Shown: one piece after another, positions 1-64,000 of the stretch
How the letters are laid out: each line of letters opens with the position of its first letter
How positions within the stretch are numbered: the first letter of the stretch is position 1
Translations under genes and position numbers: made by a program
DNA from: Macrostomum hystrix
Taxonomy: Eukaryota; Animalia; Platyhelminthes
Direction: 5' to 3'
Assembly (NCBI GenBank): GCA_950097015.1
Contig: CATNEN010000029.1
Coordinates: 558,001-622,000 of the forward strand
DNA length: 64,000 nt
The notes under the pieces: model-generated
Told to the model about the DNA's origin: nothing
The model's input: the letters and a program-made list of their open reading frames with translations, nothing else
The model's database searches: none

Positions 1-1414
1 TATCTCCTTGAATCCTTAATAGATGATGATTATTAATTTGATTTATCATTCTATATCCTCAATATCTCAACTTAAATATAGTCAACTTTTAATACTATAA
101 ATGTATTATTTATGTATTTTCAATTGGCGTTTGATTATTCATCTGGTTAACTGAGTTATAACTTATAACTAAGTTATAAGGGGTTGTAGCGCTACCACGA
201 GAACCTCTATCATCATACATGCGCAACCTCCCAAATCTTAGCCGGCTGTGTGACTTAGTTTTTGCTCTATTTATGACTTAGTCTGCTCTCATTTGCGACT
301 TAGTTCGTTTCATTGCTCTATTTATGACTTAGTTTGCTCTCATTTGCTCTCTTTTTCTCTCCCCTTTTTCCTTTTCTTCACGCCTTCCTTTTTTGTCCCT
401 TGGTCCCCCCTTTGATTTTTTTGCGCTTGGTCAATTGGTTTTTGCAATTTACCTTGCTTGGCCCTCGTTTCACCCAGCCGGTTTGGCCAGGTCGGCCGGG
501 TGTTGCACATGTATGTCTATCATTTGTAAGATAAAATAATTAACAAGCTGCAAAAGGACAGTCATTCAGATTTGAAGTTTGTGTCTCAAATTATTTTTGC
601 TTATCAGCTAATTAAAAAAATTTAAAACCTTTTCCAGAAATTTGGTTGTTTCAGGGACTAACTTGGTTCAAGGGTATAGTTTGGTCTTTGTGAGGTCAAG
701 ACTCAAGATGGCTCTCAGCAGGGCAAGAGTGGTCTTTGGGAGGATTGTTGCTCCTGCTTGTTGAAAAGGGAGAAATTAAGTCCTTGGGTGGTTAACCATG
801 TAACTGGACGAATAATCAAACTACCTTTTCAATTATATTAATGTAGGCCCACCATCCATCCTATTTACCCCTTACTATATACTAAAAATGTCTACAAAAT
901 AATTATTTAGCTTTGACTTTAAAATGCTAGCTAGGCCTAAAGCACAAATTCTAAATATTTCAATCAGTTACAGTCATAGTTTTGGGCACAGTTAATTGCT
1001 GAATGAAAAAATCTTACTAATGTTGCTGAAGAAAACAATTAGGGCCTAAGCCCTAAGGTTAAGACAAAAAGTACCTAAAAGAAAACATTAACAAAAAAAA
1101 TTAAAAATTGCTCCTAAACTAGAGATTCTAACTTACATGAATAAATTTAGCATTATCTATCCTAGTTCTAGTTCTGAACAATGTCAAGGTAGATAATCTG
1201 TGTCAGTCAGAGAGCTAACATGATAAAGAAGAGCTGCTAGGCCTAGGCCTAGAAATACTTAGGCCTAAGGCAATCTTGCAGTTTTGCATGTTTAATTTTT
1301 TTAAATTTTAAATTGTTTCAGACAGCAACATAACGAAACACAACATAACAAAATGCAACAGGAGACAACAAGAGACAGTCAGACACATGCTAGAAACCTC
1401 AGAGTCTGCACCAA

Positions 1415-1891
1415 TTACACGGGGTAGTAGTGAGCCACCCAGAATAGAAGATTCCCGAAGATCTTCCATGGGAAGCACCGGCACCAGAGAAACTCTTCTA
1501 GGTGTGTCTCGAATAGCACCTTTGATGTTCCATGCATCTGTATGGACCACAGTCTGGCCTTGACATGGGCCGATGTGCCTTCAATGGTGTTGGTATGGAC
1601 CATTGGATTGTTGGGGTCCACAAAGTTGAGCCAGTGATTGACAGTCACATGGTTTGCCACTTGCCAGTTGGTTGGCTTGATGATCCGATGGTCCATGATG
1701 ATCCGACTGCCAAGAAGCACATGACGGGCAATTATTTGCAGAAGAGTTGCCGCCAACCTGTCCCGAACAGCCACCATCATGCAGCAGTTGGAACCACACT
1801 CAATCATCCCGAGCACCCACTGCCCAAATGATGTGTAACACGTTCTGGCACCATTTTGAAAATAAAAATAATTAAATGTGCGAAACTGCAA
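1415..1891 (-). mobile_element. Decayed Merlin/IS1595-like (ISXO2-type DDE) transposase fragment
   Basis: Translation has Merlin/IS1595 motifs QWVLGMIE, VTVNHWLNFVDP, HTNTIEGT.AHVK and HLEEFLW. The expected central D-x-W segment is replaced by a short local duplication (gatgatccga twice, about 1678-1706), and no TIRs were found. Confidence 0.8.
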
Positions 1892-4444
1892 AATTGCCAG
1901 GCCTAATACTAGAGTAAGTTTAGTGCAATGATTTATTGCATTTAAGTATTATATGCATTCTAATACTTTCAGTTAAAGTTATAGGCATTTTTTAAATTAA
2001 TAAAATCACTCATCTAGCTGGCCTAGTAGTAGGCCTAGCTAGGCAGAGTATGTAAATGTAGCTAGCTGACTGACTGACTAAAATTTCTTCAGACAAACAA
2101 CCACGCGCGGGAGAAAGGCGCTGATGCAATCAAATAAACCAAGCAGTATCATCAGACAATTTCTAAAGATAAATCTGTTTGAACTTTAAAAGAAGCAACA
2201 AAAAATGTTTCTGACTATTAAATCCTTATGCAATTAGGCTAACCTTTGAATGAGCCAAAACTTAGGCTACTTAGCAAAATTACCTGTACATACGCTTTGC
2301 TTAAACGAAATATAGACGTGAAGAAAAACATTTTCTTTTTAGTCTTTCGCGAAGCAAAACTACATCACAAATGTAGATGCAACCCTAACCCAATTGCTAT
2401 ACAAATATGCAACTGAAAGCATCAGAACTATTTGTCACTTAATATTATGTGCATCGAATTTAAAAACACTTAAACGTACATCTTTCTTATAAAAATAATT
2501 ATAACAAGTAGTATTTCTACTACAGTATGATCAAGCGCAATGCTTGCATTTCAAACAGCGCTTCTTCTTAGATACTTTTTGCTCTTTCTGAAACAGATTC
2601 TTTATGCAACTTATATGTTCGCTATTGCTCTGCACATAACGGCTTTGTACACACTTTCAATTCAAAAGCTCTCATTTTTTCGGAGTAGATACAGCAAAAA
2701 AATATAGGCTTCTTCTTAGTTCCTTAATTGCAGCATCATTTAAACTATTTTGGATTGCTGATTTAGTCAAAAGTTTGGGATTCTAGTTCAAGTGTAGTGT
2801 GCATGACAACATGCATTACACGTTAAACAAAAAAATTAAAGAAGTGCAAAATGACGTGCTATGTGTCAAACTCTAAATGAATCAAATACGAGCGTAAAAT
2901 TTCATTTAACTATTAATTTTTTCTTTGGTTCTGCTTCTAGTGTTTTCATTGCGCTTACAGACAAACAATGCTCCTAGCGCATGGAGTATAATATAGTCAC
3001 TCATCAGTTAATTTTTTTCAAAACAGAATGAAATTAATGAGCAACAGTATCTGCGCATGGAGCTTCAAAATATTACTATAAAAGCCTGTGTTTATTTCCG
3101 CTTTGAAATCTAGTAGGTTGATGTAATTAGATGCTTTGTTACAATCAGATATCTATTTTGTCCCCTCGTCTACATGTTTCCTGGCCTGTTTGAATTGTTG
3201 ATTATAACTGCTTAAAAGGCAGTTAAATGGTACCGAGCTACTTAGCCTCCCTGCACATGGAATTTAAGAGCGATGTTGGAAGCCGCCCATTCCATGATCC
3301 AGTCAGCTAGATTGCATTCGACTTTTACAATCGAGTTATTCCAAATTTCTTTTTAGAGTTGACAATTCAAGTGCTTTTGAAATTTGCAAGTTATTTCTGG
3401 ATGTCGAGATATGCAGAGTAGCACTATACTTGTACATAGCTATAGTTGTTTACTCATTAATTTTTATTCTGAAAATAATCTGTAGCTAAATTTCGCATTC
3501 TCGTGACTACAGTTAAACGAAAATTCAGTCTAAAATGATCAGCTGCAGCAATGCAAATAGTGTTTTTTAATTCTACCGCATATTTACACCATCAACATCG
3601 TCTGTAAAGCACAATTCCTTGTGGAATTGGAAACCAATTGCTTCGGCTTATCGATGGCCGCTTTTAAGCGGGGCGATCCTTGTGACTACAGCATAACATG
3701 AGCCTGAGCACACAGTGAGCAAGCTATACGCTAACATTTTCACAGAGAATTTATATCACCCACCATGCTGGGATATCGAAGCAAGGGGATCAACAATGAC
3801 CATTAATGTGGGAGAGGAGAGAGAGGGAGAGCTAGAGAAAGATCACATAAAAGGAGCATTGGCTGGGCACTGTGCTTGGCTATATAGAAAATAACTTGAT
3901 CTAAGCAGCCCTTTTTGACACGGACAGCAAATGCAGAGCCAATCGAGTCGAGTAAAGGGTTCAAGACTGTTAGTATGACGGCCGCCACAGTCCACGCAGC
4001 CCCAGACACCAATGGGCATAAAAACGCATATTAAGTGGAATATTGTTGGCTACAATATTATGAGACCATTGCTTATGGGATCAATAATTGCATCGCACAA
4101 AAGTACGAGAATGTGAGTGTTTTTCTCCGTCTATTCAGCAAGTACACAGTTGAGAATATGATAAGCTTTACGAGCTACAGCTTTTACGCGCATTGCATAT
4201 TCTCTACGTGACTGCGAGCTACATACGAGTTACATAATATCACGAAGCAATGCGTATCGAATTCATTATTTTTTGTTTCCGATTTGTTTTCGGTAAAAGA
4301 GCGACCTGTTAATTGTACTTAACTTGAGTATATTCAACCCAACTGGGCTAGATTTGCAGTTAGCGGCACCAAACCAGGGTCGGTAAACTACCGGCCCTCG
4401 AAACTTCCAAATGCGGCCCGTTGCCCCTCCCGACACCTACAGTA

Positions 4445-7070
4445 TCCTGTCTCATCTCTCCACTGTCTCATCACTCCCGTGTCTCTTCTCTCCACTGTCT
4501 CATCTCTCCTGTGTATTATCTCTCCCGTGTCTCATCTCTCCTGTTTCTCATCTCTCCCGTGTCTCATATCTCCTGTGTATCATCTCTCCCGTGTCTCATC
4601 TCTGCCGTGTCTCATCTCTCCCGTGTCTCATCTCTCCTGTTTCTCATCTCTCCCATGTCTCATCTCTCCCGTGTCTCATCTCTCCCGTGTCTCATCTCTC
4701 CCGTGTCTCATCTCTCCTGTTTCTCATCTCTCCCATGTCTCATCTCTCCCGTGTCTCATCTCTCCCGTGTCTCATCTCTCCCGTGTCTCATCTCTCCTGT
4801 TTCTCATATCTCCCATGTCTCATCTCTCCCGTGTCTCATCTCTCCCGTGTCTCATCTCTCCCGTGTCTCATCTCTCCTGTTTCTCATCTCTCCCATGTCT
4901 CATCTCTCCCGTGTCTCATCTCTCCCGTGTCTCATCTCTCCTGTTTCTCATATCTCCCATGTCTCATCTCTCCCGTGTCTCATCTCTCCCGTGTCTCATC
5001 TCTCCCGTGTCTCATCTCTCCAGTGTCTCATCTCTCCCATGTCTCATCTCTCCCGTGTCTCATCTCTCCCGTGTCTCATCTCTCCCGTGTCTCATCTCTC
5101 CCGTGTCTCATCTCTCCCGTGTCTCATCTCTCCCGTGTCTCATCTCTCCCGTGTATCATCTCTCCTGTGTCTCATCTCTCCCGTGTCTCATCTCTCCCGT
5201 GTCTCATCTCTCCCGTGTCTCATCTCTCCCGTGTCTCATCTCTCCCGTGTCTCATCTCTCCCGTGTCTCATCTCTCCTGTGTCTCATCTCTCCCGTGTCT
5301 CATCTCTCCCGTGTCTCATCTCTCCTGTTTCTCATCTCTCCCATGTCTCATCTCTCCCGTGTCTCATCTCTCCCGTGTCTCATCTCTCCCGTGTCTCATC
5401 TCTCCCGTGTCTCATCTCTCCTGTTTCTCATATCTCCCATGTCTCATCTCTCCCGTGTCTCATCTCTCCCGTGTCTCATCTCTCCCGTGTCTCATCTCTC
5501 CTGTTTCTCATCTCTCCCATGTCTCATCTCTCCCGTGTCTCATCTCTCCCGTGTCTCATCTCTCCCGTGTCTCATCTCTCCCGTGTCTCATCTCTCCCGT
5601 GTCTCATCTCTCCCGTGTCTCATCTCTCCCGTGTATCATCTCTCCTGTGTCTCATCTCTCCCGTGTCTCATCTCTCCCGTGTCTCATCTCTCCCGTGTCT
5701 CATCTCTCCCGTGTCTCATCTCTCCCGTGTCTCATCTCTCCCGTGTCTCATCTCTCCCGCGTCTCATCTCTCCCGTGTCTCATCTCTCCCGTGTCTCATC
5801 TCTCCCGTGTCTCATCTCTCCCGTGTCTCATCTCTCCCATGTCTCATCTCTCCTGTGTCTCATCTCTCCCGTGTCTCATCTCTCCCGTGTCTCATCTCTC
5901 CTGTTTCTCATATCTCCCATGTCTCATCTCTCCCGTGTCTCATCTCTCCCGTGTCTCATCTCTCCCGTGTCTCATCTCTCCCGTGTCTCATCTCTCTCGT
6001 GTCTCATCTCTCCCGTGTCTCATCTCTCCCGTGTCTCATCTCTCCCGTGTCTCATCTCTCCCATGTCTCATCTCTCCCGTGTCTCATCTCTCCAGTGTCT
6101 CATCTCTCCCATGTCTCATCTCTCCCGTGTCTCATCTCTCCCGTGTCTCATCTCTCCCGTGTCTCATCTCTCCCGTGTCTCATCTCTCCCGTGTCTCATC
6201 TCTCCCGTGTCTCATCTCTCCCGTGTCTCATCTCTCCTGTGTCTCATCTCTCCCGTGTCTCATCTCTCCCGTGTCTCATCTCTCCCGTGTCTCATCTCTC
6301 CCATGTCTCATCTCTCCTGTGTCTCATCTCTCCCGTGTCTCATCTCTCCCGTGTCTCATCTCTCCTGTTTCTCATATCTCCCATGTCTCATCTCTCCCGT
6401 GTCTCATCTCTCCCGTGTCTCATCTCTCCCGTGTCTCATCTCTCCCGTGTCTCATCTCTCTCGTGTCTCATCTCTCCCGTGTCTCATCTCTCCCGTGTCT
6501 CATCTCTCCCGTGTCTCATCTCTCCCATGTCTCATCTCTCCCGTGTCTCATCTCTCCAGTGTCTCATCTCTCCCATGTCTCATCTCTCCCGTGTCTCATC
6601 TCTCCCGTGTCTCATCTCTCCCGTGTCTCATCTCTCCCGTGTCTCATCTCTCCCGTGTCTCATCTCTCCCGTGTCTCATCTCTCCCGTGTATCATCTCTC
6701 CTGTGTCTCATCTCTCCCGTGTCTCATCTCTCCCGTGTCTCATCTCTCCCGTGTCTCATCTCTCCCGTGTCTCATCTCTCCTGTGTCTCATCTCTCCCGT
6801 GTCTCATCTCTCCCGTGTCTCATCTCTCCTGTTTCTCATCTCTCCCATGTCTCATCTCTCCCGTGTCTCATCTCTCCCGTGTCTCATCTCTCCCGTGTCT
6901 CATCTCTCCCGTGTCTCATCTCTCCTGTTTCTCATATCTCCCATGTCTCATCTCTCCCGTGTCTCATCTCTCCCGTGTCTCATCTCTCCCATGTCTCATC
7001 TCTCCTGTGTCTCATCTCTCCCGTGTCTCATCTCTCCCGTGTCTCATCTCTCCTGTTTCTCATATTTCTG
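4445..7070. repeat. 16-bp minisatellite (GTGTCTCATCTCTCCC)n, about 160 copies
   Basis: Direct 16-bp periodicity. The unit has no stop codon in any + frame, which explains the three ORFs of about 870-890 aa. Confidence 0.97.
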
Positions 7071-7117
7071 AAGCTATTTTGAATTGAGAGTCTTGCTAAA
7101 GGACTCAAATTACTTTA

Positions 7118-7185
7118 CTAACTTGGGTGGTGATTCGAACTCGTGATCTCTAGGTCAGAAGAACAGAAGTTTAGCCACTAGCCTA
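7118..7185 (-). mobile_element. Degenerate tRNA-derived SINE head
   Basis: Minus strand reads GGCTAGTGGCTAA...GAGTTCGAATCACC, resembling A and B boxes. Confidence 0.4.
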
Positions 7186-7781
7186 CAAGCTCCTGAACTT
7201 TCCCAAGTACGAATATAAGCGCATTCATTATCAATCGACAATAAGTTATTCGATAGGACAATTTAAAATTTACATAATTCACTAACATCCACTTATATAA
7301 GAATAAACAATCCAATATAAATGCGAACGTATTTTACATGTATATTGTGTCCTTATCTATTATATAATAGTATGCACATGAATGCCCATATCCCAAAAGG
7401 CACATTTCAACCTGGGTGAATTCACTTCAACTCTACCCCTAGCCGCAAATCAGCATTGAACGCTACATTTGCCAAAGTAAAAGCTCCTATAGGAAAAAAT
7501 AAGACGGAAGATGTTAAGAAAAAGGTAGTGAAATGTTTTCCACACGCAGAACTGTGGCAAGCGGCAATACCAACGTTCAGCGCCAGTTTCTACTATCGTT
7601 GGAACTGGCATGGCAAAATCCGGCTCCGTCCCTTCAGTTTTAAAGCGTTCTGGGATTGGCTGCCAGAGGCTGACAGCCTCTCAACACTCTGTCGACACGA
7701 AAAACGGGCTGTATTTATATTTTCTACCGAATTAGGAACTTGGGAAAAGCGGCATTAGATAGCAGCCTGAACTGAAACAGC

Positions 7782-9276
7782 ATGCAAGCTTTCATTATCA
7801 TCGGCAATGGTTCGCACGAATGCGAAAATGCGACGCTACAGAATGAGCAGTACTTGGCTAGCAACTACCTACTGCGGCCCTATTATGGCCTGATGATTGG
7901 CCTAACACTGGCTAATAGCCTGCTCAACCTCATCTGCCTGCTCACTTTTAGATCAATGCAACCGATGCGTCGGTTTAACTTTCTACTGGCCCGACTGTCT
8001 ATGGTTGAGACCCTATTCCAGGTACGCGACGCTTTTCGGCGAGTTGCACTGGGGGGGACACCACACCCACCCTCAATTACCCCAGCTAATTCTGGCACCC
8101 ATTTAACAGATTGGCGAACTGAAGTAACGTGTAGTAAAGTGAGTCGGCAAGTAATTCGGGAATCGAACCCCCGACCACCAAGAACCCCCGACATGGAAAA
8201 TGAAAGCAACAAGCTCCCAAACATCACAGAGGTGGTAAAAATGGATTGATTTGGTTTAATGACAGCAGCTAACTGAAGTCTTTGTACCTAAAGTCTTTGT
8301 ATTACATGAGAATTCATCACTTCCATTTCGCATTATCCTCGACGCCGCCACGCAGGCAGCCTTCTGTTGCAACCAGACCCTCGTGCTGGTCATGGAATCG
8401 AATCGACTGTTGCTACCCAATCGACATCTCGCCCTGGCCGCGGCCGCCTTCCTTCCAGTCAGTATGTTCCTTTGTACAGCCACTCACGTAGCCAGAAACT
8501 GGGCCGTTGTGCTGATTGGCCGGCATCGCTGGCTAGCTGTGGTTCGATCCGATCGCGCCGTAGCCGACGAAGCCGCCGGCTCCGCCACCGATCGACGCCT
8601 GCTGACTGGCGGCGCCTTCCTCAGCGCCTGCGTCGCTCTGCCGCGACTCTTCGAACTCCAGCCGGTTGTGTGCGAGCCGGACAGCCAGGTGACTCACGTA
8701 GATCCGCTGCTGATTGGCCAGCCAGTGTACAGGCTAGCCTACCTGGGCAGCCTGCTGTGCCTGTTCCAGAATGCCGGGCCAATCTTATGCCTGACCTTCT
8801 TCAGTCTGGACCTGGCCCGCCGACTCGCCCGCCAGAGTCGTCGCCGCCTGTCCGTTCTCGGCTGCCGAAGTCGGCGTGCGCCCTGGAGCTCCGGCAATCG
8901 CACCGTGCTGCTTCTCTGCCTGCTCTTCTGCCTGTGCGAATGGCCGACGCTGCTGAAGAGCCTGGATCCGAACACGGTGCCTGGCCAGGCTGTGGCCTTC
9001 GTGGCCAACTTGCTCACCTGCCTGGACTCCACCTTGAACATCTTTGTTTACCACTGCTCGCACAAAGGCTTTGGCCAGGCTCTATCGGACCTGCTGTACG
9101 CCTGCTGCTGCTGGTGCCGTGGCGACATCGCCGAGAGGCGCCGCTCCCGCAGCCGCAGCCTGAGCGTTGCCTGCAGCGTTGTCCGCAGGCAGTCGAAGCA
9201 GCAGCAGCGGCTGCAGCATCCGCTGACTAGCGATGGTCGCGAACCGAGCATAGAGCTGCTGACATCAACGGCCTGA
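7782..9276 (+). CDS. Orphan class A (rhodopsin-like, peptide-receptor-type) GPCR, 2 exons, about 386 aa
   Basis: Exon 1 7782-8021 (CAG|GTACGC) carries NGS and NAT sequons plus TM1-TM2. Exon 2 8356-9276 (CGCAG|GCA, phase 0) carries TM3 ending IGRHRWLAV, TM6 CEWP, TM7 DSTLNIFVY and a Cys-rich helix 8. Seven hydrophobic segments in total. Confidence 0.85.
8090..8185 (-). mobile_element. tRNA-derived SINE fragment in GPCR intron
   Basis: Contains GGGAATCGAACCCCCGACC (B box on the minus strand) and a CACCCATTTAACAG core also seen at 13650-13770. Confidence 0.55.
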
Positions 9277-9534
9277 TGAGATCATTTCATCGTGTGACTA
9301 AATTTCTTCACACCGGATTCTACACACATTGGAGCATTGGATATTCCTGGACCTGTGATAACCTTTTGCACTTTTAGAGTAAACACGGGACCAATAAGAC
9401 AGGAGAAACAGGTTATGCAATCTGATTGTTAGCTCCAGTTTAAACTTAGATATCACTCCGTTAGATTTGGCAATAAATCCATTAGACAAGGCGGTAAGTC
9501 CATTACACTTGTCGATCGATCTGTTAGAACTTAC

Positions 9535-9720
9535 AGATCAACCTGTTAGACATTGTGATTAATCTGTTAGACATTGTGATCAACCTGTTAGACATGGCGA
9601 TGAACCTGTTAGACATGGTGAATAACCTGTTAGACATGGCGAATAACCTGTTAGACATGGCGGATAACCCGATAGACATGGCAATCAACCTGTTAGACAT
9701 GGCGAATTACCTGTTAGATA
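9535..9720. repeat. 21-bp minisatellite (AACCTGTTAGACATGGCGATC-like), about 9 copies
   Basis: Direct 21-bp periodicity; yields the spurious INLLDM ORF. Confidence 0.9.
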
Positions 9721-10467
9721 CACCAATAGCTGATTCCACTCAGTTGTTTAAATCCTTTTTATCTAGGTGAATTTTTCACAGTTTAACAATCAGTTTAGGT
9801 ATTTCAATTCATAATATCACTTTGTACAGTTATAAAAGTGCATGTACTCGTATGTCTACATAGCTAGTTTCACCATGCTCAATGTATATTTGCATATTTC
9901 GTGTAAAATTTTCACACACTGTAAAATAACTTAGATTTTTTATGTAAAAAATCGAAAAGCATCTATTTGTGTGTATGTGACACTAATAAAAATAGTCCAA
10001 TATTTAAATGCAACGGTAATCTCGTTAATGACCTCGTTAATCCCTCGTGTACCACCCTAGCAATGTACTCAGTAGGCTCTATATATAGTATATTTATAGA
10101 GCGAGTTTAAGCTAAGGCTAGGAATCTTGAAACCCGCCATGCACCCTCAACAACAAAAAATATGCACACCATTATGCTACAATGACAGGCGCTATTCTGG
10201 GCAGGTGTGTGATTAGCCAGAGAGAAAAACTAATCGTTGTTGACTAGTAACTATTTTTCTCTGAAGAAAATACTTTCTTCCCTGCAAGGGATATATTCCC
10301 ATATGGTCTGTCCAGTCATAATCCATAACAGTATTTTTTTCGGGGAAGAAAAACAAAACCCATTCAATAACAGGTGGAAGGATTCGCATTGAAATCCAAG
10401 TTATGATGTCAAGCATATATTGGCAAATCAAATCGGCAAAACATTCTATTAAGGCGTCTGGGATCTA

Positions 10468-11080
10468 TCATTAGTGGACTTAAATCCCTTCTCATCCGAT
10501 TCAATCAGTGGACTAAAATCCCTTCTCATCCCAGTCTAAAATCCCTTCTCATCCCAGTCTAAAATCCCTTCTCATCCCAGTCTAAAATCCCTTCTCATCC
10601 CAGTCTAAAATCCCTTCTCATCCCAGTCTAAAATCCCTTCTCATCCCAGTCTAAAATCCCTTCTCATCCCAGTCTAAAATCCCTTCTCATCCCAGTCTAA
10701 AATCCCTTCTCATCCCAGTCTAAAATCCCTTCTCATCCCAGTCTAAAATCCCTTCTCATCCCAGTCTAAAATCCCTTCTCATCCCAGTCTAAAATCCCTT
10801 CTCATCCCAGTCTAAAATCCCTTCTCATCCCAGTCTAAAATCCCTTCTCATCCCAGTCTAAAATCCCTTCTCATCCCAGTCTAAAATCCCTTCTCATCCC
10901 AGTCTAAAATCCCTTCTCATCCCAGTCTAAAATCCCTTCTCATCCCAGTCTAAAATCCCTTCTCATCCCAGTCTAAAATCCCTTCTCATCCCAGTCTAAA
11001 ATCCCTTCTCATCCCAGTCTAAAATCCCTTCTCATCCCAGTCTAAAATCCCTTCTCATCCCAGTCAATCAGTGGACTAAA
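10468..11080. repeat. Homogeneous 23-bp array (TCTAAAATCCCTTCTCATCCCAG) x23 flanked by longer parent-type sequence
   Basis: Identical 23-mers 10535-11063. The parent-type TCAATCAGTGGACTAAA segment appears at both ends. Confidence 0.95.
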
Positions 11081-11794
11081 GTAAATACTAAAATTTTGTC
11101 CACTGTTTGATTGCCCTTCAAAGTTTGCCTTTTGCAAAATACTGCCATTGCTATTTAATTTGCTAATAGCTAACTAATCCTCTCCCTGTACAAAAGTAGA
11201 CTCAAATAGACTCAAGTCAAATGAAGGCTTAGCAAATAACTAACAGTTTAGATTAAACTGAATCCGGTTGCTAAATCCCCCTAGATCCCTCTAATATCCC
11301 ATCTCTCATTATTCAATCTACCATACTGATAGAAAACTCCCAACATTTTATCTGCTCCATTATTTTCTGAAAAAGCATTTTCCACATTATACTAGATAAA
11401 ATTGATTAAAAACGTTTTATTTCTCCAAAAAATCTAAAGAAAGATACAATTTGTTGGCCATACAATCCTTATCAGCACAATATTCTTGGTCAATCTTTCA
11501 GAAGTCGAAAAGGCAAACAACATTTCGATAGGAAGAATTAGGTTTTTGGTTTCCCAAAAATACGAGTAGTTAGCTAAGCCGAGATTAAATAAACAGCTAG
11601 GAAACTATTAATCCCCTGGATTATTTTCGATTCATGCCAATCAAGGACCCTCGGCGATGACTTGATCTGGGCTCTAAAGTGCATGCCAAGTTTCGGCTTT
11701 GGAATGAAGGTTAGGAACGGAATATCTTGACTTCGGTATAATTCGAATTCTAGTGCTAGCCACTTATCAGGTGTTACTTAGGAAGGCTATTGCG

Positions 11795-12700
11795 ACCTTC
11801 AAGGAAAGGATGACGATCTTCAAGGAAGGGATAAATATTTTTAAGGAAGGAATAAATATTTTCAAGGAAGGGATAAAGGTCTTCAAGGAAGGGATAAAGG
11901 TCTTCAAGGAAGGGATAAGTATTTTCAAGGAAGGGATAAAGATCTTCAAGGAAGGGATAAAGATCTTCAAGGAAGGGATAAAGATCTTCAAGGAAGGGAT
12001 AAGTATTTTCAAGGAAGGGATAAAGATCTTCAAGGAAGGGATAAGTATTTTCAAGGAAGGGATAAAGATCTTCAAGGAAGGGATAAAGATCTTCAAGGAA
12101 GGGATAAAGATCTTCAAGGAAGGGATAAGTATTTTCAAGGAAGGGATAAAGATCTTCAAGGAAGGATAAAGATCTTCAAGGAAGGGATAAAGATCTTCAA
12201 GGAAGGATAAAGATCTTCAAGGAAGGGATAAAGGTCTTATAGGAAGGGATAAAGGTCTTCAAGGAAGGGATAAGTATTTTCAAGGAAGGGATAAAGATCT
12301 TCAAGGAAGGGATAAATATTTTCAAGGAAGGGATGAATATTTTCTAGAAAGGAATGACGATCTTCAACGAAGGGATGACGATCTTCAACGAAGGGATGAC
12401 GATCTTCAACGAAGGGATGACGATCTTCAACGAAGGGATGACGATCTTCAACGAAGGGATGACGATCTTCAACGAAGGGATGACGATCTTCAACGAAGGG
12501 ATGACGATCTTCAACGAAGGGATGACGATCTTCAACGAAGGGATGACGATCTTCAACGAAGGGATGACGATCTTCAAGGAAGGAATGACGATCTTCAACG
12601 AAGGGATGACGATCTTCAAGGAAGGAATGACGATCTTCAACGAAGGGATGACGATCTTCAAGGAAGGGATGGCGATCATCAAAGAAGGGCCTTTGAAGAT
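11795..12700. repeat. Bipartite 21-bp minisatellite (TCTTCAAGGAAGGGATAAAGA then TCTTCAACGAAGGGATGACGA)
   Basis: Two related 21-bp unit types in adjacent blocks, switching near 12345-12360. Confidence 0.95.
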
Positions 12701-12961
12701 CTTCAAGGAAGAGATAACGACCTACAAAGTTCTACAAGGATGTACGAGTATAAAAAGGTAACAGATGCATGCAAACAGGGCATGTAACGATCTACATGTA
12801 ATGGTTGGCTAGACAGATACAATTTCAATAAACGAACTCGTATGTCATATTAGCTTTGTCTATGGCAGAATCAGCTAATTTTTTCACGTTAAAATGGGAA
12901 CAACTAAATATTTTAGCGAGTGCAATATCGCTTTCGACCAAATCAGCGGATTTCGACAATT

Positions 12962-14328
12962 ATGTCGTCGACGACCAGCGGTGGCAGTATCGCAGAGAAC
13001 GCGGAGCTTGAAGAAGCTGAAACTGAAACTAAGCAAGCAAAAGAAGATGAGAAAGTTTCCAACTTCTTTGAAGTGATGGAGACTGAGACGAATGACCAAT
13101 GCGACTCCAAGTTTAAAGGCTTCATGCTGTCGGACAATCTAGACAATCAGGTTGATAGCAAGAAACTGGTGAGGGGTTATTCAGAAATTAAAGTTTACTA
13201 ATATCTTATCAGTATACAGTGGCGCAACCAGGTTTTGCCAATTAGGGGGGGCGGTCTTTGCGTACATTGCCCCGCGGGTCGAAGGGGGGGCGCCAGGTGG
13301 AGCGCGCTCCGTTTCGCGGTTTTCGCCCATCATTCCTGGGCCAATTTCAAGGGCCGGTAGGGTAGGGCCCAGACGATTTAAAAGGTTTAAAAAACCTTTA
13401 AAACGCCCGCACGATTATAATGAAAGCTTGAAAATTAATATCTGACCAATGGTCTTGGACTTGGTCTCTGGTCTATGTACGTTGGACTTGGGGGACAGGA
13501 AATGAGATAAGGTAATAAATTAAGAAGCGTCTTGGCTTGCCCTTTGCGTACATTTTCTAAATATAAATTTTCTAAATATAAATTTTCGAAATAGTGCAAT
13601 CATAATTTCTAGTTTTTGACGCTACAACCACCCTAAATTTCCCAAGCTAGTGTGCTGTTACCCATTTAACAGCTGGGTGAGCTGAAGATGCAGAGTTAAG
13701 TGAGTCGCTGAAGGACAAAAATAGTTCGAATGTACTCGGGAATCGAACCCCCGACCTTCAAGTCGTGATATTTATTATCTAAAACTATATAAATTATGGA
13801 CAATAGATTTGAATTATTATTAAAAATAATTCACATAGCCATTATTGATGACCATCCAAATTACTATAATTTTTTATTTACGATTGAAATCACAACCAGG
13901 CCATTGAGCAGTTTGAGCAGTTGCTAGCTAGCAACCAAGTGTCATCTATTCGCAGCCTTACCTGGCTAGTGGCTGCACCATACTACCTTGACGTTGTTCG
14001 CGACGAGGCGCACCTGGATCCGATGTACCGCTTTCACCTGGTCATGACGCTGATTGGCTGGGCCATAATTATCGTCTTCGGCTCCCTGCTGCTCGTCACC
14101 GGCTTCCTCCAGGCGCCGCGGGTCGTCGGCTACGTCGCCGGCGGCTTCTTTGGCATCGGATGCCTGACCTTCTTGAGTCCGATGTTTGCGAGATCCAGTC
14201 AGGAGTTCGCTGGACATCTGACACCGCCTCTGCTGCCGCCAGTCGGCCAGCGGGTAGCGCTGAACATGCAGCAGTGGCTGCAGCTGCTGATTAGCAGCAG
14301 GGAGGACCTCCAGGACCTGCTGAGCTGA
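12962..14328 (+). CDS. Putative 2-exon membrane protein (acidic N-terminus, two TM segments), about 211 aa, unknown function
   Basis: Exon 1 12962-13168 (CTG|GTGAGG) and exon 2 13900-14328 (ACCAG|GCC) are both phase 0. Hydrophobic segments LVMTLIGWAIIIVFGSLLLVTGFL and VVGYVAGGFFGIGCLTFLSPMF. Exon 2 is GC-rich like other exons here. Confidence 0.5.
13217..13260 (+). mobile_element. Left terminus of a CAG-ended (hAT-like) non-autonomous element
   Basis: CAGTGGCGCAACCAGG followed by a G-run resembles the TIR of the MITE at 23591-24207. No matching right end was found. Confidence 0.35.
13645..13770 (-). mobile_element. tRNA-derived SINE fragment
   Basis: Minus strand TCACGACTTGAAGGTCGGGGGTTCGATTCCCGAG (B box) followed by a CACCCAGCTGTTAAATGGGTA core; same head as 8150-8185 and 45086-45147. 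Confidence 0.6.
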
Positions 14329-15271
14329 ACTGAGAGCTTCAGCTGGCTGTGCGGATTAACTGTTGAGGTCAGCTGTTGTAACGAATAAATGTAACGAATA
14401 AATGTAACGATTGAAGTACAGGTAACGAAGGCGAATAAGTTTAACTTATTCAACGCCTGCTTCCTTTCCTGTCTCAAATGCACACACGGGTTGATATTTT
14501 TGTTTCTAATGCTGTTTCGCTGTCTTCAGACAGAAAGGGTATTATCCTTATCAATCAACTCATTCAAGCGGAATGCTTAATATCTTCGTAAAATCAACAG
14601 TCAACACGAGTAGCCTACTCTATTCTGAGTCTGTAGCATTCAGTCGTTGCTAGCTAGAATAATTGATGAGGCGCCAGGTAGAATCAAACATTATTCTGTC
14701 TATTTACCTGATTCTCAAAGGATGGGGGGTTGACGTTCCCGCTGTGCACTTTTACACTTAGACGACACGACTGTTACAAAGTTCGAAAGAAAAGCAAATG
14801 AGGCAAGAAAATTGAGAAGCAACCAATCTTTATAAAAATTTTCTTTATTTATTTGAATGTATGCAAAGTGACGATCGAAAGGTTTTAAACTAGAAATTTA
14901 AATTGGGAATAACAAAGTATGCAATCAATGGCGTTAAAATAATTCTTTTAGTTTCAAGCTGGATGGGATAAATATTTACCTGAAGTTTGATTGTAAGCAC
15001 ATGGGATGTCTCTAGATGTTAGCTTTAGAAGTTCATATGAACAAATTATTTATAAATTATGCAAATTATGCAGTGCATAGTTACTAATTCCTTGAAAAAA
15101 GTTGTCCTTCCTTTTTTAGTGTACTATCTACTACCTGCGGCTGCACGTACTTCACGGCTGACAATATGGTGCTACTTAATCAGTAATAGCTATTTTTAGC
15201 TGCACAAGGGCACAATGACGCCAGTGTACATACGGTACGCGTGCTGCACACTGACACTCAGATTCACTTAG

Positions 15272-15784
15272 TCATTGCAAATAGTCAACAATTTTGTTGA
15301 CACTTTGAAATATCACCCGGCAATCGAATGGTCTTTGTTCCTGTGCTAAACGATAGACAGCTAGGCCCTGGCAGTCTCCAACAAATTGATAAGCCAGTGT
15401 AGCGGATGGCAGTGTCTGACACCTGTACTTGGAGCCCATTAGCTGTGACCCCGGCAGCGGCAGTGACGCCTTGTTCGAGCATTTCGTGCTGAAATAGTAG
15501 GGCGTCAACAAGCTGGGATTGTGCATCAGGCAGGTTGTCTTGCCGCAGAAACCATTTTGACCGGAATGATTGATGCAGCTGATGGCTTTGCTGACGGCTG
15601 GTGTTGCCTGCTTGACACTGTCAACATTCAGAGCGAGAATCCCTCCGTTGACTATGTGTCCGTAAAGGGGGGGACAGAAGCGGCGCACTTTGTGCACCAG
15701 AGTATTGCTGCTGACGACTGCTGCTGCTGACTGTTGCGTCACGGATAGCATCAATAGGAGGGACAATAGCATGCGGCCCTGCAT
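15272..15784 (-). CDS. Putative secreted cysteine-rich protein, 170 aa, single exon
   Basis: N-terminal signal-peptide-like MLLSLLLMLSVTQQSAAA, eight Cys in the mature part, GC-rich non-repetitive ORF in AT-rich flanks. Confidence 0.65.
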   Translation of the reverse strand: MQGRMLLSLLLMLSVTQQSAAAVVSSNTLVHKVRRFCPPLYGHIVNGGILALNVDSVKQATPAVSKAISCINHSGQNGFCGKTTCLMHNPSLLTPYYFSTKCSNKASLPLPGSQLMGSKYRCQTLPSATLAYQFVGDCQGLAVYRLAQEQRPFDCRVIFQSVNKIVDYLQ

Positions 15785-16232
15785 GACTCTGACAAGCCAG
15801 GTTTTTTAGTCTGTTGATTTTTATTTAAGCCCTACAGAATTATTTAGCCCCAAGCCAAAGTCGAGCCCTATTATATAGAGGCAATTATGTCAGTGAGCAC
15901 GCGGACTTTAAGTTTTTGTTTGCATAATTTTTCCCGCGGGTAATCCCGCGGGCCATATTTTAGGTTGCAAACGGCACGCACTATTTGCTGCAACCTTCGC
16001 CTTCGTGCACAGACTAAATAACGTCTGGTACGTTCAATGCTTTGCTCGACCCTAAAAATAGACTGGCAATTGGCAGTAAAGCGTCTAAATTTAGCTGAAC
16101 GCGGTTGATATAATTATGTAAATAATGTTTTGTTGCACGCGTGGCAGGTCATATGACAGTTTCTAGACTAATTTGGTTGTTTTATCAATAAACACACCCG
16201 AGTCTGATTTAAAAATCTCCAGAAAAAGTCCC

Positions 16233-18071
16233 TTTCACACAGATTGGAATTCATTTCACACAGATTGGAGTTCATTTCACACAGATTGGAGTTCATTTCA
16301 CACAGATTGGAGTTCATTTCACACAGATTGGAGTTCATTTCACACAGATTGGAATTCATTTCACACAGATTGGAATTCATTTCATCCAGATTGGAATTCA
16401 TTTCACACAGGTTGGAATTCATTTCACACAGATTGGAATTGATTTCACACAGATTGGAATTCATTTCACACAGATTGGAGTTCATTTCACACAGATTGGA
16501 GTTCATTTCACACAGATTGGAATTCATTTCACACAGATTGGAGTTCATTTCACACAGATTGGAGTTCATTTCACACAGATTGGAATTCATTTCACACAGA
16601 TTGGATTCCATTTCACACAGATTGGAATTCATTTCATACAGATTGGAGTTCATTTCACACAGATTGGATTCCATTTCATACAGATTGGATTCCATTTCAT
16701 ACAGATTGGAATCCATTTCACACAGATTGGAGTTCATTTCACACAGATTGGAGTTCATTTCACACAGATTGGATTCCATTTCATGCAGATTGGATTCCAT
16801 TTCATACAGATTGGAGTTCATTTCACACAGATTGGATTCCATTTCACACAGATTGGAATTCATTTCATACAGATTGGATTCCATTTCACACAGATTGGAG
16901 TTCATTTCACACAGATTGGATTCCATTTCACACAGATTGGAATTCATTTCATACAGATTGGATTCCATTTCATACAGATTGGATTCCATTTCATACAGAT
17001 TGGATTCCATTTCATACAGATTGGATTCCATTTCACACAGATTGGATTCCATTTCACACAGATTGGAGTTCATTTCACACAGATTGGATTCCATTTCATA
17101 CAGATTGGAATTCATTTCACACAGATTGGAATTCATTTCACACAGATTGGAATTCATTTCACACAGATTGGAATTCATTTCACACAGATTGGAATTCATT
17201 TCACACAGATTGGAATTCACTTCACACAGATTGGAATTCATTTCACACAGATTGGAGTTCATTTCACACAGATTGGAATTCATTTCACACAGATTGGAGT
17301 TCATTGGACTCTCTGATGAGAGTCCATATCACAGTGATGAGAGTCCATGTCACACTGATGAGAGTCCATGTCACACTGATGAGAGTCCATGTCACACTGA
17401 TGAGAGTCCATGTCACAGTGATGAGAGTCCATGTCACAGTGATGAGAATCCATGTCACACTGATGAGAGTCCATGTCACAGTGATGAGAGTCCATGTCAC
17501 AGTGATGAGAGTCCATGTCACACTGATGAGAGTCCATGTCACACTGATGAGAGTCCATGTCACACTGATGAGAGTCCATGTCACACTGATGAGGTCACAC
17601 TGATGAGAGTCCATGTCACACTGATGAGAGTCCATGTCACAGTGATGAGAGTCCATGTCACAGTGATGAGAGTCCATGTCACACTGATGAGAGTCCATGT
17701 CACACTGATGAGAGTCCATGTCACACTGATGAGAGTCCATGTCACACTGATGAGAGTCCATGTCACACTGATGAGAGTCCATGTCACACTGATGAGAGTC
17801 CATGTCACACTGATGAGAGTCCATGTCACACTGATGAGAGTCTATGTCACACTGATGAGAGTCCATGTCACACTGATGAGAGTCCATGTCACACTGATGA
17901 GAGTCCATGTCACAGTGATGAGAGTCCATGTCACAGTGATGAGAGTCCATGTCACACTGATGAGAGTCCATGTCACACTGATGAGAGTCCATGTCACACT
18001 GATGAGAGTCCATGTCACACTGATGAGAGTCCATGTCACACTGATGAGAGTCCATGTCACAGTGATGAGAG
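16233..18071. repeat. Bipartite 21-bp satellite: TTTCACACAGATTGGAGTTCA (16233-17304) then TGTCACACTGATGAGAGTCCA (17305-18071)
   Basis: Direct periodicity; the two units match at 16 of 21 positions and switch abruptly. Confidence 0.97.
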
Positions 18072-18754
18072 TTTGCATACAAGGCAGAAAATGAGGTAAA
18101 ATAGACCCACCAAGCAGCTTTTAGTTGGGCAGACGCTAGCTGTAGACACTCGAGCTGCTCTGTACTGCCGGTCCACACCAGTTGGTAGTCTCCGCGGTAC
18201 TCAGTTCTTGAGGTAAGCATTTTGGCGAAGTCTTGGTAGTTCAGAGTCTAGCACGCCAGGTTTATGCCAGTATAAATAGTTGAAGGGACTACCAAAGCGG
18301 CTGTCAGTAAATACTTACATGAAACTACATGTAAAGATAACGCACTTGCGGATCGATCGGGCGAGACAAATAAAACTAAAATGGTCCACTGCGAAATAAG
18401 CAAGAATTTCTGCACAACACGGATCTGCGGATGCCCAGGTAATTAATTGCTAAATGCATTTAGCTACATGTGCTACACACAGGTGCCGGATATACACATG
18501 ACTTGCAGGTCAAAACCCATGAACTGAGAAACTGTCGTTATTAGTTACACTTACGTCATTATAGTCACAATAGAATTAAAAAAATAGGTATAAATTTAAC
18601 CTACCCTGTACTCTCCATTTTAACAATAACTACGTGATATGCTTAAATTGTTTCTTACAGTAGAAGTACATTTGACACTAATTTAAATTAGAAGAGATAT
18701 AAAAGTAGAGAGCTAAGACATGCAGGCACTGCAGCGATGAGATAAGCCTGAAGC

Positions 18755-18840
18755 GATGAGACAGGACGGGAGAGATGAGACACGCGAGAGATAAGAAACG
18801 AGAGATATGAGACGGGGTAGAGATGAGACAGGACGGGGAA
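18755..18840 (-). repeat. Degenerate dispersed copy of the 16-bp satellite unit
   Basis: GGGAGAGATGAGACAC-like units, the reverse complement of the 4445-7070 monomer. Confidence 0.65.
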
Positions 18841-21544
18841 GGATGTGACAGGGCAGGAGAAAAATTTTTTTCGCAGCTTTTTTACTGCATTGCTTCAGCC
18901 CATGTTTTAGTTTTCGAAGAAGTTCGATCTGCTCCAATGTTCTCCTCTTTCAGCGGAACTCACTCTGATAGCGTGACATGCGTGGATCAGAGCATAAAAA
19001 TTACGCTTATATTATACATGCATATAAATTATGAACACTTCATGTTGCAATATGTACACTGATCGGGAAGTAGCAATGGCAAGAAATCTAGGCTCTTAAA
19101 TCACTTACTCAAATCGTAAAGTCTATAGAAAGCCAAAACTTTTATTGTAAATATATAAAGCTAAAAAATCAATGTAAGCCACTATAATTAAACGCCTAAA
19201 AATCCCCCATTGGAAATAGGAACATATCGGAGGAGCTGCATGCGGCGTCTATTATGGTTTCTTGGTAAAAATCGCTATTTCTTCAGTAGCGTTTCTTCGC
19301 TTCCTGGAATCTTCAATCACATTAAATTGCTGAGAAATTTTCTGATGTAAAAGAAACGAAAAAATATAGCGTTTAAATATTGTCGTCAACTTGAATAAAA
19401 TTTATCACAACTAATCGATCTACTTAACAATGAGTAAATAGACAGCGGCCCCAGTGACTCACGTGTCACTAGCGACTCGCTATAAACCCACTTTTTTAAA
19501 ACTCGTTCGCCACAAATGGAAAACAACTTTTCTACTAGATCTTGATGTGACTCTTATTCGCCACTAATTGTTTCAAGCAGATTTGCTACTTATAACTTGG
19601 TCTGGTCGTTCAAAAAAACAACTTCGGCTTATAACGGGTTTATGAGCGGTTTATAAGCCCCTACGATAAGAGATTCATACGAAAGCTTTCGCCGTTTTAA
19701 AATTCTGGTAGAACACAACTATATACATATAAAACATATTTTTTTATCTATTTCTGTTGCAAGATAAATTTTCTGGGCCAAGCAAAATGTGTATATTTTA
19801 ACAACAAATCATACTTTCTTTTCGCCAATGACCAAAACAGTAGTCGATAGTTTCGCCGTTTTAAAAATATGAAAAAGCGAGGCTTAATTGATGGATTTTT
19901 ATTGCATTCCCTTTTTCGCCAGCTTTTATTATCATATTTCTGAACATTTTGTAATGTAGGCAATAACGAGCTCATCGGCAGCAATTTGTTTTTAAAAGTC
20001 CGGAAAGACTAAAGATAAATCTGTTAAAAACAGCTGTAAATTTTTCATTCAACTTGATTGCAAATTAATTTCTGCGCATTTTGATTATAAAACAAAAAAA
20101 TTCTTGCATTCGTGTATAACACTTGTTTTAGTTTATTGTGTTGCCATGACGCAAAGCATGACCACGATTTCCAGTTTGGTTTGACTTGAAGATTTATAAT
20201 ATATAATTGCCTGAATTATACTAAGAACTGAATTCACCAACCGTCCTTCAGTTAGCACACTTCATAAAAATTTTTCTAAAAAAATATTTTTGCTTCGTTG
20301 TGCTAACTGAAGGACGGTTTCACCAACCGTCCTTCAGTTAGCACAACGAAGCAAAAATATTTTTTTAGAAAAATTTTTATGAAGTGTGCCAGAGCTGATT
20401 TTTTTGTAGGAGGTTGTGCCACTGCTGAATTGAATGTGCCAGGTGCTTTTGAAGTAAATGTGATTGATCACAATGATTTATATAGGTTTTAATTGCTCGA
20501 TTTTTGTGCTAGATTTTGTGCTAGTAGATTGTGGCCTCATTATTAGTGTGCCACTTTTCTTGTGCGTGTTTTCCTGAATATAAGATAATTGTCTCGAGCT
20601 TTAATTCTATTAACACAAAATTAATACAACACCTATACCGCAGGTCAGTTTTCTTTGTTATGCTTTTTATATTTTTTTTCCGCGCGCCAAATTAAATATC
20701 ACGTGGCATACCGTTCGAGGGTTTTGTCATAAAGTAATTATAATATCATTGCATTAGAAAAAGTCTGTCTTGAGCTAAACAGTGACGAATCAAATTCAAT
20801 TCGTGCTATACATGCATCTACTCTACATGAGTTAATGTAACGAAGCAAAATAATTATGAAATGAAATTTAGATATAAAATATTAGCATTGCAGAAGCATA
20901 TGCAGCATATGCTTTGTTCTATTTATATACAAAAATGTATATTCATGCACACCCTGCTTTATTATGTAATTCAGTATTTCTAAAAGATTATGGACAGTTT
21001 AGCCGTGCTTTCTATTCAATCTCAGTTTCATTTTACTACATCTGAGAACAGACTGCAGCAATATATTCAGATTCCCTCTCTATTTGTATTGACAAACATG
21101 TGTTGTTTTCTTTTGTAATATGTTTCTAAATAATGAAATGCCACTTTCTTGCTTTTATTCATTGAATAATTTTTACAATGCATAGATAAATTATTGTACA
21201 TAGGATAAGATATCAATCAAAGGCAAGCTAACATGACAGGGAAATGTTAATGCATTTAAACATTGTATTGGTGAACAAAAGGCCAAAGCTAAATTATGTG
21301 TAGTTAGGTTGCACAATTCAATAGTAGTATATAAAGTTCAAAAGTAAATTGGCATGTATTTCTGCAATTTTGAGCTATATGGGAAATATATATTGTTCTA
21401 TTGTTTCATTGATCTAATGTATATAAAAACATTAAGGGCATATTTTAAATATATTAAATACTTTACTATTATGTTTCAATATTTATTTCTATAATATAAA
21501 CTTATTAGAAAAAAAACAGATTTCACAGTGAATCTAGCACTATA

Positions 21545-22440
21545 TCTGGCATTTGATCTGGCAGAGATCTGGCAGTAGATTTGGTAGTCAATCTGGCAGT
21601 GGATCTGTCAGAGATATGGCATGATATAGTGTTATATAGGGGCCTAGTGTAATATGGCATAATATGATGTGATATGATATGATATGGCAGATATGGTGTT
21701 ATATGGCCTGATATGGTATAATATGGCATTGAATGGTATGATATGGTGTGATATGGTATGATATGGCATTACATGGCATGATATGGCATTATATGTTGTT
21801 ATATGGCCTGATATGGTATGATATGGTGTGATATGGTATTATATGGCTTTATATGGTGTTATATGGCCTGATATGGTATAATTTGGCATAATATGGCATG
21901 ATATGGTATGATATGGTGTGATATGGTATTATATGGCTTTATATGGTGTTATATGGCCTGATATGGTATAATTTGGCATAATATGGCATGATATGGTATG
22001 ACATGGTATGATATGGCATTATATGTTGTTATATGGCCTGATATGGTATGATATGGTGTGATATGGTATTATATGGCTTTATATGGTGTTATATGGCCTG
22101 ATATGGTATAATATGGTATTGTATGGTATGATATGGTGTGATATGGTAGTATATGGCTTTATATGGCATAAGATAGCATAATGTGGTATGATATGGTATG
22201 ACATGGTACAATATGGCATTGAATGGTATGATATGGTATTATATGGTATAATTTGGCATAATATGGCATGATATGGTATGATATGGCATGATATGGTATG
22301 ACATGGTATGATATGGCATTATATGTTGTTATATGGCGTGATATGGTATGATATTGTGTGATATGGTATTATATGGCTTTATATGGCATAAGATGGCATA
22401 ATGTGGTATGATATGGCATGATATGGTATTTAAATGACAT
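21545..22440. repeat. Degenerate ATATGG(C/T)-type microsatellite inside the left arm (mirrored at about 27030-27830)
   Basis: 5/10-bp periodic ATATGGTATG/ATATGGCATG units; copy number differs between the arms. Confidence 0.9.
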
Positions 22441-22560
22441 GCTATGGTGTGAAATGGAGTGATGTAGCACATTATTGTTTTTTCATGTTAATATTGATAT
22501 AGTATGGTTTAATATTTGTCTATTGTTTTAAAAAATTCTCCTATAATGCAATTGTTGCAG

Positions 22561-23053
22561 CTCCGGTTCTTGACTTCGGCCCCTGATGGGGCTTTGCCTG
22601 AAGTGGCCTCGCCACTAAACTGTCCTGCTGCACCAGCTGCTGTTCTGCTAACAGTGCCAGAGGGTGTTTCCTTGGCACAAGCTTGCAAGCGTCTGTGCTC
22701 TTGTACACAGTTGTATTCTAGCACTGATTTGCGTATCAGAGGGGTTGGTGAAAACTCATATCGTCGATATGGCCATGACGGAGTTTCTGTAGTCCAGCTT
22801 AAAGTTCTACCGTCTCGAGTTGGTCTTCTGCATGGAATGCATGGAAATGACATTCGACATGAATATCGTGTCAACGGCCGTGCTTGGTTGGAAGCCCTGC
22901 AGCATCAACAGGTGATGGACATGGTGCAGGGAGGCGACATTCAGCCACAGCTTTTGCTACAAAGGGAACGAAAAAAGCTACGCAAAGATATCGATAGAAT
23001 TATAAATACCGGATCGGAAGAAACCGTCGCACTGCTATCAGCTTTTGTTACTG
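22561..23053 (+). pseudogene. Left-arm copy of the TIR-embedded coding exon (164 codons + 1 nt)
   Basis: Acceptor TTGTTGCAG| at 22560 and donor G|GTATAAG at 23054; matches the reverse complement of 26417-26909. Confidence 0.6.
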
Positions 23054-23590
23054 GTATAAGAGTTAGAAATAACATCGAAGATCGGGACTTAAAGAACTTT
23101 AAAACCAGATGATATAGAATAAGAAAAGGACAATGAAAGTAGAAAATACCGCAATTCATCAAATGCCAAAAGAGACGCTAAAAAAACTAACCCCCCAGCC
23201 AAGAACAATGGAGACCCACCCACAGGTCAAACCGGCGCCGGCCAAAACGAGTCTGAGCGGCACGCGGCCGAGGGCGAGGGTACAAGAGGAAAACGTGCTG
23301 GAGAAGAGGGGAGAAGACAAAGAAGGCGCATGACAACCGAGCGTGGCGGTCAGACAGAAAAGAGACGAGAAGGGAGAGATTAATCAATATTAAAAGTGAA
23401 TAGAAATACCACCATCCCAACGCGATCTAACGCAACCAATGTAATAACCAGGCCCTACCTAAGAAAGGAGTTGTCTTGCATGGCAACCTACTAGATTAAT
23501 AGAAAATATGTCAAATTCAAGGGCTGCGACCCAACATAACTCAAATCAAAGCAAGTGTACTGTAACTAACCACAACATTACCCATCCCAC

Positions 23591-24207
23591 CAGGCGCGTA
23601 ACCAGGATTTTGTTTCGGGGGGGGATGCAAAAGTACTTTTGAAAACGATTGCACTCTATTTTCGTTTTTCTTTTATCCCTATTGTACTCGTATAAAACAA
23701 AATTGATGAGGACCGGACCTCTCCAAGTTTAACTCAATTAAATGTTGCTACTAAGGATGAGACATCAACATCAATCATTGTTTATTTTATTGAGCGTGTA
23801 AAAAGTCGACCAGCTATGCATTCTATTCCAGTTAATTAGCTAATCACATAATTACATATAATCTATAAGACAGGGCAGGAATTGAAAAATAGCTAGCTTC
23901 CTTCCTTCAACCCTCCCCCCGCCCGTCCCCCTTGCCCCCTCCCCCCGGCAAGGAACTTAGAGTTGAGGAACTTAACTCTAAATGAAGGGCAAGGGTCTTT
24001 TCAAATCTCATTATGCCATCTGTATTCTCACTATTCTGTAATCTGCTCGTACATTTACTGGCAGTGGCACTTGGCAGGCAGGCTCCCGTCACTCCAGTCA
24101 CTGATAAAATAAGCAAAAGTGTAAAAAATTCATTACCTAAATTTTTTTTCTTCAGCCCTTCGGGGGGGGATGTATCCCCCCCATCCCCCCCCTTGGATAC
24201 GCCACTG
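23591..24207. mobile_element. Non-autonomous hAT-type MITE (617 bp) nested in the foldback spacer
   Basis: Imperfect TIRs CAGGCGCGTAACCAGG and (reverse complement) CAGTGGCGTATCCAAGG, subterminal G/C runs, 8-bp TSD CATCCCAC at 23583-23590 and 24208-24215. Confidence 0.8.
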
Positions 24208-24482
24208 CATCCCACCCTCCTGGTGAGAGGTGGGGATATTTTATCAATAAATATGAAACGCGGAGCGCCGCAGGAGCGCAACCCGCCCCGACGATAGCTC
24301 ATTAGTTTTAACGAATTAAAAAAAGTTATCTCAAAGATTAATTTGCTTTGATTACGACGCTATCAGAGTAGAAGAGATAGATAAAGTTAGGTAGATACGT
24401 AAGAACTCTCTTTAGTGCGAGCCATTGGAGAACGAATCAGGTGTAGTAATCTTTATAGAAAGAATCCGTGAATTTAACCTGA

Positions 24483-24887
24483 ATACCGCTAGACCAAAAG
24501 ATAAGATCACGGAGGATAAAGATTACAACTGGAATACAACTCATTGAGGAGCAGCGAAACCTTCGCCGCGGTAGACATCAACAGGAAAGGCCATTGGAAG
24601 TGCAAGGACAAGGAGAGGAGCATCAACAGCATGAACAGCAGCTGGACGAAAGTGAGGATAATGATGGAGAACAGGCGAACGGGAATGACGAACAAGGTGA
24701 ACAAGTGGATGAGCATGAAGAACATGATGAAGAGCAGTCGGATGAGACTGAGCCACAACAGTACGAGCTACTGAGCAGCCGATCCTGCAGAAAGCGGCGA
24801 CGGAATCAGCCGGAGCGACTATTCAGGGAGACACGCAAACTTCGTACAGGACCAACTAGAATGATCCTTCGGTCACATAATCGCTGA
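24483..24887 (+). other. ATG-less open frame (134 codons) with an acidic E/D/Q tract and basic C-terminus; candidate terminal exon of a plus-strand element gene
   Basis: Open from the TGA at 24480-24482 to the stop at 24887. An AG at 24491-24492 is phase-compatible with the donor at 23054, but its polypyrimidine tract is weak. Confidence 0.3.
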
Positions 24888-25267
24888 TGGAATTGTGGCG
24901 ATGCTTGATGGTTGACTAGTATGTTTCTTCTAATGATAGTCATGCGGAAGAAGAAGCCTGGATTTTCTCGTTTGCGTGTGAAAGTGTAAAAGTCAGAGAC
25001 AGAAATCTGTTGCTGTTGACTAGAAATTGCGCGGTTGTTGTCCCTTCATGTTTGGGGCTTTAACTTTTCATACTCGTAGTCACTAATAAAGCTTATATCA
25101 CATATTACAGCATACGTCATGTTCTGGTAATCCGGTGTCTTGCTATATTGCACTACGTATCGACTCAGCACATTATGTGTCACTGTATTCTGTATCATTT
25201 ATGCTTGTGCATTATGCAAAGCGAACCCTATGAACCGATTTGTACAGTCAGTGCAAACCGGCGTTAG

Positions 25268-26909
25268 TCAGCCTTTGGGTAGAAGGGTACATGTATGATA
25301 TTTGTAGGTCAGTAGGTCACTGCTCATGTCCTGCGGTGAAGGCACCGTAGTTGCGATGGGAGCTTGTACAACATTCGCTGCTGCAGTACAATCTGCCATT
25401 GCTTCCTCTCGCATGAGTGGCTCGCCTATCAAAATCTGCTGATGCGTATTAATGTTCAGCATCAGCTCAAGCAAAACTCGCACCCTTAATTCCAAAGAGC
25501 AGTCACGGTTGCCAAACACCACCAACGAGAGCGCCTCAAACAAGCAATTTCCATGTCCATGTCTAATGTCGAATCTTGCTCTCTTGCTATTTCTGCACGC
25601 ACTACACTTGCCGATTTTTCTACACAGCGGGCACCGATTTCTTTTCTACGTTTTGAGCGCAGTTGCCGGGGTATTGGGCGCGAGTGAGTGGTTGCAGCGG
25701 TGATGGTAACTAATTTCCAGATCTGCCGGCTTGCATCACACTCGATTCTATGCTTTCCGGAACACTGGTTGCAGTAGATGAATGCGACGATGCTGCCATT
25801 CGCGCGAACGTACTTTGTTTTGACACAAAGTGCACAGTTGAAAGCGTCAGCGAAGAGCGGCAAGACAACGTTTACCCAGTTTTCCTGCAGGTGATTGTCA
25901 CTAGTGAGCAAATCGTTAGCATCTTGCCGAGGCAGCCGACGCTCAACCACTGGGTTGCTGAAATGTGTGAGGAATATAGTTTCGATGCATAAGGCAAATA
26001 ATGTTGCCTCAAGACTCACATAAGAAGACAATACGAAATACCATTGCAACAATCATTCATCCGAGTCAGCTCCACACGACACTATTATTCGTATTTGATA
26101 GAGCAAGTACTGTAATTACCTGGAATTCCGTAGGCGCAGACTCTCGCACTTAATGGCTTCGTCATGACGACGAAGAAATGTGTACAGCTGCTTCCGAGAG
26201 CTCTCTCCGCTTTCGCCTTGAATAAAGTGTGCTACACTTGCTAAACCAGTATTGCCGCTTCTCCAGCTATCCTTAAGTATGGCCTCAAAGGTGACATCCA
26301 GGTTATCTAAAGCGTCGACCACTCTCTCAACTGAGAGAGGCGCCGCCTGAAATTTCAAATGTGCTGGTAAGCGAAAAACAAAGAAAAATAGTATAAAATA
26401 CTGGTAACTCTTATACCAGTAACAAAAGCTGATAGCAGTGCGACGGTTTCTTCCGATCCGGTATTTATAATTCTATCGATATCTTTGCGTAGCTTTTTTC
26501 GTTCCCTTTGTAGCAAAAGCTGTGGCTGAATGTCGCCTCCCTGCACCATGTCCATCACCTGTTGATGCTGCAGGGCTTCCAACCAAGCACGGCCGTTGAC
26601 ACGATATTCATGTCGAATGTCATTTCCATGCATTCCATGCAGAAGACCAACTCGAGACGGTAGAACTTTAAGCTGGACTACAGAAACTCCGTCATGGCCA
26701 TATCGACGATATGAGTTTTCACCAACCCCTCTGATACGCAAATCAGTGCTAGAATACAACTGTGTACAAGAGCACAGACGCTTGCAAGCTTGTGCCAAGG
26801 AAACACCCTCTGGCACTGTTAGCAGAACAGCAGCTGGTGCAGCAGGACAGTTTAGTGGCGAGGCCACTTCAGGCAAAGCCCCATCAGGGGCCGAAGTCAA
26901 GAACCGGAG
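25268..26909 (-). pseudogene. Internally deleted element gene: NOF/MULE-like N-terminal region plus out-of-frame OTU/vertnin-like protease remnant
   Basis: Exons 26909-26417, 26363-26120 and 25957 onward join with matching phases (1, then 2) at canonical GT/AG sites. Motif RQLRSKRRKEIG...SASVVRAE is present. A second frame gives GHGNCLFEALSLVVFGN..LELRVRVLLELMLN and AANVVQAPIATTVP. No DDE domain is seen. Confidence 0.6.
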
Positions 26910-29839
26910 CTGCAACAATTGCATTATAGGAGAATTTTTTAAAACAATAGACAAATATTAAACCATACTATATCAATATTAACATGAAAAAACAATAATG
27001 TGCTACATCACTCCATTTCACACCATAGCATGTCATTTAAATACCATATCATGCCATATCATACCACATTATGCCATCTTATGCCATATAAAGCCATATA
27101 ATACCATATCACACAATATCATACCATATCACGCCATATAACAACATATAATGCCATATCATACCATGTCATACCATATCATGCCATATCATACCATATC
27201 ATGCCATATTATGCCAAATTATACCATATAATACCATATCATACCATTCAATGCCATATTGTACCATGTCATACCATATCATACCACATTATGCTATCTT
27301 ATGCCATATAAAGCCATATACTACCATATCACACCATATCATACCATACAATACCATATTATACCATATCAGGCCATATAACACCATATAAAGCCATATA
27401 ATACCATATCACACCATATCATACCATATCAGGCCATATAACAACATATAATGCCATATCATACCATGTCATACCATATCATGCCATATTATGCCAAATT
27501 ATACCATATCAGGCCATATAACACCATATAAAGCCATATAATACCATATCACACCATATCATACCATATCAGGCCATATAACAACATATAATGCCATATC
27601 ATGCCATGTAATGCCATATCATACCATATCACACCATATCATACCATTCAATGCCATATTATACCATATCAGGCCATATAACACCATATCTGCCATATCA
27701 TATCATATCACATCATATTATGCCATATTACACTAGGCCCCTATATAACACTATATCATGCCATATCTCTGACAGATCCACTGCCAGATTGACTACCAAA
27801 TCTACTGCCAGATCTCTGCCAGATCAAATGCCAGATATAGTGCTAGATTCACTGTGAAATCTGTTTTTTTCTAATAAGTTTATATTATAGAAATAAATAT
27901 TGAAACATAATAGTAAAGTATTTAATATATTTAAAATATGCCCTTAATGTTTTTATATACATTAGATCAATGAAACAATAGAACAATATATATTTCCCAT
28001 ATAGCTCAAAATTGCAGAAATACATGCCAATTTACTTTTGAACTTTATATACTACTATTGAATTGTGCAACCTAACTACACATAATTTAGCTTTGGCCTT
28101 TTGTTCACCAATACAATGTTTAAATGCATTAACATTTCCCTGTCATGTTAGCTTGCCTTTGATTGATATCTTATCCTATGTACAATAATTTATCTATGCA
28201 TTGTAAAAATTATTCAATGAATAAAAGCAAGAAAGTGGCATTTCATTATTTAGAAACATATATTACAAAAGAAAACAATACATGTTTTTCAATACAAATA
28301 GAGAGGGAATCTGAATATATTGCTGCAGTCTGTTCTCAGATGTAGTAAAATGAAACTGAGATTGAATAGAAAGCACGGCTAAACTGTCCATAATCTTTTA
28401 GAAATACTGAATTACATAATAAAGCAGGGTGTGCATGAATATACATTTTTTGTATATAAATAGAACAAAGCATATGCTGCATATGCTTCTGCAATGCTAA
28501 TATTTTATATCTAAATTTCATTTCATAATTATTTTGCTTCGTTACATTAACTCATGTAGAGTAGATGCATGTATAGCACGAATTGAATTTGATTCGTCAC
28601 TGTTTAGCTCAAGACAGACTTTTTCTAATGCAATGATATTATAATTACTTTATGACAAAACCCTCGAACGGTATGCCACGTGATATTTAATTTGGCGCGC
28701 GGAAAAAAAATATAAAAAGCATAACAAAGAAAACTGACCTGCGGTATAGGTGTTGTATTAATTTTGTGTTAATAGAATTAAAGCTCGAGACAATTATCTT
28801 ATATTCAGGAAAACACGCACAAGAAAAGTGGCACACTAATAATGAGGCCACAATCTACTAGCACAAAATCTAGCACAAAAATCGAGCAATTAAAACCTAT
28901 ATAAATCATTGTGATCAATCACATTTACTTCAAAAGCACCTGGCACATTCAATTCAGCAGTGGCACAACCTCCTACAAAAAAATCAGCTCTGGCACACTT
29001 CATAAAAATTTTTCTAAAAAAATATTTTTGCTTCGTTGTGCTAACTGAAGGACGGTTGGTGAATTCAGTTCTTAGTATAATTCAGGCAATTATATATTAT
29101 AAATCTTCAAGTCAAACCAAACTGGAAATCGTGGTCATGCTTTGCGTCATGGCAACACAATAAACTAAAACAAGTGTTATACACGAATGCAAGAATTTTT
29201 TTGTTTTATAATCAAAATGCGCAGAAATTAATTTGCAATCAAGTTGAATGAAAAATTTACAGCTGTTTTTAACAGATTTATCTTTAGTCTTTCCGGACTT
29301 TTAAAAACAAATTGCTGCCGATGAGCTCGTTATTGCCTACATTACAAAATGTTCAGAAATATGATAATAAAAGCTGGCGAAAAAGGGAATGCAATAAAAA
29401 TCCATCAATTAAGCCTCGCTTTTTCATATTTTTAAAACGGCGAAACTATCGACTACTGTTTTGGTCATTGGCGAAAAGAAAGTATGATTTGTTGTTAAAA
29501 TATACACATTTTGCTTGGCCCAGAAAATTTATCTTGCAACAGAAATAGATAAAAAAATATGTTTTATATGTATATAGTTGTGTTCTACCAGAATTTTAAA
29601 ACGGCGAAAGCTTTCGTATGAATCTCTTATCGTAGGGGCTTATAAACCGCTCATAAACCCGTTATAAGCCGAAGTTGTTTTTTTGAACGACCAGACCAAG
29701 TTATAAGTAGCAAATCTGCTTGAAACAATTAGTGGCGAATAAGAGTCACATCAAGATCTAGTAGAAAAGTTGTTTTCCATTTGTGGCGAACGAGTTTTAA
29801 AAAAGTGGGTTTATAGCGAGTCGCTAGTGACACGTGAGT
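26405..29839 (-). repeat. Right terminal inverted repeat arm (3,435 bp)
   Basis: Mirror of 19457-23065; duplicated ORFs 26355-26954, 27651-27857 and 29312-29548 match left-arm ORFs. Confidence 0.95.
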
Positions 29840-31502
29840 GCCCCAGTGCGTGACAACGATTGTTTTGCGAGCGCTGGTATCGCTATTAGACGATCAAATC
29901 GTATGAACTGTCTGTGGCATAGAAAAGTGAGACGCTCGTAGCAGGGGGGTGTGAAGAAAACTTGAAGAAAACTTTGATGTCTATGGTAGACTGTATTCAT
30001 ACCTCTTCTCATCTAGGTTCAATGCCAAATGGCAAACAAACAATGAATTTTAACGCATAAAAACTATAAATAATGATCGTCAAATAGTGATACAATGTGT
30101 TTCAAAATGGCCGCACACGAAAGCGATCAGGACATCAAATATTTTTGTTTTCTTTGCAATACAAATAACACAATTCAGGTAAAGACCGAAAGATTGAGAT
30201 TTGCTGACTGAATTCAGCTGACCAACGGGCTATGTTGCAAATCTGCAATCTAGCTAGAATACTATTAAAGAGACTAAACTTTCGAGAAAAATTGGCAAAA
30301 GTAAAACAAAAGAAACAATCATAATAAAGTTTAGAAGCGTATACCTATACAACTGCCAGATCTATACTTACAAATTGTAAAAATACTTTCATAAATGTAT
30401 TTCTTTATTTGCTGCAATGGTTTCCAGGACTACATGGTTTCTCCAACATATAATTTTCGACATTCTACTAATTATTTGTTAATAATGATTCTAAATTTGT
30501 AGTTTTTTTGTTGTAGTTGTTCTAGCGTAAACGGTATTGTACTTATCAAATTAAACCATTGTATTATAAGTTAACAGCTTTTACCAATCACTGTAGAAAT
30601 ACCTTCAGCATATTACGAAAGTATTTGACTGTTATGTTTTTTTCCTTTATTATGTCATGGAAACAAAGTTTTGAAACTCTATTTAAATGCGACTAGAATG
30701 AATCTTACTAGCATTATTATAAATATTAATTCAACTATTCTTATTTATACTAGTTAAGTTGCATATATAATCATAAGATGTGTTAATAAACGTGAAATAA
30801 CTTATTGATGAGGTTAATTTAGGTTTTTAAAGCTAATCGGAATTGGTGAAAATACCAGCAAATCTTTTTCTATATAGTTCGTTTTTATTGCAGGAACTTT
30901 AAATACTAAAAGTATACTATAGATGCATTATAGTTTGTGACCAAGGCAGCCACATGTCTTTTAAATACATAAATAGTCGTTTCTTAATTGTTTTCTGCTT
31001 ACATATTATATTGCAATATATATATAATTTTATTTTCATATTTCTGTAGCGCTTTTTTGTAAAAAGTTAATTTAAGTTGTACTATACTACTATAGTATTG
31101 ATATTCTAATGGTAATGTTTGTAGAAAGTCAAACAAAAGAACTAGGAATGTTGGTCTAGTGTTTCACCTGTATTTAATTGATGAGTTAAGTCACATTTTT
31201 TTCATTTCACTTTAAGTCCAGTTCCCATACATATTCCTTATTTGGGTAGCATTTCTTAAATTATAAATGCTAGCATTGCCTCAAGCACACTATTTATATT
31301 TATTTGCAAAAATATTTTGTAAATTTTGTTTACTGCTTACTGTCATTGTTTCAGCATAAATATAATTCAATTTTTTTTAATTGTCGTGTGTTCTGAAAAT
31401 TACCGTTTAGTGCCTTTAAAAATTCATTTGAATTTTTGTAAAACTTAAAACATGTTTAATACAAGCAAACGTTCTAAAATTTCTAGCTTTACTTTAAAAT
31501 AA

Positions 31503-34500
31503 ATGGCTGACTCCGATCCTAACGATAATGACAATGGCGGTGTGCCTTACGATCCGCAAGACGATGAGGAGGACATCGACGATCTGGATGACGCCAATGT
31601 TGCCGACCTAGACGATGATGAAAACGAAGGCGTGGTGGCGGATGTGAATGAGGAGGCTCAGTCTGAGGATGAGAATGAACTCATCGTTTTGGACCCGGAT
31701 CATGTGAGTGTTTTGGAAATTTTTGCATAGAAATCACAGCAGATATTTTTTCACCTAAATTATTTAAGGTATTTAAGGTTCGTTGCACTAATTGCATAGC
31801 TTATTAGTGCAGCGAAATGCTTGAACATATGTACTAGAAAGTGCACTTCATATAAGACAGCCTTAATCTAAAAAATTGCCAAAATTCCAGCCTCTGATGG
31901 AACGGTTCCAAGAACGACTGAAGAACCTTCTGGAGAGACAGGTGGAACGACTACAGGTGTCAAAGCGCGAACAGGTGAGTAAAGACAGACTTTGCTTAAC
32001 TAGCTTTTAAATAAGTTATTGAAGTGACGCAATGGTGAAAAATTAAATTAATTTTAGGACGAAACGTTGAAGAAGAAGCGACAGCAGCATCTGGAACTGG
32101 GCAACGAGCTGTACAATTTGCAGCAGGAGTTAGCCAAGTAGGTTTGGAATTGTCGTCAGTTCACGTAGAACAAAATTTTCGTTTCGACTTAAAACAAAAA
32201 AGAGATACATTTACGACAAGATTCTATAACTGTTAAAGATAATAAGGATTCATAACTGTCCAAAGAAAAATGCTGATAGTTAGGTTTATTAATTGATAAA
32301 TAACCAAACCAAACCAAAAGGGTCGGTGGCAGAGCGGTTATCGCGTTTGCCTCTCGCACCTCGGTCCCTAAGTTCGATTCCACAGAGAGGCCACATTCAT
32401 TTGGGGCGCAGCCGCGGAGAGAAGGCTTGGGGGCTTGTCGTGCAATTTACGCTCTTGAGGGCCAACCATTAAGGCACAGTGAAGTGTACACTGCCTGATG
32501 ATGAGAAAGTCAGGCCAGATGTACACACCTGTGTGAGCGTATGCCTGCGTACAGTATATGTGTGCGTGTGTGCTCAGGCGTCAGCGAAATGGGCAGAATT
32601 GCCTCCTCGCTGGCTGCGGGTCTAGTGTCACCAAATGATGTGCCATTGCCCGCAGCCCTCCTGCAATTATTATTATTATTATTATAAACCAAACCAAACC
32701 AAACTCTAACCACGCCAATTATTTCCACGGAAAATATAATCCGTCTCGTCCCTCCCTTAGAGCCCAGATGCACATCGAGAAGGCGCACGACGACTACACT
32801 GAGGCCAAGCGGGGCCGTCAGCAGAAGGAGATGACCCTGGACGACACGCGGCGCATGTTCAAGGAGATGACGAACGCGTACAACCAGGAGAAGCGAAAGG
32901 AGGCCGACCTGCGCCAGGAGGTCGACAATCTGGCCCTGCGTCTGTTCTACATGCGCAACGCGCGAGAAGATGTCCTCGGCGACATCGCCGTTATGAAGCG
33001 CGCCGCCGAGAAGGCCGACGGCGATCTAGCCAAGGCTGAGGACGCCAAGATGCGGCAGGACCTGTTGGTTGACCGCCTGGTTGAGCAGACCGACCGTCTG
33101 CGCGAGGACATTGCTCTGTACGACGCCCAGGTCGCCGCTCAAGGTGACGAGATCAAGGCGGCCAAGGAGGGCCTCGCCGATGCTCAGTCAGAGATCCAGA
33201 CCATCGCGGTGGAGCGCAAGCAGCTGATGTCACAGTGGAACAGCAGCCTGATTGGACTGACCCGCAGGAACGAAGCACATTCCACCATGCTGGAGGCTCT
33301 GAATCAGCGCAACGAGCAGATTCGGAGTCTCGGCACGGAGGCCGAGGCCTACGCGAAGTCAATCTCCAAAGAGCAGGAGCAGAACGAGAAGCTGACACTG
33401 ATCTTGAACAAGACCGAAAAAGACTTTGACACGGTGCGTTCAGTTGGATTAGAATGGGTTTGATAACTCGGCTGCCTCATCCCGGAAGTAAATGTTTATC
33501 CACAAACCCAACCCCACTGCAGGTGAAGCGGCAGCTGGTGCAATCTCGCAGCAAGCACGACCAGCTGAAGCAAGAGTTCTCGCTGAAGACTCGCCAGCTG
33601 CACGAGACTGAGACACACCTTGAAAGAGCTAACGTTCAGATCCGCGAGCGTCGGCAAGAGTTGGACGCCCTCCGAAAGCAGATCGAGCGCGAGTACCAGG
33701 AGAAGGTGCGCCTCACGGACGAGATCACTGAGCAGATTCGCAGCCGATTGACAATGAAGAAGGCGGCCGAGTATACTCAGAAACTCACCGGGAAGGTGCG
33801 AGATCGAACTCGCGAAGTTGAAACCCAGATTGCCCTGGTCGAAAACGACATCTCCAAAGACCAGCTAGAGGCAGCTCATGTGCGAGCTCGCCTGCGGCAC
33901 AACCAGACCATGGCCGAATCGCTGGACAAGGAGATCTTAGCCAAGAACATCGTCATCAACAAGTCTGAGCAGGATCAGGCGCGCAACAACATCGACATCG
34001 AGCGCAAGCAGGGCGAGATCGATCAGCACAACAAGCGGCTCGAGCAGCTGATCGCCTCGGCCGGAGGCGTCGAACTTGGACCGCTGGAGATCACCATCAA
34101 CTCGCTGGGCAAGTCCATCGCGGCCAAGCAGGAGGAGATCGCCGGCCTGGAGCAGATGTGGCTGCGGGAGCAGCACGAGCTGGTGAAGATTGTCAACGAG
34201 CGGAGCGAGCTGGGCGCCACCGTCAACCGGCTGAAGAAGCAGCTGATGATCCTGGGCCAGAAGAAGTTGCGCATCGAGGGCGACATCGAGCGGGAGCAGA
34301 AGGAGAAGCTGACCGTCGAGCGCTCGCTGAACCATCTCCAGACGGACATGCAGCGCCTGAACGGCCTCATCTACCGGGAGACGGACGCGGCCGACCAGTT
34401 GCGCAAGCACAATGCCCTCCTTGAGACCGACTTTGTTCGCGCTCTCAAAGAAGAAGAGAAAGTCAGCCTGCAGCTCCGCGAGAAGCTGGAGCTGCTCAAG

Positions 34501-35709
34501 GAGGAGAAGAACCGCCTGCTGTCCTCGCTGATCGACGCCGAGCAGCGCATCATGCTGTGGGAGAAGAAGATTCAGCTGGCCCAGGAGACTCGCGCGGCTG
34601 TGGACTCGGACGTTGGCCAGGCCGAGATCAAGGCGATGCGCTCTGAGATTCACCGCATGGAGGTCCGGCTCGGCCAGCTGATGCGCCAGCAGGAGCAGCT
34701 CATCCAGGAGATGGAGAAGTCGGTCAGCAGGCGGGACACGATCGCCACGCGCGGCGAGGCCCAGGCGCGCGCCAAGGTCAAGGTCGTCACCAAGGGCGCC
34801 ATGCAAAGGGAGCTGAACGAGCTCAGAAAGAGAATTAAACAGACCATCAAGGTGAGCTAATTTTGAAACTTTTGAGACTTTTGAGACTTTGGGACTTTTA
34901 AGTTGAATTAATTACTTACTTTGCAGACCACAAACGAATGCGACGAAGACATTGAGGACCTGCGTCAGAAGCAGTCGCTGCTTGAAGGCGAAATTAGCGA
35001 GCGGAACGAGCGCTGCAACCAGCTGCAACAGGAGGCCGACCGGCTCAATGACACCCTGGCCAGCCTCACCGACATGAAACAGATGGTGAGGCCGCCAGGC
35101 TGGAATACCTGGGAGCAAGATAGAAGTTCCTGGAATCAATGATGGATTAAGGAAGATATTATTGGGATCAATAACGGATTAAGGAAGATTTTACTGGGAT
35201 CAATCATGTATTAAGGAAGATTTTACTGGGATCAATGATGGATTAAGGAAGATTTTACTGGGATCCATGACGGATTAAGGAAGATATTACTGAGAGTCTG
35301 AGATCAATCATAGATTAAGAAAGATATTACTGAGATCAATCATTGATTAAGGAAGATATTTCTGGGATCAATCATAGATTAAGGAAGATATTATTGGGAT
35401 CCATGATGGATTCATAAGCCGCTCCTGTGTGATTTCTGCAACGATGCCACCCACCCCCTCCGCCATCAGCAAATCTTTGATCTCCAGTCGCGCCAGCAGA
35501 CGGCCCGCTACTACCAGCAAGTTCGCGAAGGCAAGTACAAGCCGCTGTACAAGGAGACCGCCCGCCTAGACGAAGAACGCCAGAAACAGCAGGAGAGGAC
35601 CCAGGCGCTCAGCCTGGTGATCGAGCGAGTGACCCGCGACCATCCGCAGGTGCTTCGTGCCATCGGACCCTGTCGCAGTATGATCAACACTCGGCTGGGC
35701 TTTGCCTGA
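31503..35709 (+). CDS. CCDC40: Coiled-coil domain-containing protein 40 (axonemal 96-nm ruler subunit), 7 exons, 921 aa
   Basis: Exons 31503-31703, 31891-31974, 32058-32137, 32761-33433, 33523-34851, 34927-35085 and 35470-35709 join in phase (2,766 nt). Acidic N-terminus, LIVLDPDH|PLM motif, long coiled coil, QRIMLWEKKIQLAQETR and a C-terminal VREGKY...HPQ segment typical of CCDC40. Confidence 0.93.
32319..32686 (+). mobile_element. Full-length tRNA-derived SINE in CCDC40 intron 3
   Basis: A box TGGCAGAGCGG (32327-32337), B box GTTCGATTC (32372-32380), (ATT)n tail (32666-32685), flanking direct repeat AACCAAACCAAACCAAA at 32302-32318 and 32687-32703. Confidence 0.85.
35130..35410. repeat. 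About 32-bp minisatellite in CCDC40 intron 6
   Basis: GGGATCAATGATGGATTAAGGAAGATTTTACT-like units. Confidence 0.85.
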
Positions 35710-36107
35710 GGCCTCTGAAACTATCCATGCAACTTTGCTTTCAAAGATCTAACTGAGTTTGTCATAAGTTTGTATAGAGGTAATGAAGAAAATATTGTGG
35801 TGCGATGATAATATTTAATTAATTATATTATTAAGTCCCTTCCCTCAATCTCTGTTAAGTTGTTTCTCACGCTTCTGAAAGTTTTTAATTTAGCTCCTAC
35901 TGGGCCAGTTAAAATCCACAAAAAATAAATGAAACAAAAAAAATTATTTGTTTTAATTACGAAAACTTCTAAATACTGAACTTATTTGTTTTTTTTTGTG
36001 TTCTCAATAAAAAAACTGACTTCCAAACTTTTGTTTTTTACTTCTTTAGTTCTTGTAAAATAAAATCATTTTAGTTAGCGATTGTTCATGGAAAAGCGAC
36101 CCAACTC

Positions 36108-36443
36108 GTTGGAGAGTGACACAACTCGTTGGAGAGTGACACAACTCGTTAGAGAGTGATACTACTCGTTGAAAAGTGACACAACTCGTTGAAAAGTGAC
36201 ACGAATCGTTTGAGAGTGACAGAAAAGATTAAAGAGTGACACAAATCATTAAAGAGTGACGCAAATCATTAAAGAGTGACACAAATCATTAAAGAGTGAC
36301 ACAAATCATTAAAGAGTGACACAAATCATTAAAGAGTGACACAAATCATTAAAGAGTGACACAAATCATTAAAGAGTGACACAAATCATTAAAGAGTGAC
36401 GCAAATCATTAAAGAGTGACACAAATCATTAAAGAGTGACACA
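36108..36443. repeat. 20-bp minisatellite with a sequence gradient (GAGAGTGACACAACTCGTTG to AAAGAGTGACACAAATCATT)
   Basis: Direct periodicity; the unit drifts from left to right. Confidence 0.9.
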
Positions 36444-37343
36444 ATGTCGAATTGGAAATGTTGACATTTTTTTAAAGTCATGAAATAAGTTACGAGCCAA
36501 TTTTTTGCATTGTGCGGCCGAATTGTTATAAAAAATCTGCACACTTTTGCAGCCCTACTCTTAGTAGCATTGTTGAATTTTACACAAAATACGGAGTATA
36601 TCTACGGGTATAGCCTAAATGTTCATGGCAATGATACGACTACGGCTAAACAAAAGCGCTTGTTCCATCATTTTTTGGCTTTCTTGCAATGCGCAAACAC
36701 TACTCTGCACATTCAAACCCGACAATGCAATTTCTTGCCGCCATGACGGCATTGTCCAGGTTGATTATCCAAGCTATTGTGAAAAACTTGGCATATATAT
36801 AAGAGAAGCACAAAGATGATCACCTGGTACAGCATCTGAGACATTCGCTGGGCTTATTGCTTGCCCTACAAAGGGGATGAGGGCCACTTGAGAACCTGGG
36901 AAGAGAGGCGGAAGCGGTTTCTTGAGCTCCTTCCTCTCCAAGCCGCGGCAACAATAGCCTAGCTGGTAATTGTTAAAATTCCCATTATACTAAGCCAAGC
37001 CAAGGTGCCTATTGTTGTCTAAACTTCAGCTTCTCAATAATCAGTTCCAATCTTAACTCACAAAGGATCTCTGATTCGTTTATTTTTATTTTTTCTAAAC
37101 TCCCACATGATGAAGCACCGTTGGATGCTGCAAGCGCTGAAAAAGCGCCTCCGCCACGCCCGCGCGGAAATCTCGCAGAACTCCTAGAGTAGAGAGGATC
37201 AGGGAAGCGGAAGTGGCGGGACCGCCTTCTCCCCTCTCTCCACGCCATCCTTCACGGCAACTGAAATCGGCCCAGACTCTGATATAGCATCTCAAGCAGT
37301 CGCTTATAGTATTGAAGCTCCGCTGTCAGTCCGTGCTGGCTGG

Positions 37344-37374
<31 letters not shown>

Positions 37375-37829
37375 GTCTCTCTTGGGAGGCCCATTGATGT
37401 AGCTTTCCGCTTCTACCCCTTCTCTCGCATGCTGAACTTGCCCCAGCCACACCAGCTCAGCCTGAGAATAGTGAGGATAGTGAGAATAGTGGACTGGACC
37501 GGAGAGAGGCTTCACTAAAATATTCGTGTCATTTCGACCTACTAGCCTACTAGCTAGCTTACACAAGCCATTGTATGCGTATTGGGATCCATGCAGCCAT
37601 CCCACACCACCCTATGCTGGTACGAGCGTAGAGCTATAGATAGACAAAAGCTTTAATACCGCCGCGAGAGACTAAAAAAGGTCCGCTGTGTTTACAATTC
37701 TGCGTGCCTTGTGCATATTATCCCTAGAGCTTAAGCAAAGGCTTCCCAGTCCAAGCTGAGTCTGAACAGAACAGAAAATCTGGGACTCCATGGGTCGAGA
37801 GCACGGATGATTGGCAAGAATAGGAATTC

Positions 37830-39090
37830 GTTAAACTGGAATTCTGAGAACTGGGATTCAGCGAAGAGGGATTCAGAGAATTGGGATTCAGAGAATTTGG
37901 ATGCAGAGAATTAGGATTCAGAAGTATAACTATAATTAGAGAAATGAGATTCGAAGAAACGGGATTCGGAGAAATGGGATTTGGAGAAATTGGATTCGGA
38001 GAAATGAGATTCGGAGAAATGGGGATTCAGCTAAGTGGAATTCGGAGAAACGGGATTCAGAGAGATGGGATTCGGAGAAACGGGATTCGAAGCAATCGGA
38101 TTCGAAGAAACGGGATTCGGAGAAATGGGATTTGGAGAAATTGGATTCGGAGAAATGAGATTCGGAGAAATGGGGATTCAGCTAAGTGGAATTCGGAGAA
38201 ACGGGATTCAGAGAGATGGGATTCGGAGAAACGGGATTCGAAGCAATGGGATACGGAGAAATGAAAGTCGGAGAAATAGAATCAGGAGAAATGGGATTCG
38301 GAGAAATGGGATTCGGAGAAATGGGATTCGGAGAAATGGGATTCGGAGCAATGGGATTCGGAGAAACGGGATTCGAAGCAATGGGATTCGGAGAAACGGG
38401 ATTCGGAGCAATGTGATTCGGAGAAATGAAAGTCGGAGAAATGGAATCAGGAGAAATGGGATTCAGAGAAATGGGATTCGGAGAAATGGGATTCGGAGAA
38501 ATGGGATTCGGAGAAATGGGCTTCGGAGAAATGGGATTCGGAGAAATGAGACTTGGCAAATGAGAATCGGAGAAATAGGAATCGGAGAAGTGGGATTCAG
38601 AGAAATTGGATTCGGAGAAACGGGATTCGGAGAAATGGGATTCGGAGAAATGGGATTCGGAGAAATGGGATTCGGAGAAATGGGATTCGGAGAAATGAGA
38701 TTTGGCAAATGAGAATCGGAGAAATAGGAATCGGAGAAGTGGGATTCAGAGAAATTGGATTCGGAGAAACGGGATTCGGAGAAATGGGCTTCGGAGAAAT
38801 GGGATTCGGAGAAATGAGATTTGGCAAATGAGAATCGGAGAAATAGGAATCGGAGAAGTGGGATTCAGAGAAATTGGATTCGGAGAAACGGGATTCGGAG
38901 AAATGGGATTCGGAGAAATGGGATTCGGAGAAATGGGATTCGGAGAAATGGGATTCGGAGAAATGGGATTCGGAGAAATGGGATTCGGAGAAATGAGATT
39001 TGGCAAATGAGAATCGGAGAAATAGGAATCGGAGAAGTGGGATTCAGAGAAATTGGATTCGGAGAAACGGGATTCGGAGAAATTGGATTT
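37830..39090. repeat. 15-bp minisatellite (GGGATTCGGAGAAAT)n with higher-order blocks
   Basis: 15-bp period. A variant block starting GAGA(T/C)TTGGCAAATGAGAATCGG recurs near 38548, 38697, 38816 and 38995. Confidence 0.93.
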
Positions 39091-40879
39091 TGAGCTGCAG
39101 GAATCCGAGGGATTCAGAAAATCTTGAAATTCACTGGCAAAATTTAGAATGAGAACTTGGAGTACCGGGTGGGTAATCTTCCAGTCTGGGGTCTCTCAGC
39201 CTCTCGACTCTTCTCTGTAGAATTTTTTTTATCGCTGAATCAGTTTCCGTTAGAAATAAATCATTTCAAACCAAGTTTGAGGCATGCAGCTCTGAATATC
39301 GAAACTCGATTCTAGATTCAGAGGTCCATGTTTATGGCAGAACGTTTCACGACTTCCTTTCTGCCCCAGTGACAGTTTTTATTTAAATAATTAAAGTTAA
39401 AAGCAGCAGATTTGCGAGAAAAAATCTGCTAAAACAGCTAGAGCGTCTGTTATAATTATCAACAATGGGAAACCTTCGCTATTGTCCCCAGGCCGTTTGA
39501 GTTGAACAAAAATAATAGCAGTTATCGATATTGTATTGCAGATAAATACTAGCATACTGAATGCAGCTCTGATGCTATTATTAACCGGGAATTCGGGTCG
39601 AGGGAGAAAATAATCCTCTCGCAAAGTCCGCATCCCCTGCGGGAGGCGGAGGATCTTCCCAAGTCTTCCCCTCTGTCTTTGCCCTCAGCCAAGGCACTCT
39701 CGCTTCAACACCACAAGCAACTAATCGAGTCCCTTAACTGGGCTGCGAAAATAAAATAGTGAGTGGAGGCAATAGGGAATGGATAGGAGGGTCTGGGAGT
39801 GGGAGGTATCAGGCATCCCTCCCCAGCCTTGGCTTAGCAGTACATCAAAGGCATGAAGTACGCTTATAAAGAGGAGAGAGAGAGAATAAAGGCAACGTTG
39901 AGGGGGGGTCAGACGGATCGAAAGAGCGGCGGGAGCCTCCCAAGTGCGGTCTCCCGACCCTTCTGATCCCTCTCTGCCCCAGTGCTCACGCACGCCAAGG
40001 CAGCTCAAATCCGTGCATCCGCCACCAGCCTCCTCGATCATACTCCCTAATTTCTTCGGCTACCCAAAACCGGCCTCCTTCTTCCCCCCCGTCTCTGCCT
40101 CCCCTCCCGGCTGCCAAGGCCCGTGACGGGATGAGTCAGGCCTGAGTCTGCCCGGCTCCTAATCTCCTTCCCGTTGCGGTCGCTCACGCCGACTTCTCTT
40201 CACGGAGGCTCCCTCTCCGCCCCCTCCCTCCACTCAGTCTCCTTCACGCCCCCAACCTCCCACCCCAACGGCCAGCACTTCCCCCTCTCAGCCCCGTGCC
40301 GCGTCTTCTTAAAGGGGCCACACAAGCAGCTCCTACGGGGGATGGGGAATGGATTTTCTGTTTTGTAACTCCTATTCTCCCAGCTGCGAGTTGGGATAAA
40401 TAAACAGGCCGCGCCCAGCAGCGCCACAGGGGTAAGTAGAATCCGTGTTTTGTGAGTTTCTCCGCCACTTAAATGAGCTCATTGTCATGTTGAGCATAGT
40501 TGAGCAAAGCCGAGTTTTTGCCCCGCACCGGTCCTCGTTCCTCTGGGTTGAGATGCGCCACAGAAACAGTCGGCCACCACCTCTGGCTGATCGATCACAA
40601 CCTAAATGAATGAGGGGCGGTGCTAACAGTGGGCCAAGCAGCGAAGATGTTGAGATGTCAAACAGTTCAATCTAAATAAATAAACACTCGGTCTGTTTCT
40701 TTTGTTGCTTTCTATCTTCTTTATTGATTTACTTGACTTCTTGTTAACTGCGTAGACAAGACAGTAAGTAGTATTAGGTTGTAATTTTTTATTCCGTTTT
40801 CTAAAATTGCAGCAAGATATGTAACTAGAATCACAGCAAGATTGCTCCAGAATTCGCCCCAATTCTACTTTACTCAGCT

Positions 40880-41232
40880 GTACTCTACTCTACTCTACTC
40901 TACTCTACTCTATTCTACTCTACTCTACTCTACTCTACTCTATTCTACTCTACTCTACTCTATTCTACTCTACTCTATTCTACTCTACTCTACTTTACTC
41001 TACTCCACTCTATTCTACTCTACTCTATTCTACTCTACTCTACTCTACTCAACTCTACTCTACTCAACTCTACTCTATTCTACTCTACTCTACTCAACTC
41101 TACTCTATTCTACTCTACTCTACTCAACTCTACTCTATTCTACTCTACTCTACTCAACTCTACTCTACTCAACGCTACTCTACTCTACTCGACTCTTACT
41201 CTACTCTGCAGCACTCTACTCTACTCGACTCT
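40880..41232. repeat. (CTCTA)n pentanucleotide microsatellite
   Basis: Direct periodicity. Confidence 0.95.
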
Positions 41233-42361
41233 ACCAAAAGAAGAGAACTCAACACAAAAGTCGATCTCATGTCATGCAGGCCCGGCACGCGGGGAGAAGT
41301 GATAATATTTCGAATGCGACTCGTGTATCAATTATTTGTCCGTTTAGCACTTAAGCTGTATTTTAACACCAAACAAATTGGGCAAGCATCGAGGGAGACA
41401 TAGCGTGTTAGCAATACAATGGAGTGAAGTGGCAGAGAAATGGAGATCAGCGAAAAAATTATTTGAGATCACTATAAAACTCTACTCTACTCAAAATAAC
41501 AGGCATTGTTTAAATTTGTTATTGTTCTCAGTTAGTCAGTAAAACAAATATAGAGATAAGCTATTTATAAAAAAACTGAAGGTTGGAAATGGTTGCCGAC
41601 TATGTAAAACTAACGATATATTTTTCAGTATGAATAGCAAGTTCGCTAGTTTTCTTAATTTGCTGTCTAGATTAGCTTGGAATTTACGCGTACGTAAGAA
41701 CAAGTAGCCAAAAATTATAATATGCAACGCAGCATATGTTGATTAGTGTTAAATTATTAGTATAATAAACAACAATACATATAAGCTGGGATGCATGCCA
41801 TTGTACAGTCTCATTGTAGAGAAAAAATATAAGCTATTGAAAAACGATCTGCTGTTTGGACATTTTTTTAATCTTAACAAAGGCGCGATCCAGTTTCTGC
41901 CATAGAAATCATTATTTCTCTAGCTGAAACAATGCTCCAGCACAATGAAGATGTTCATGGGTGCAGTTTAACGCTGACAGATGCAATTGTGCCGAGTGTA
42001 AGTAAAAGAAGATTATAAATAAGGCAGGCTTAGCAAAGCTTCGAGACACAATCATAGATACTGAATGTATTGTACTACAAATATAGCATCTGTATCTAGA
42101 TAGCTATCTGGGGTGCTATAAGGTAAGACTCTCTGACACAAAGCAACTGAAGCGGCAGCGCTGGCAAGTCACGAGTTCGAATCCGCAACTAAACTCCGCG
42201 AAGCACCCAAAAGCTGTGTACAGTCCAAAAGTATTGTCCCGGCTAATGATTTTTAGTAAGATTTCGAACTCCCAACCTCCAGTTAAAAATTTTGAAACTA
42301 AAACCGCTAGGCTACAGATTAACCGGCCTATGCCTAAATGTCCAATAGTCTATGGCCAGTC

Positions 42362-45300
42362 TCAGATCTCGTCGATGGTCTGTCCGGCAGACGGGTTCCG
42401 GCTCCTGGTTCGGCTGCTCTTCTGTCTGATGATCTGCAGCATGATCAGCTTGCGATTGCCGGCACGCTCGCCAAGGCCAACAAGGCAGCGCTTGTCGCGG
42501 CTGAGGATGACCTTGAAGATGTCGATGTTGGAGGTGAACCAGCACAGCTGGGAGCCGTCGCCCAGCTTCCAAACCCGGATGGAGCCGTCCAGACTACCGG
42601 AGGCCAGAATCTCAGAGTCGGCGCTGATGCTGACAGATTGTACCTGTAAATTAGGTAGGTAGATGGATTTTAAAGATTAGAAATTTACCGCCATCAAAAT
42701 TGATTCAATTTGGCTGACCATTGCAGCTGCGGCTCGTGTTTTGTATGTGAGAGCTGGGAATTGAAGTTTATTGTGATTTTTATCACTAAATTTATCTGCC
42801 GAAATAGTTCACTAAAATTTCTGCTTTGATGGATTTATGCTAGGAATTCTATAGATAGCATCTTAGAGTGCATCTAAGGATGCTATATTTAGAGCTCCTT
42901 GATTTGTCTTGATTTAAATGCTCAAACTGCGAGTTTGAAAATACCTTTAGAATGTAATAAAAGGAGCTTATAAAGGAGAATATAATAAATTTAATACTAT
43001 TTTATATTGAGATTAGACACTAAGATAGAATATTAAGGTTACAGATAATGAGATAAGACATTTTAGAAATTACGTTAGAGACACTGAGATGAGAGACACT
43101 GAGATGAGAGACACTGAGATGAGAGACACTGAGATGAGAGACACTGAGATGAGAGACACTGAGATGAGAGACACTGAGATGAGAGACACTGAGATGAGAG
43201 ACACTGAGATGAGAGACACTGAGATGAGAGACACTGAGATGAGAGACACTGAGATGAGAGACACTGAGATGAGAGACACTGAGATGAGAGACACTGAGAT
43301 GAGAGACACTGAGATGAGAGACACTGAGATGAGAGACACTGAGATGAGAGACACTGAGATGAGAGACACTGAGATGAGAGACACTGAGATGAGAGACACT
43401 GAGATGAGAGACACTGAGATGAGAGACACTGAGATGAAAGACACTGAGATGAGAGACACTGAGATGAAAGACACTGAGATGAGAGACACTGAGATGAGAG
43501 ACACTGAGATGAGAGACACTGAGATGAGAGACACTGAGATGAGAGACACTGAGATGAGAGACACTGAGATGAGAGACACTGAGATGAGAGACACTGAGAT
43601 GAGAGACACTGAGATTAGGATTGGATTAGAGACTCACATCCTCAGTGTGGCCCTCCAGAGTGTACATGAGGCTCTCGCTGGTCATGTCCCAGACTTTCAC
43701 AAGCGCGTCGGAGCCGCCGCTGGCAAACAATGTGCCGTCAATGGACCAGCAGGCGGCTTTGATTGGCGATCGGTGCGGCAGGTGGCCGTTCGGCAGCACG
43801 ATCGGACGCTCCACCAGGCCGGTGCCCAGGGCCCACACCAGCAGCTCGCCCTTGGCTGTGCCCGTGACAGCCTCGCCGGCGCCCAGCTCCGTGCAGCCGA
43901 CCACCGCGTCGAAGTCAACCTGCAGCGGCAGGGTGCCAGCCGGCAGACTCAGGTCGTACACCAAGTAGGTGGCTGTGCCAGTTGCCGTGTTGGGAAAGCC
44001 GGCCACAACGAATTGGTCCTCGCGGCTCACTCTCAGGTAGGTGACCACCTCGGAGAGGCCATGCACTGCTGGCAGAGGGAGTGTCCTTGTCGAGCAGTTG
44101 CAAGCAATGTCCCACACTAGCAGGTCGCAGGCCTTCTCATCGCCGTCCACCGATGCAACAACAGCCTGAACGCGGGTTTTTGGTGTGGAGCCTCGAATCA
44201 ATCGTGCTTGGAACTTCCGACAGTCTCAAAACTAGACTGAAAAACTGACACACAAAAAACTCTAACAGACTCAAACCCCAACAGACACAACCCCCGAACC
44301 GACTCACAACCCCCCAACAGACTCACAACCACCCAACAGACTCACAACCCGCCAACAGACTCACAAGCCCCCAACAGACTCACAACCCCCCAACAGACTT
44401 ACAACCCCCCAACAGACTCACAAGCCCCCAACAGACTCACAACCCCCCAACAGACTCACAACCCCCCAACAGACTCACAACCCCCCAACAGACTCACAAC
44501 CCCCCAACAGACTCACAACCCCCCAACAGACTCACAACCCCCCAACAGACTCACAACCCCCAACAGACTCACAACCCCCCAACAGACTCACAACCCCCAA
44601 CCGCACAGAGTGTGCCTGTAGCTGGCGCAGAACTCACGTGAGTTCCGCTGCGGTTCACGGCCACAGTGGAGCAGAAAACATCGGCCTGATTCGCGACCTC
44701 TCGCCCGTGAGCAAAGTCCCACATCTGCAGCCGGTGCCGCCCGCTGGCCTCGTCAAGCACCAGCCCCAGCAGCACCGAATCCTCGCTGGCCAGGTGAATC
44801 TCAGTGCAGCCGACGTCATGGCCGTCCATGACTTTGATAAGGTCGCCGGTTTCGCAGTCCCACACCTGGGCGGGTCCGGCCGCGTTGCCAGTGACAACGT
44901 ATTTGCTGTTCTGTGTTATCAGGGCGCAGTCCACCTGTTCAAAGCGAATTTCACCGGTTCAAAGTTTTAGCATCAGTTAGGAGAATATCTGACGGAGGCC
45001 TGTGGGTACCGGTACATCATTTGTCGACCAGCAGTGGACGCCCAGTGTTCCAGTCCACGAAATACTCCCCTGGAGTGTTCCAGTTGAGTCGGGAATCGAA
45101 CCCCCGACCTTAAAGTCGTGACTCCGACGCTCTAACCACAGCCTCCCTGTCAACAATTGGGGTCCATTCGGGACAAAGACTCCTGAACACACACTCACAC
45201 AGGTGCGTATGTATCTGGCATGAGTTTTTTATTTTCAGGTGCAGTGTGCACTCACCTTGATATTCTCGCTAAGGAATACATTCTCCTGGGCACGAGCCCC

Positions 45301-45765
45301 AAGCTCTTCGTTGGCGCCAACCGCCTCCATGTGATAGTTGGAGGCAATGTCCAGCACCCGGTTGTGTCCAACGGTGAGTGTCTGCCTCGGCCGGTAGGCT
45401 GTGCCTGTGACCATGTCAGACATGGCGTCCATGCCGTCGTGCCGCTGATGCTGGGCCCCGCCGAGAGTTCGAGTTGTTCGCTCGAACCGGCTGCCGCCCC
45501 AGGTGGCGGAAACTCCCGCGCCGCCGGCTGCCATCGCTGGCGGTGGCACGGAGCGGATGGACAATGAGTCCTGCTGCTGCTGCTGCTGCTGCTGCTGGTA
45601 CAGGTACTGCTGGCCGGACTGCAGGTTCACGAATGGTCGGGCGTCGACAGCTGAACGGTCCACCAGGTCGATGTCTCTCTGTTGAAGCAGTGAGGCTGAT
45701 ACTAGATTGATGCGAGCGAGCAGGTGCCGGTACAGATTGCTGGACTGCTCAGCCCTCTCCTGCAT
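42362..45765 (-). CDS. WD40-repeat protein (C-terminus reminiscent of NWD-type propellers), at least 4 exons, about 538 aa from the visible ATG
   Basis: Exons 45765-45256, 44934-44638, 44165-43638 and 42643-42362, all phase 0 with GTGAGT donors. WD repeats VVTGNAAGPAQVWD, FASGGSDALVKVWD..SLMYTLEGH and LASGSLDGSIRVWK. PolyQ in the first visible exon; an AG just upstream of the ATG allows further 5' exons. Confidence 0.85.
43077..43615. repeat. 15-bp minisatellite (GAGAGACACTGAGAT)n in WD40 intron
   Basis: Near-perfect 15-bp periodicity. Confidence 0.97.
44255..44600. repeat. 19-20-bp minisatellite (CCCCCCAACAGACTCACAAC)n in WD40 intron
   Basis: Direct periodicity, running up to the donor region of exon 44934-44638. 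Confidence 0.92.
44975..45147 (-). mobile_element. tRNA-derived SINE (head plus body) in WD40 intron
   Basis: Minus strand GGGAGGCTGTGGTTAGAGCGTCGGAGTCACGACTTTAAGGTCGGGGGTTCGATTCCCGACTC contains A and B boxes. Confidence 0.7.
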
Positions 45766-46729
45766 TTCTATCGCTTAAATTTCTCAGGCCTCTCTAAGAT
45801 AATTGTTTTTTTCAACGGAAGAAAGCGAAAAGTTTCAGCAATCAAGTCTCCTTGATCTATTCGCCAGTCTCGCGAATGATTGAGTTCGCAGCTGGCCAAT
45901 CGACGAGATTAGCTGGTCGAAATGAAGGATTTGCTGTAACCTTTTATCTATCCGCTGGAAGTGAACTAATATAAGTGAGTGAATGAGGAATAGAGAAACG
46001 GAGAGACACAGAGCAGTGTGGGCCACCGAGTCCAACTGGAAATCTGAGAATAATTTTATTCTCTTAGCTTTTCGAACTGGGCAAAGTTTTATACTAGGGC
46101 CTAGCTGGTGTGTGTGCCAGCACCAACTCACTAAGCATTCTAAACTGGGTCCACACCCTTCCCAAACAACACTATCCATGTGTTTCAGAGCACCGCAGCG
46201 TGCCTTGCACACATGCGCACAAATATAGACCCCATTGTTGCTCTTGTTCATGTATACTGCCCACTATACGAGCTAGATAGGATCCACTATGATATGTCTG
46301 ACCCTATGCTCCCATTGCTCCAGTCGTCTCTGAACTCCCAGTGTTTTTCAGTGGCTGCAAGTAAAACATATGATTGATTGCTGATATTCGTTGAAAAACA
46401 ATTTCCTATTTCTTTTTCTCTCCTGCTTGCTGCATTGAAGTACAGAAGTACATACGACCGTAGACAACATCATGTACTTTTTAGAAAATGTAAAGCTACC
46501 CATGCATGGAGTACTTTCACTTTTTCAACTTTATTGACCATGGATTAATTCGAATTTCATTTAAAAAACTGTCTATTAATTAACTGCGCGTTATCATATA
46601 ATGCTATGATGGCTTGCTTGTAAATCATATATAAAACTTGAAATAAATCTTCAATACATGTCATTTACAGCAGTTGCTCTAGTATGGCACTTTCTTGAAC
46701 TGCCATCTGAATTTCACAATGACCTACTT

Positions 46730-48610
46730 CCTGATCAACTAATGAATACTTCCTGACCCCAACTAATGACTAATCTCTGACAAATTAATGACTACTCCCT
46801 GACCAACTAATGAGTACTCTCTGACTAACTAATGACTACCTTCTGACCAACAAATCACTTCTCTCTGACTAACTAATGTCTACTCTCTGACTAACTAATG
46901 ACTACTCTCTGACTAACTAATGACTACTCTCTGACTAACTAATGACTACCTTCTGACCAACAAATCACTTCTCTCTGACTAACTAATGACTACCTTCTGA
47001 CCAACAAATCACTTCTCTCTGACTAACTAATGACTACCTTCTGACCAACAAATCACTTCTCTCTGACTAACTAATGTCTACTCTCTGACTAACTAATGAC
47101 TACTCTCTGACTAACAAATGACTACTCTCTGACTAACTAATGTCTACTCTCTGACTAACTAATGACTACTCTCTGACTAACTAATGACTACTCTCTGACT
47201 AACTAATGTCTAATCTCTGACTAACTAATGATTACTCTCTGACTAACTAATGTCTAATCTCTGACGAACTAATGACTACTCTCTGACTAACTAATGACTA
47301 CTCTCTGACTAACTAATGTCTACTCTCTGACTAACTAATGACTACTCTCTGACTAACTAATGTCTACTCTCTGACTAACTAATGTCTAATCTCTGACTAA
47401 CTAATCACTACTCTCTGACTAACTAATGTCTACTTTCTGACTAACTAATCACTGCTCTCTGACTAACTAATGACTACTCTCTGACTAACTAATGTCTACT
47501 CTCTGACTAACTAATGACTACTCTCTGACTAACTAATGTCTACTTTCTGACTAACTAATCACTACTCTCTGACTAACTAATCACTACTCTCTGACTAACT
47601 AATCACTACTCTCTGACTAACTAATGTCTACTCTCTGACTAACTAATGACTACTCTCTGACTAACTAATGTCTACTTTCTGACTAACTAATCACTACTCT
47701 CTGACTAACTAATCACTGCTCTCTGACTAACTAATGACTACTCTCTGACTAACTAATCACTACTCTCTGACTAACTAATGACTACTCTCTGACTAACTAA
47801 ACACTGCTCTCTGACTAACTAATCACTACTCTCTGACTAACTAATCACTACTCTCTGACTAACTAATCACTACTCTCTGACTAACTAATGTCTACTCTCT
47901 GACTAACTAATGTCTACTCTCTGACTAACTAATCACTTCTCTCTGACTAACTAATGTCTACTCTCTGACTAACTAATGTCTACTCTCTGACTAACTAATC
48001 ACTATTCTCTGACTAACTAATCACTACTCTCTGACTAACTAATTACTACTCTCTGACTAACTAATCACTACTCTCTGACTAACAAATGACTACTCTCTGA
48101 CTAACTAATGTCTACTCTCTGACTAACTAATGACTACTCTCTGACTAACTAATCACTACTCTCTGACTAACTAATGACTACTCTCTGACTAACTAATCAC
48201 TGCTCTCTGACTAACTAATGACTACTCTCTGACTAACAAATGACTACTCTCTGACTAACTAATGACTACTCTCTGACTAACAAATGACTACTCTCTGACT
48301 AACAAATGACTACTCTCTGACTAACTAATGACTACTCTCTGACTAACTAATGACTACTCTCTGACTAACAAATGACTACTCTCTGACTAACTAATGACTA
48401 CTCTCTGACTAACTAATGACTACTCTCTGACTAATTAATGACTACTCTCTGACTAACTAATGACTACTCTCTGACTAACAAATGACTACTCTCTGACTAA
48501 CTAATGACTACTCTCTGACTAACAAATGACTACTCTCTGACTAACAAATGACTACTCTCTGACTAACAAATGACTACTCTCTGACTAATTAATGACTACT
48601 TCCTGACCCA
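46730..48610. repeat. 22-bp satellite (GACTACTCTCTGACTAACTAAT)n, about 85 copies
   Basis: Direct periodicity with variant units; degenerate edges. Confidence 0.96.
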
Positions 48611-49274
48611 ACTAAGGAGCACTCTCTGAAATTTTGGGAAAGGCAACAAGATTGACTAGAAAACAACAAAATCCAGTATCGAAAATAAGAGGAAACAGAT
48701 AGAATTGCGTAATTACACAGTTGCACAGATTGATCTACTAATAGATGCCACAACAATCAGTATGAAAGTGCCTATGTTTATCGTCAAGCCACCTTCAATT
48801 TTAGAATCGCAAGCAAAGTTAATATGAATCCCAGGTCCATATAAACTCCATTTAAAGACACAAATTTGACGCCCTTTGAATAATATGTTTCTGCGCTTGC
48901 GCGGCACAACAGATAGGTCTCATAAAGTACTCACTAGCACCCTCACGGTGCCAAATTGACTCCGGGTATTGGCAGACACCTGAGCTATTGTCGTGTGCTG
49001 AGAGCACGACGACGATAGGCCAGCAGCATTTGCTGGAGCTCTGACTAGTGATACAGCGTACAAATGCTGCTGCTGCTGCTGCTGCTGCTTTAGATTTTTA
49101 TAGTGAAGGTGTTGCTTTGCTTTAGATATTTTGTTTTCATAGAAAAATTTGTGTCGCTTTCTCGTAATATATATCATGTTACATTTTTTGAAGAAATTTA
49201 TTTGTACAGTATATGACAACACTGAAGAGTTACTGTCTGTAGAATCCCTGTTTGTAGAGTTATTTCAGGAAAAT

Positions 49275-49535
49275 GTCTGTCAGGAGAGTGACTGTCAGGA
49301 GAGTGACTGTCAGGAGAGTGGACTGTCAGGAGAGTGACTGTCAGGAGAGTGACTGTCATGAGAGGGACTGTCAGGAGAGGGACAGTCAGGAGAGGGACTG
49401 TCAGGAGAGTGACTGTCAGGAGAGTGACTGTCAGGAGAGGGACTGTCAGAAGAGTGACAGTCGGGAGAGTGACTGTCAGAAGAGGGACTGTCAGGAGAGT
49501 TACTGTCAGGAGAGGGACTGTCAGGAGAGTGACTG
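49275..49535. repeat. 15-bp minisatellite (GACTGTCAGGAGAGT)n
   Basis: Direct periodicity. Confidence 0.93.
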
Positions 49536-50442
49536 ATAATTATTGACTGAATTAAAATTATTTCTATTAACGAGAGACAAACTTAAGGTGCAGTTTACGA
49601 AATCGCTTATTGTTGACTACAGAAATACAGCTTAGTAACTTCTCCCTTCTCCATCTCACCTGATTGACAGCCGCACCATTCAGAGAGCCCGTGGCGCCGT
49701 TGGCGTGTCGCCGACTTCGGCCACTGCTGAACGCCGTTCCGAACTGGTTCCTGACCGCGGTCAGCTGTTATGGGCGGTAGAAAAGAGTGAAGGCTTGCGC
49801 GTTGTCTTTGAGGGGTTGAAAATTGCTAGTCTATATCACTAAAACCAGCAAAATGAAAGCAGAGTTACGTTATGAAAATTACTGAAATAACAGACTGGTG
49901 AATCTTAGATTTGGATTTTAAAAAGGCCAATACACTCTCTTAGTTTTTATGTTAAACACACAAAAGTTTATAAACAAGGTGGCTTTAAGAGAGGCTGAAG
50001 CCAATTGATTTAGAGCATTATACTCCTAACAGGGAGAGGTCTGGAGTTCGAATATCAGGCTTATAACTTCATTTCGTATTAGATATTACGCAATAAAAAC
50101 TTTTAGTTTTTAGTTCGTCATCCTTACTTGTAACATTATTTGAAAAAAACACGTTAGCTACTACACATCATCCGGGCTTTACCTCGGCCCCATGTGATTG
50201 ATAAGCGTACGATGTAGCCTAGAAAAATGGCAGACAACAAATTTCGGCGATTAAGTTCGCTTGTACTTATCGAAGATGGAATTCAACAATAAATCTGCTT
50301 TGCAATGCGCCTACCCTGGCGTCAGACACTTGAAGAAGCGGCATTGTTCCTGCCTCCACGCTGACCTGACAGTGTGATGTGCGACATCAATTAGTAAGTA
50401 GGACCACCGTGAGGCACCATTGAGGTCTATGTAATTTGTCCC

Positions 50443-50665
50443 TCACTCTAAATTGTGTCCACTTTGAACTGACTCACTCTAAATTGTGTCCACTTTGAAC
50501 TGACTCACTCTAAATTGTGTCCACTTAGAACTGACTCACTCTAAATTGTGTCCACTTTGAACTGACTCGCTCTAAATTGTGTCCACTTAGAACTGACTCA
50601 CTCTAAATTGTGTCCACTTTGAACTGACTCACTCTAAATTGTGTCCACTTAGAACTGACTCACTC
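50443..50665. repeat. 31-bp minisatellite (CACTCTAAATTGTGTCCACTTTGAACTGACT), about 7 copies
   Basis: Direct periodicity. Confidence 0.93.
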
Positions 50666-51499
50666 ACGCATGATGTTTAACATGGAGTGAGATAACGTAT
50701 TAACGAAATCTCATTGGTTTTGTTAGGTGTTCTTTGATTAGCTCACAAAGAAACAGTCACGATGTTAACAAAATTTTTGGATTTGTACTAGTATTTCTCG
50801 AACAAATTTTGTTTAAAAATAATTTAATAATTTTAGCAATTTTTAGTATTTACACCTACTATACTATTCCACACAATAGATTCCAACCAGGAGTAAAATA
50901 AAGATTAAACATTAGCGCCGGCAAACTACAGTTCCCTATCGTTATGTAAATCATTAAGCATCCTTGGCACTTAGCCGTAGGTAAGTTTTTTATGACAGTT
51001 AATTAGAGATTCAGGTATGAGCTTTCTTATTCTGTTATAAGCGAATGACTGTTGATATTTCACCAACCTTAGCAGACACCTCAGCCGCATTCGTTGCCGT
51101 ATTGATGGCTGGCGTTGGAGGTTGCTAAATTAATTTTTGTAACGTCTATTAGCCGTTTATTACTAATAGTAGTCAACTGAGTATTTCAGTATTTTTAGAT
51201 TTAAAACTTTCCAACTTACCGAGCTCAGCGTTGCCTTCATCAAGCTAAGATTCATGTCTTTAGAAAAGACGTCAGCCTAAGAAAAATCATGAAATAATTT
51301 ATTTGCAAGCGTTTATTAGCTGAATTTTCCTTGTAGAAAAGAGCCAGAGAATACGAAGGGACGACAATAGATCGATCGTAGGCTTCTAGGGATACGATTG
51401 GAAGATTAGGATTCAAAATCGAATCACAATTAAGGTTGCATAAACTTCAACTTCTTACTTCCATCAAACAATCCATTGATACTTACACTCAACATGACC

Positions 51500-52084
51500 A
51501 CCCGCCTCATTTCCTCCTCAGTAGTCATAACTTTCTCTCCCACCGACTGCACCCTCTACCTCATTTTCTCTCCTCCATTCAGCTCCATCCACCACCTCAT
51601 TTTTTCTCCTCCATTCAGCTGCACCCACCACCTCATTTTCTCTCCGGTTGCACCCACCACCTCATTTTCTCTCCTCCATTCAGCCGTACCCAGCACCTCA
51701 TTTTTTCTCCGGTTGCACCCACCACCTCATTTCCTCTCCTCCATTCAGCTGCACCCACCACCTCATTTTCTCTCCTCCATTCAGCTGCACCCACCACCTC
51801 ATTTTCTCTCCTCCATTCAGCTGCAACCATCACCTCATTTTCTCTCCTCCATTCAGCCGTACCCAGCACCTCATTTTTTCTCCTCCATTCAGCTGCGCCC
51901 ACCACCTCATTTTCTCTCCGGTTGCACCCACCACCTCATTTTCTCTCCTCCATTCAGCCGTACCCAGCACCTCATTTTTTCTCCTGTTGCACCCACCACC
52001 TCATTTTCTCTCCTCCATTCAGCTGCACCCACCACCTCATTTTCTCTCCTCCATTCAGATGCACCCACCACCTCATTTTCTCTC
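51500..52084. repeat. About 36-bp pyrimidine-rich minisatellite; target site of the LTR element
   Basis: GCACCCACCACCTCATTTTCTCTCCTCCATTCAGCT units, interrupted at 52085 by the LTR start TGTAGAG. Confidence 0.88.
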
Positions 52085-52415
52085 TGTAGAGAGTTGTAAA
52101 ATACGTTTTTACTTAACGCGCTACTTAAAGTAATGTCACAAGGAAACCTTAGCTATAATGTTTAATCTATTTTTAGGAATGAGTCATGCGCTATTTTTAG
52201 AAACAAGTCATGTGACATGAAATCGGAGAACTGGTTCTCGACAGCTGTATTTACTTGAAGCAAACATGACTCATCGGTTTCTGCACCTGTATTTACACAA
52301 TATTCCAAATATGGTAATGTTCACCTGAAAACCCCCCAAAACGCAGCTGATCAAACAAGTCTGACCTCACTGTGCAAACATGTATGCCCAATGTAAACAC
52401 CCGGTAGTAGAACCG

Positions 52416-53849
52416 TCAGTCGCTTACGCTGGCCTCATCTGGGCCAGTGCCATGAGCATCCAGAAAAACCTGGAGGCGCTTTATAGGGTGCAGGGCAGAG
52501 CCTGTCGCATGACGCTGGGCGCCCCACCCTCCACTCCCTTTGAAGGCATGAACGCTTTCCTCAACGCTACACCCATTGACATTTTTGTTAAGGGGGAAGC
52601 GGCAAAGTCCACCCGTCGTCTCCTTGATGCGGGTGTATCCTTCCAGAATTCGCGAGCCTTCTCGAAGCGCTCCCTTCTGCCCCACTCTGACCTCTGCCTG
52701 AAAACTCTGGGCGAGTGCGGAGGGCTCACCATCCTTTCGGACGGGGCCCCGGCCACTTTACTCCGGAGCCACAGGTACAAAGTCAGCATCTTCCCTCGTA
52801 ATGAGGTAAAGGACTGCTGGGATGACCCCGCAGTCCACTGTTACACTGACGGCTCCCTGATGAACGGTAAATCGGGATTCGGGGTGTGCGTCGCCTCGGG
52901 TGGCGAGGTCCTCTGGACCCACTCCCAACACTGTGGCAAGAGCTCAAGCGTTTTCCAAAACGAAATGCTCGCCATCAGCTTCTGTGCGGCTGAGCTGCGC
53001 CAGAGGCAGCTGGCTGGTCGGAGGATCTTTTTTCACTCCGACAGTCAAGCAGCCCTCAAGGCCCTCAGTCGCTGCACCTCTCGCTCCAGAACCACCTTGG
53101 ACTGCAACAACCAGTTAAACGGTTTGGCGCAGTCTAACAAGGTGGAGCTGATGTGGATCCCTGGGCACGCCGGGCTCACAGGGAATGAGATGGCGGACGA
53201 GCTTGCAAAGGCTGGAGCAGCCAGCTCCCTGATGGGCCCGGGCCCGGAATCCCCGATCCCCGCCTCCGTTGTCAACTCCAGCATCAACCACTGGATGGAG
53301 ACCCAGCACCGGAGGAGGTGGTCCAGCACCCTGAACTGTCGCCAGTCCAGGGCTGCGGTGCCAACCCCCTCTAGTAACCTGCGTAAGGCCTTACTCAGGC
53401 TAAACCGCAGAGACCTGAGAGCAGTCACCATGGCCCTTTCGGGACATGGCTGCTTCACCAGACACCGCTACCTCCAAGGCCACGTGCCTGAGGAAACGTG
53501 TCCTTTCTGCTGCTCCGGCCGTGAAAACGCCGAGCATTTCATTTGCCACTGCCCGGCCTTCACCCGGGCTAGGCTAAAACACCTCGGGCCGGCACCGACT
53601 CTTGCCGAAGCCTGCTCGCCCGAGAACATCCCTCAGCTCGCCCACTTCCTCCGGGATACCGGCCGAGCTGATTTCTTCCCAGCCTATGGCGAGGAAGATC
53701 GCGCGGCGGAACCGACCGACGGACCACCCTGAGCGGCACCGCCTCGCTGGAGGCCGTCTGGCTGCCAGGGGTTAGCGATATGGGCGGCAACAGCCGCCTC
53801 CTCGCTGCGTCCGTCATGGAGGCCCCCTGCCGCTAAGTCAAGTAAGTCA
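52416..53849 (+). mobile_element. 5'-truncated non-LTR retrotransposon with RNase H (I-group, Loa/Lian-like) inside the 5' LTR
   Basis: Absent from the 3' LTR and flanked by AGAACCG at 52409-52415 and 53850-53856. The ORF has the post-RT segment, RNase H ([40 protein letters not shown]) and a CPFC..HFICHC zinc motif. Tail is TAAGTCAAG x2. Confidence 0.92.
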
Positions 53850-53876
53850 AGAACCGGTTTTTCCCCAAAATTTTAC

Positions 53877-53884
53877 TATAAATA
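53877..53884 (+). promoter_or_regulatory. Candidate LTR TATA box
   Basis: TATAAATA inside the LTR, also present in the 3' LTR; function inferred from position only. Confidence 0.45.
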
Positions 53885-54574
53885 CAAGCGAAAATCCGAG
53901 CTAAAAATTCAGACTCGGAGCGGTCCACCGGACTTCAAAACACCTTACGAAGAAGAGGACTCATCTCTGAGGGAAAGACAAGTGGTAAGCGCTTTATTAG
54001 ACAGAGTTATTTATTGCTAGCAATAGTTGTTGAATTGAACTAAGTTTACGAGAGCCACATATCGTCGATACATTTGAGAAAGGCCTCCTTGTTTCCTAGG
54101 ATACATTCCTAGAGGATTATTGATTGATTTGAATTGAGTTATCCGTTATCTTTCGGAGGTAACGAAGAAGACGCCCTTCAGGAGGACCTACTAGAGATAT
54201 ACAAGAGAGATTTCAATTGTTCACTAGGGCGCACGTTTCTATTGTGAATTCCGAGCTCGAGGAAACCGAAAAGTAATCTGATTCGCTCTCGTCATTTATT
54301 GGCCAACAGACAAACTCAAGCAGCTACCAGGAAGACAAAGAAGACAAGACTACAAAGACTCAAGAAGCAACAGAACCAATACTTCACGGTCGACCAGCAC
54401 AAGAAGAAGAACCGCCGGCTATCGAAAACCAAAGACTACAAACAACTCACTATCAAGGAAGAAGAAGAAACTGCAGTAAGTGTCACGTGACTGTTATAAA
54501 TTCCTAGGCAATTGTTCCCCATTGTCTAGAAGTGGGAGTTTCGTGTGTCTGATCAACACGCAAAACTCTTCAAC

Positions 54575-54585
54575 TGGTGATCTCG
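54575..54585 (+). other. Candidate primer-binding site (tRNA-Trp-like with two G-U pairs)
   Basis: TGGTGATCTCG two nt after the inferred LTR end; compare the canonical Trp PBS TGGTGACCCCG. Confidence 0.5.
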
Positions 54586-55108
54586 CCCAGGCCCTGCAAT
54601 CAAGCCCAGGCCGAGATACAAAACCATTTTTTGCGGTACCACTTTCGAATTGTTTTAACATAAAAAAGAAAAAAAAAAATTTTTTGCAACTTATTAATTT
54701 TGCTTTTGATTTAAAATAATCCACCGTTTCATAAAAATTTTGTTGCGTCATACCTCTGAAAAAATTTTGCTGTCCCTACCGGATATTGTTGCACATAAGC
54801 CACACGCGTCACTTCGCTCTATTGTTTGCACATCTGGGAATCGCGCGACTGAACTCACCGGCTCACATTTCAATAACCCCTTTTCAGCGTTAAAAGCGGC
54901 ACACGTTCCCTGCTTTGTATAAATTTTTCTCCCTTGTCCTGAGTAAATAATTCCTCTGTGTAAACCATTTTTCAATTTGCTGATACACACGCACACGCAC
55001 ACACACACACACTTTTTATTCACACTAAATCTTGTCAGAGAAGTCAATCTGGACGAACCCTTGAACATCGATCCAGAACTTGAATTATTTCCGTTCCCAG
55101 TTGCGAAT

Positions 55109-58100
55109 ATGGCACGAAGAAACTATCAGGTCCATCGTGACATTAAGGAAACGGTCGGAATGTATACAATGGATAAAGATTTCAACACATTCATTGATCA
55201 CTTTGATTTGGTCTCACGCGAATATGGATTACAGAATGCAGAGAAAGCACTCCTCCTACCTCCACTGTTACAAGGAACAGCTCGAGAAATCTATGGAAAA
55301 TTGACAGCTGCAGTACAACAAGATTATCAAGCTCTAGTTACCCAACTGAGAGCACAATTCGCACGGTGTGGAACAAACAGATCGGTACTCCTTCATAAAC
55401 TTCATAATCGAAAAATGAGTCCCACTGAGAGTTTTCTCACCTTTGTTGATGACATCCGTAAGATCATCAAAGCATTACATCAGCCTCCACCATTGGATCA
55501 AGGAGCGCAACCTATAGGACCTGCCGAATCAGCTGCACGAGAAAGACAACGTCTTGAAGACCGGGAACAAAGTTTAATACTTCATGTGATTAACAACGCA
55601 CAGCCTACTTTGCGAGATAGACTGCTGAGAGAAACTATTAACACAGAGGAACAATTGCTCCGTTGTGGAATGCAATGGGAAGCTAGCGCACCTCTTATGA
55701 CTACTCATAATAGTGACACGACACAACTAGCAGAACAATTAAGCAAACTCATGCAGCAACACCAAACTTCTGCTATTGTACCACAACAGCAGAGATATTC
55801 CTATCCACAACCACAACAGAGATACTTGCACACATCAACTTGTTACACCTGTGGAAGGATCGGTCATTATGCTAGAGACTGCAGATCACGTGGCAACCCA
55901 CGTTCATACAATGACAATAGACAGACCAATTGTACTCATCCTCCAAGACAGCCTTCAAACCGTAATTGGACAAATAGTCGACAACAAGATAGCAGACCAT
56001 CTAATGCCATCGTACCTTATCGTCAACAAAGAAATCCTCCACCTCCAAGACAACCAACGCAAGTCCGTCGACAATACACTCAAGCTATTGAGCCTGAATA
56101 CACTCAAACTATTGAACCAAAGTTCAAGATTGAAGATCTTATGCCAGACTTTTCTGTCAATGTTCTTGATGAACTTGAGAAACAAAAGAAGGAGCAAGAA
56201 ATCAATGACCTTCATCTGGACAACGATGGTGCAGCCTATATTACTATAATCGAAAGCGACCATTCGAAAGAGCCGCCCATGCCACAAAAGGAAACAGAGG
56301 ATACAGAAGAAAACAATTTTTACTACAACAATGAGTCAACACAGGAAATACAGAACGACAACACAAGCAACGACAGCAGCTGCATAATGGGTTCATTGTT
56401 TGAAGAATTATCGATTCCCTCGCCAAAAGAAAGTGTTGCCTTCAACACCTGTCAACACATTGAACGAAAACAATTACAACAACAAATCAAAGGATTATTC
56501 AAAATTCCAACGATGAGTGATCTTTCAAAAATTCTGCAAAACAAAGAAGGCATAGATGAATTGTCCACATCCACAGAAAGGAATAATGAGGACCACAGTG
56601 CGAAAAATTCACACAACACGTCTGAAGAAAACATCAGCATGCTACAAATTTTAGTCGATGACATCGACTTGACAGAGACACCGCCTTCGACACCCAAGTA
56701 CAAACCTGATCCCGAATACGAAAACATAACCCATGTCAATTCATCTGAAGGACAGAATGGACACGATAAAGCAGTGAATACCGAATCATACTACTCGAAG
56801 CACGATAGATCTTCTCAGACTAAAAGTGACTACAATACGTCGATGGAAAATGATGATGATCATATCTATGATGAACCAACAACGTGGATCGACATGAGAA
56901 CGGATACTACAAGTACCGTACTGCAAACTCTCAATACACCATTAACATTCAATATGAAACAACCAACCTGGTATAACCAACAAACCAGACCATCAGGATG
57001 CAACAACCCATGGCACTTTTCTATGCGCCTTACTCCACCAATTGGAGAGACAGAAGACCAACGATATTCAATAAACACCAATAAACCGACACCACCAACC
57101 AAAGTGAAGAAAAAGAAACGGCACATACTGATAAGATTGTTGTTTTCAGCCATCGTGATGTTGCTTCTCCCGACAGTTGTACCATCTTCAGTGCCCATGA
57201 TTTGCCCTACTGATGCCAACATCCAACCAGTCATCTACAAAATACCAACGGAAATCAAGTGCAGTTACTTTAAAACTAATCAAACAAAACCTATTCCATT
57301 AACGATCGATGTCTACAAAGCAAACACAAAGAAACATAGACAATATGGTATTATCTGTTTCCGAGATAAACATGAACTAGAAAAGGTTTGGTACATCCAA
57401 TGGAATCGCATCCGATTCTGGCAAACAGCACTGCCTGTCACACAAGAAGAATGCCTCCAGTGGAACCAAACATTATTTTCTAAAGATGGAGAACTTCATG
57501 CCGATGAGAAACTTGGAAACTCTCAACTCTTCAGGACCAAGAACAGTGCGAACGGTAGATATGTCCATTGGAACGAATACATATGGCCACGTTACACCAC
57601 GACAAACAGTTACTTGATCCGGAAAGTCTTGTTTTACCACAATCCATTTGAAAACATGGAATCTCTACAATTATCAATGGAAGATTGCAAGTACAACACA
57701 GGGTTCTCCGAAACAGCAAAACTCTGGAACGAAGCAGTATGGCAAGTACCGCTGGCTCCAACATATCATCAAAATTACAAATGGCAAATTGAACATCGAC
57801 ACAGCCCATACTATGAGATTACAGAATACCAACGACAGTACTTCGTTGCATGGAAAGTTGAACCGAATATTGATTGTAAATTCCAGAAGTACCATACAAT
57901 AAAAGGAAGTCTACTGTCAAATACCTTCCTTGCGAGTACGTCGGATTTTGCCCTAACTTTTCCAAAAAAAGCCAAGTATCTCCAAATTAACTGCAAGGAG
58001 AACTCTAAAAAACTTCTAGTGTCTGAACAAGAGATACCGCTCGAATTACGTGATATGGATGAGGATACCTTTATGAGACTGGTCAATGGTACTTATTCAA

Positions 58101-61100
58101 CAAGAACCAACACAGCTCGGAAAAAGAGAGAACTACAAAGACCATCAATGGTTTCTGCACGACTACTAGCGGCAAAACTCGCAGCAATGGAACATAACCT
58201 ACATAAAGAACTAAACTACTTGCACAAATCACTGATCCAACTGACTTGTAGAATGCACGAAACTGCACTTAACTATGCACGACAAAACTATTATGTCAAT
58301 CCAACGTCTACATTCAGAAAAATCACAGGGATTCAAGATGCTTTAGCTATCCCCATCTCTGGCCATCTGTTGATTTACAAATGTGTGCCACTGCATCATT
58401 TTAATATCTTGCCATCAAACACATCAACTACGTGCTACGATAAACCCAGAATCGAAGCTTACTACAATGGGAAACGAATTCAAGGATTTCTAGATACTGT
58501 GCACAATATAATTGTTGGAACTGCAATCCCGAGACCCTGCACTGACGCAGCCAACTATTTCAACATTAATAATAAACTACACAAGGTCTCAACAACTGGG
58601 CACATTACAAACATCACTGGTATGCAAGCTATTATCGACGAAACATACGAATTATCGGACCTACAGCTCAAGATAAATAAGACCACCTATAAACCATTTG
58701 GTGACATCAAACTTGACGAAATCACACCAGGATGGACAATTAATGATTTTCTTCAAGTTTTTATTGCCCAACGACAGATGATGAAAAAGCTCTTTACCCA
58801 ACACAACCAACAGGACAAAGAACAATCCTTTTCGACAGGATTCATCATACATAACGCAATAGGATCCTTTTGGTCGAATAGCCTTCTCGATTTACTCCAA
58901 GGAAAAGGAAGTTACTATCAGGGATTCATCTTCTCCAGTGCATGCATTGTATGGATTCACCTTGCACTAATGATCTTTATCACAGTAGTACGATGTGTAG
59001 CACGAGCCTATCCAGCAAAACAACGGATTTTCCAAATTGACAAACAACAAGAAACTACTACACTCAACGAAAAAATTGAAGAAACTCTACTACAAGATCA
59101 AAGAAAACAATTATTGCCAACAGCACCAGAACCAGAAGCATCAAATATTTACCCAAAAATTGAAATCAGAACAGCGAGACCACCGCCGAAATCTCCTCCT
59201 CTACCAACGGATCCAAAATGGCCAGCAAATTACATTTGCACCTTGCAAGCCAATATGGGTAGAGCGATGGCTCAAGTATTTATAAACAACATGCCCAGTA
59301 AAGCACTTCTCGACTCAGGAAGTTCAATCACAGTCATCACAAAAAGACTCTACGACAAATTGCAACTTCATATGCGACCTTCTTCAATCGCTGTCGCTGG
59401 AGCCGGAGGACATGCACTTAATATCCTAGGACAAGTGAATATATCACTTAAACTTGCAAACAAGCAACTTCTGGTACAAGCATTTGTTATTGACCATCTT
59501 CCAAGCCAAGATGTTATTATTGGAATCGACACATTTCGGCAAATGAATCTACCATTAACATTTGATTTTAACAAACAAACATTCAAACTGGACAATGTGG
59601 AACATCCTTTAGTCAGCCAAGTTCACCTTCAACCAAAAGTACATATTAAACAAGATGTCTTCATACAGCCGGAAAGTACATGTTGGGTTAAAGCATATCT
59701 CGCCAATCATGACGATGTCGAAGAAGCTATGATATTTGAACCAAGAAAGAAGATCCTCACAACAAAAGAAGTTTTAATACCAACGGCTCTAGTCCTTATC
59801 ACAAAGGAAAGAAACATCCCAGTACAAATTATAAATCCAAATCAACATCCAGTAAAAATTTATGCAGGAACATGCATGGGACATCTCAACACACAAGCTT
59901 CGGTAATGCTCATCCAACCAGACACAACAACAAAAATGTCTAAACAAAAATTCCTACAACAAATTGATCTTTCTCAAAGTCCAATCACTGAAGGACAAAA
60001 AACACAAGTTAAAGATCTATTGTGGAAGTATAACGACGTCTTCTGTCATCACGATTACGACATCGGATGTGCTCGAGATATCAAGCAAAAAATTGAACTG
60101 CTACCTCATCAAGAACCAATCCAATGTAAACCATATCCAGTCGCTAAACACCTACAGCAACACTTCGATGAAATCATAGAAAAAATGCTTAAAGCAGGAA
60201 TCATAAAACGTACCGTCTCAGCTTATTCTTCACCTTGCCTTCTTGTCGAAAAGAAAGAAACAAACGAAAGACGACTCGTCTGTGATTTCCGAGTCCTAAA
60301 TAAGTACATTCCCACCGATCAACAAAGTCTACCAAAAATCTCAGAACTGCTAGCACGACTCAATACGGCGACACTCTTCACCGTATTTGACCTACGACAT
60401 GGATTCTGGCAAATCGAACTTGAAGAAGAATCAAAACAATACACTGCCTTCAAAACTTACAAAGGAGAAGTTTTCGCGTATCAAAGAAGTCCAATGGGAA
60501 TCTCCAACTCACCAGCAACAATGAGCCGTCTTACAGCCTATATGCTAGCCGGATGTACAAATCTGCTTCACTATGTTGATGATATTCTTGCCTTTGGAAA
60601 TAACTTTGAACAACTAGTAAAAGTCATGGAACAAGCTCTCTTCTTACTCCGACAACAAGGTCTAAAACTGCAACCAACAAAATGTAAATTCTGCAGAGAT
60701 TCGGTCCGATATCTTGGACATCACGTCTCATCACGAGGCATATCACCTGACCCAAATAACGTCGACAAGGTCAAGAAGTTCCCGAAACCTACGTCAATTA
60801 CCAAACTGCAGTCATTCCTTGGACTAGCACAATATTTCCGAAAATTCCTACCTAACTTTGCACAAACGGCTAAACCATTGTACGAACTACTAAAAATTCC
60901 AAAGTGGAAAGAAGACAACTGGAAAGCGGAACAACAGGAAAGTTTCGATAGAATCAAACAACAACTAACTAGTGATGCTCTTCTCAAACACCCGAACTTC
61001 CACAAACCTTTTATCATAGAAACAGACGCATCAGGAAGCGGATTAGGAGCCGTACTACTTCAGGAAATGGAACCAAAGAAAGAAAAACCGATTGCTTACA

Positions 61101-61648
61101 TCAGCAGAGCGCTAAGACCAAACGAAACGAAATGGTCAGCCACTGAACGAGAACTACTAGCTGTTCTATTTGCTCTTCGACAATTCCATTACTACATCTA
61201 TGGATCACCACTGCCAACTATCATTCGCACAGATCATGCACCGCTGACTCACGTTGTTAAAACAAAAGGACAGACGAACAATAGACTCATCCGAATGGTC
61301 CTCAAAATACAGGACTACAACTTTCACCTGGTTTACAAACCAGGGCCAATGAATAAAGCCGCTGATGCACTGTCCAGAACATACGAGATCAATGCAGTTC
61401 ATCCAATTCCAACCATAAAAGACTTGTTGAAAGCACAACAAGACGATTCCTTTTACAAAGCCATACAAGAAGATACAGAAGAAACGGAAAATGAACTTAC
61501 AAAAATCGAAAAACAATTCTTACGAAAACACAAAAATAGTCTAGTTTTCAGAGAACTCGCACTCTACTGGGTGTACAACAATATTCCGCGACTGTACCCT
61601 ACACATTCCGTTCAGCGATCCTACACGAACTCCATGATAGTCCATTAG
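55109..61648 (+). CDS. Gag-Env-Pol polyprotein (Gag, Zn knuckle, acidic linker, glycoprotein, protease, RT, RNase H)
   Basis: Single stop-free frame. CCHC CYTCGRIGHYARDC 55841-55882; hydrophobic segment from 57122; RKKR 58118-58129; TM 58922-about 58998; LLDSGS (D at 59312); YVDD 60572; IIETDAS (D at 61025). Confidence 0.93.
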   Translation: MARRNYQVHRDIKETVGMYTMDKDFNTFIDHFDLVSREYGLQNAEKALLLPPLLQGTAREIYGKLTAAVQQDYQALVTQLRAQFARCGTNRSVLLHKLHNRKMSPTESFLTFVDDIRKIIKALHQPPPLDQGAQPIGPAESAARERQRLEDREQSLILHVINNAQPTLRDRLLRETINTEEQLLRCGMQWEASAPLMTTHNSDTTQLAEQLSKLMQQHQTSAIVPQQQRYSYPQPQQRYLHTSTCYTCGRIGHYARDCRSRGNPRSYNDNRQTNCTHPPRQPSNRNWTNSRQQDSRPSNAIVPYRQQRNPPPPRQPTQVRRQYTQAIEPEYTQTIEPKFKIEDLMPDFSVNVLDELEKQKKEQEINDLHLDNDGAAYITIIESDHSKEPPMPQKETEDTEENNFYYNNESTQEIQNDNTSNDSSCIMGSLFEELSIPSPKESVAFNTCQHIERKQLQQQIKGLFKIPTMSDLSKILQNKEGIDELSTSTERNNEDHSAKNSHNTSEENISMLQILVDDIDLTETPPSTPKYKPDPEYENITHVNSSEGQNGHDKAVNTESYYSKHDRSSQTKSDYNTSMENDDDHIYDEPTTWIDMRTDTTSTVLQTLNTPLTFNMKQPTWYNQQTRPSGCNNPWHFSMRLTPPIGETEDQRYSINTNKPTPPTKVKKKKRHILIRLLFSAIVMLLLPTVVPSSVPMICPTDANIQPVIYKIPTEIKCSYFKTNQTKPIPLTIDVYKANTKKHRQYGIICFRDKHELEKVWYIQWNRIRFWQTALPVTQEECLQWNQTLFSKDGELHADEKLGNSQLFRTKNSANGRYVHWNEYIWPRYTTTNSYLIRKVLFYHNPFENMESLQLSMEDCKYNTGFSETAKLWNEAVWQVPLAPTYHQNYKWQIEHRHSPYYEITEYQRQYFVAWKVEPNIDCKFQKYHTIKGSLLSNTFLASTSDFALTFPKKAKYLQINCKENSKKLLVSEQEIPLELRDMDEDTFMRLVNGTYSTRTNTARKKRELQRPSMVSARLLAAKLAAMEHNLHKELNYLHKSLIQLTCRMHETALNYARQNYYVNPTSTFRKITGIQDALAIPISGHLLIYKCVPLHHFNILPSNTSTTCYDKPRIEAYYNGKRIQGFLDTVHNIIVGTAIPRPCTDAANYFNINNKLHKVSTTGHITNITGMQAIIDETYELSDLQLKINKTTYKPFGDIKLDEITPGWTINDFLQVFIAQRQMMKKLFTQHNQQDKEQSFSTGFIIHNAIGSFWSNSLLDLLQGKGSYYQGFIFSSACIVWIHLALMIFITVVRCVARAYPAKQRIFQIDKQQETTTLNEKIEETLLQDQRKQLLPTAPEPEASNIYPKIEIRTARPPPKSPPLPTDPKWPANYICTLQANMGRAMAQVFINNMPSKALLDSGSSITVITKRLYDKLQLHMRPSSIAVAGAGGHALNILGQVNISLKLANKQLLVQAFVIDHLPSQDVIIGIDTFRQMNLPLTFDFNKQTFKLDNVEHPLVSQVHLQPKVHIKQDVFIQPESTCWVKAYLANHDDVEEAMIFEPRKKILTTKEVLIPTALVLITKERNIPVQIINPNQHPVKIYAGTCMGHLNTQASVMLIQPDTTTKMSKQKFLQQIDLSQSPITEGQKTQVKDLLWKYNDVFCHHDYDIGCARDIKQKIELLPHQEPIQCKPYPVAKHLQQHFDEIIEKMLKAGIIKRTVSAYSSPCLLVEKKETNERRLVCDFRVLNKYIPTDQQSLPKISELLARLNTATLFTVFDLRHGFWQIELEEESKQYTAFKTYKGEVFAYQRSPMGISNSPATMSRLTAYMLAGCTNLLHYVDDILAFGNNFEQLVKVMEQALFLLRQQGLKLQPTKCKFCRDSVRYLGHHVSSRGISPDPNNVDKVKKFPKPTSITKLQSFLGLAQYFRKFLPNFAQTAKPLYELLKIPKWKEDNWKAEQQESFDRIKQQLTSDALLKHPNFHKPFIIETDASGSGLGAVLLQEMEPKKEKPIAYISRALRPNETKWSATERELLAVLFALRQFHYYIYGSPLPTIIRTDHAPLTHVVKTKGQTNNRLIRMVLKIQDYNFHLVYKPGPMNKAADALSRTYEINAVHPIPTIKDLLKAQQDDSFYKAIQEDTEETENELTKIEKQFLRKHKNSLVFRELALYWVYNNIPRLYPTHSVQRSYTNSMIVH
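57122..59000 (+). other. Env-like class III (herpesvirus gB-like) glycoprotein domain within the polyprotein
   Basis: Signal/anchor segment, Cys-rich ectodomain with about 6 N-x-S/T sequons, furin-type RKKR, gB-like NP...G..L.I.KC and CY.KP.....G.L...N.I......PC motifs, C-terminal TM. Confidence 0.8.
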
Positions 61649-62784
61649 CAGGACACTTATCCGCCAAGAAAACAATCCAGAGAGTCGCCCAGTTCTATTT
61701 TTGGCCAACAATGAATTTAGACATTCGCAAGTACTGCACACAATGTCACTCATGTGCTTCAACAAAAATCGGAAGACGACAAAAACCTGAATTCCAATCA
61801 GTGCCGAAGACAACTACATGGGACACAGTGTCAATTGACATTACCGGACCACTACCACCGGCTCGACAACACTCTATCGACTACAACTACATTCTTACAG
61901 CCTTGGATGTTTTTTCGAAATTCGCCGTTGCCATTCCGATACCTGACATCACAGCGACAACAGTTGCAATGGCCTTCTATAATGAAATTATCTGCAAATT
62001 CGGAACTCCTAAGACGCTAACATCTGACAATGGTACACAGTTCACATCGCAATTATTTCAACAGGCCGCCAAACTACTGAATATTCAACAAATATTCACT
62101 TCGACATATAATCCAAAAGCAAACCTCGTCGAAAGATTTCACAGAAATCTACATGAAATGCTGACACACTTTGTTTACAAACAACCTGAAGATTGGATTA
62201 TTTACATACAATCCGTGACAATGGCCTACAATAGCGCAGTTCATCGTTCAACAGAGAACACACCATTCTTTCTGATGTTCTCTCGAGACTTTCAACCACC
62301 GAATCTATTAGTTCAGAAATTACTGCCATCTCAATATGTTGACACGCCGACGACGCTACAAAAGTTCACTTCTCAATTACACCTAGCATGGCAAATTGCA
62401 AAACATAATCTCGACAACCAATCTACCGTACCTACAACAAGTAATCATGCTTCTACCTTACAAGTAGGAGATATCGTCTACCTACACTACCCGGCACAGC
62501 ATACGCACAAGCATGCTTTCAAATACAAAGGACCTTTCCGTGTAACAGGACTGATATCCGCGACAACAGCACGCCTTGCAAATATCCAGGATCCACATCA
62601 ACCTCAGTTCTACGTTCACATTCAACGTTTAAAACGCATCACTAACGACACTACATTCCTTCCAACGTTACAGAATCCAGACCACACAAAAACAACAAAC
62701 AAGCACATTGCAACAGCACATGCCGAGACACAAACCACAAACACACCACCAAATACTCATACGTATAACCTACGCCCGCGTTAA
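61594..62784 (+). CDS. Integrase (HHCC, DDE, GPF), out of frame with upstream pol
   Basis: The frame VPYTFRSAILHELHDSPLAGH...CTQCHSC, VSIDITGP, TSDNGTQF, LVERFHR, YKGPFRV is shifted by -1 relative to pol at about 61592-61594. Confidence 0.9.
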   Translation, partial: VPYTFRSAILHELHDSPLAGHLSAKKTIQRVAQFYFWPTMNLDIRKYCTQCHSCASTKIGRRQKPEFQSVPKTTTWDTVSIDITGPLPPARQHSIDYNYILTALDVFSKFAVAIPIPDITATTVAMAFYNEIICKFGTPKTLTSDNGTQFTSQLFQQAAKLLNIQQIFTSTYNPKANLVERFHRNLHEMLTHFVYKQPEDWIIYIQSVTMAYNSAVHRSTENTPFFLMFSRDFQPPNLLVQKLLPSQYVDTPTTLQKFTSQLHLAWQIAKHNLDNQSTVPTTSNHASTLQVGDIVYLHYPAQHTHKHAFKYKGPFRVTGLISATTARLANIQDPHQPQFYVHIQRLKRITNDTTFLPTLQNPDHTKTTNKHIATAHAETQTTNTPPNTHTYNLRPR

Positions 62785-62915
62785 ATTACTCGTTTATTGT
62801 TACCCGTGTAGTGACCGGGATTAAGAATAGCACTACAGCTTCTCAAGCTTGTCGTAAAAGGCGACTAAAACCTCTGTTCTCTGCAAACGCCCACACAATT
62901 TTCGCGAACACTACC

Positions 62916-63134
62916 ATGGACTGTCCTGTCTGTCTTGAAGAATTCTCATGTAAACTACCATGTATATGTGTCAATAAACACCATGTTTGCGGTTCTTGCT
63001 TAAGCCTCGCACACTACAAAAAACCATTAAAAAACTGTCCTTTGTGCCGTGGAAATCTCCGCCAATGTATGATATGTAACTCATGGCGAACTGTACAATA
63101 CTGTCAATACGTGATGTTATCTTATTATTGTTAA
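62916..63134 (+). CDS. Stand-alone C3HC4 RING-finger ORF (72 aa) between integrase and 3' LTR
   Basis: ACCATGG Kozak context. C-x2-C-x11-C-x3-H-x2-C-x2-C-x12-C-x2-C (CPVC...CVNKHHVCGSC...CPLC) plus an extra CMIC. Confidence 0.75.
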   Translation: MDCPVCLEEFSCKLPCICVNKHHVCGSCLSLAHYKKPLKNCPLCRGNLRQCMICNSWRTVQYCQYVMLSYYC

Positions 63135-63186
63135 GCTAAGTCATTTTCTTTTCCTCTCAATAATAAATTCGGGACGAATTTTTCGT

Positions 63187-63201
63187 AAAAAAGGGAGATA
63201 T
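63187..63201 (+). other. Polypurine tract
   Basis: AAAAAAGGGAGATAT immediately before the 3' LTR TG. Confidence 0.85.
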
Positions 63202-64000
63202 TGTAGAGAGTTGTAAAATACGTTTTTACTTAACGCGCTACTTAAAGTAATGTCACAAGGAAACCTTAGCTATAATGTTTAATCTATTTTTAGGAATGAG
63301 TCATGCGCTATTTTTAGAAACAAGTCATGTGACATGAAATCGGAGAACTGGTTCTCGACAGCTGTATTTACTTGAAGCAAACATGACTCATCGGTTTCTG
63401 CACCTGTATTTACACAATATTCCAAATATGGTAATGTTCACCTGAAAACCCCCCAAAACGCAGCTGATCAAACAAGTCTGACCTCACTGTGCAAACATGT
63501 ATGCCCAATGTAAACACCCGGTAGTAGAACCGGTTTTTCCCCAAAATTTTACTATAAATACAAGCGAAAATCCGAGCTAAAAATTCAGACTCGGAGCGGT
63601 CCACCGGACTTCAAAACACCTTACGAAGAAGAGGACTCATCTCTGAGGGAAAGACAAGTGGTAAGCGCTTTATTAGACAGAGTTATTTATTGCTAGCAAT
63701 AGTTGTTGAATTGAACTAAGTTTACGAGAGCCACATATCGTCGATACATTTGAGAAAGGCCTCCTTGTTTCCTAGGATACATTCCTAGAGGATTATTGAT
63801 TGATTTGAATTGAGTTATCCGTTATCTTTCGGAGGTAACGAAGAAGACGCCCTTCAGGAGGACCTACTAGAGATATACAAGAGAGATTTCAATTGTTCAC
63901 TAGGGCGCACGTTTCTATTGTGAATTCCGAGCTCGAGGAAACCGAAAAGTAATCTGATTCGCTCTCGTCATTTATTGGCCAACAGACAAACTCAAGCAGC
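63202..64000 (+). repeat. 3' LTR (first 799 bp; remainder outside the window)
   Basis: No differences from the 5' LTR were seen by eye once the LINE is removed. Confidence 0.95.

Follow-up and report, generated by a model that had tools for sequence, protein, structure and literature searches.

A young Ty3/gypsy element encoding a predicted class III envelope protein in frame between Gag and Pol

Our analyses of a 64,000-nucleotide stretch of flatworm DNA (hereafter the window) have identified a recent Ty3/gypsy insertion in which Gag, a class III envelope protein (Env), protease, RT and RNase H are encoded in one frame, and which likely produces a single membrane-threaded polyprotein, from which the capsid, fusogen and enzymes of enveloped particles would be released by cleavage, a reading to which we assign a probability of about 0.8. 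The single-frame GAG-ENV-POL layout in the window is real and confirmed, and on sequence comparison it is well supported that the element belongs to a new family of the published GAG-ENV-POL, gB-type Ty3/gypsy kind, close to elements of Macrostomum lignano. The nearest named relatives are all from this species, which is also the source of the polyproteins P0001 (A0A0M4HFM6), P0199 (A0A267ESE6) and P0122 (A0A267GKR7).

An earlier note on this DNA had described one stop-free frame running from Gag (CCHC) through a linker and a membrane glycoprotein to protease, RT and RNase H, and Pfam, hydropathy and the stop counts agree with this description; its length estimate of ~2,560 likewise corresponds to the span 55,109–62,784 (~2,560 codons). 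We add to that description a pair of LTRs, a primer site, an insertion within the 5' LTR and a small ORF on the 3' side (Table 1). Within the 2,179-aa protein the Pfam domains follow the order zf-CCHC (residues 244–259), protease (1385–1483), RT (1714–1873) and RNase H (1938–2070), and the complete Ty3/gypsy Pol order (protease-RT-RNase H-integrase) is present with gypsy-type domains. The same Pfam set is carried by the 120 RT-RNase H matches listed; there is one CCHC, and no BEL/Pao peptidase family is among the domains listed. The CCHC knuckle and the protease are separated by ~1,120 residues, including ~580 that carry 11 cysteines, N-glycosylation sequons and an RKKR motif at 1004–1007, and this ectodomain is flanked by exactly two segments that are hydrophobic by hydropathy (residues 673–691 and 1273–1291). 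The 615 codons of the env part contain no stops, compared with 24 and 38 in the other two forward-strand frames, and a stop-free run of this length has a chance of ~2e-17 under its own base composition.

Table 1. Positions of the features of the element and its surroundings, counted from the first letter of the window.
Feature	Position	Strand	Basis or remark
Host BRE1-like E3 ligase gene, part	31,486–35,085	+	PF08647, E 1.6e-12; five GT..AG introns by joints in runs X4 and X5
Satellite, 36-bp units, surrounding start of 5' LTR	51,547–52,084
5' LTR (TG...CA; 1,047 bp minus insertion)	52,085–54,572	+	Matches 3' LTR; ends and flanks read
Non-LTR retrotransposon piece within 5' LTR, 5'-truncated (RNase H, short tandem 3' tail)	52,416–53,849	+	RNase_H, E 1e-14
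Intron-like GT..AG stretch in LTR-derived leader	53,985–54,309	+	Joint in runs X4 and X5 only
Primer-binding site, 12 nt, 2 bp past LTR end	54,575–54,586	+
Main ORF	55,109–61,648	+	From ATG, 2,179 aa; enclosing stop-free frame 54,947–61,648
Gag, one CCHC knuckle (aa 1–262)	55,109–55,894	+	zf-CCHC (Pfam)
Acidic/polar linker, poorly conserved (aa 263–665)	55,895–57,103	+	Composition; low hydrophobicity
Basic cluster and internal signal-peptide-like segment (aa 666–692)	57,104–57,184	+	Hydropathy; predicted cleavage
Envelope ectodomain, predicted class III (gB/Monjiviricetes-type), furin-type site	57,185–58,924	+	PF24664; fold matches
Transmembrane anchor (aa 1273–1295)	58,925–58,993	+	Hydropathy; kept in P0001, P0199 and P0122
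Envelope tail/protease spacer, PTAP and YPxI late-domain-like motifs	58,994–59,233	+	Motif reading; putative function
Protease, spacer, RT (YVDD), RNase H	59,234–61,648	+	Pfam and motifs
Integrase (H2C2, rve, GPF motif), other frame	61,540–62,784	+	Pfam Integrase_H2C2, rve
72-aa cysteine-rich RING-like ORF between pol and 3' LTR	62,916–63,134	+	Weak concordant matches
Polypurine tract	63,187–63,198	+	Sequence
3' LTR, running past window end	63,202–64,000	+	Expected end ~64,248

Four of the eight sequencing runs that contain the stretch were examined; the eight derive from one organism and two studies, and none is on record as RNA. Contigs from all four cover each of 30 bins of the element and bridge its junctions with few differences. 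Over the BRE1-like gene, run X1 is continuous at a depth of 66–76, whereas runs X4 and X5 pass over the five GT..AG introns and do not cover intergenic DNA; on this one comparison, X4 and X5 behave as RNA. The interior of the element is ~430 deep in X1, or ~6 times the depth over the host gene, which is a rough hint rather than a copy number and a rough sign that the element is present in several copies.

The hallmarks of a Ty3/gypsy insertion, viz. TG...CA LTR ends, a primer site and a polypurine tract, are present, the 3' LTR end and target-site duplication falling beyond the window. The two LTRs are 100% identical over 331 and 475 bp (799 bp comparable in all), indicating that the insertion is young. 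The non-LTR piece (1,434 bp), which is bordered by a 7-bp duplication and absent from the 3' LTR, has since entered the 5' LTR, after the insertion of the LTR element itself; its depth in X1 is ~90 times that of the LTR element's interior, and in the DNA-like runs as a group it is also far deeper than this interior. A TATAAA lies at 53,877, just 3' of this piece, and the GT..AG joint further along the leader has a donor GTAAG and an acceptor CAG, with a short side of 29 letters. There is no ATG in the 799 nt (54,310–55,108) preceding that of Gag, as would suit a single leader from which one frame is translated. The heat-shock element pattern, a lead from PMC12801592 in the part of that source covered, did not occur in the 799 bp of the 3' LTR within the window.

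The frame is broken before the integrase, near 61,590. The window's integrase shares 73% identity with that of P0001, which is continuous, and in three of the four runs the contigs show an indel here relative to the window, so that the break is probably peculiar to this copy or to its assembly. A programmed frameshift was rejected on the same grounds, the relatives being continuous there. The placement of the integrase after a single frameshift in the earlier note thus stands as regards the second frame, but not as a part of the element's design, the runs and relatives pointing to a lesion of the copy or an error of assembly. Under the intactness rule of Chary and Hayashi, by which full RT and integrase lie in continuous ORFs, this copy fails, being broken before its integrase; in view of the run contigs with the indel and the continuous relatives, the failure concerns the copy and not the family. 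With its broken integrase frame and interrupted 5' LTR, this copy is probably not autonomous.

The ~620-aa middle region had been taken for a glycoprotein or fusogen, and both profile and fold matches bear this out. Pfam on the whole polyprotein missed it; queried alone, the env region matched PF24664 (Monjiviricetes fusion) at 27.6 bits, barely above the cut-off of 27, and the first match in Atlas was to the same family (0.90, with low recognition, a lead only). An AlphaFold2 model, built from 46 env-matching sequences accepted by the aligner, has a mean pLDDT of 77.9. All of the Foldseek matches listed for this model against the PDB are herpesvirus gB (best E 3.6e-19), and the best of its matches among viral models are G proteins of nyamiviruses and of rhabdo-like type, entomopoxvirus proteins and gB (lowest E 7.5e-25, nyamivirus G). 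The TM-scores are low (0.19–0.44 overall and 0.21–0.44 to gB), so that the gB match is to be read domain by domain, and as a global match it is weakened; such scores would be expected if matching domains were arranged differently in different conformations. A PDB sequence search with env returned nothing significant, and a metagenome scan with env gave 151 pattern matches and no relatives. Judged from profile and model, the middle region is a predicted class III envelope fusion protein, whose gB/class III ectodomain sits between a signal-like segment and a membrane anchor that are both identified by hydropathy alone. The earlier note had allowed that this region might have no glycoprotein homology, or that sibling copies might lack it or show it decaying; homology is found by profile and by fold, and the relatives carry env intact and in frame.

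In P0001 and P0199, env through integrase form one protein that is 64–65% identical to the window over Env-Pol. In P0002, Gag (155/254 residues identical to the window) runs in frame into env through a linker about half as long as the window's, and the net charge just before the signal-like segment is +7 in both. P0122 (2,852 aa) has CCHC, env, protease, RT, RNase H and integrase in one protein, and two further full-length members of the cluster were found. Among 71 env homologues, many of them fragments, a CCHC precedes env in the same protein in 20, RT follows env in eight, both hold for four, and RT precedes env in none. Against P0199, the window is identical at 360 of 579 ectodomain residues (62%), 24 of 76 in the tail and 194 of 240 in RT; against P0122 the ectodomain identity is 162/569 (28%). 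All 11 ectodomain cysteines are nevertheless kept in P0199 and in P0122, and the furin-type site is also conserved in the closest relative, protein-level evidence that suggests purifying selection on env.

These comparisons bear on two other accounts of the envelope. The first is a one-off capture, in which a viral glycoprotein gene came to lie in frame in a single copy that is now decaying, or the join is an artefact of assembly; the lesions that the window copy carries, its integrase break and LTR insertion, count in its favour. It is refuted by independent in-frame relatives, which share the order at 28–62% envelope identity, and the contigs of the four runs bridge the junctions; we give it next to no probability. 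The second holds that Env is kept for an intracellular role, such as anchoring assembly on ER or vesicle membranes, with no infectious extracellular particles. It accords with the mostly vertical inheritance reported for such elements (PMC13524379, in the parts covered), but the conservation of the whole ectodomain, its cysteines and the furin-type site in the closest relative goes beyond the needs of a simple anchor, and we regard it as rather improbable.

In an RT-RNase H tree (FastTree; 126 rows consisting of database matches only, with no named reference clades, and with 11 near-duplicate M. lignano proteins left out), the window joins P0001/P0199 (support 100) and then P0122/P0202 (98). 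The env-before-pol proteins are scattered over several RT clades of this tree, their 12 rows needing four changes, at least two of which are forced by strong branches; this agrees with the published view that such elements are not monophyletic (PMC13524379, in the parts covered). P0044 (2,685 aa) has the same order, and pairwise comparison of its envelope with that of the window gave nothing significant. P0041 (2,644 aa) has Gag-Pol followed by a weak rhabdovirus fusion-domain match (E 0.017) and a C-terminal segment, and is possibly a gag-pol-env single-frame element. P0129, P0131 and P0140 are polyproteins that contain env and carry, behind or around it, at least two protease-like motifs or domains; a metagenome scan with P0129 yielded one locus (L001), a decayed gypsy element lacking any ORF of envelope size.

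The polyprotein reading would proceed as follows. Translation would start at the first ATG past the ATG-free leader, with Gag remaining cytosolic. The ectodomain would be directed into the ER lumen by the basic cluster and internal signal, with cuts by signal peptidase and later furin, and the anchor would halt transfer, so that protease, RT and integrase would be cytosolic again, like Gag. Their release would fall to the element's own protease, and the PTAP/YPxL motifs left on the Env tail would recruit ESCRT for budding. Having exactly two hydrophobic segments around the ectodomain makes for a workable topology, with Gag and Pol cytosolic and Env luminal, and the polyproteins of flaviviruses and alphaviruses have a comparable membrane-threaded topology. 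Among 17 homologues picked by hand (a set with no control), 14 have a net positive charge over the 15 residues that precede the signal-like segment.

With a single frame, Gag, Env and Pol should be made in equal amounts, an unusual arrangement that counts against the polyprotein model. The frame could instead be continuous while spliced or internally deleted RNAs supply most of the Gag, the full polyprotein being a minor product. Contigs of the RNA-like runs X4 and X5 both contain a joint from 57,598 to 62,503. It continues in phase into the final 93 codons of the integrase frame and retains Gag, the signal and the first part of Env. The joint has AC..AT ends with 3-nt microhomology and not splice ends, however, and is therefore more likely a deleted genomic copy; moreover, the chance of its being in frame is 1 in 3, it comes from one study, and it is not listed in the DNA-like runs X1 and X2. 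No splice that skips Env occurs among the run joints listed (one joint not shown). We consider this alternative possible and on the whole unlikely. For the polyprotein model itself, the env-pol cover in X4 and X5 is shallow and the contigs give no strand or level; with DNA traces possible from a multi-copy element, full-length transcription is only suggested.

PTAP/YPxL-type motifs are known to bind ESCRT, and the tail that carries them in the window (PTAP and YPxI) has YPxI, PTAP and PPxY in another order in P0199 and PSAP and YPxL in P0122. A spacer could be delimited in 20 of the 74 proteins examined; P[TS]AP occurs in four of these, YPx[LI] in four and PPxY in two, leaving 16 of the 20 with no P[TS]AP. 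The four P[TS]AP compare with 0.25 expected from shuffles and with two matches in 30,087 other residues; three of the four are one clade that includes the window, and most of the distant relatives have no late-domain-like motifs. Our literature search found no work describing late domains in the envelopes of retrotransposons, a negative that does not prove there is none. The RING-like ORF matched zf-RING_2 at E 0.011 (below the cut-off) and the BRCA1 RING at E 0.003; its Atlas neighbours are small viral RING proteins (score 0.88–0.93, low recognition), and its single-sequence fold is unusable (pLDDT 44.8). We tentatively propose, as an idea that will more probably fail than hold, that in the Macrostomum clade the budding signal has moved from Gag to the Env tail: the polyprotein would tether Gag via the Env signal peptide, the PTAP/YPxL motifs of the tail would recruit ESCRT, the RING protein would supply ubiquitin, and the in-frame deleted RNA would supply extra membrane-tethered Gag. 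If true, assembly in this laboratory-tractable group of flatworms would be driven by the envelope, along a route that differs from those of retroviruses and insect errantiviruses, and it is this budding hypothesis that is the part worth testing.

Elsewhere in the window, two introns of the BRE1-like gene are short (89 and 75 bp) and are located inside a 476-codon open frame or at its end, and the gene's 623-bp intron holds a very high-copy short interspersed repeat (32,320–32,655), whose depth in X1 exceeds the single-copy value by a factor of tens of thousands. At 19,457–29,839, nested long inverted repeats with arms of 617–1,286 bp (98–100% complementary) and a 10-bp tandem array inside surround a 3.3-kb core, a structure like that of a foldback element or DNA transposon; the one ORF from it that was tested gave no Pfam match. 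Numerous distinct minisatellites with units of 15–23 bp (4,448–7,063; 16,227–18,072; 37,837–39,089; 43,077–43,615; 46,718–48,629) give rise to long spurious open frames.

The novelty of the order that had earlier been implied does not hold, since GAG-ENV-POL elements are already published. In the parts of the source covered, Ty3/gypsy elements of this layout with a gB-type Env are described from Nematoda, Bryozoa and Platyhelminthes, and are stated not to be monophyletic and to be mostly vertically inherited (Chary and Hayashi, eLife 2026, PMC13524379). Its supplements include a 16-copy M. lignano element, Platyhelminthes_Rhabditophora_Mlig_errantivirus_2, which is the sole entry in the table covered with the same 12-nt primer site as the window (PMC13524379). 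As described there, this entry shares with the window a Ty3/gypsy Pol, a gB-type Env between Gag and Pol, LTRs, the primer site and a flatworm lineage, but it differs in an LTR of ~863 bp against 1,047 bp; it may be a member of the P0199 or of the P0122 family. The main text, in the passages covered, makes no mention of a single ORF or polyprotein, late domains, RING or budding (PMC13524379). The architecture itself hence adds little as a discovery, the layout being published, with no biochemical study in those passages. The Env-tail motifs, the RING-like ORF and the in-frame deleted form are possibly undescribed extras, and a family that is young and multi-copy, in a host likely to be of Macrostomum type, would allow product ratios from one frame and cell-to-cell movement to be observed.

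The nematode elements studied by Sacco et al. in 2022 (NERV) reportedly carry gag, env, pro and pol in one continuous ORF, with an env resembling that of Nyamiviridae and with small additional ORFs, and both the single frame and the accessory ORF may already be included in that work. Chary and Hayashi credit to it the flipped ENV-POL order in nematodes, which is like that of the window (PMC13524379, in the parts covered); the window's top viral fold match is a nyamivirus G, and the host phylum differs. The M. lignano polyproteins P0001, P0199 and P0122 share both order and frame with the window and form one RT clade with it, but they represent a distinct family (RT ~82% identical), have no break before the integrase and are annotated only as hypothetical or retrovirus-related. 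The errantiviruses gypsy and ZAM of Drosophila combine a Ty3/gypsy Pol with an envelope gene, as the window does, and express this env by splicing. Unlike the window, however, their env is F-type and lies in a separate ORF after pol (PMC13524379, in the parts covered).

Follow-up and report, generated by a model that had tools for sequence, protein, structure and literature searches.

The 64,000-nucleotide stretch of the Macrostomum hystrix genome analysed here (contig CATNEN010000029.1, hereafter the window) contains, on its forward strand, a Ty3/gypsy LTR retroelement in which gag, env, protease, reverse transcriptase (RT) and RNase H form one frame of 2,233 codons. The 5′ LTR (52085..54572), recognized by its match to the 3′ LTR, has TG...CA ends and measures about 1,047 nt without the LINE (non-LTR) fragment that splits it. 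Its end at 54572 was set by nine contigs with unlike flanks behind it (run X1) together with the sequence context, and a tRNA primer-binding site follows at 54575..54586. Gag (55109..56086, with putative start ATG and end; PF00098, E 1.6e-6) comprises a capsid-like part and a CCHC knuckle at 55841-55882 and is followed by a poorly conserved acidic/polar spacer (56087..57124) with a basic stretch at its end. Next come a hydrophobic segment resembling an internal signal peptide, with a presumed cleavage site (57125..57196, Kyte-Doolittle 19-mer 2.5), the env ectodomain (57197..58924; 576 aa, 11 cysteines, 6 N-glycosylation sequons) and a transmembrane anchor (58925..58996, Kyte-Doolittle 19-mer 2.4). 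Pol continues in the frame of env (59237..61648) with protease, RT and RNase H (PF13975, PF00078, PF17917, PF17919; RT motif YVDD at 60572), and the integrase (61540..62784; PF17921, PF00665) lies in another frame. Between the integrase and the 3′ LTR there is an ORF of 72 codons whose Cys/His pattern resembles a RING finger (62916..63134); the 3′ LTR, with a purine tract just before it, starts at 63202 and extends past the window end at 64000. By ORF and Pfam domain order env thus sits between gag and pol. A simple motif scan of 55001-57300 detected no splice acceptor rich in pyrimidines; seven slippery-like heptamers were counted between gag and protease (a raw count without control).

The two LTRs are 100% identical over 331 + 475 nt, so this copy is young. 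It is nevertheless damaged. The 5′-truncated LINE fragment in the 5′ LTR (52416..53849), which has an RNase H domain (PF00075, E 1.1e-14) and a short tandem tail, is flanked by a 7-bp target duplication and is not present in the 3′ LTR. In addition, a frame change falls within the 61540-61648 overlap, ahead of the integrase, and RT and integrase do not share the continuous frames expected of a copy catalogued as intact; in the M. lignano relatives the integrase is in a continuous frame. The window copy is likely unable to integrate on its own. The env frame is intact. A GT..AG joint within the LTR (53985-54309) appeared in 5/8 sequencing runs, i.e., all four of study P2 plus X3, a run whose kind was guessed as DNA; since the shorter side of the joint covers only 29 letters, the joint is not taken to prove that the LTR is transcribed.

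A first-pass annotation of this DNA had read the envelope as a herpesvirus gB-type class III fusogen on the basis of a series of short motifs, and all of them are found in one frame at the places given: MICPTD at 57197, VWYIQWN at 57386-57406, VHWNEYIW at 57563-57586, RKKR at 58118-58129, NPTSTF at 58298, CYDKPR at 58433 and RPC at 58532-58540. The span that it assigned, 57197..58900, starts correctly with the ectodomain and is slightly short with respect to the signal-like segment (from 57125) and the anchor (from 58925). These are the only two strongly hydrophobic segments in the 2,233 residues and, as far as hydropathy tells, they flank the gB-type ectodomain as a signal or transmembrane segment on one side and a transmembrane segment on the other. 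Seven of the 15 residues preceding the first one are K or R. Both flanks passed the threshold in only 5 of 13 long chains, and at least one of them in 12 of 13. All 11 cysteines of the ectodomain are kept in 93–100% of the aligned rows. RKKR, ahead of the central helix, is a predicted furin-type site, and 29 of the 45 rows of the A1 profile (built from 56 relatives) that span the segment have R-x-[KR]-R there; for comparison, EBV gB is cleaved between domains II and III.

The likeness to gB emerges at the level of profiles. Against PF24664 (Monjiviricetes_fusion) the ectodomain scored 27.8 bits, above the gathering cut-off of 27; a longer piece of 719 aa gave 26.8 bits, so that the pass is marginal. 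There was no match to PF00606, the family of herpesvirus gB proper, at E ≤ 1. When the A1 profile was searched against the PDB, all 45 hits at E ≤ 10 were herpesvirus gB (best E 8.9e-16), a likeness beyond chance, and a control profile of 14 rows, with the rows hitting PF00606 removed, still gave five gB hits at E ≤ 8.3e-5, together with three unrelated ones at E 1.5–1.6. The single ectodomain sequence had no PDB hit at E ≤ 10, and the likeness to gB is therefore remote. The gB motifs cited by the earlier annotation are confirmed in the alignment of the A1 profile with EBV gB, where NPT, the C ahead of VP, CY..P, the segment with G-F/Q-L and the final C all fall on equivalent positions. Homologue yield depended on the method, with 66 found by a full HMMER scan and only P0003 and P0069 by word-based searches.

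The AlphaFold model of the ectodomain (pLDDT 78) shows the arrangement by which class III proteins are recognized, a multi-domain fold with PH-like domains and a long central helix; the helix occupies residues 321-367, after RKKR, where it had been anticipated. In the fold search gB ranked first, scoring highest in its prefusion form (Z 12.0, rmsd 9.1 Å, 385 aligned), followed by Chandipura G, thogotovirus Gp, rabies G and GP64, and also by PH domains. Whole-model TM-scores against gB are low (0.24–0.36), the rmsd is large and identity in the structural alignments is 10–16%. Most of the region near the membrane (model residues 483-576) was predicted with low confidence, and a single-sequence fold of domains I-II was unusable (pLDDT 37.8). 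Taken together, profile search and predicted structure support a gB-type class III fold. Of the two fusion-loop candidates put forward earlier, VWYIQWN (57386..57406) fares better: in the model it is the tip of a beta hairpin between strands 46-66 and 69-79, and EBV gB loop residues 112-113 align by profile to env residues 67-68, in an N-terminal match that is weak (independent E ~0.5–0.6). This is our predicted fusion loop 1. VHWNEYIW (57563..57586), in a model loop between strands 111-113 and 133-148, is only plausible as loop 2 and does not map to gB; of the 16 relatives listed with residues there, most are rich in aromatics in this region, with the exception of P0004 and P0005, close relatives without clearly aromatic loops.

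The closest named relatives are elements of Macrostomum lignano. For P0081 (PAA64473.1), identity reaches 64% across 1,484 aa of env-pol, encoded in a single frame; by part it is 81% in RT, 61–64% in env and only 30–33% in the flanking signal and tail, a contrast between env and its flanks that fits selection on Env. The capsid-like part of gag is 66% identical to P0003, and the spacer 22–39% identical to its relatives over aligned residues. P0004 (PAA86625.1, M. lignano) is likewise a gag-env-pol chain (2,852 aa), ~27–31% identical to the window element and with a long Thr/Ser-rich insert ahead of the furin site. P0081, P0004 and P0069 (ALD16272.1), all three from M. lignano, are annotated only as hypothetical or retrovirus-related polyproteins. 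By hand count, 27 of the 58 relatives scanned combine env with gag or pol domains in one chain, in which gag precedes the env match and pol follows it. In a tree of env (48 of the 56 rows, eight including P0069 having been dropped for gaps) the window sequence grouped with P0004 and P0005 with a support of 0.98; the deeper branching was not resolved, and no donor can be named.

Nematode non-canonical ERVs reportedly have a continuous gag-env-pro-pol frame. According to PMC13524379, which cites Sacco et al. (2022, J Gen Virol) on them, env precedes pol, as in the window element, in hosts that are nematodes. GAG-ENV-POL elements with a gB-type env have been described from Platyhelminthes, Nematoda and Bryozoa (Chary and Hayashi, eLife 2026; PMC13524379). 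With these HSV/gB-type “errantiviruses” the window element has in common the Ty3/gypsy pol, the order PR-RT-RH-IN together with a CCHC gag (Pfam scan), the LTR pair with a tRNA primer-binding site, env between gag and pol, the ectodomain between two hydrophobic segments, the furin site and flatworm-type relatives; it differs in the frame change before the integrase and the LINE insert in the 5′ LTR of this copy, and may differ further in its small RING-like ORF. One M. lignano entry, Platyhelminthes_Rhabditophora_Mlig_errantivirus_2, is of the ENV_HSV type (PMC13524379, Supplementary file 1) and lists an identical 12-nt primer-binding site. Compared by lengths and primer site, the two share only the latter: the LTR (~863 nt there vs. 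~1,047 nt in the window) and the internal region (~8,864 vs. 8,629 nt) differ in length. The window element adds one family to a class already published, and the novelty implied by the first-pass annotation is not borne out. Further afield, the class III fold predicted for it, with its central helix, the conserved cysteines, a furin-type site and, by a weak alignment, the place of the first loop are shared with herpesvirus gB and with the nyamivirus, chuvirus and rhabdo-like glycoproteins of PF24664; unlike them, the window env is part of a retroelement polyprotein, with a shorter ectodomain and no gH/gL. Tas of Ascaris and the chuvirus-like env of mosquito BEL/Pao elements reportedly belong with the same class III comparators.

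We consider it probable that this env is, as predicted, a class III gB-type fusogen, which would let particles of the element fuse with other host cells. The basic-then-hydrophobic segment would act as an internal signal threading Env into the ER, with Gag staying in the cytosol, and signal peptidase would free the N-terminus of Env. The second hydrophobic segment would stop the transfer and put protease and Pol back in the cytosol, where they may remain joined to the Env tail until cut off by the protease. Furin would cut at RKKR, Env would trimerise on budding particles, and refolding from prefusion to postfusion form would merge the membranes. Somatic cells would most plausibly be the source of such transfer and the germ line or stem cells its target, as with Drosophila gypsy. 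Alternatively, env might be class III by ancestry and no longer fuse alone, either depending on a partner, in the way that herpes gB relies on gH/gL, or now serving just to anchor Gag and Pol at membranes for assembly inside the cell. No partner glycoprotein was found among the ORFs of the element, and a shorter form without most of env and pol appeared in 4/8 runs. We judge this improbable, because the aromatic loop, the furin site and every cysteine have been retained, and because some class III fusogens, such as rhabdovirus G and GP64, work as a single component; matches to nyamivirus and rhabdo-like G proteins are also as good as those to gB. How gB-carrying elements enter cells is called unknown in PMC13524379, which leaves some room for it.

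A recent capture of env from a herpesvirus is highly improbable. Herpesvirus gB is indeed the top match both among solved structures and by profile; however, the PDB has few proteins of entomopoxviruses and negative-strand RNA viruses, which biases the ranking toward gB, and among the predicted viral structures of BFVD the best gB was equalled by a protein from an entomopoxvirus and by the G proteins of a nyamivirus and a rhabdo-like virus (E 1.5e-22 to 4.6e-22). Against it also stand the low identity, the unmatched PF00606 and the retroelement context. Nor was any hit recognized as coming from a herpesvirus; in the 20 clusters looked up, those with names were flatworm or nematode entries, apart from one polyprotein with gag/pol domains that carries the label of a bacterial metagenome bin. 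The first-pass annotation inferred a captured viral fusogen; that a herpesvirus in particular was the source finds no support, and the retroelement-resident lineage of gB-type env has been argued to be ancient (PMC13524379). That env is a host-domesticated fusogen gene is barely credible, its intact frame in the window copy notwithstanding, given that identical LTRs enclose it, that it shares its frame with gag and pol, and that the LTR is found with several insertion flanks.

Among the literature matches listed we found no fusion assay on a gB-type retroelement envelope. An intact env with furin site and aromatic loops, and with closely related elements in M. lignano, a laboratory flatworm, is suitable material for testing partner-free gB-type fusion, and could also show how an envelope in the middle of a polyprotein is processed. 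More tentatively, and in our view doubtful as a whole, the family may be an actively infectious, retrovirus-like agent of flatworms in which Env fuses alone, without gH/gL, and is cut from a single Gag-Env-Pol chain tethering Pol to its tail for packaging, while the RING ORF is an accessory ubiquitin ligase that counters host defence. If so, a minimal gB machine reduced to one component would be available in a genus for which transgenic tools exist. A narrow literature search found no RING accessory ORFs in gypsy elements, which is not proof of absence; PMC5408684 does not mention RING. The ORF itself gave E 0.011 against PF13639, below the cut-off, and RING families are among its Atlas look-alikes.

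The envelope (env) of the Ty3/gypsy LTR retroelement that begins at 52085 (+) and extends beyond the window is a real, well-supported class III protein, carried by a young but damaged gag-env-pol element. Its ectodomain (57197–58924, +) comprises 576 aa with 11 cysteines and 6 sequons, and all the motifs quoted for it in the first-pass annotation were found at their positions in the translated frame. The single env sequence had no match in the PDB. A scan of 1.84 billion representatives gave 66 relatives at E ≤ 0.001, and 54 of these (mostly the shorter ones) were aligned with the Macrostomum lignano polyprotein ALD16272.1 and the query, 56 rows in total. Each of the 11 cysteines was kept in 93–100% of the rows with a residue at that position. 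At E ≤ 10 the profile of this alignment drew 45 matches from the PDB, every one a herpesvirus gB, the top one being EBV gB (8.9e-16), and its alignment to gB reproduced the gB motifs cited in the first-pass annotation. In a 14-row control profile, from which the rows matching PF00606 (the herpesvirus gB family) had been removed, gB was still on top (5 matches, E 5.8e-7 to 8.3e-5), followed by three unrelated matches at E about 1.5. The ectodomain passed the cut-off of PF24664 (Monjiviricetes_fusion) narrowly, with 27.8 vs 27; 25 of the 56 rows matched this family and three matched PF00606.

The predicted structure points in the same direction. The AlphaFold model of the ectodomain (mean pLDDT 77.9, pTM 0.59) contains a 47-residue helix at residues 321–367. 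Among the rows listed by Foldseek there was only gB, with a best E of 3.7e-19, yet with TM values of 0.24–0.36. With VIA-align the top match was a prefusion-like HCMV gB (Z 12.0, rmsd 9.1 Å, 385 residues), vs an rmsd of about 33 Å for the postfusion gB forms. An unbiased wide fold search was led by six gB chains (Z 10.1–6.6), and below them came Chandipura G (6.0), Bourbon Gp (5.8), Thogoto Gp (5.4), rabies G (5.0) and GP64 (4.8); many PH domains were also returned. Although Z values of this order are moderate, three methods concur on a predicted class III fold of gB type, as the initial reading of env had proposed.

Two aromatic segments had been put forward as fusion loops, and only the first could be paired with a gB loop. 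The fusion-loop residues 112–113 of EBV gB, as given in the available text of PMC12859058, pair with env residues 67–68 within the first segment, in a block that taken by itself is weak (independent E about 0.5), and the model places this segment at a hairpin tip, making it a candidate loop. The second (residues 123–130) sits in a long loop and is aromatic in most relatives shown, not in P0004 (PAA86625.1) or P0005, and no mapping to gB loop 2 was obtained for it. A predicted furin-type motif (58118–58129, +, in this copy) falls in one common segment, ahead of the central helix, in 29 of the 45 alignment rows that span it. In PAA86625.1, from M. lignano, a Thr/Ser-rich mucin-like insert of ~200 residues lies ahead of the furin site (about residues 1000–1210).

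The env is contained in a frame of 2,233 codons (54947–61648, +), along which Pfam places first the CCHC knuckle at residue 298, then env, the protease at 1443, RT at 1768 and RNase H at 1992; the integrase (61540–62784, +) lies in another frame. The whole chain has only two strongly hydrophobic segments, at 57125 and 58925, one on each side of the ectodomain. Of 13 long chains, five had both flanks above a strict hydropathy threshold and 12 had one or both above it. From this layout we infer a route in which the internal signal would direct Env into the ER, Gag staying cytosolic, and the anchor would bring protease and Pol back to the cytosol. Cleavage by signal peptidase, by furin and by the protease of the element itself would free the parts, and trimeric Env on particles would fuse with target cells.

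The first-pass annotation had also taken env for a captured viral fusogen, and a recent capture from a herpesvirus is not what we found. In the comparison with predicted viral structures, a betaherpesvirus gB (E 4.6e-22) was level with a rhabdo-like G (4.1e-22), Midway nyamivirus G (2.4e-22) and an entomopoxvirus protein (1.5e-22). Of the 58 relatives scanned (of the 66), 27 have gag or pol domains on the chain that bears env, gag ahead of the env match and pol behind, and one of the 27 has a protease ahead of env too. The closest named proteins come from M. lignano; PAA64473.1 shares 64% identity along 1,484 aa (env 61–64%, signal 33%, tail 30%, protease 70%, RT 81%), which makes a flatworm of Macrostomum type the likely host. 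The env is a retroelement gene of long residence, under constraint. Two protease-like domains were seen in relatives P0011 and P0016, and a NADAR domain upstream of env in P0032 (E 8.5e-16).

The class has already been published, and the element adds a member to the gB-type GAG-ENV-POL elements. According to the available text of Chary and Hayashi (PMC13524379), the HSV/gB type is the sole kind of env in elements of Nematoda, Bryozoa and Platyhelminthes, which are arranged GAG-ENV-POL; the ectodomains lie between two TM segments or between a signal peptide and a TM segment, and the entry mechanism is stated as unknown. Its table has nine flatworm rows, one of them M. lignano with 16 copies (Mlig_errantivirus_2); compared by table entry, the 12-nt primer site is the same as here, whereas LTR and internal lengths differ. 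The gB-likeness of Tas of Ascaris is noted in the accessible part of PMC9094657, and the portions available of PMC12801592, PMC4604429 and PMC5408684 hold nothing further on this env.

The 5′ LTR (52085–54572, +), with the primer-binding site directly behind it (54575, +), and the 3′ LTR (+), which starts at 63202 just after a purine tract and extends past the window end, are 100% identical over the comparable 331 + 475 nt, indicating a young insertion. The 5′ LTR is split by a 5′-truncated LINE fragment with RNase H (52416–53849, +), flanked by a 7-bp target duplication; its coverage was far deeper than that of the LTR element in the runs compared. In eight public runs (one organism, two studies), 56–88% of the sampled words were present. 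In one run, nine contigs exit the LTR end into unlike flanks, so the LTR is present at several places, solo LTRs possibly among them. The frame change before the integrase was absent from some contigs compared and pol is uninterrupted through integrase in the M. lignano relatives, indicating a defect of some copies and not a family feature. An intron-like GTAAG...CAG segment within the LTR (53985–54309, +), skipped in contigs from five of the eight runs, could be a 5′ UTR intron. We also found an internally deleted form, whose env is joined at residue 134 to the 3′ region of the integrase (57598 to 62503) with 3-nt microhomology and without splice signals, in all four runs of one study and none of the four of the other. 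This form, in which gag, the signal segment and the two candidate loops survive, is likely a non-autonomous derivative.

Between integrase and 3′ LTR there is a RING-finger-like ORF of 72 codons (62916–63134, +; PF13639, weak, E 0.011). Its look-alikes in the Atlas, several of them from RING families, are small viral proteins (top score 0.93, recognition under threshold), and its product is possibly an accessory ubiquitin ligase. Elsewhere in the window, a large inverted repeat (19457–29839; arms of 0.6–1.3 kb, 98–100% complementary, with internal tandem arrays) is possibly a foldback or TIR transposon. GC-rich host coiled-coil exons (32639–34860, +) gave a BRE1-like Pfam match (E 1.6e-12), and we presume that they may belong to a ciliary CCDC40-type gene. 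The long ORFs with coiled-coil or pentapeptide Pfam matches in the tandem arrays at 4320–7087 (16-nt unit), 16168–18247 and 43029–43630 are likely spurious.

Follow-up and report, generated by a model that had tools for sequence, protein, structure and literature searches.

Neither LTR retrotransposons of the env-bearing type nor the idea that such an element can carry an accessory reading frame is new. PMC13524379, in its main text and the supplements available to us, describes GAG-ENV-POL elements with an ENV of the HSV/gB type in Platyhelminthes, Nematoda and Bryozoa, including a Macrostomum lignano member that is listed with 16 copies and has the same 12-nt primer-binding site as the element described here. 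The six flatworm env sequences in supplement 3 of that source are all from Schmidtea, two short env motifs of our element do not occur in its available supplements, and its main text, from which the words 'RING', 'zinc finger' and 'accessory' are absent, does not describe an extra RING gene. Accessory genes of invertebrate LTR retrotransposons are known from rotifers, where they include esterases and nucleases, and from the C. elegans element Cer1, which has CERV. The ORF3s of bdelloid rotifer elements are typically separate units with spliced messages, according to the accessible part of PMC5408684, in whose text neither 'RING' nor 'ubiquitin' occurs. A literature search that extended to few subscription papers returned no RING gene in an LTR retrotransposon, and a tandem-RING accessory gene of an env-bearing retrotransposon is most likely undescribed so far in the literature found.

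Here we report such a candidate in a 64,000-nt stretch of Macrostomum hystrix DNA (the window), within an LTR-bounded element that lies, with all of its features given below, on the + strand. On balance, we favour the view that the short RING-encoding ORF in this young Gag-Env-Pol Ty3/gypsy element is the likely 5' remnant of the element's own tandem-RING gene, the full product of which is predicted to be a ubiquitin ligase acting on host proteins. A broader proposal, which we advance tentatively and regard as possible rather than probable, is that this env-bearing flatworm LTR lineage has long carried a putative catalytic tandem-RING ligase that would be made from a spliced subgenomic RNA and would destroy host silencing or restriction proteins. 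Elsewhere, the window contains a large inverted duplication (19457-23065 and 26405-29839, 94-98.6% identical) with a repeated reading frame that we take to be PDZ-like, GC-rich coiled-coil exons at 32639-34860 that presumably belong to a host gene resembling the axonemal CCDC39/CCDC40 type, and a minisatellite array at 46651-48700 with about 90 units of 22 bp. Many further minisatellites are found throughout the window.

The element has the LTRs, primer-binding site, polypurine tract and protease-RT-RNase H-integrase order of a Ty3/gypsy errantivirus. Its 5' LTR (52085-54572; TG...CA; ~1,047 nt without a LINE insert that splits it) ends in CA directly before the primer-binding site (54575-54586), the reverse complement of which equals the 12-nt site of Platyhelminthes_Rhabditophora_Mlig_errantivirus_2. 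Judged from the LTR coordinates listed in the available part of PMC13524379, that element has an internal region of ~8,860 nt and an LTR of ~864 nt, against 8,629 nt and ~1,047 nt here. The polypurine tract lies at 63187-63198 and the 3' LTR at 63202-64000, where the window end cuts it; by LTR comparison it would end near 64248. The two LTRs are 100% identical across the comparable 806 nt (331 + 475 nt), so the insertion is, by this measure, very young. A 5'-truncated LINE fragment (52416-53849; RNase H and zf-RVT; Pfam RNase_H E=1e-14), flanked by a 7-bp target duplication, sits in the 5' LTR upstream of a TATA-like box. Since it interrupts an LTR that is still identical to its partner, the LINE appears to have been active even more recently than the element. 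In run X1, the contig depth of the LINE is far above that of the element.

A single polyprotein ORF (55109-61648) encodes Gag with a CCHC knuckle, Env, protease, RT and RNase H, and is 64% identical over 1,505 aligned residues to the M. lignano protein P0009. The common frame of Gag, Env and Pol would place Pol behind a membrane-spanning Env. The reading frame breaks near 61.6 kb, and the integrase (61711-62784; H2C2 remnant and rve core, Pfam rve E=3.7e-17; 71% identical to P0009) lies in another frame. Because contigs from two of the four compared runs differ from the window at this point, the break may belong to this copy alone or come from the assembly. The sole named relatives of the element are M. 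lignano polyproteins, at 64-71% identity, which by themselves point to a Macrostomum-type flatworm as the likely host. These retrovirus-related polyproteins (ALD16272.1, PAA64473.1) likewise have Env and Pol in one frame, and the sister element, 64% identical over Env-protease-RT-RNase H and 71% over integrase, belongs to another family or another species. A low-complexity, acidic and Thr/Asn-rich stretch of about 400 residues with no Pfam match (55900-57120) separates the Gag zinc knuckle from Env, whose first hydrophobic segment follows it.

The Env region (57122-58993) likely encodes a class III (gB/rhabdovirus G-like) fusion glycoprotein. It has an R-x-K-R site, the basic site at aa 1004, and two flanking hydrophobic segments that start at aa 672 and aa 1272. 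Its Atlas feature score was 0.96, with 210/256 features shared with Monjiviricetes_fusion/Rhabdo_glycop clusters and a recognition value of 1537, below the mark of 2300; gB clusters came behind, at 0.92-0.93. Pfam gave no env match in the polyprotein, and the structure model of Env has a pLDDT of 29.9. On the Atlas score and the hydrophobic segments, a likely class III fusogen lies between gag and pol, as expected of a GAG-ENV-POL element. The gag-env-pol order named in the earlier note stands, with the Env region between the Gag knuckle and protease-RT. The available text of PMC13524379 had already reported this order for flatworms, and its errantiviruses share with our element both the Ty3/gypsy domain order and a class III-like env between gag and pol.

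The accessory ORF (62916-63134; ATG at 62916, stop at 63132-63134) encodes 72 amino acids and lies between the integrase stop at 62784 and the purine tract. The earlier note had described it as an ORF with an ACCATGG start and textbook C3HC4 spacing in the gap before the polypurine tract, and all three points are borne out. The C3HC4 RING pattern is C-x2-C-x(9-39)-C-x(1-3)-H-x(2-3)-C-x2-C-x(4-48)-C-x2-C. The first RING of the ORF (RING1) fits this eight-ligand pattern, with C-x2-C-x11-C-x3-H-x2-C-x2-C-x12-C-x2-C at residues 3-44, a spacing of 2,11,3,2,2,12,2, and no other C3HC4 match occurs in any of the six frames across the 64-kb window. With 20,000 simulated gaps of 417 nt for each of three Markov models, two of which were trained on the gap itself, 0, 1 and 0 C3HC4 matches arose, and at 0-1 matches per model a chance ORF is ruled out. 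An in-frame upstream extension from the integrase is likewise excluded, by an in-frame stop at 62766. Profile scores are weak: Pfam zf-RING_2 reached E=0.011 on the ORF (16.5 bits against a cut-off of 27.3), the best relative scored 26.6 against a cut-off of 27 (P0012), and none of five sequences, the ORF and four relatives, reached the cut-off of zf-RING_2, zf-C3HC4, zf-C3HC4_3 or Sina_RING.

A full HMMER search against 1.84 billion representatives returned 10 matches at E<=0.001. The best was P0011 (206 aa, E=6.5e-17), and two more of the 10, P0012 (130 aa) and P0017 (214 aa), are relatives of the same kind; P0021 was added from the P0017 cluster. The relatives fall into three clusters with sizes of 130-229 aa; the four named here are all proteins from Logan contigs, of 1.1-2.1 kb, which presumably also derive from retroelements. 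The alignment excluded the other seven matches as different or spurious: the aphid Sina-like P0018; P0015, P0019 and P0020, in which a RING is part of another architecture; the repetitive P0013 and P0014, where no RING was recognized; and P0016. All four aligned relatives contain two adjacent C3HC4 units, against one in the 72-aa ORF. Identity to P0011 is 62% over 63 residues, running from RING1 into the second unit (RING2), where it ends. In each of three relatives, 11/11 zinc ligands are identical to those of the ORF, against 28/52, 13/51 and 10/52 of the other positions (54%, 25% and 19%). This pattern fits selection on zinc binding, in a comparison biased by the fact that the relatives were found by similarity. 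Together with the C3HC4 motif and the place within an LTR-bounded unit, the ligands kept in distant relatives support the claim, made before, of an element-borne RING gene.

The word-index search with the 72-aa ORF gave no match, and that with the five-sequence profile found only three of its own members. Pattern matches to the family in viral contigs (12) and in metagenome contigs (20) yielded no confirmed locus, the protein collection contained no exact match for the three window proteins, and neither HMMER nor the profile word-index search returned a named M. lignano protein as a RING relative, though the sister element is found in M. lignano. That the relatives are known from Logan contigs alone is a point in favour of a quite different origin, in which a RING fragment of a host or DNA virus was captured by chance and is carried by the element as a useless passenger. 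The Atlas search with P0011 points the same way, in that the nearest clusters are mostly viral RING proteins, all with scores <0.9, and the element replicated although its RING gene is shortened in this copy (see below). However, none of the 10 HMMER matches is a named host or viral protein of tandem-RING architecture; among named RING proteins, an aphid Sina-like ligase comes nearest, at E=2.4e-4. Moreover, the 62% identity to P0011 is near the 64-71% identity between the polyproteins of the element and its M. lignano sister, and similar values are expected of a RING gene that diverges with its element. We therefore consider a chance passenger very improbable, and prefer a gene that belongs to the element.

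A complete member of the tandem-RING family would have two full RINGs side by side and a helical C-terminal part behind them; the 72-aa ORF, with RING1 and three of the eight RING2 ligands, is a shortened homologue. Its conserved part (62916-63104) holds the complete RING1 (codons 3-44) and RING2 ligands 1-3 (codons 51, 54 and 63). In tblastn comparisons, homology to three of the four relatives ends at 63104 (codon 63), in the middle of RING2, and P0012 aligns to 63095. The later part of the relatives has no tblastn match elsewhere in the window apart from self-matches to RING1. The remaining eight codons and the stop (63108-63134) have no local match to the relatives and are likely of 3' non-coding origin. 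A possible poly(A) signal, AATAAA, follows at 63162-63167.

Where the protein homology ends, contigs from other runs also depart from the window sequence. Eight runs from two studies contain the region, none of them on record as RNA, and we compared the contigs of four (X1, X2, X3 and X6), a comparison that rests on the best 40 of 375 variants, 15 of 25 joints and 24 of 329 loose ends. Sequence of the RING region is present in all four. Among the loose ends and joints listed, an X3 contig of 1,138 nt tracks the window over 62503-63107 and continues with 507 unlike letters, and X3 and X6 contigs meet the window at 63098, with at least 255 unlike letters before that point. The likely break point is thus 63098-63107, as the contig tables and the end of protein homology at 63104 indicate. 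In the main X1 contig, 62779-63035 differs by two other letters and one gap; a one-base gap is listed at 62867, upstream of the ATG. The X3 contig over the RING region also begins with 27 letters unlike the window (62476-62503), for which a divergent copy, a splice junction or a spliced leader is possible.

Since homology ends and the contigs of other runs diverge at one spot, the simplest interpretation is that the gene is shortened here: its 3' part is likely missing from this copy, the last eight codons of the ORF deriving from non-coding sequence, and the unlike letters in the other copies presumably encode the remainder of RING2. Most likely, the 72-aa product represents what is left of the 5' end of a longer double-RING gene and not an intact single-RING gene. 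The ORF is real, but its earlier description as intact probably does not hold, given where its homology to the tandem-RING relatives stops. Some features would suit a functional short form, in which the single-RING protein is itself the selected product of a sub-lineage: RING1 is complete, the start context is good, AATAAA lies downstream, the identical LTRs speak for recent integration, and an X2 contig carries the window form over 62614-63127, so that the short form is probably not an assembly error alone. Yet that contig, with 7 gap letters, extends only 20 letters beyond 63107, below our 31-letter bridging rule. The ORF stops within RING2 with three ligands unpaired, its last nine residues have no match in any relative, and the last base of its stop codon is another letter throughout the depth of X3 and X6 and in 356.5 of the 508.2 depth of X1, though nowhere in X2. 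We judge a selected short form distinctly unlikely, and the shortened remnant remains our preferred reading. In practical terms, the proper object of study is the natural full-length double-RING genes, and not the 72-aa ORF.

The family profile resembles solved RING domains. Against PDB sequences it gave 23 matches at E<=0.01, all to cellular RING-domain proteins, with TRIM21 the best (1.3e-5) and the RINGs of TRIM5, TRIM32, BRCA1 and RING1B among the others. A RING adopts a cross-brace fold around two zinc ions. The AlphaFold model of P0011 is confident for residues 1-110, which span both fingers (block pLDDT 64-86), and poor for a helical tail. Foldseek with this model found no PDB match at E<=0.001, though RING proteins lead the list; the top entries, RING1B-BMI1 fusions at E 7.6e-3 and 1.4e-2, are not significant. 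A wide fold search returned mostly low-confidence helices (best Z 5.0), and the BFVD fold search gave one viral match at E<=0.001 (best 9.3e-4).

In RING ligases, the Arg after the last RING Cys helps to prime E2-ubiquitin. RING1 ends in Pro-x-Cys-Arg in all five sequences, the 72-aa ORF and its four relatives, and RING2 has Gly or Lys in place of that Arg in all four relatives. Because the Arg is kept in RING1 and replaced in RING2, we propose an active RING1, which would bind and prime E2-ubiquitin, and a RING2 that would serve as its structural partner. The helical C-terminal part would choose the substrate, for which a host silencing or restriction factor is the most plausible candidate. 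Without the rest of RING2 and the C-terminal part, the 72-aa product of the present copy would keep just the portion that binds E2, and is likely inactive or, at best, an untargeted E2 binder.

How the gene would be expressed can be proposed from splice signals. A GT..AG intron (53985-54309; GTAAG donor, CAG acceptor) lies in the LTR, and the corresponding joint, 53983->54309, is seen in X2, X3 and X6 contigs and is absent from those of X1, which suggests that these three runs represent RNA and that splicing uses the donor at 53984. This donor could also serve as the 5' splice site of a subgenomic RING RNA, and a pyrimidine-rich tract with TAG at 62786-62811 is a candidate acceptor, recognized by its letters alone. 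Splicing from 53984 to the AG at 62811 would yield such an RNA, on which the RING ATG at 62916 would be the first start, in the manner of the spliced rotifer ORF3s (PMC5408684), as there is no ATG from the TATA-like box (53877) to the donor nor in 62785-62915. As stand-alone evidence, the ATG-free stretch 62785-62915 was rejected, because 762 of 5,000 shuffles likewise had no ATG. The earlier note had proposed to look for a spliced transcript that uses the AG at 62811; such a transcript did not find support, since no joint at this AG is among the best 15 of 25 and the X3 contig crosses it unbroken. We nevertheless think it likely that the full tandem-RING gene is expressed from a spliced RNA. 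As a separate observation, the leader (53900-55108, 1,209 nt) has 0 ATGs on the + strand and 15 on the minus strand; shuffles had a mean of 19.3 and none of 5,000 was ATG-free, a pattern suggestive of selection for scanning as far as the Gag start.

The splice donor also bears on whether the full-length protein is a ligase at all. An element-borne double zinc finger could do its work in RNA export, assembly or regulation, with no ubiquitin transferred and with the present copy still shortened. Precedent comes from CERV of Cer1, a spliced cysteine-loop accessory protein that is required for nuclear export of the genomic RNA, as described in the available part of PMC10309623. A donor in use in the LTR means that our element meets the same export problem as Cer1. 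The fold neighbours include Lassa Z, with an rmsd of 1.6 A across 48 columns, at a non-significant E=0.095. Arenavirus Z is myristoylated, whereas a Met-Gly start occurs in 0/5 sequences of the ORF and its relatives, which argues against a myristoylated matrix role. That all 23 PDB matches of the profile are cellular RING-domain proteins, named E3 ligases included, and that the Pro-x-Cys-Arg end is shared by all five sequences, also speaks for a ligase, and we regard a non-catalytic role as unlikely.

If the ligase reading is true, these elements are complex retrovirus-like agents with an E3 accessory gene, and the substrate would point to a host factor that limits such elements in the stem or germ cells of flatworms. 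This could be tested in a regenerating, transgenic-ready animal.

Compared with known systems, the RING gene resembles in position the rotifer ORF3s, which, in the accessible part of PMC5408684, are also family-specific extra genes downstream of pol; these differ in encoding GDSL esterases, DEDDy exonucleases, env-like or coiled-coil proteins. CERV is likewise a cysteine-rich accessory protein of a Ty3/gypsy element and is made by splicing, but it has sequence in common with Gag, carries a possible C4 loop in place of a C3HC4 RING, and serves genomic RNA export, according to the available part of PMC10309623. Among cellular proteins, Sina/SIAH- and TRIM-type RINGs have three residues between the third Cys and the His, as here; P0012, P0017 and P0021 show weak Sina_RING matches, and TRIM21 and TRIM5 are the best PDB matches of the profile. 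All of these lie below curated cut-offs, and no Sina substrate-binding, B-box or coiled-coil family match accompanies them. Viral RING E3 ligases, which fill the BFVD list (ICP0 and the RINGs of giant viruses, baculoviruses and Ostreid herpesvirus 1), have the RING fold in common with this family and no homology beyond it: TM-scores by query are <=0.28 among the matches listed, and the tandem RING-RING with a helical tail is unmatched at full length. The likeness to ICP0 drawn in the earlier note accordingly extends to the shared fold and no further, as ICP0 ranks 46 at E=0.11, over 64 columns of its 772 aa, and neither homology outside the RING nor a protein of ~770 aa was found for the ORF and its relatives (72-229 aa). 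Lentiviral accessory proteins borrow host ligases, and herpesviruses and other large DNA viruses encode RINGs of their own. If our reading is true, a retroelement with its own E3 would use the strategy of the DNA viruses, and not that of an adaptor for a host ligase.
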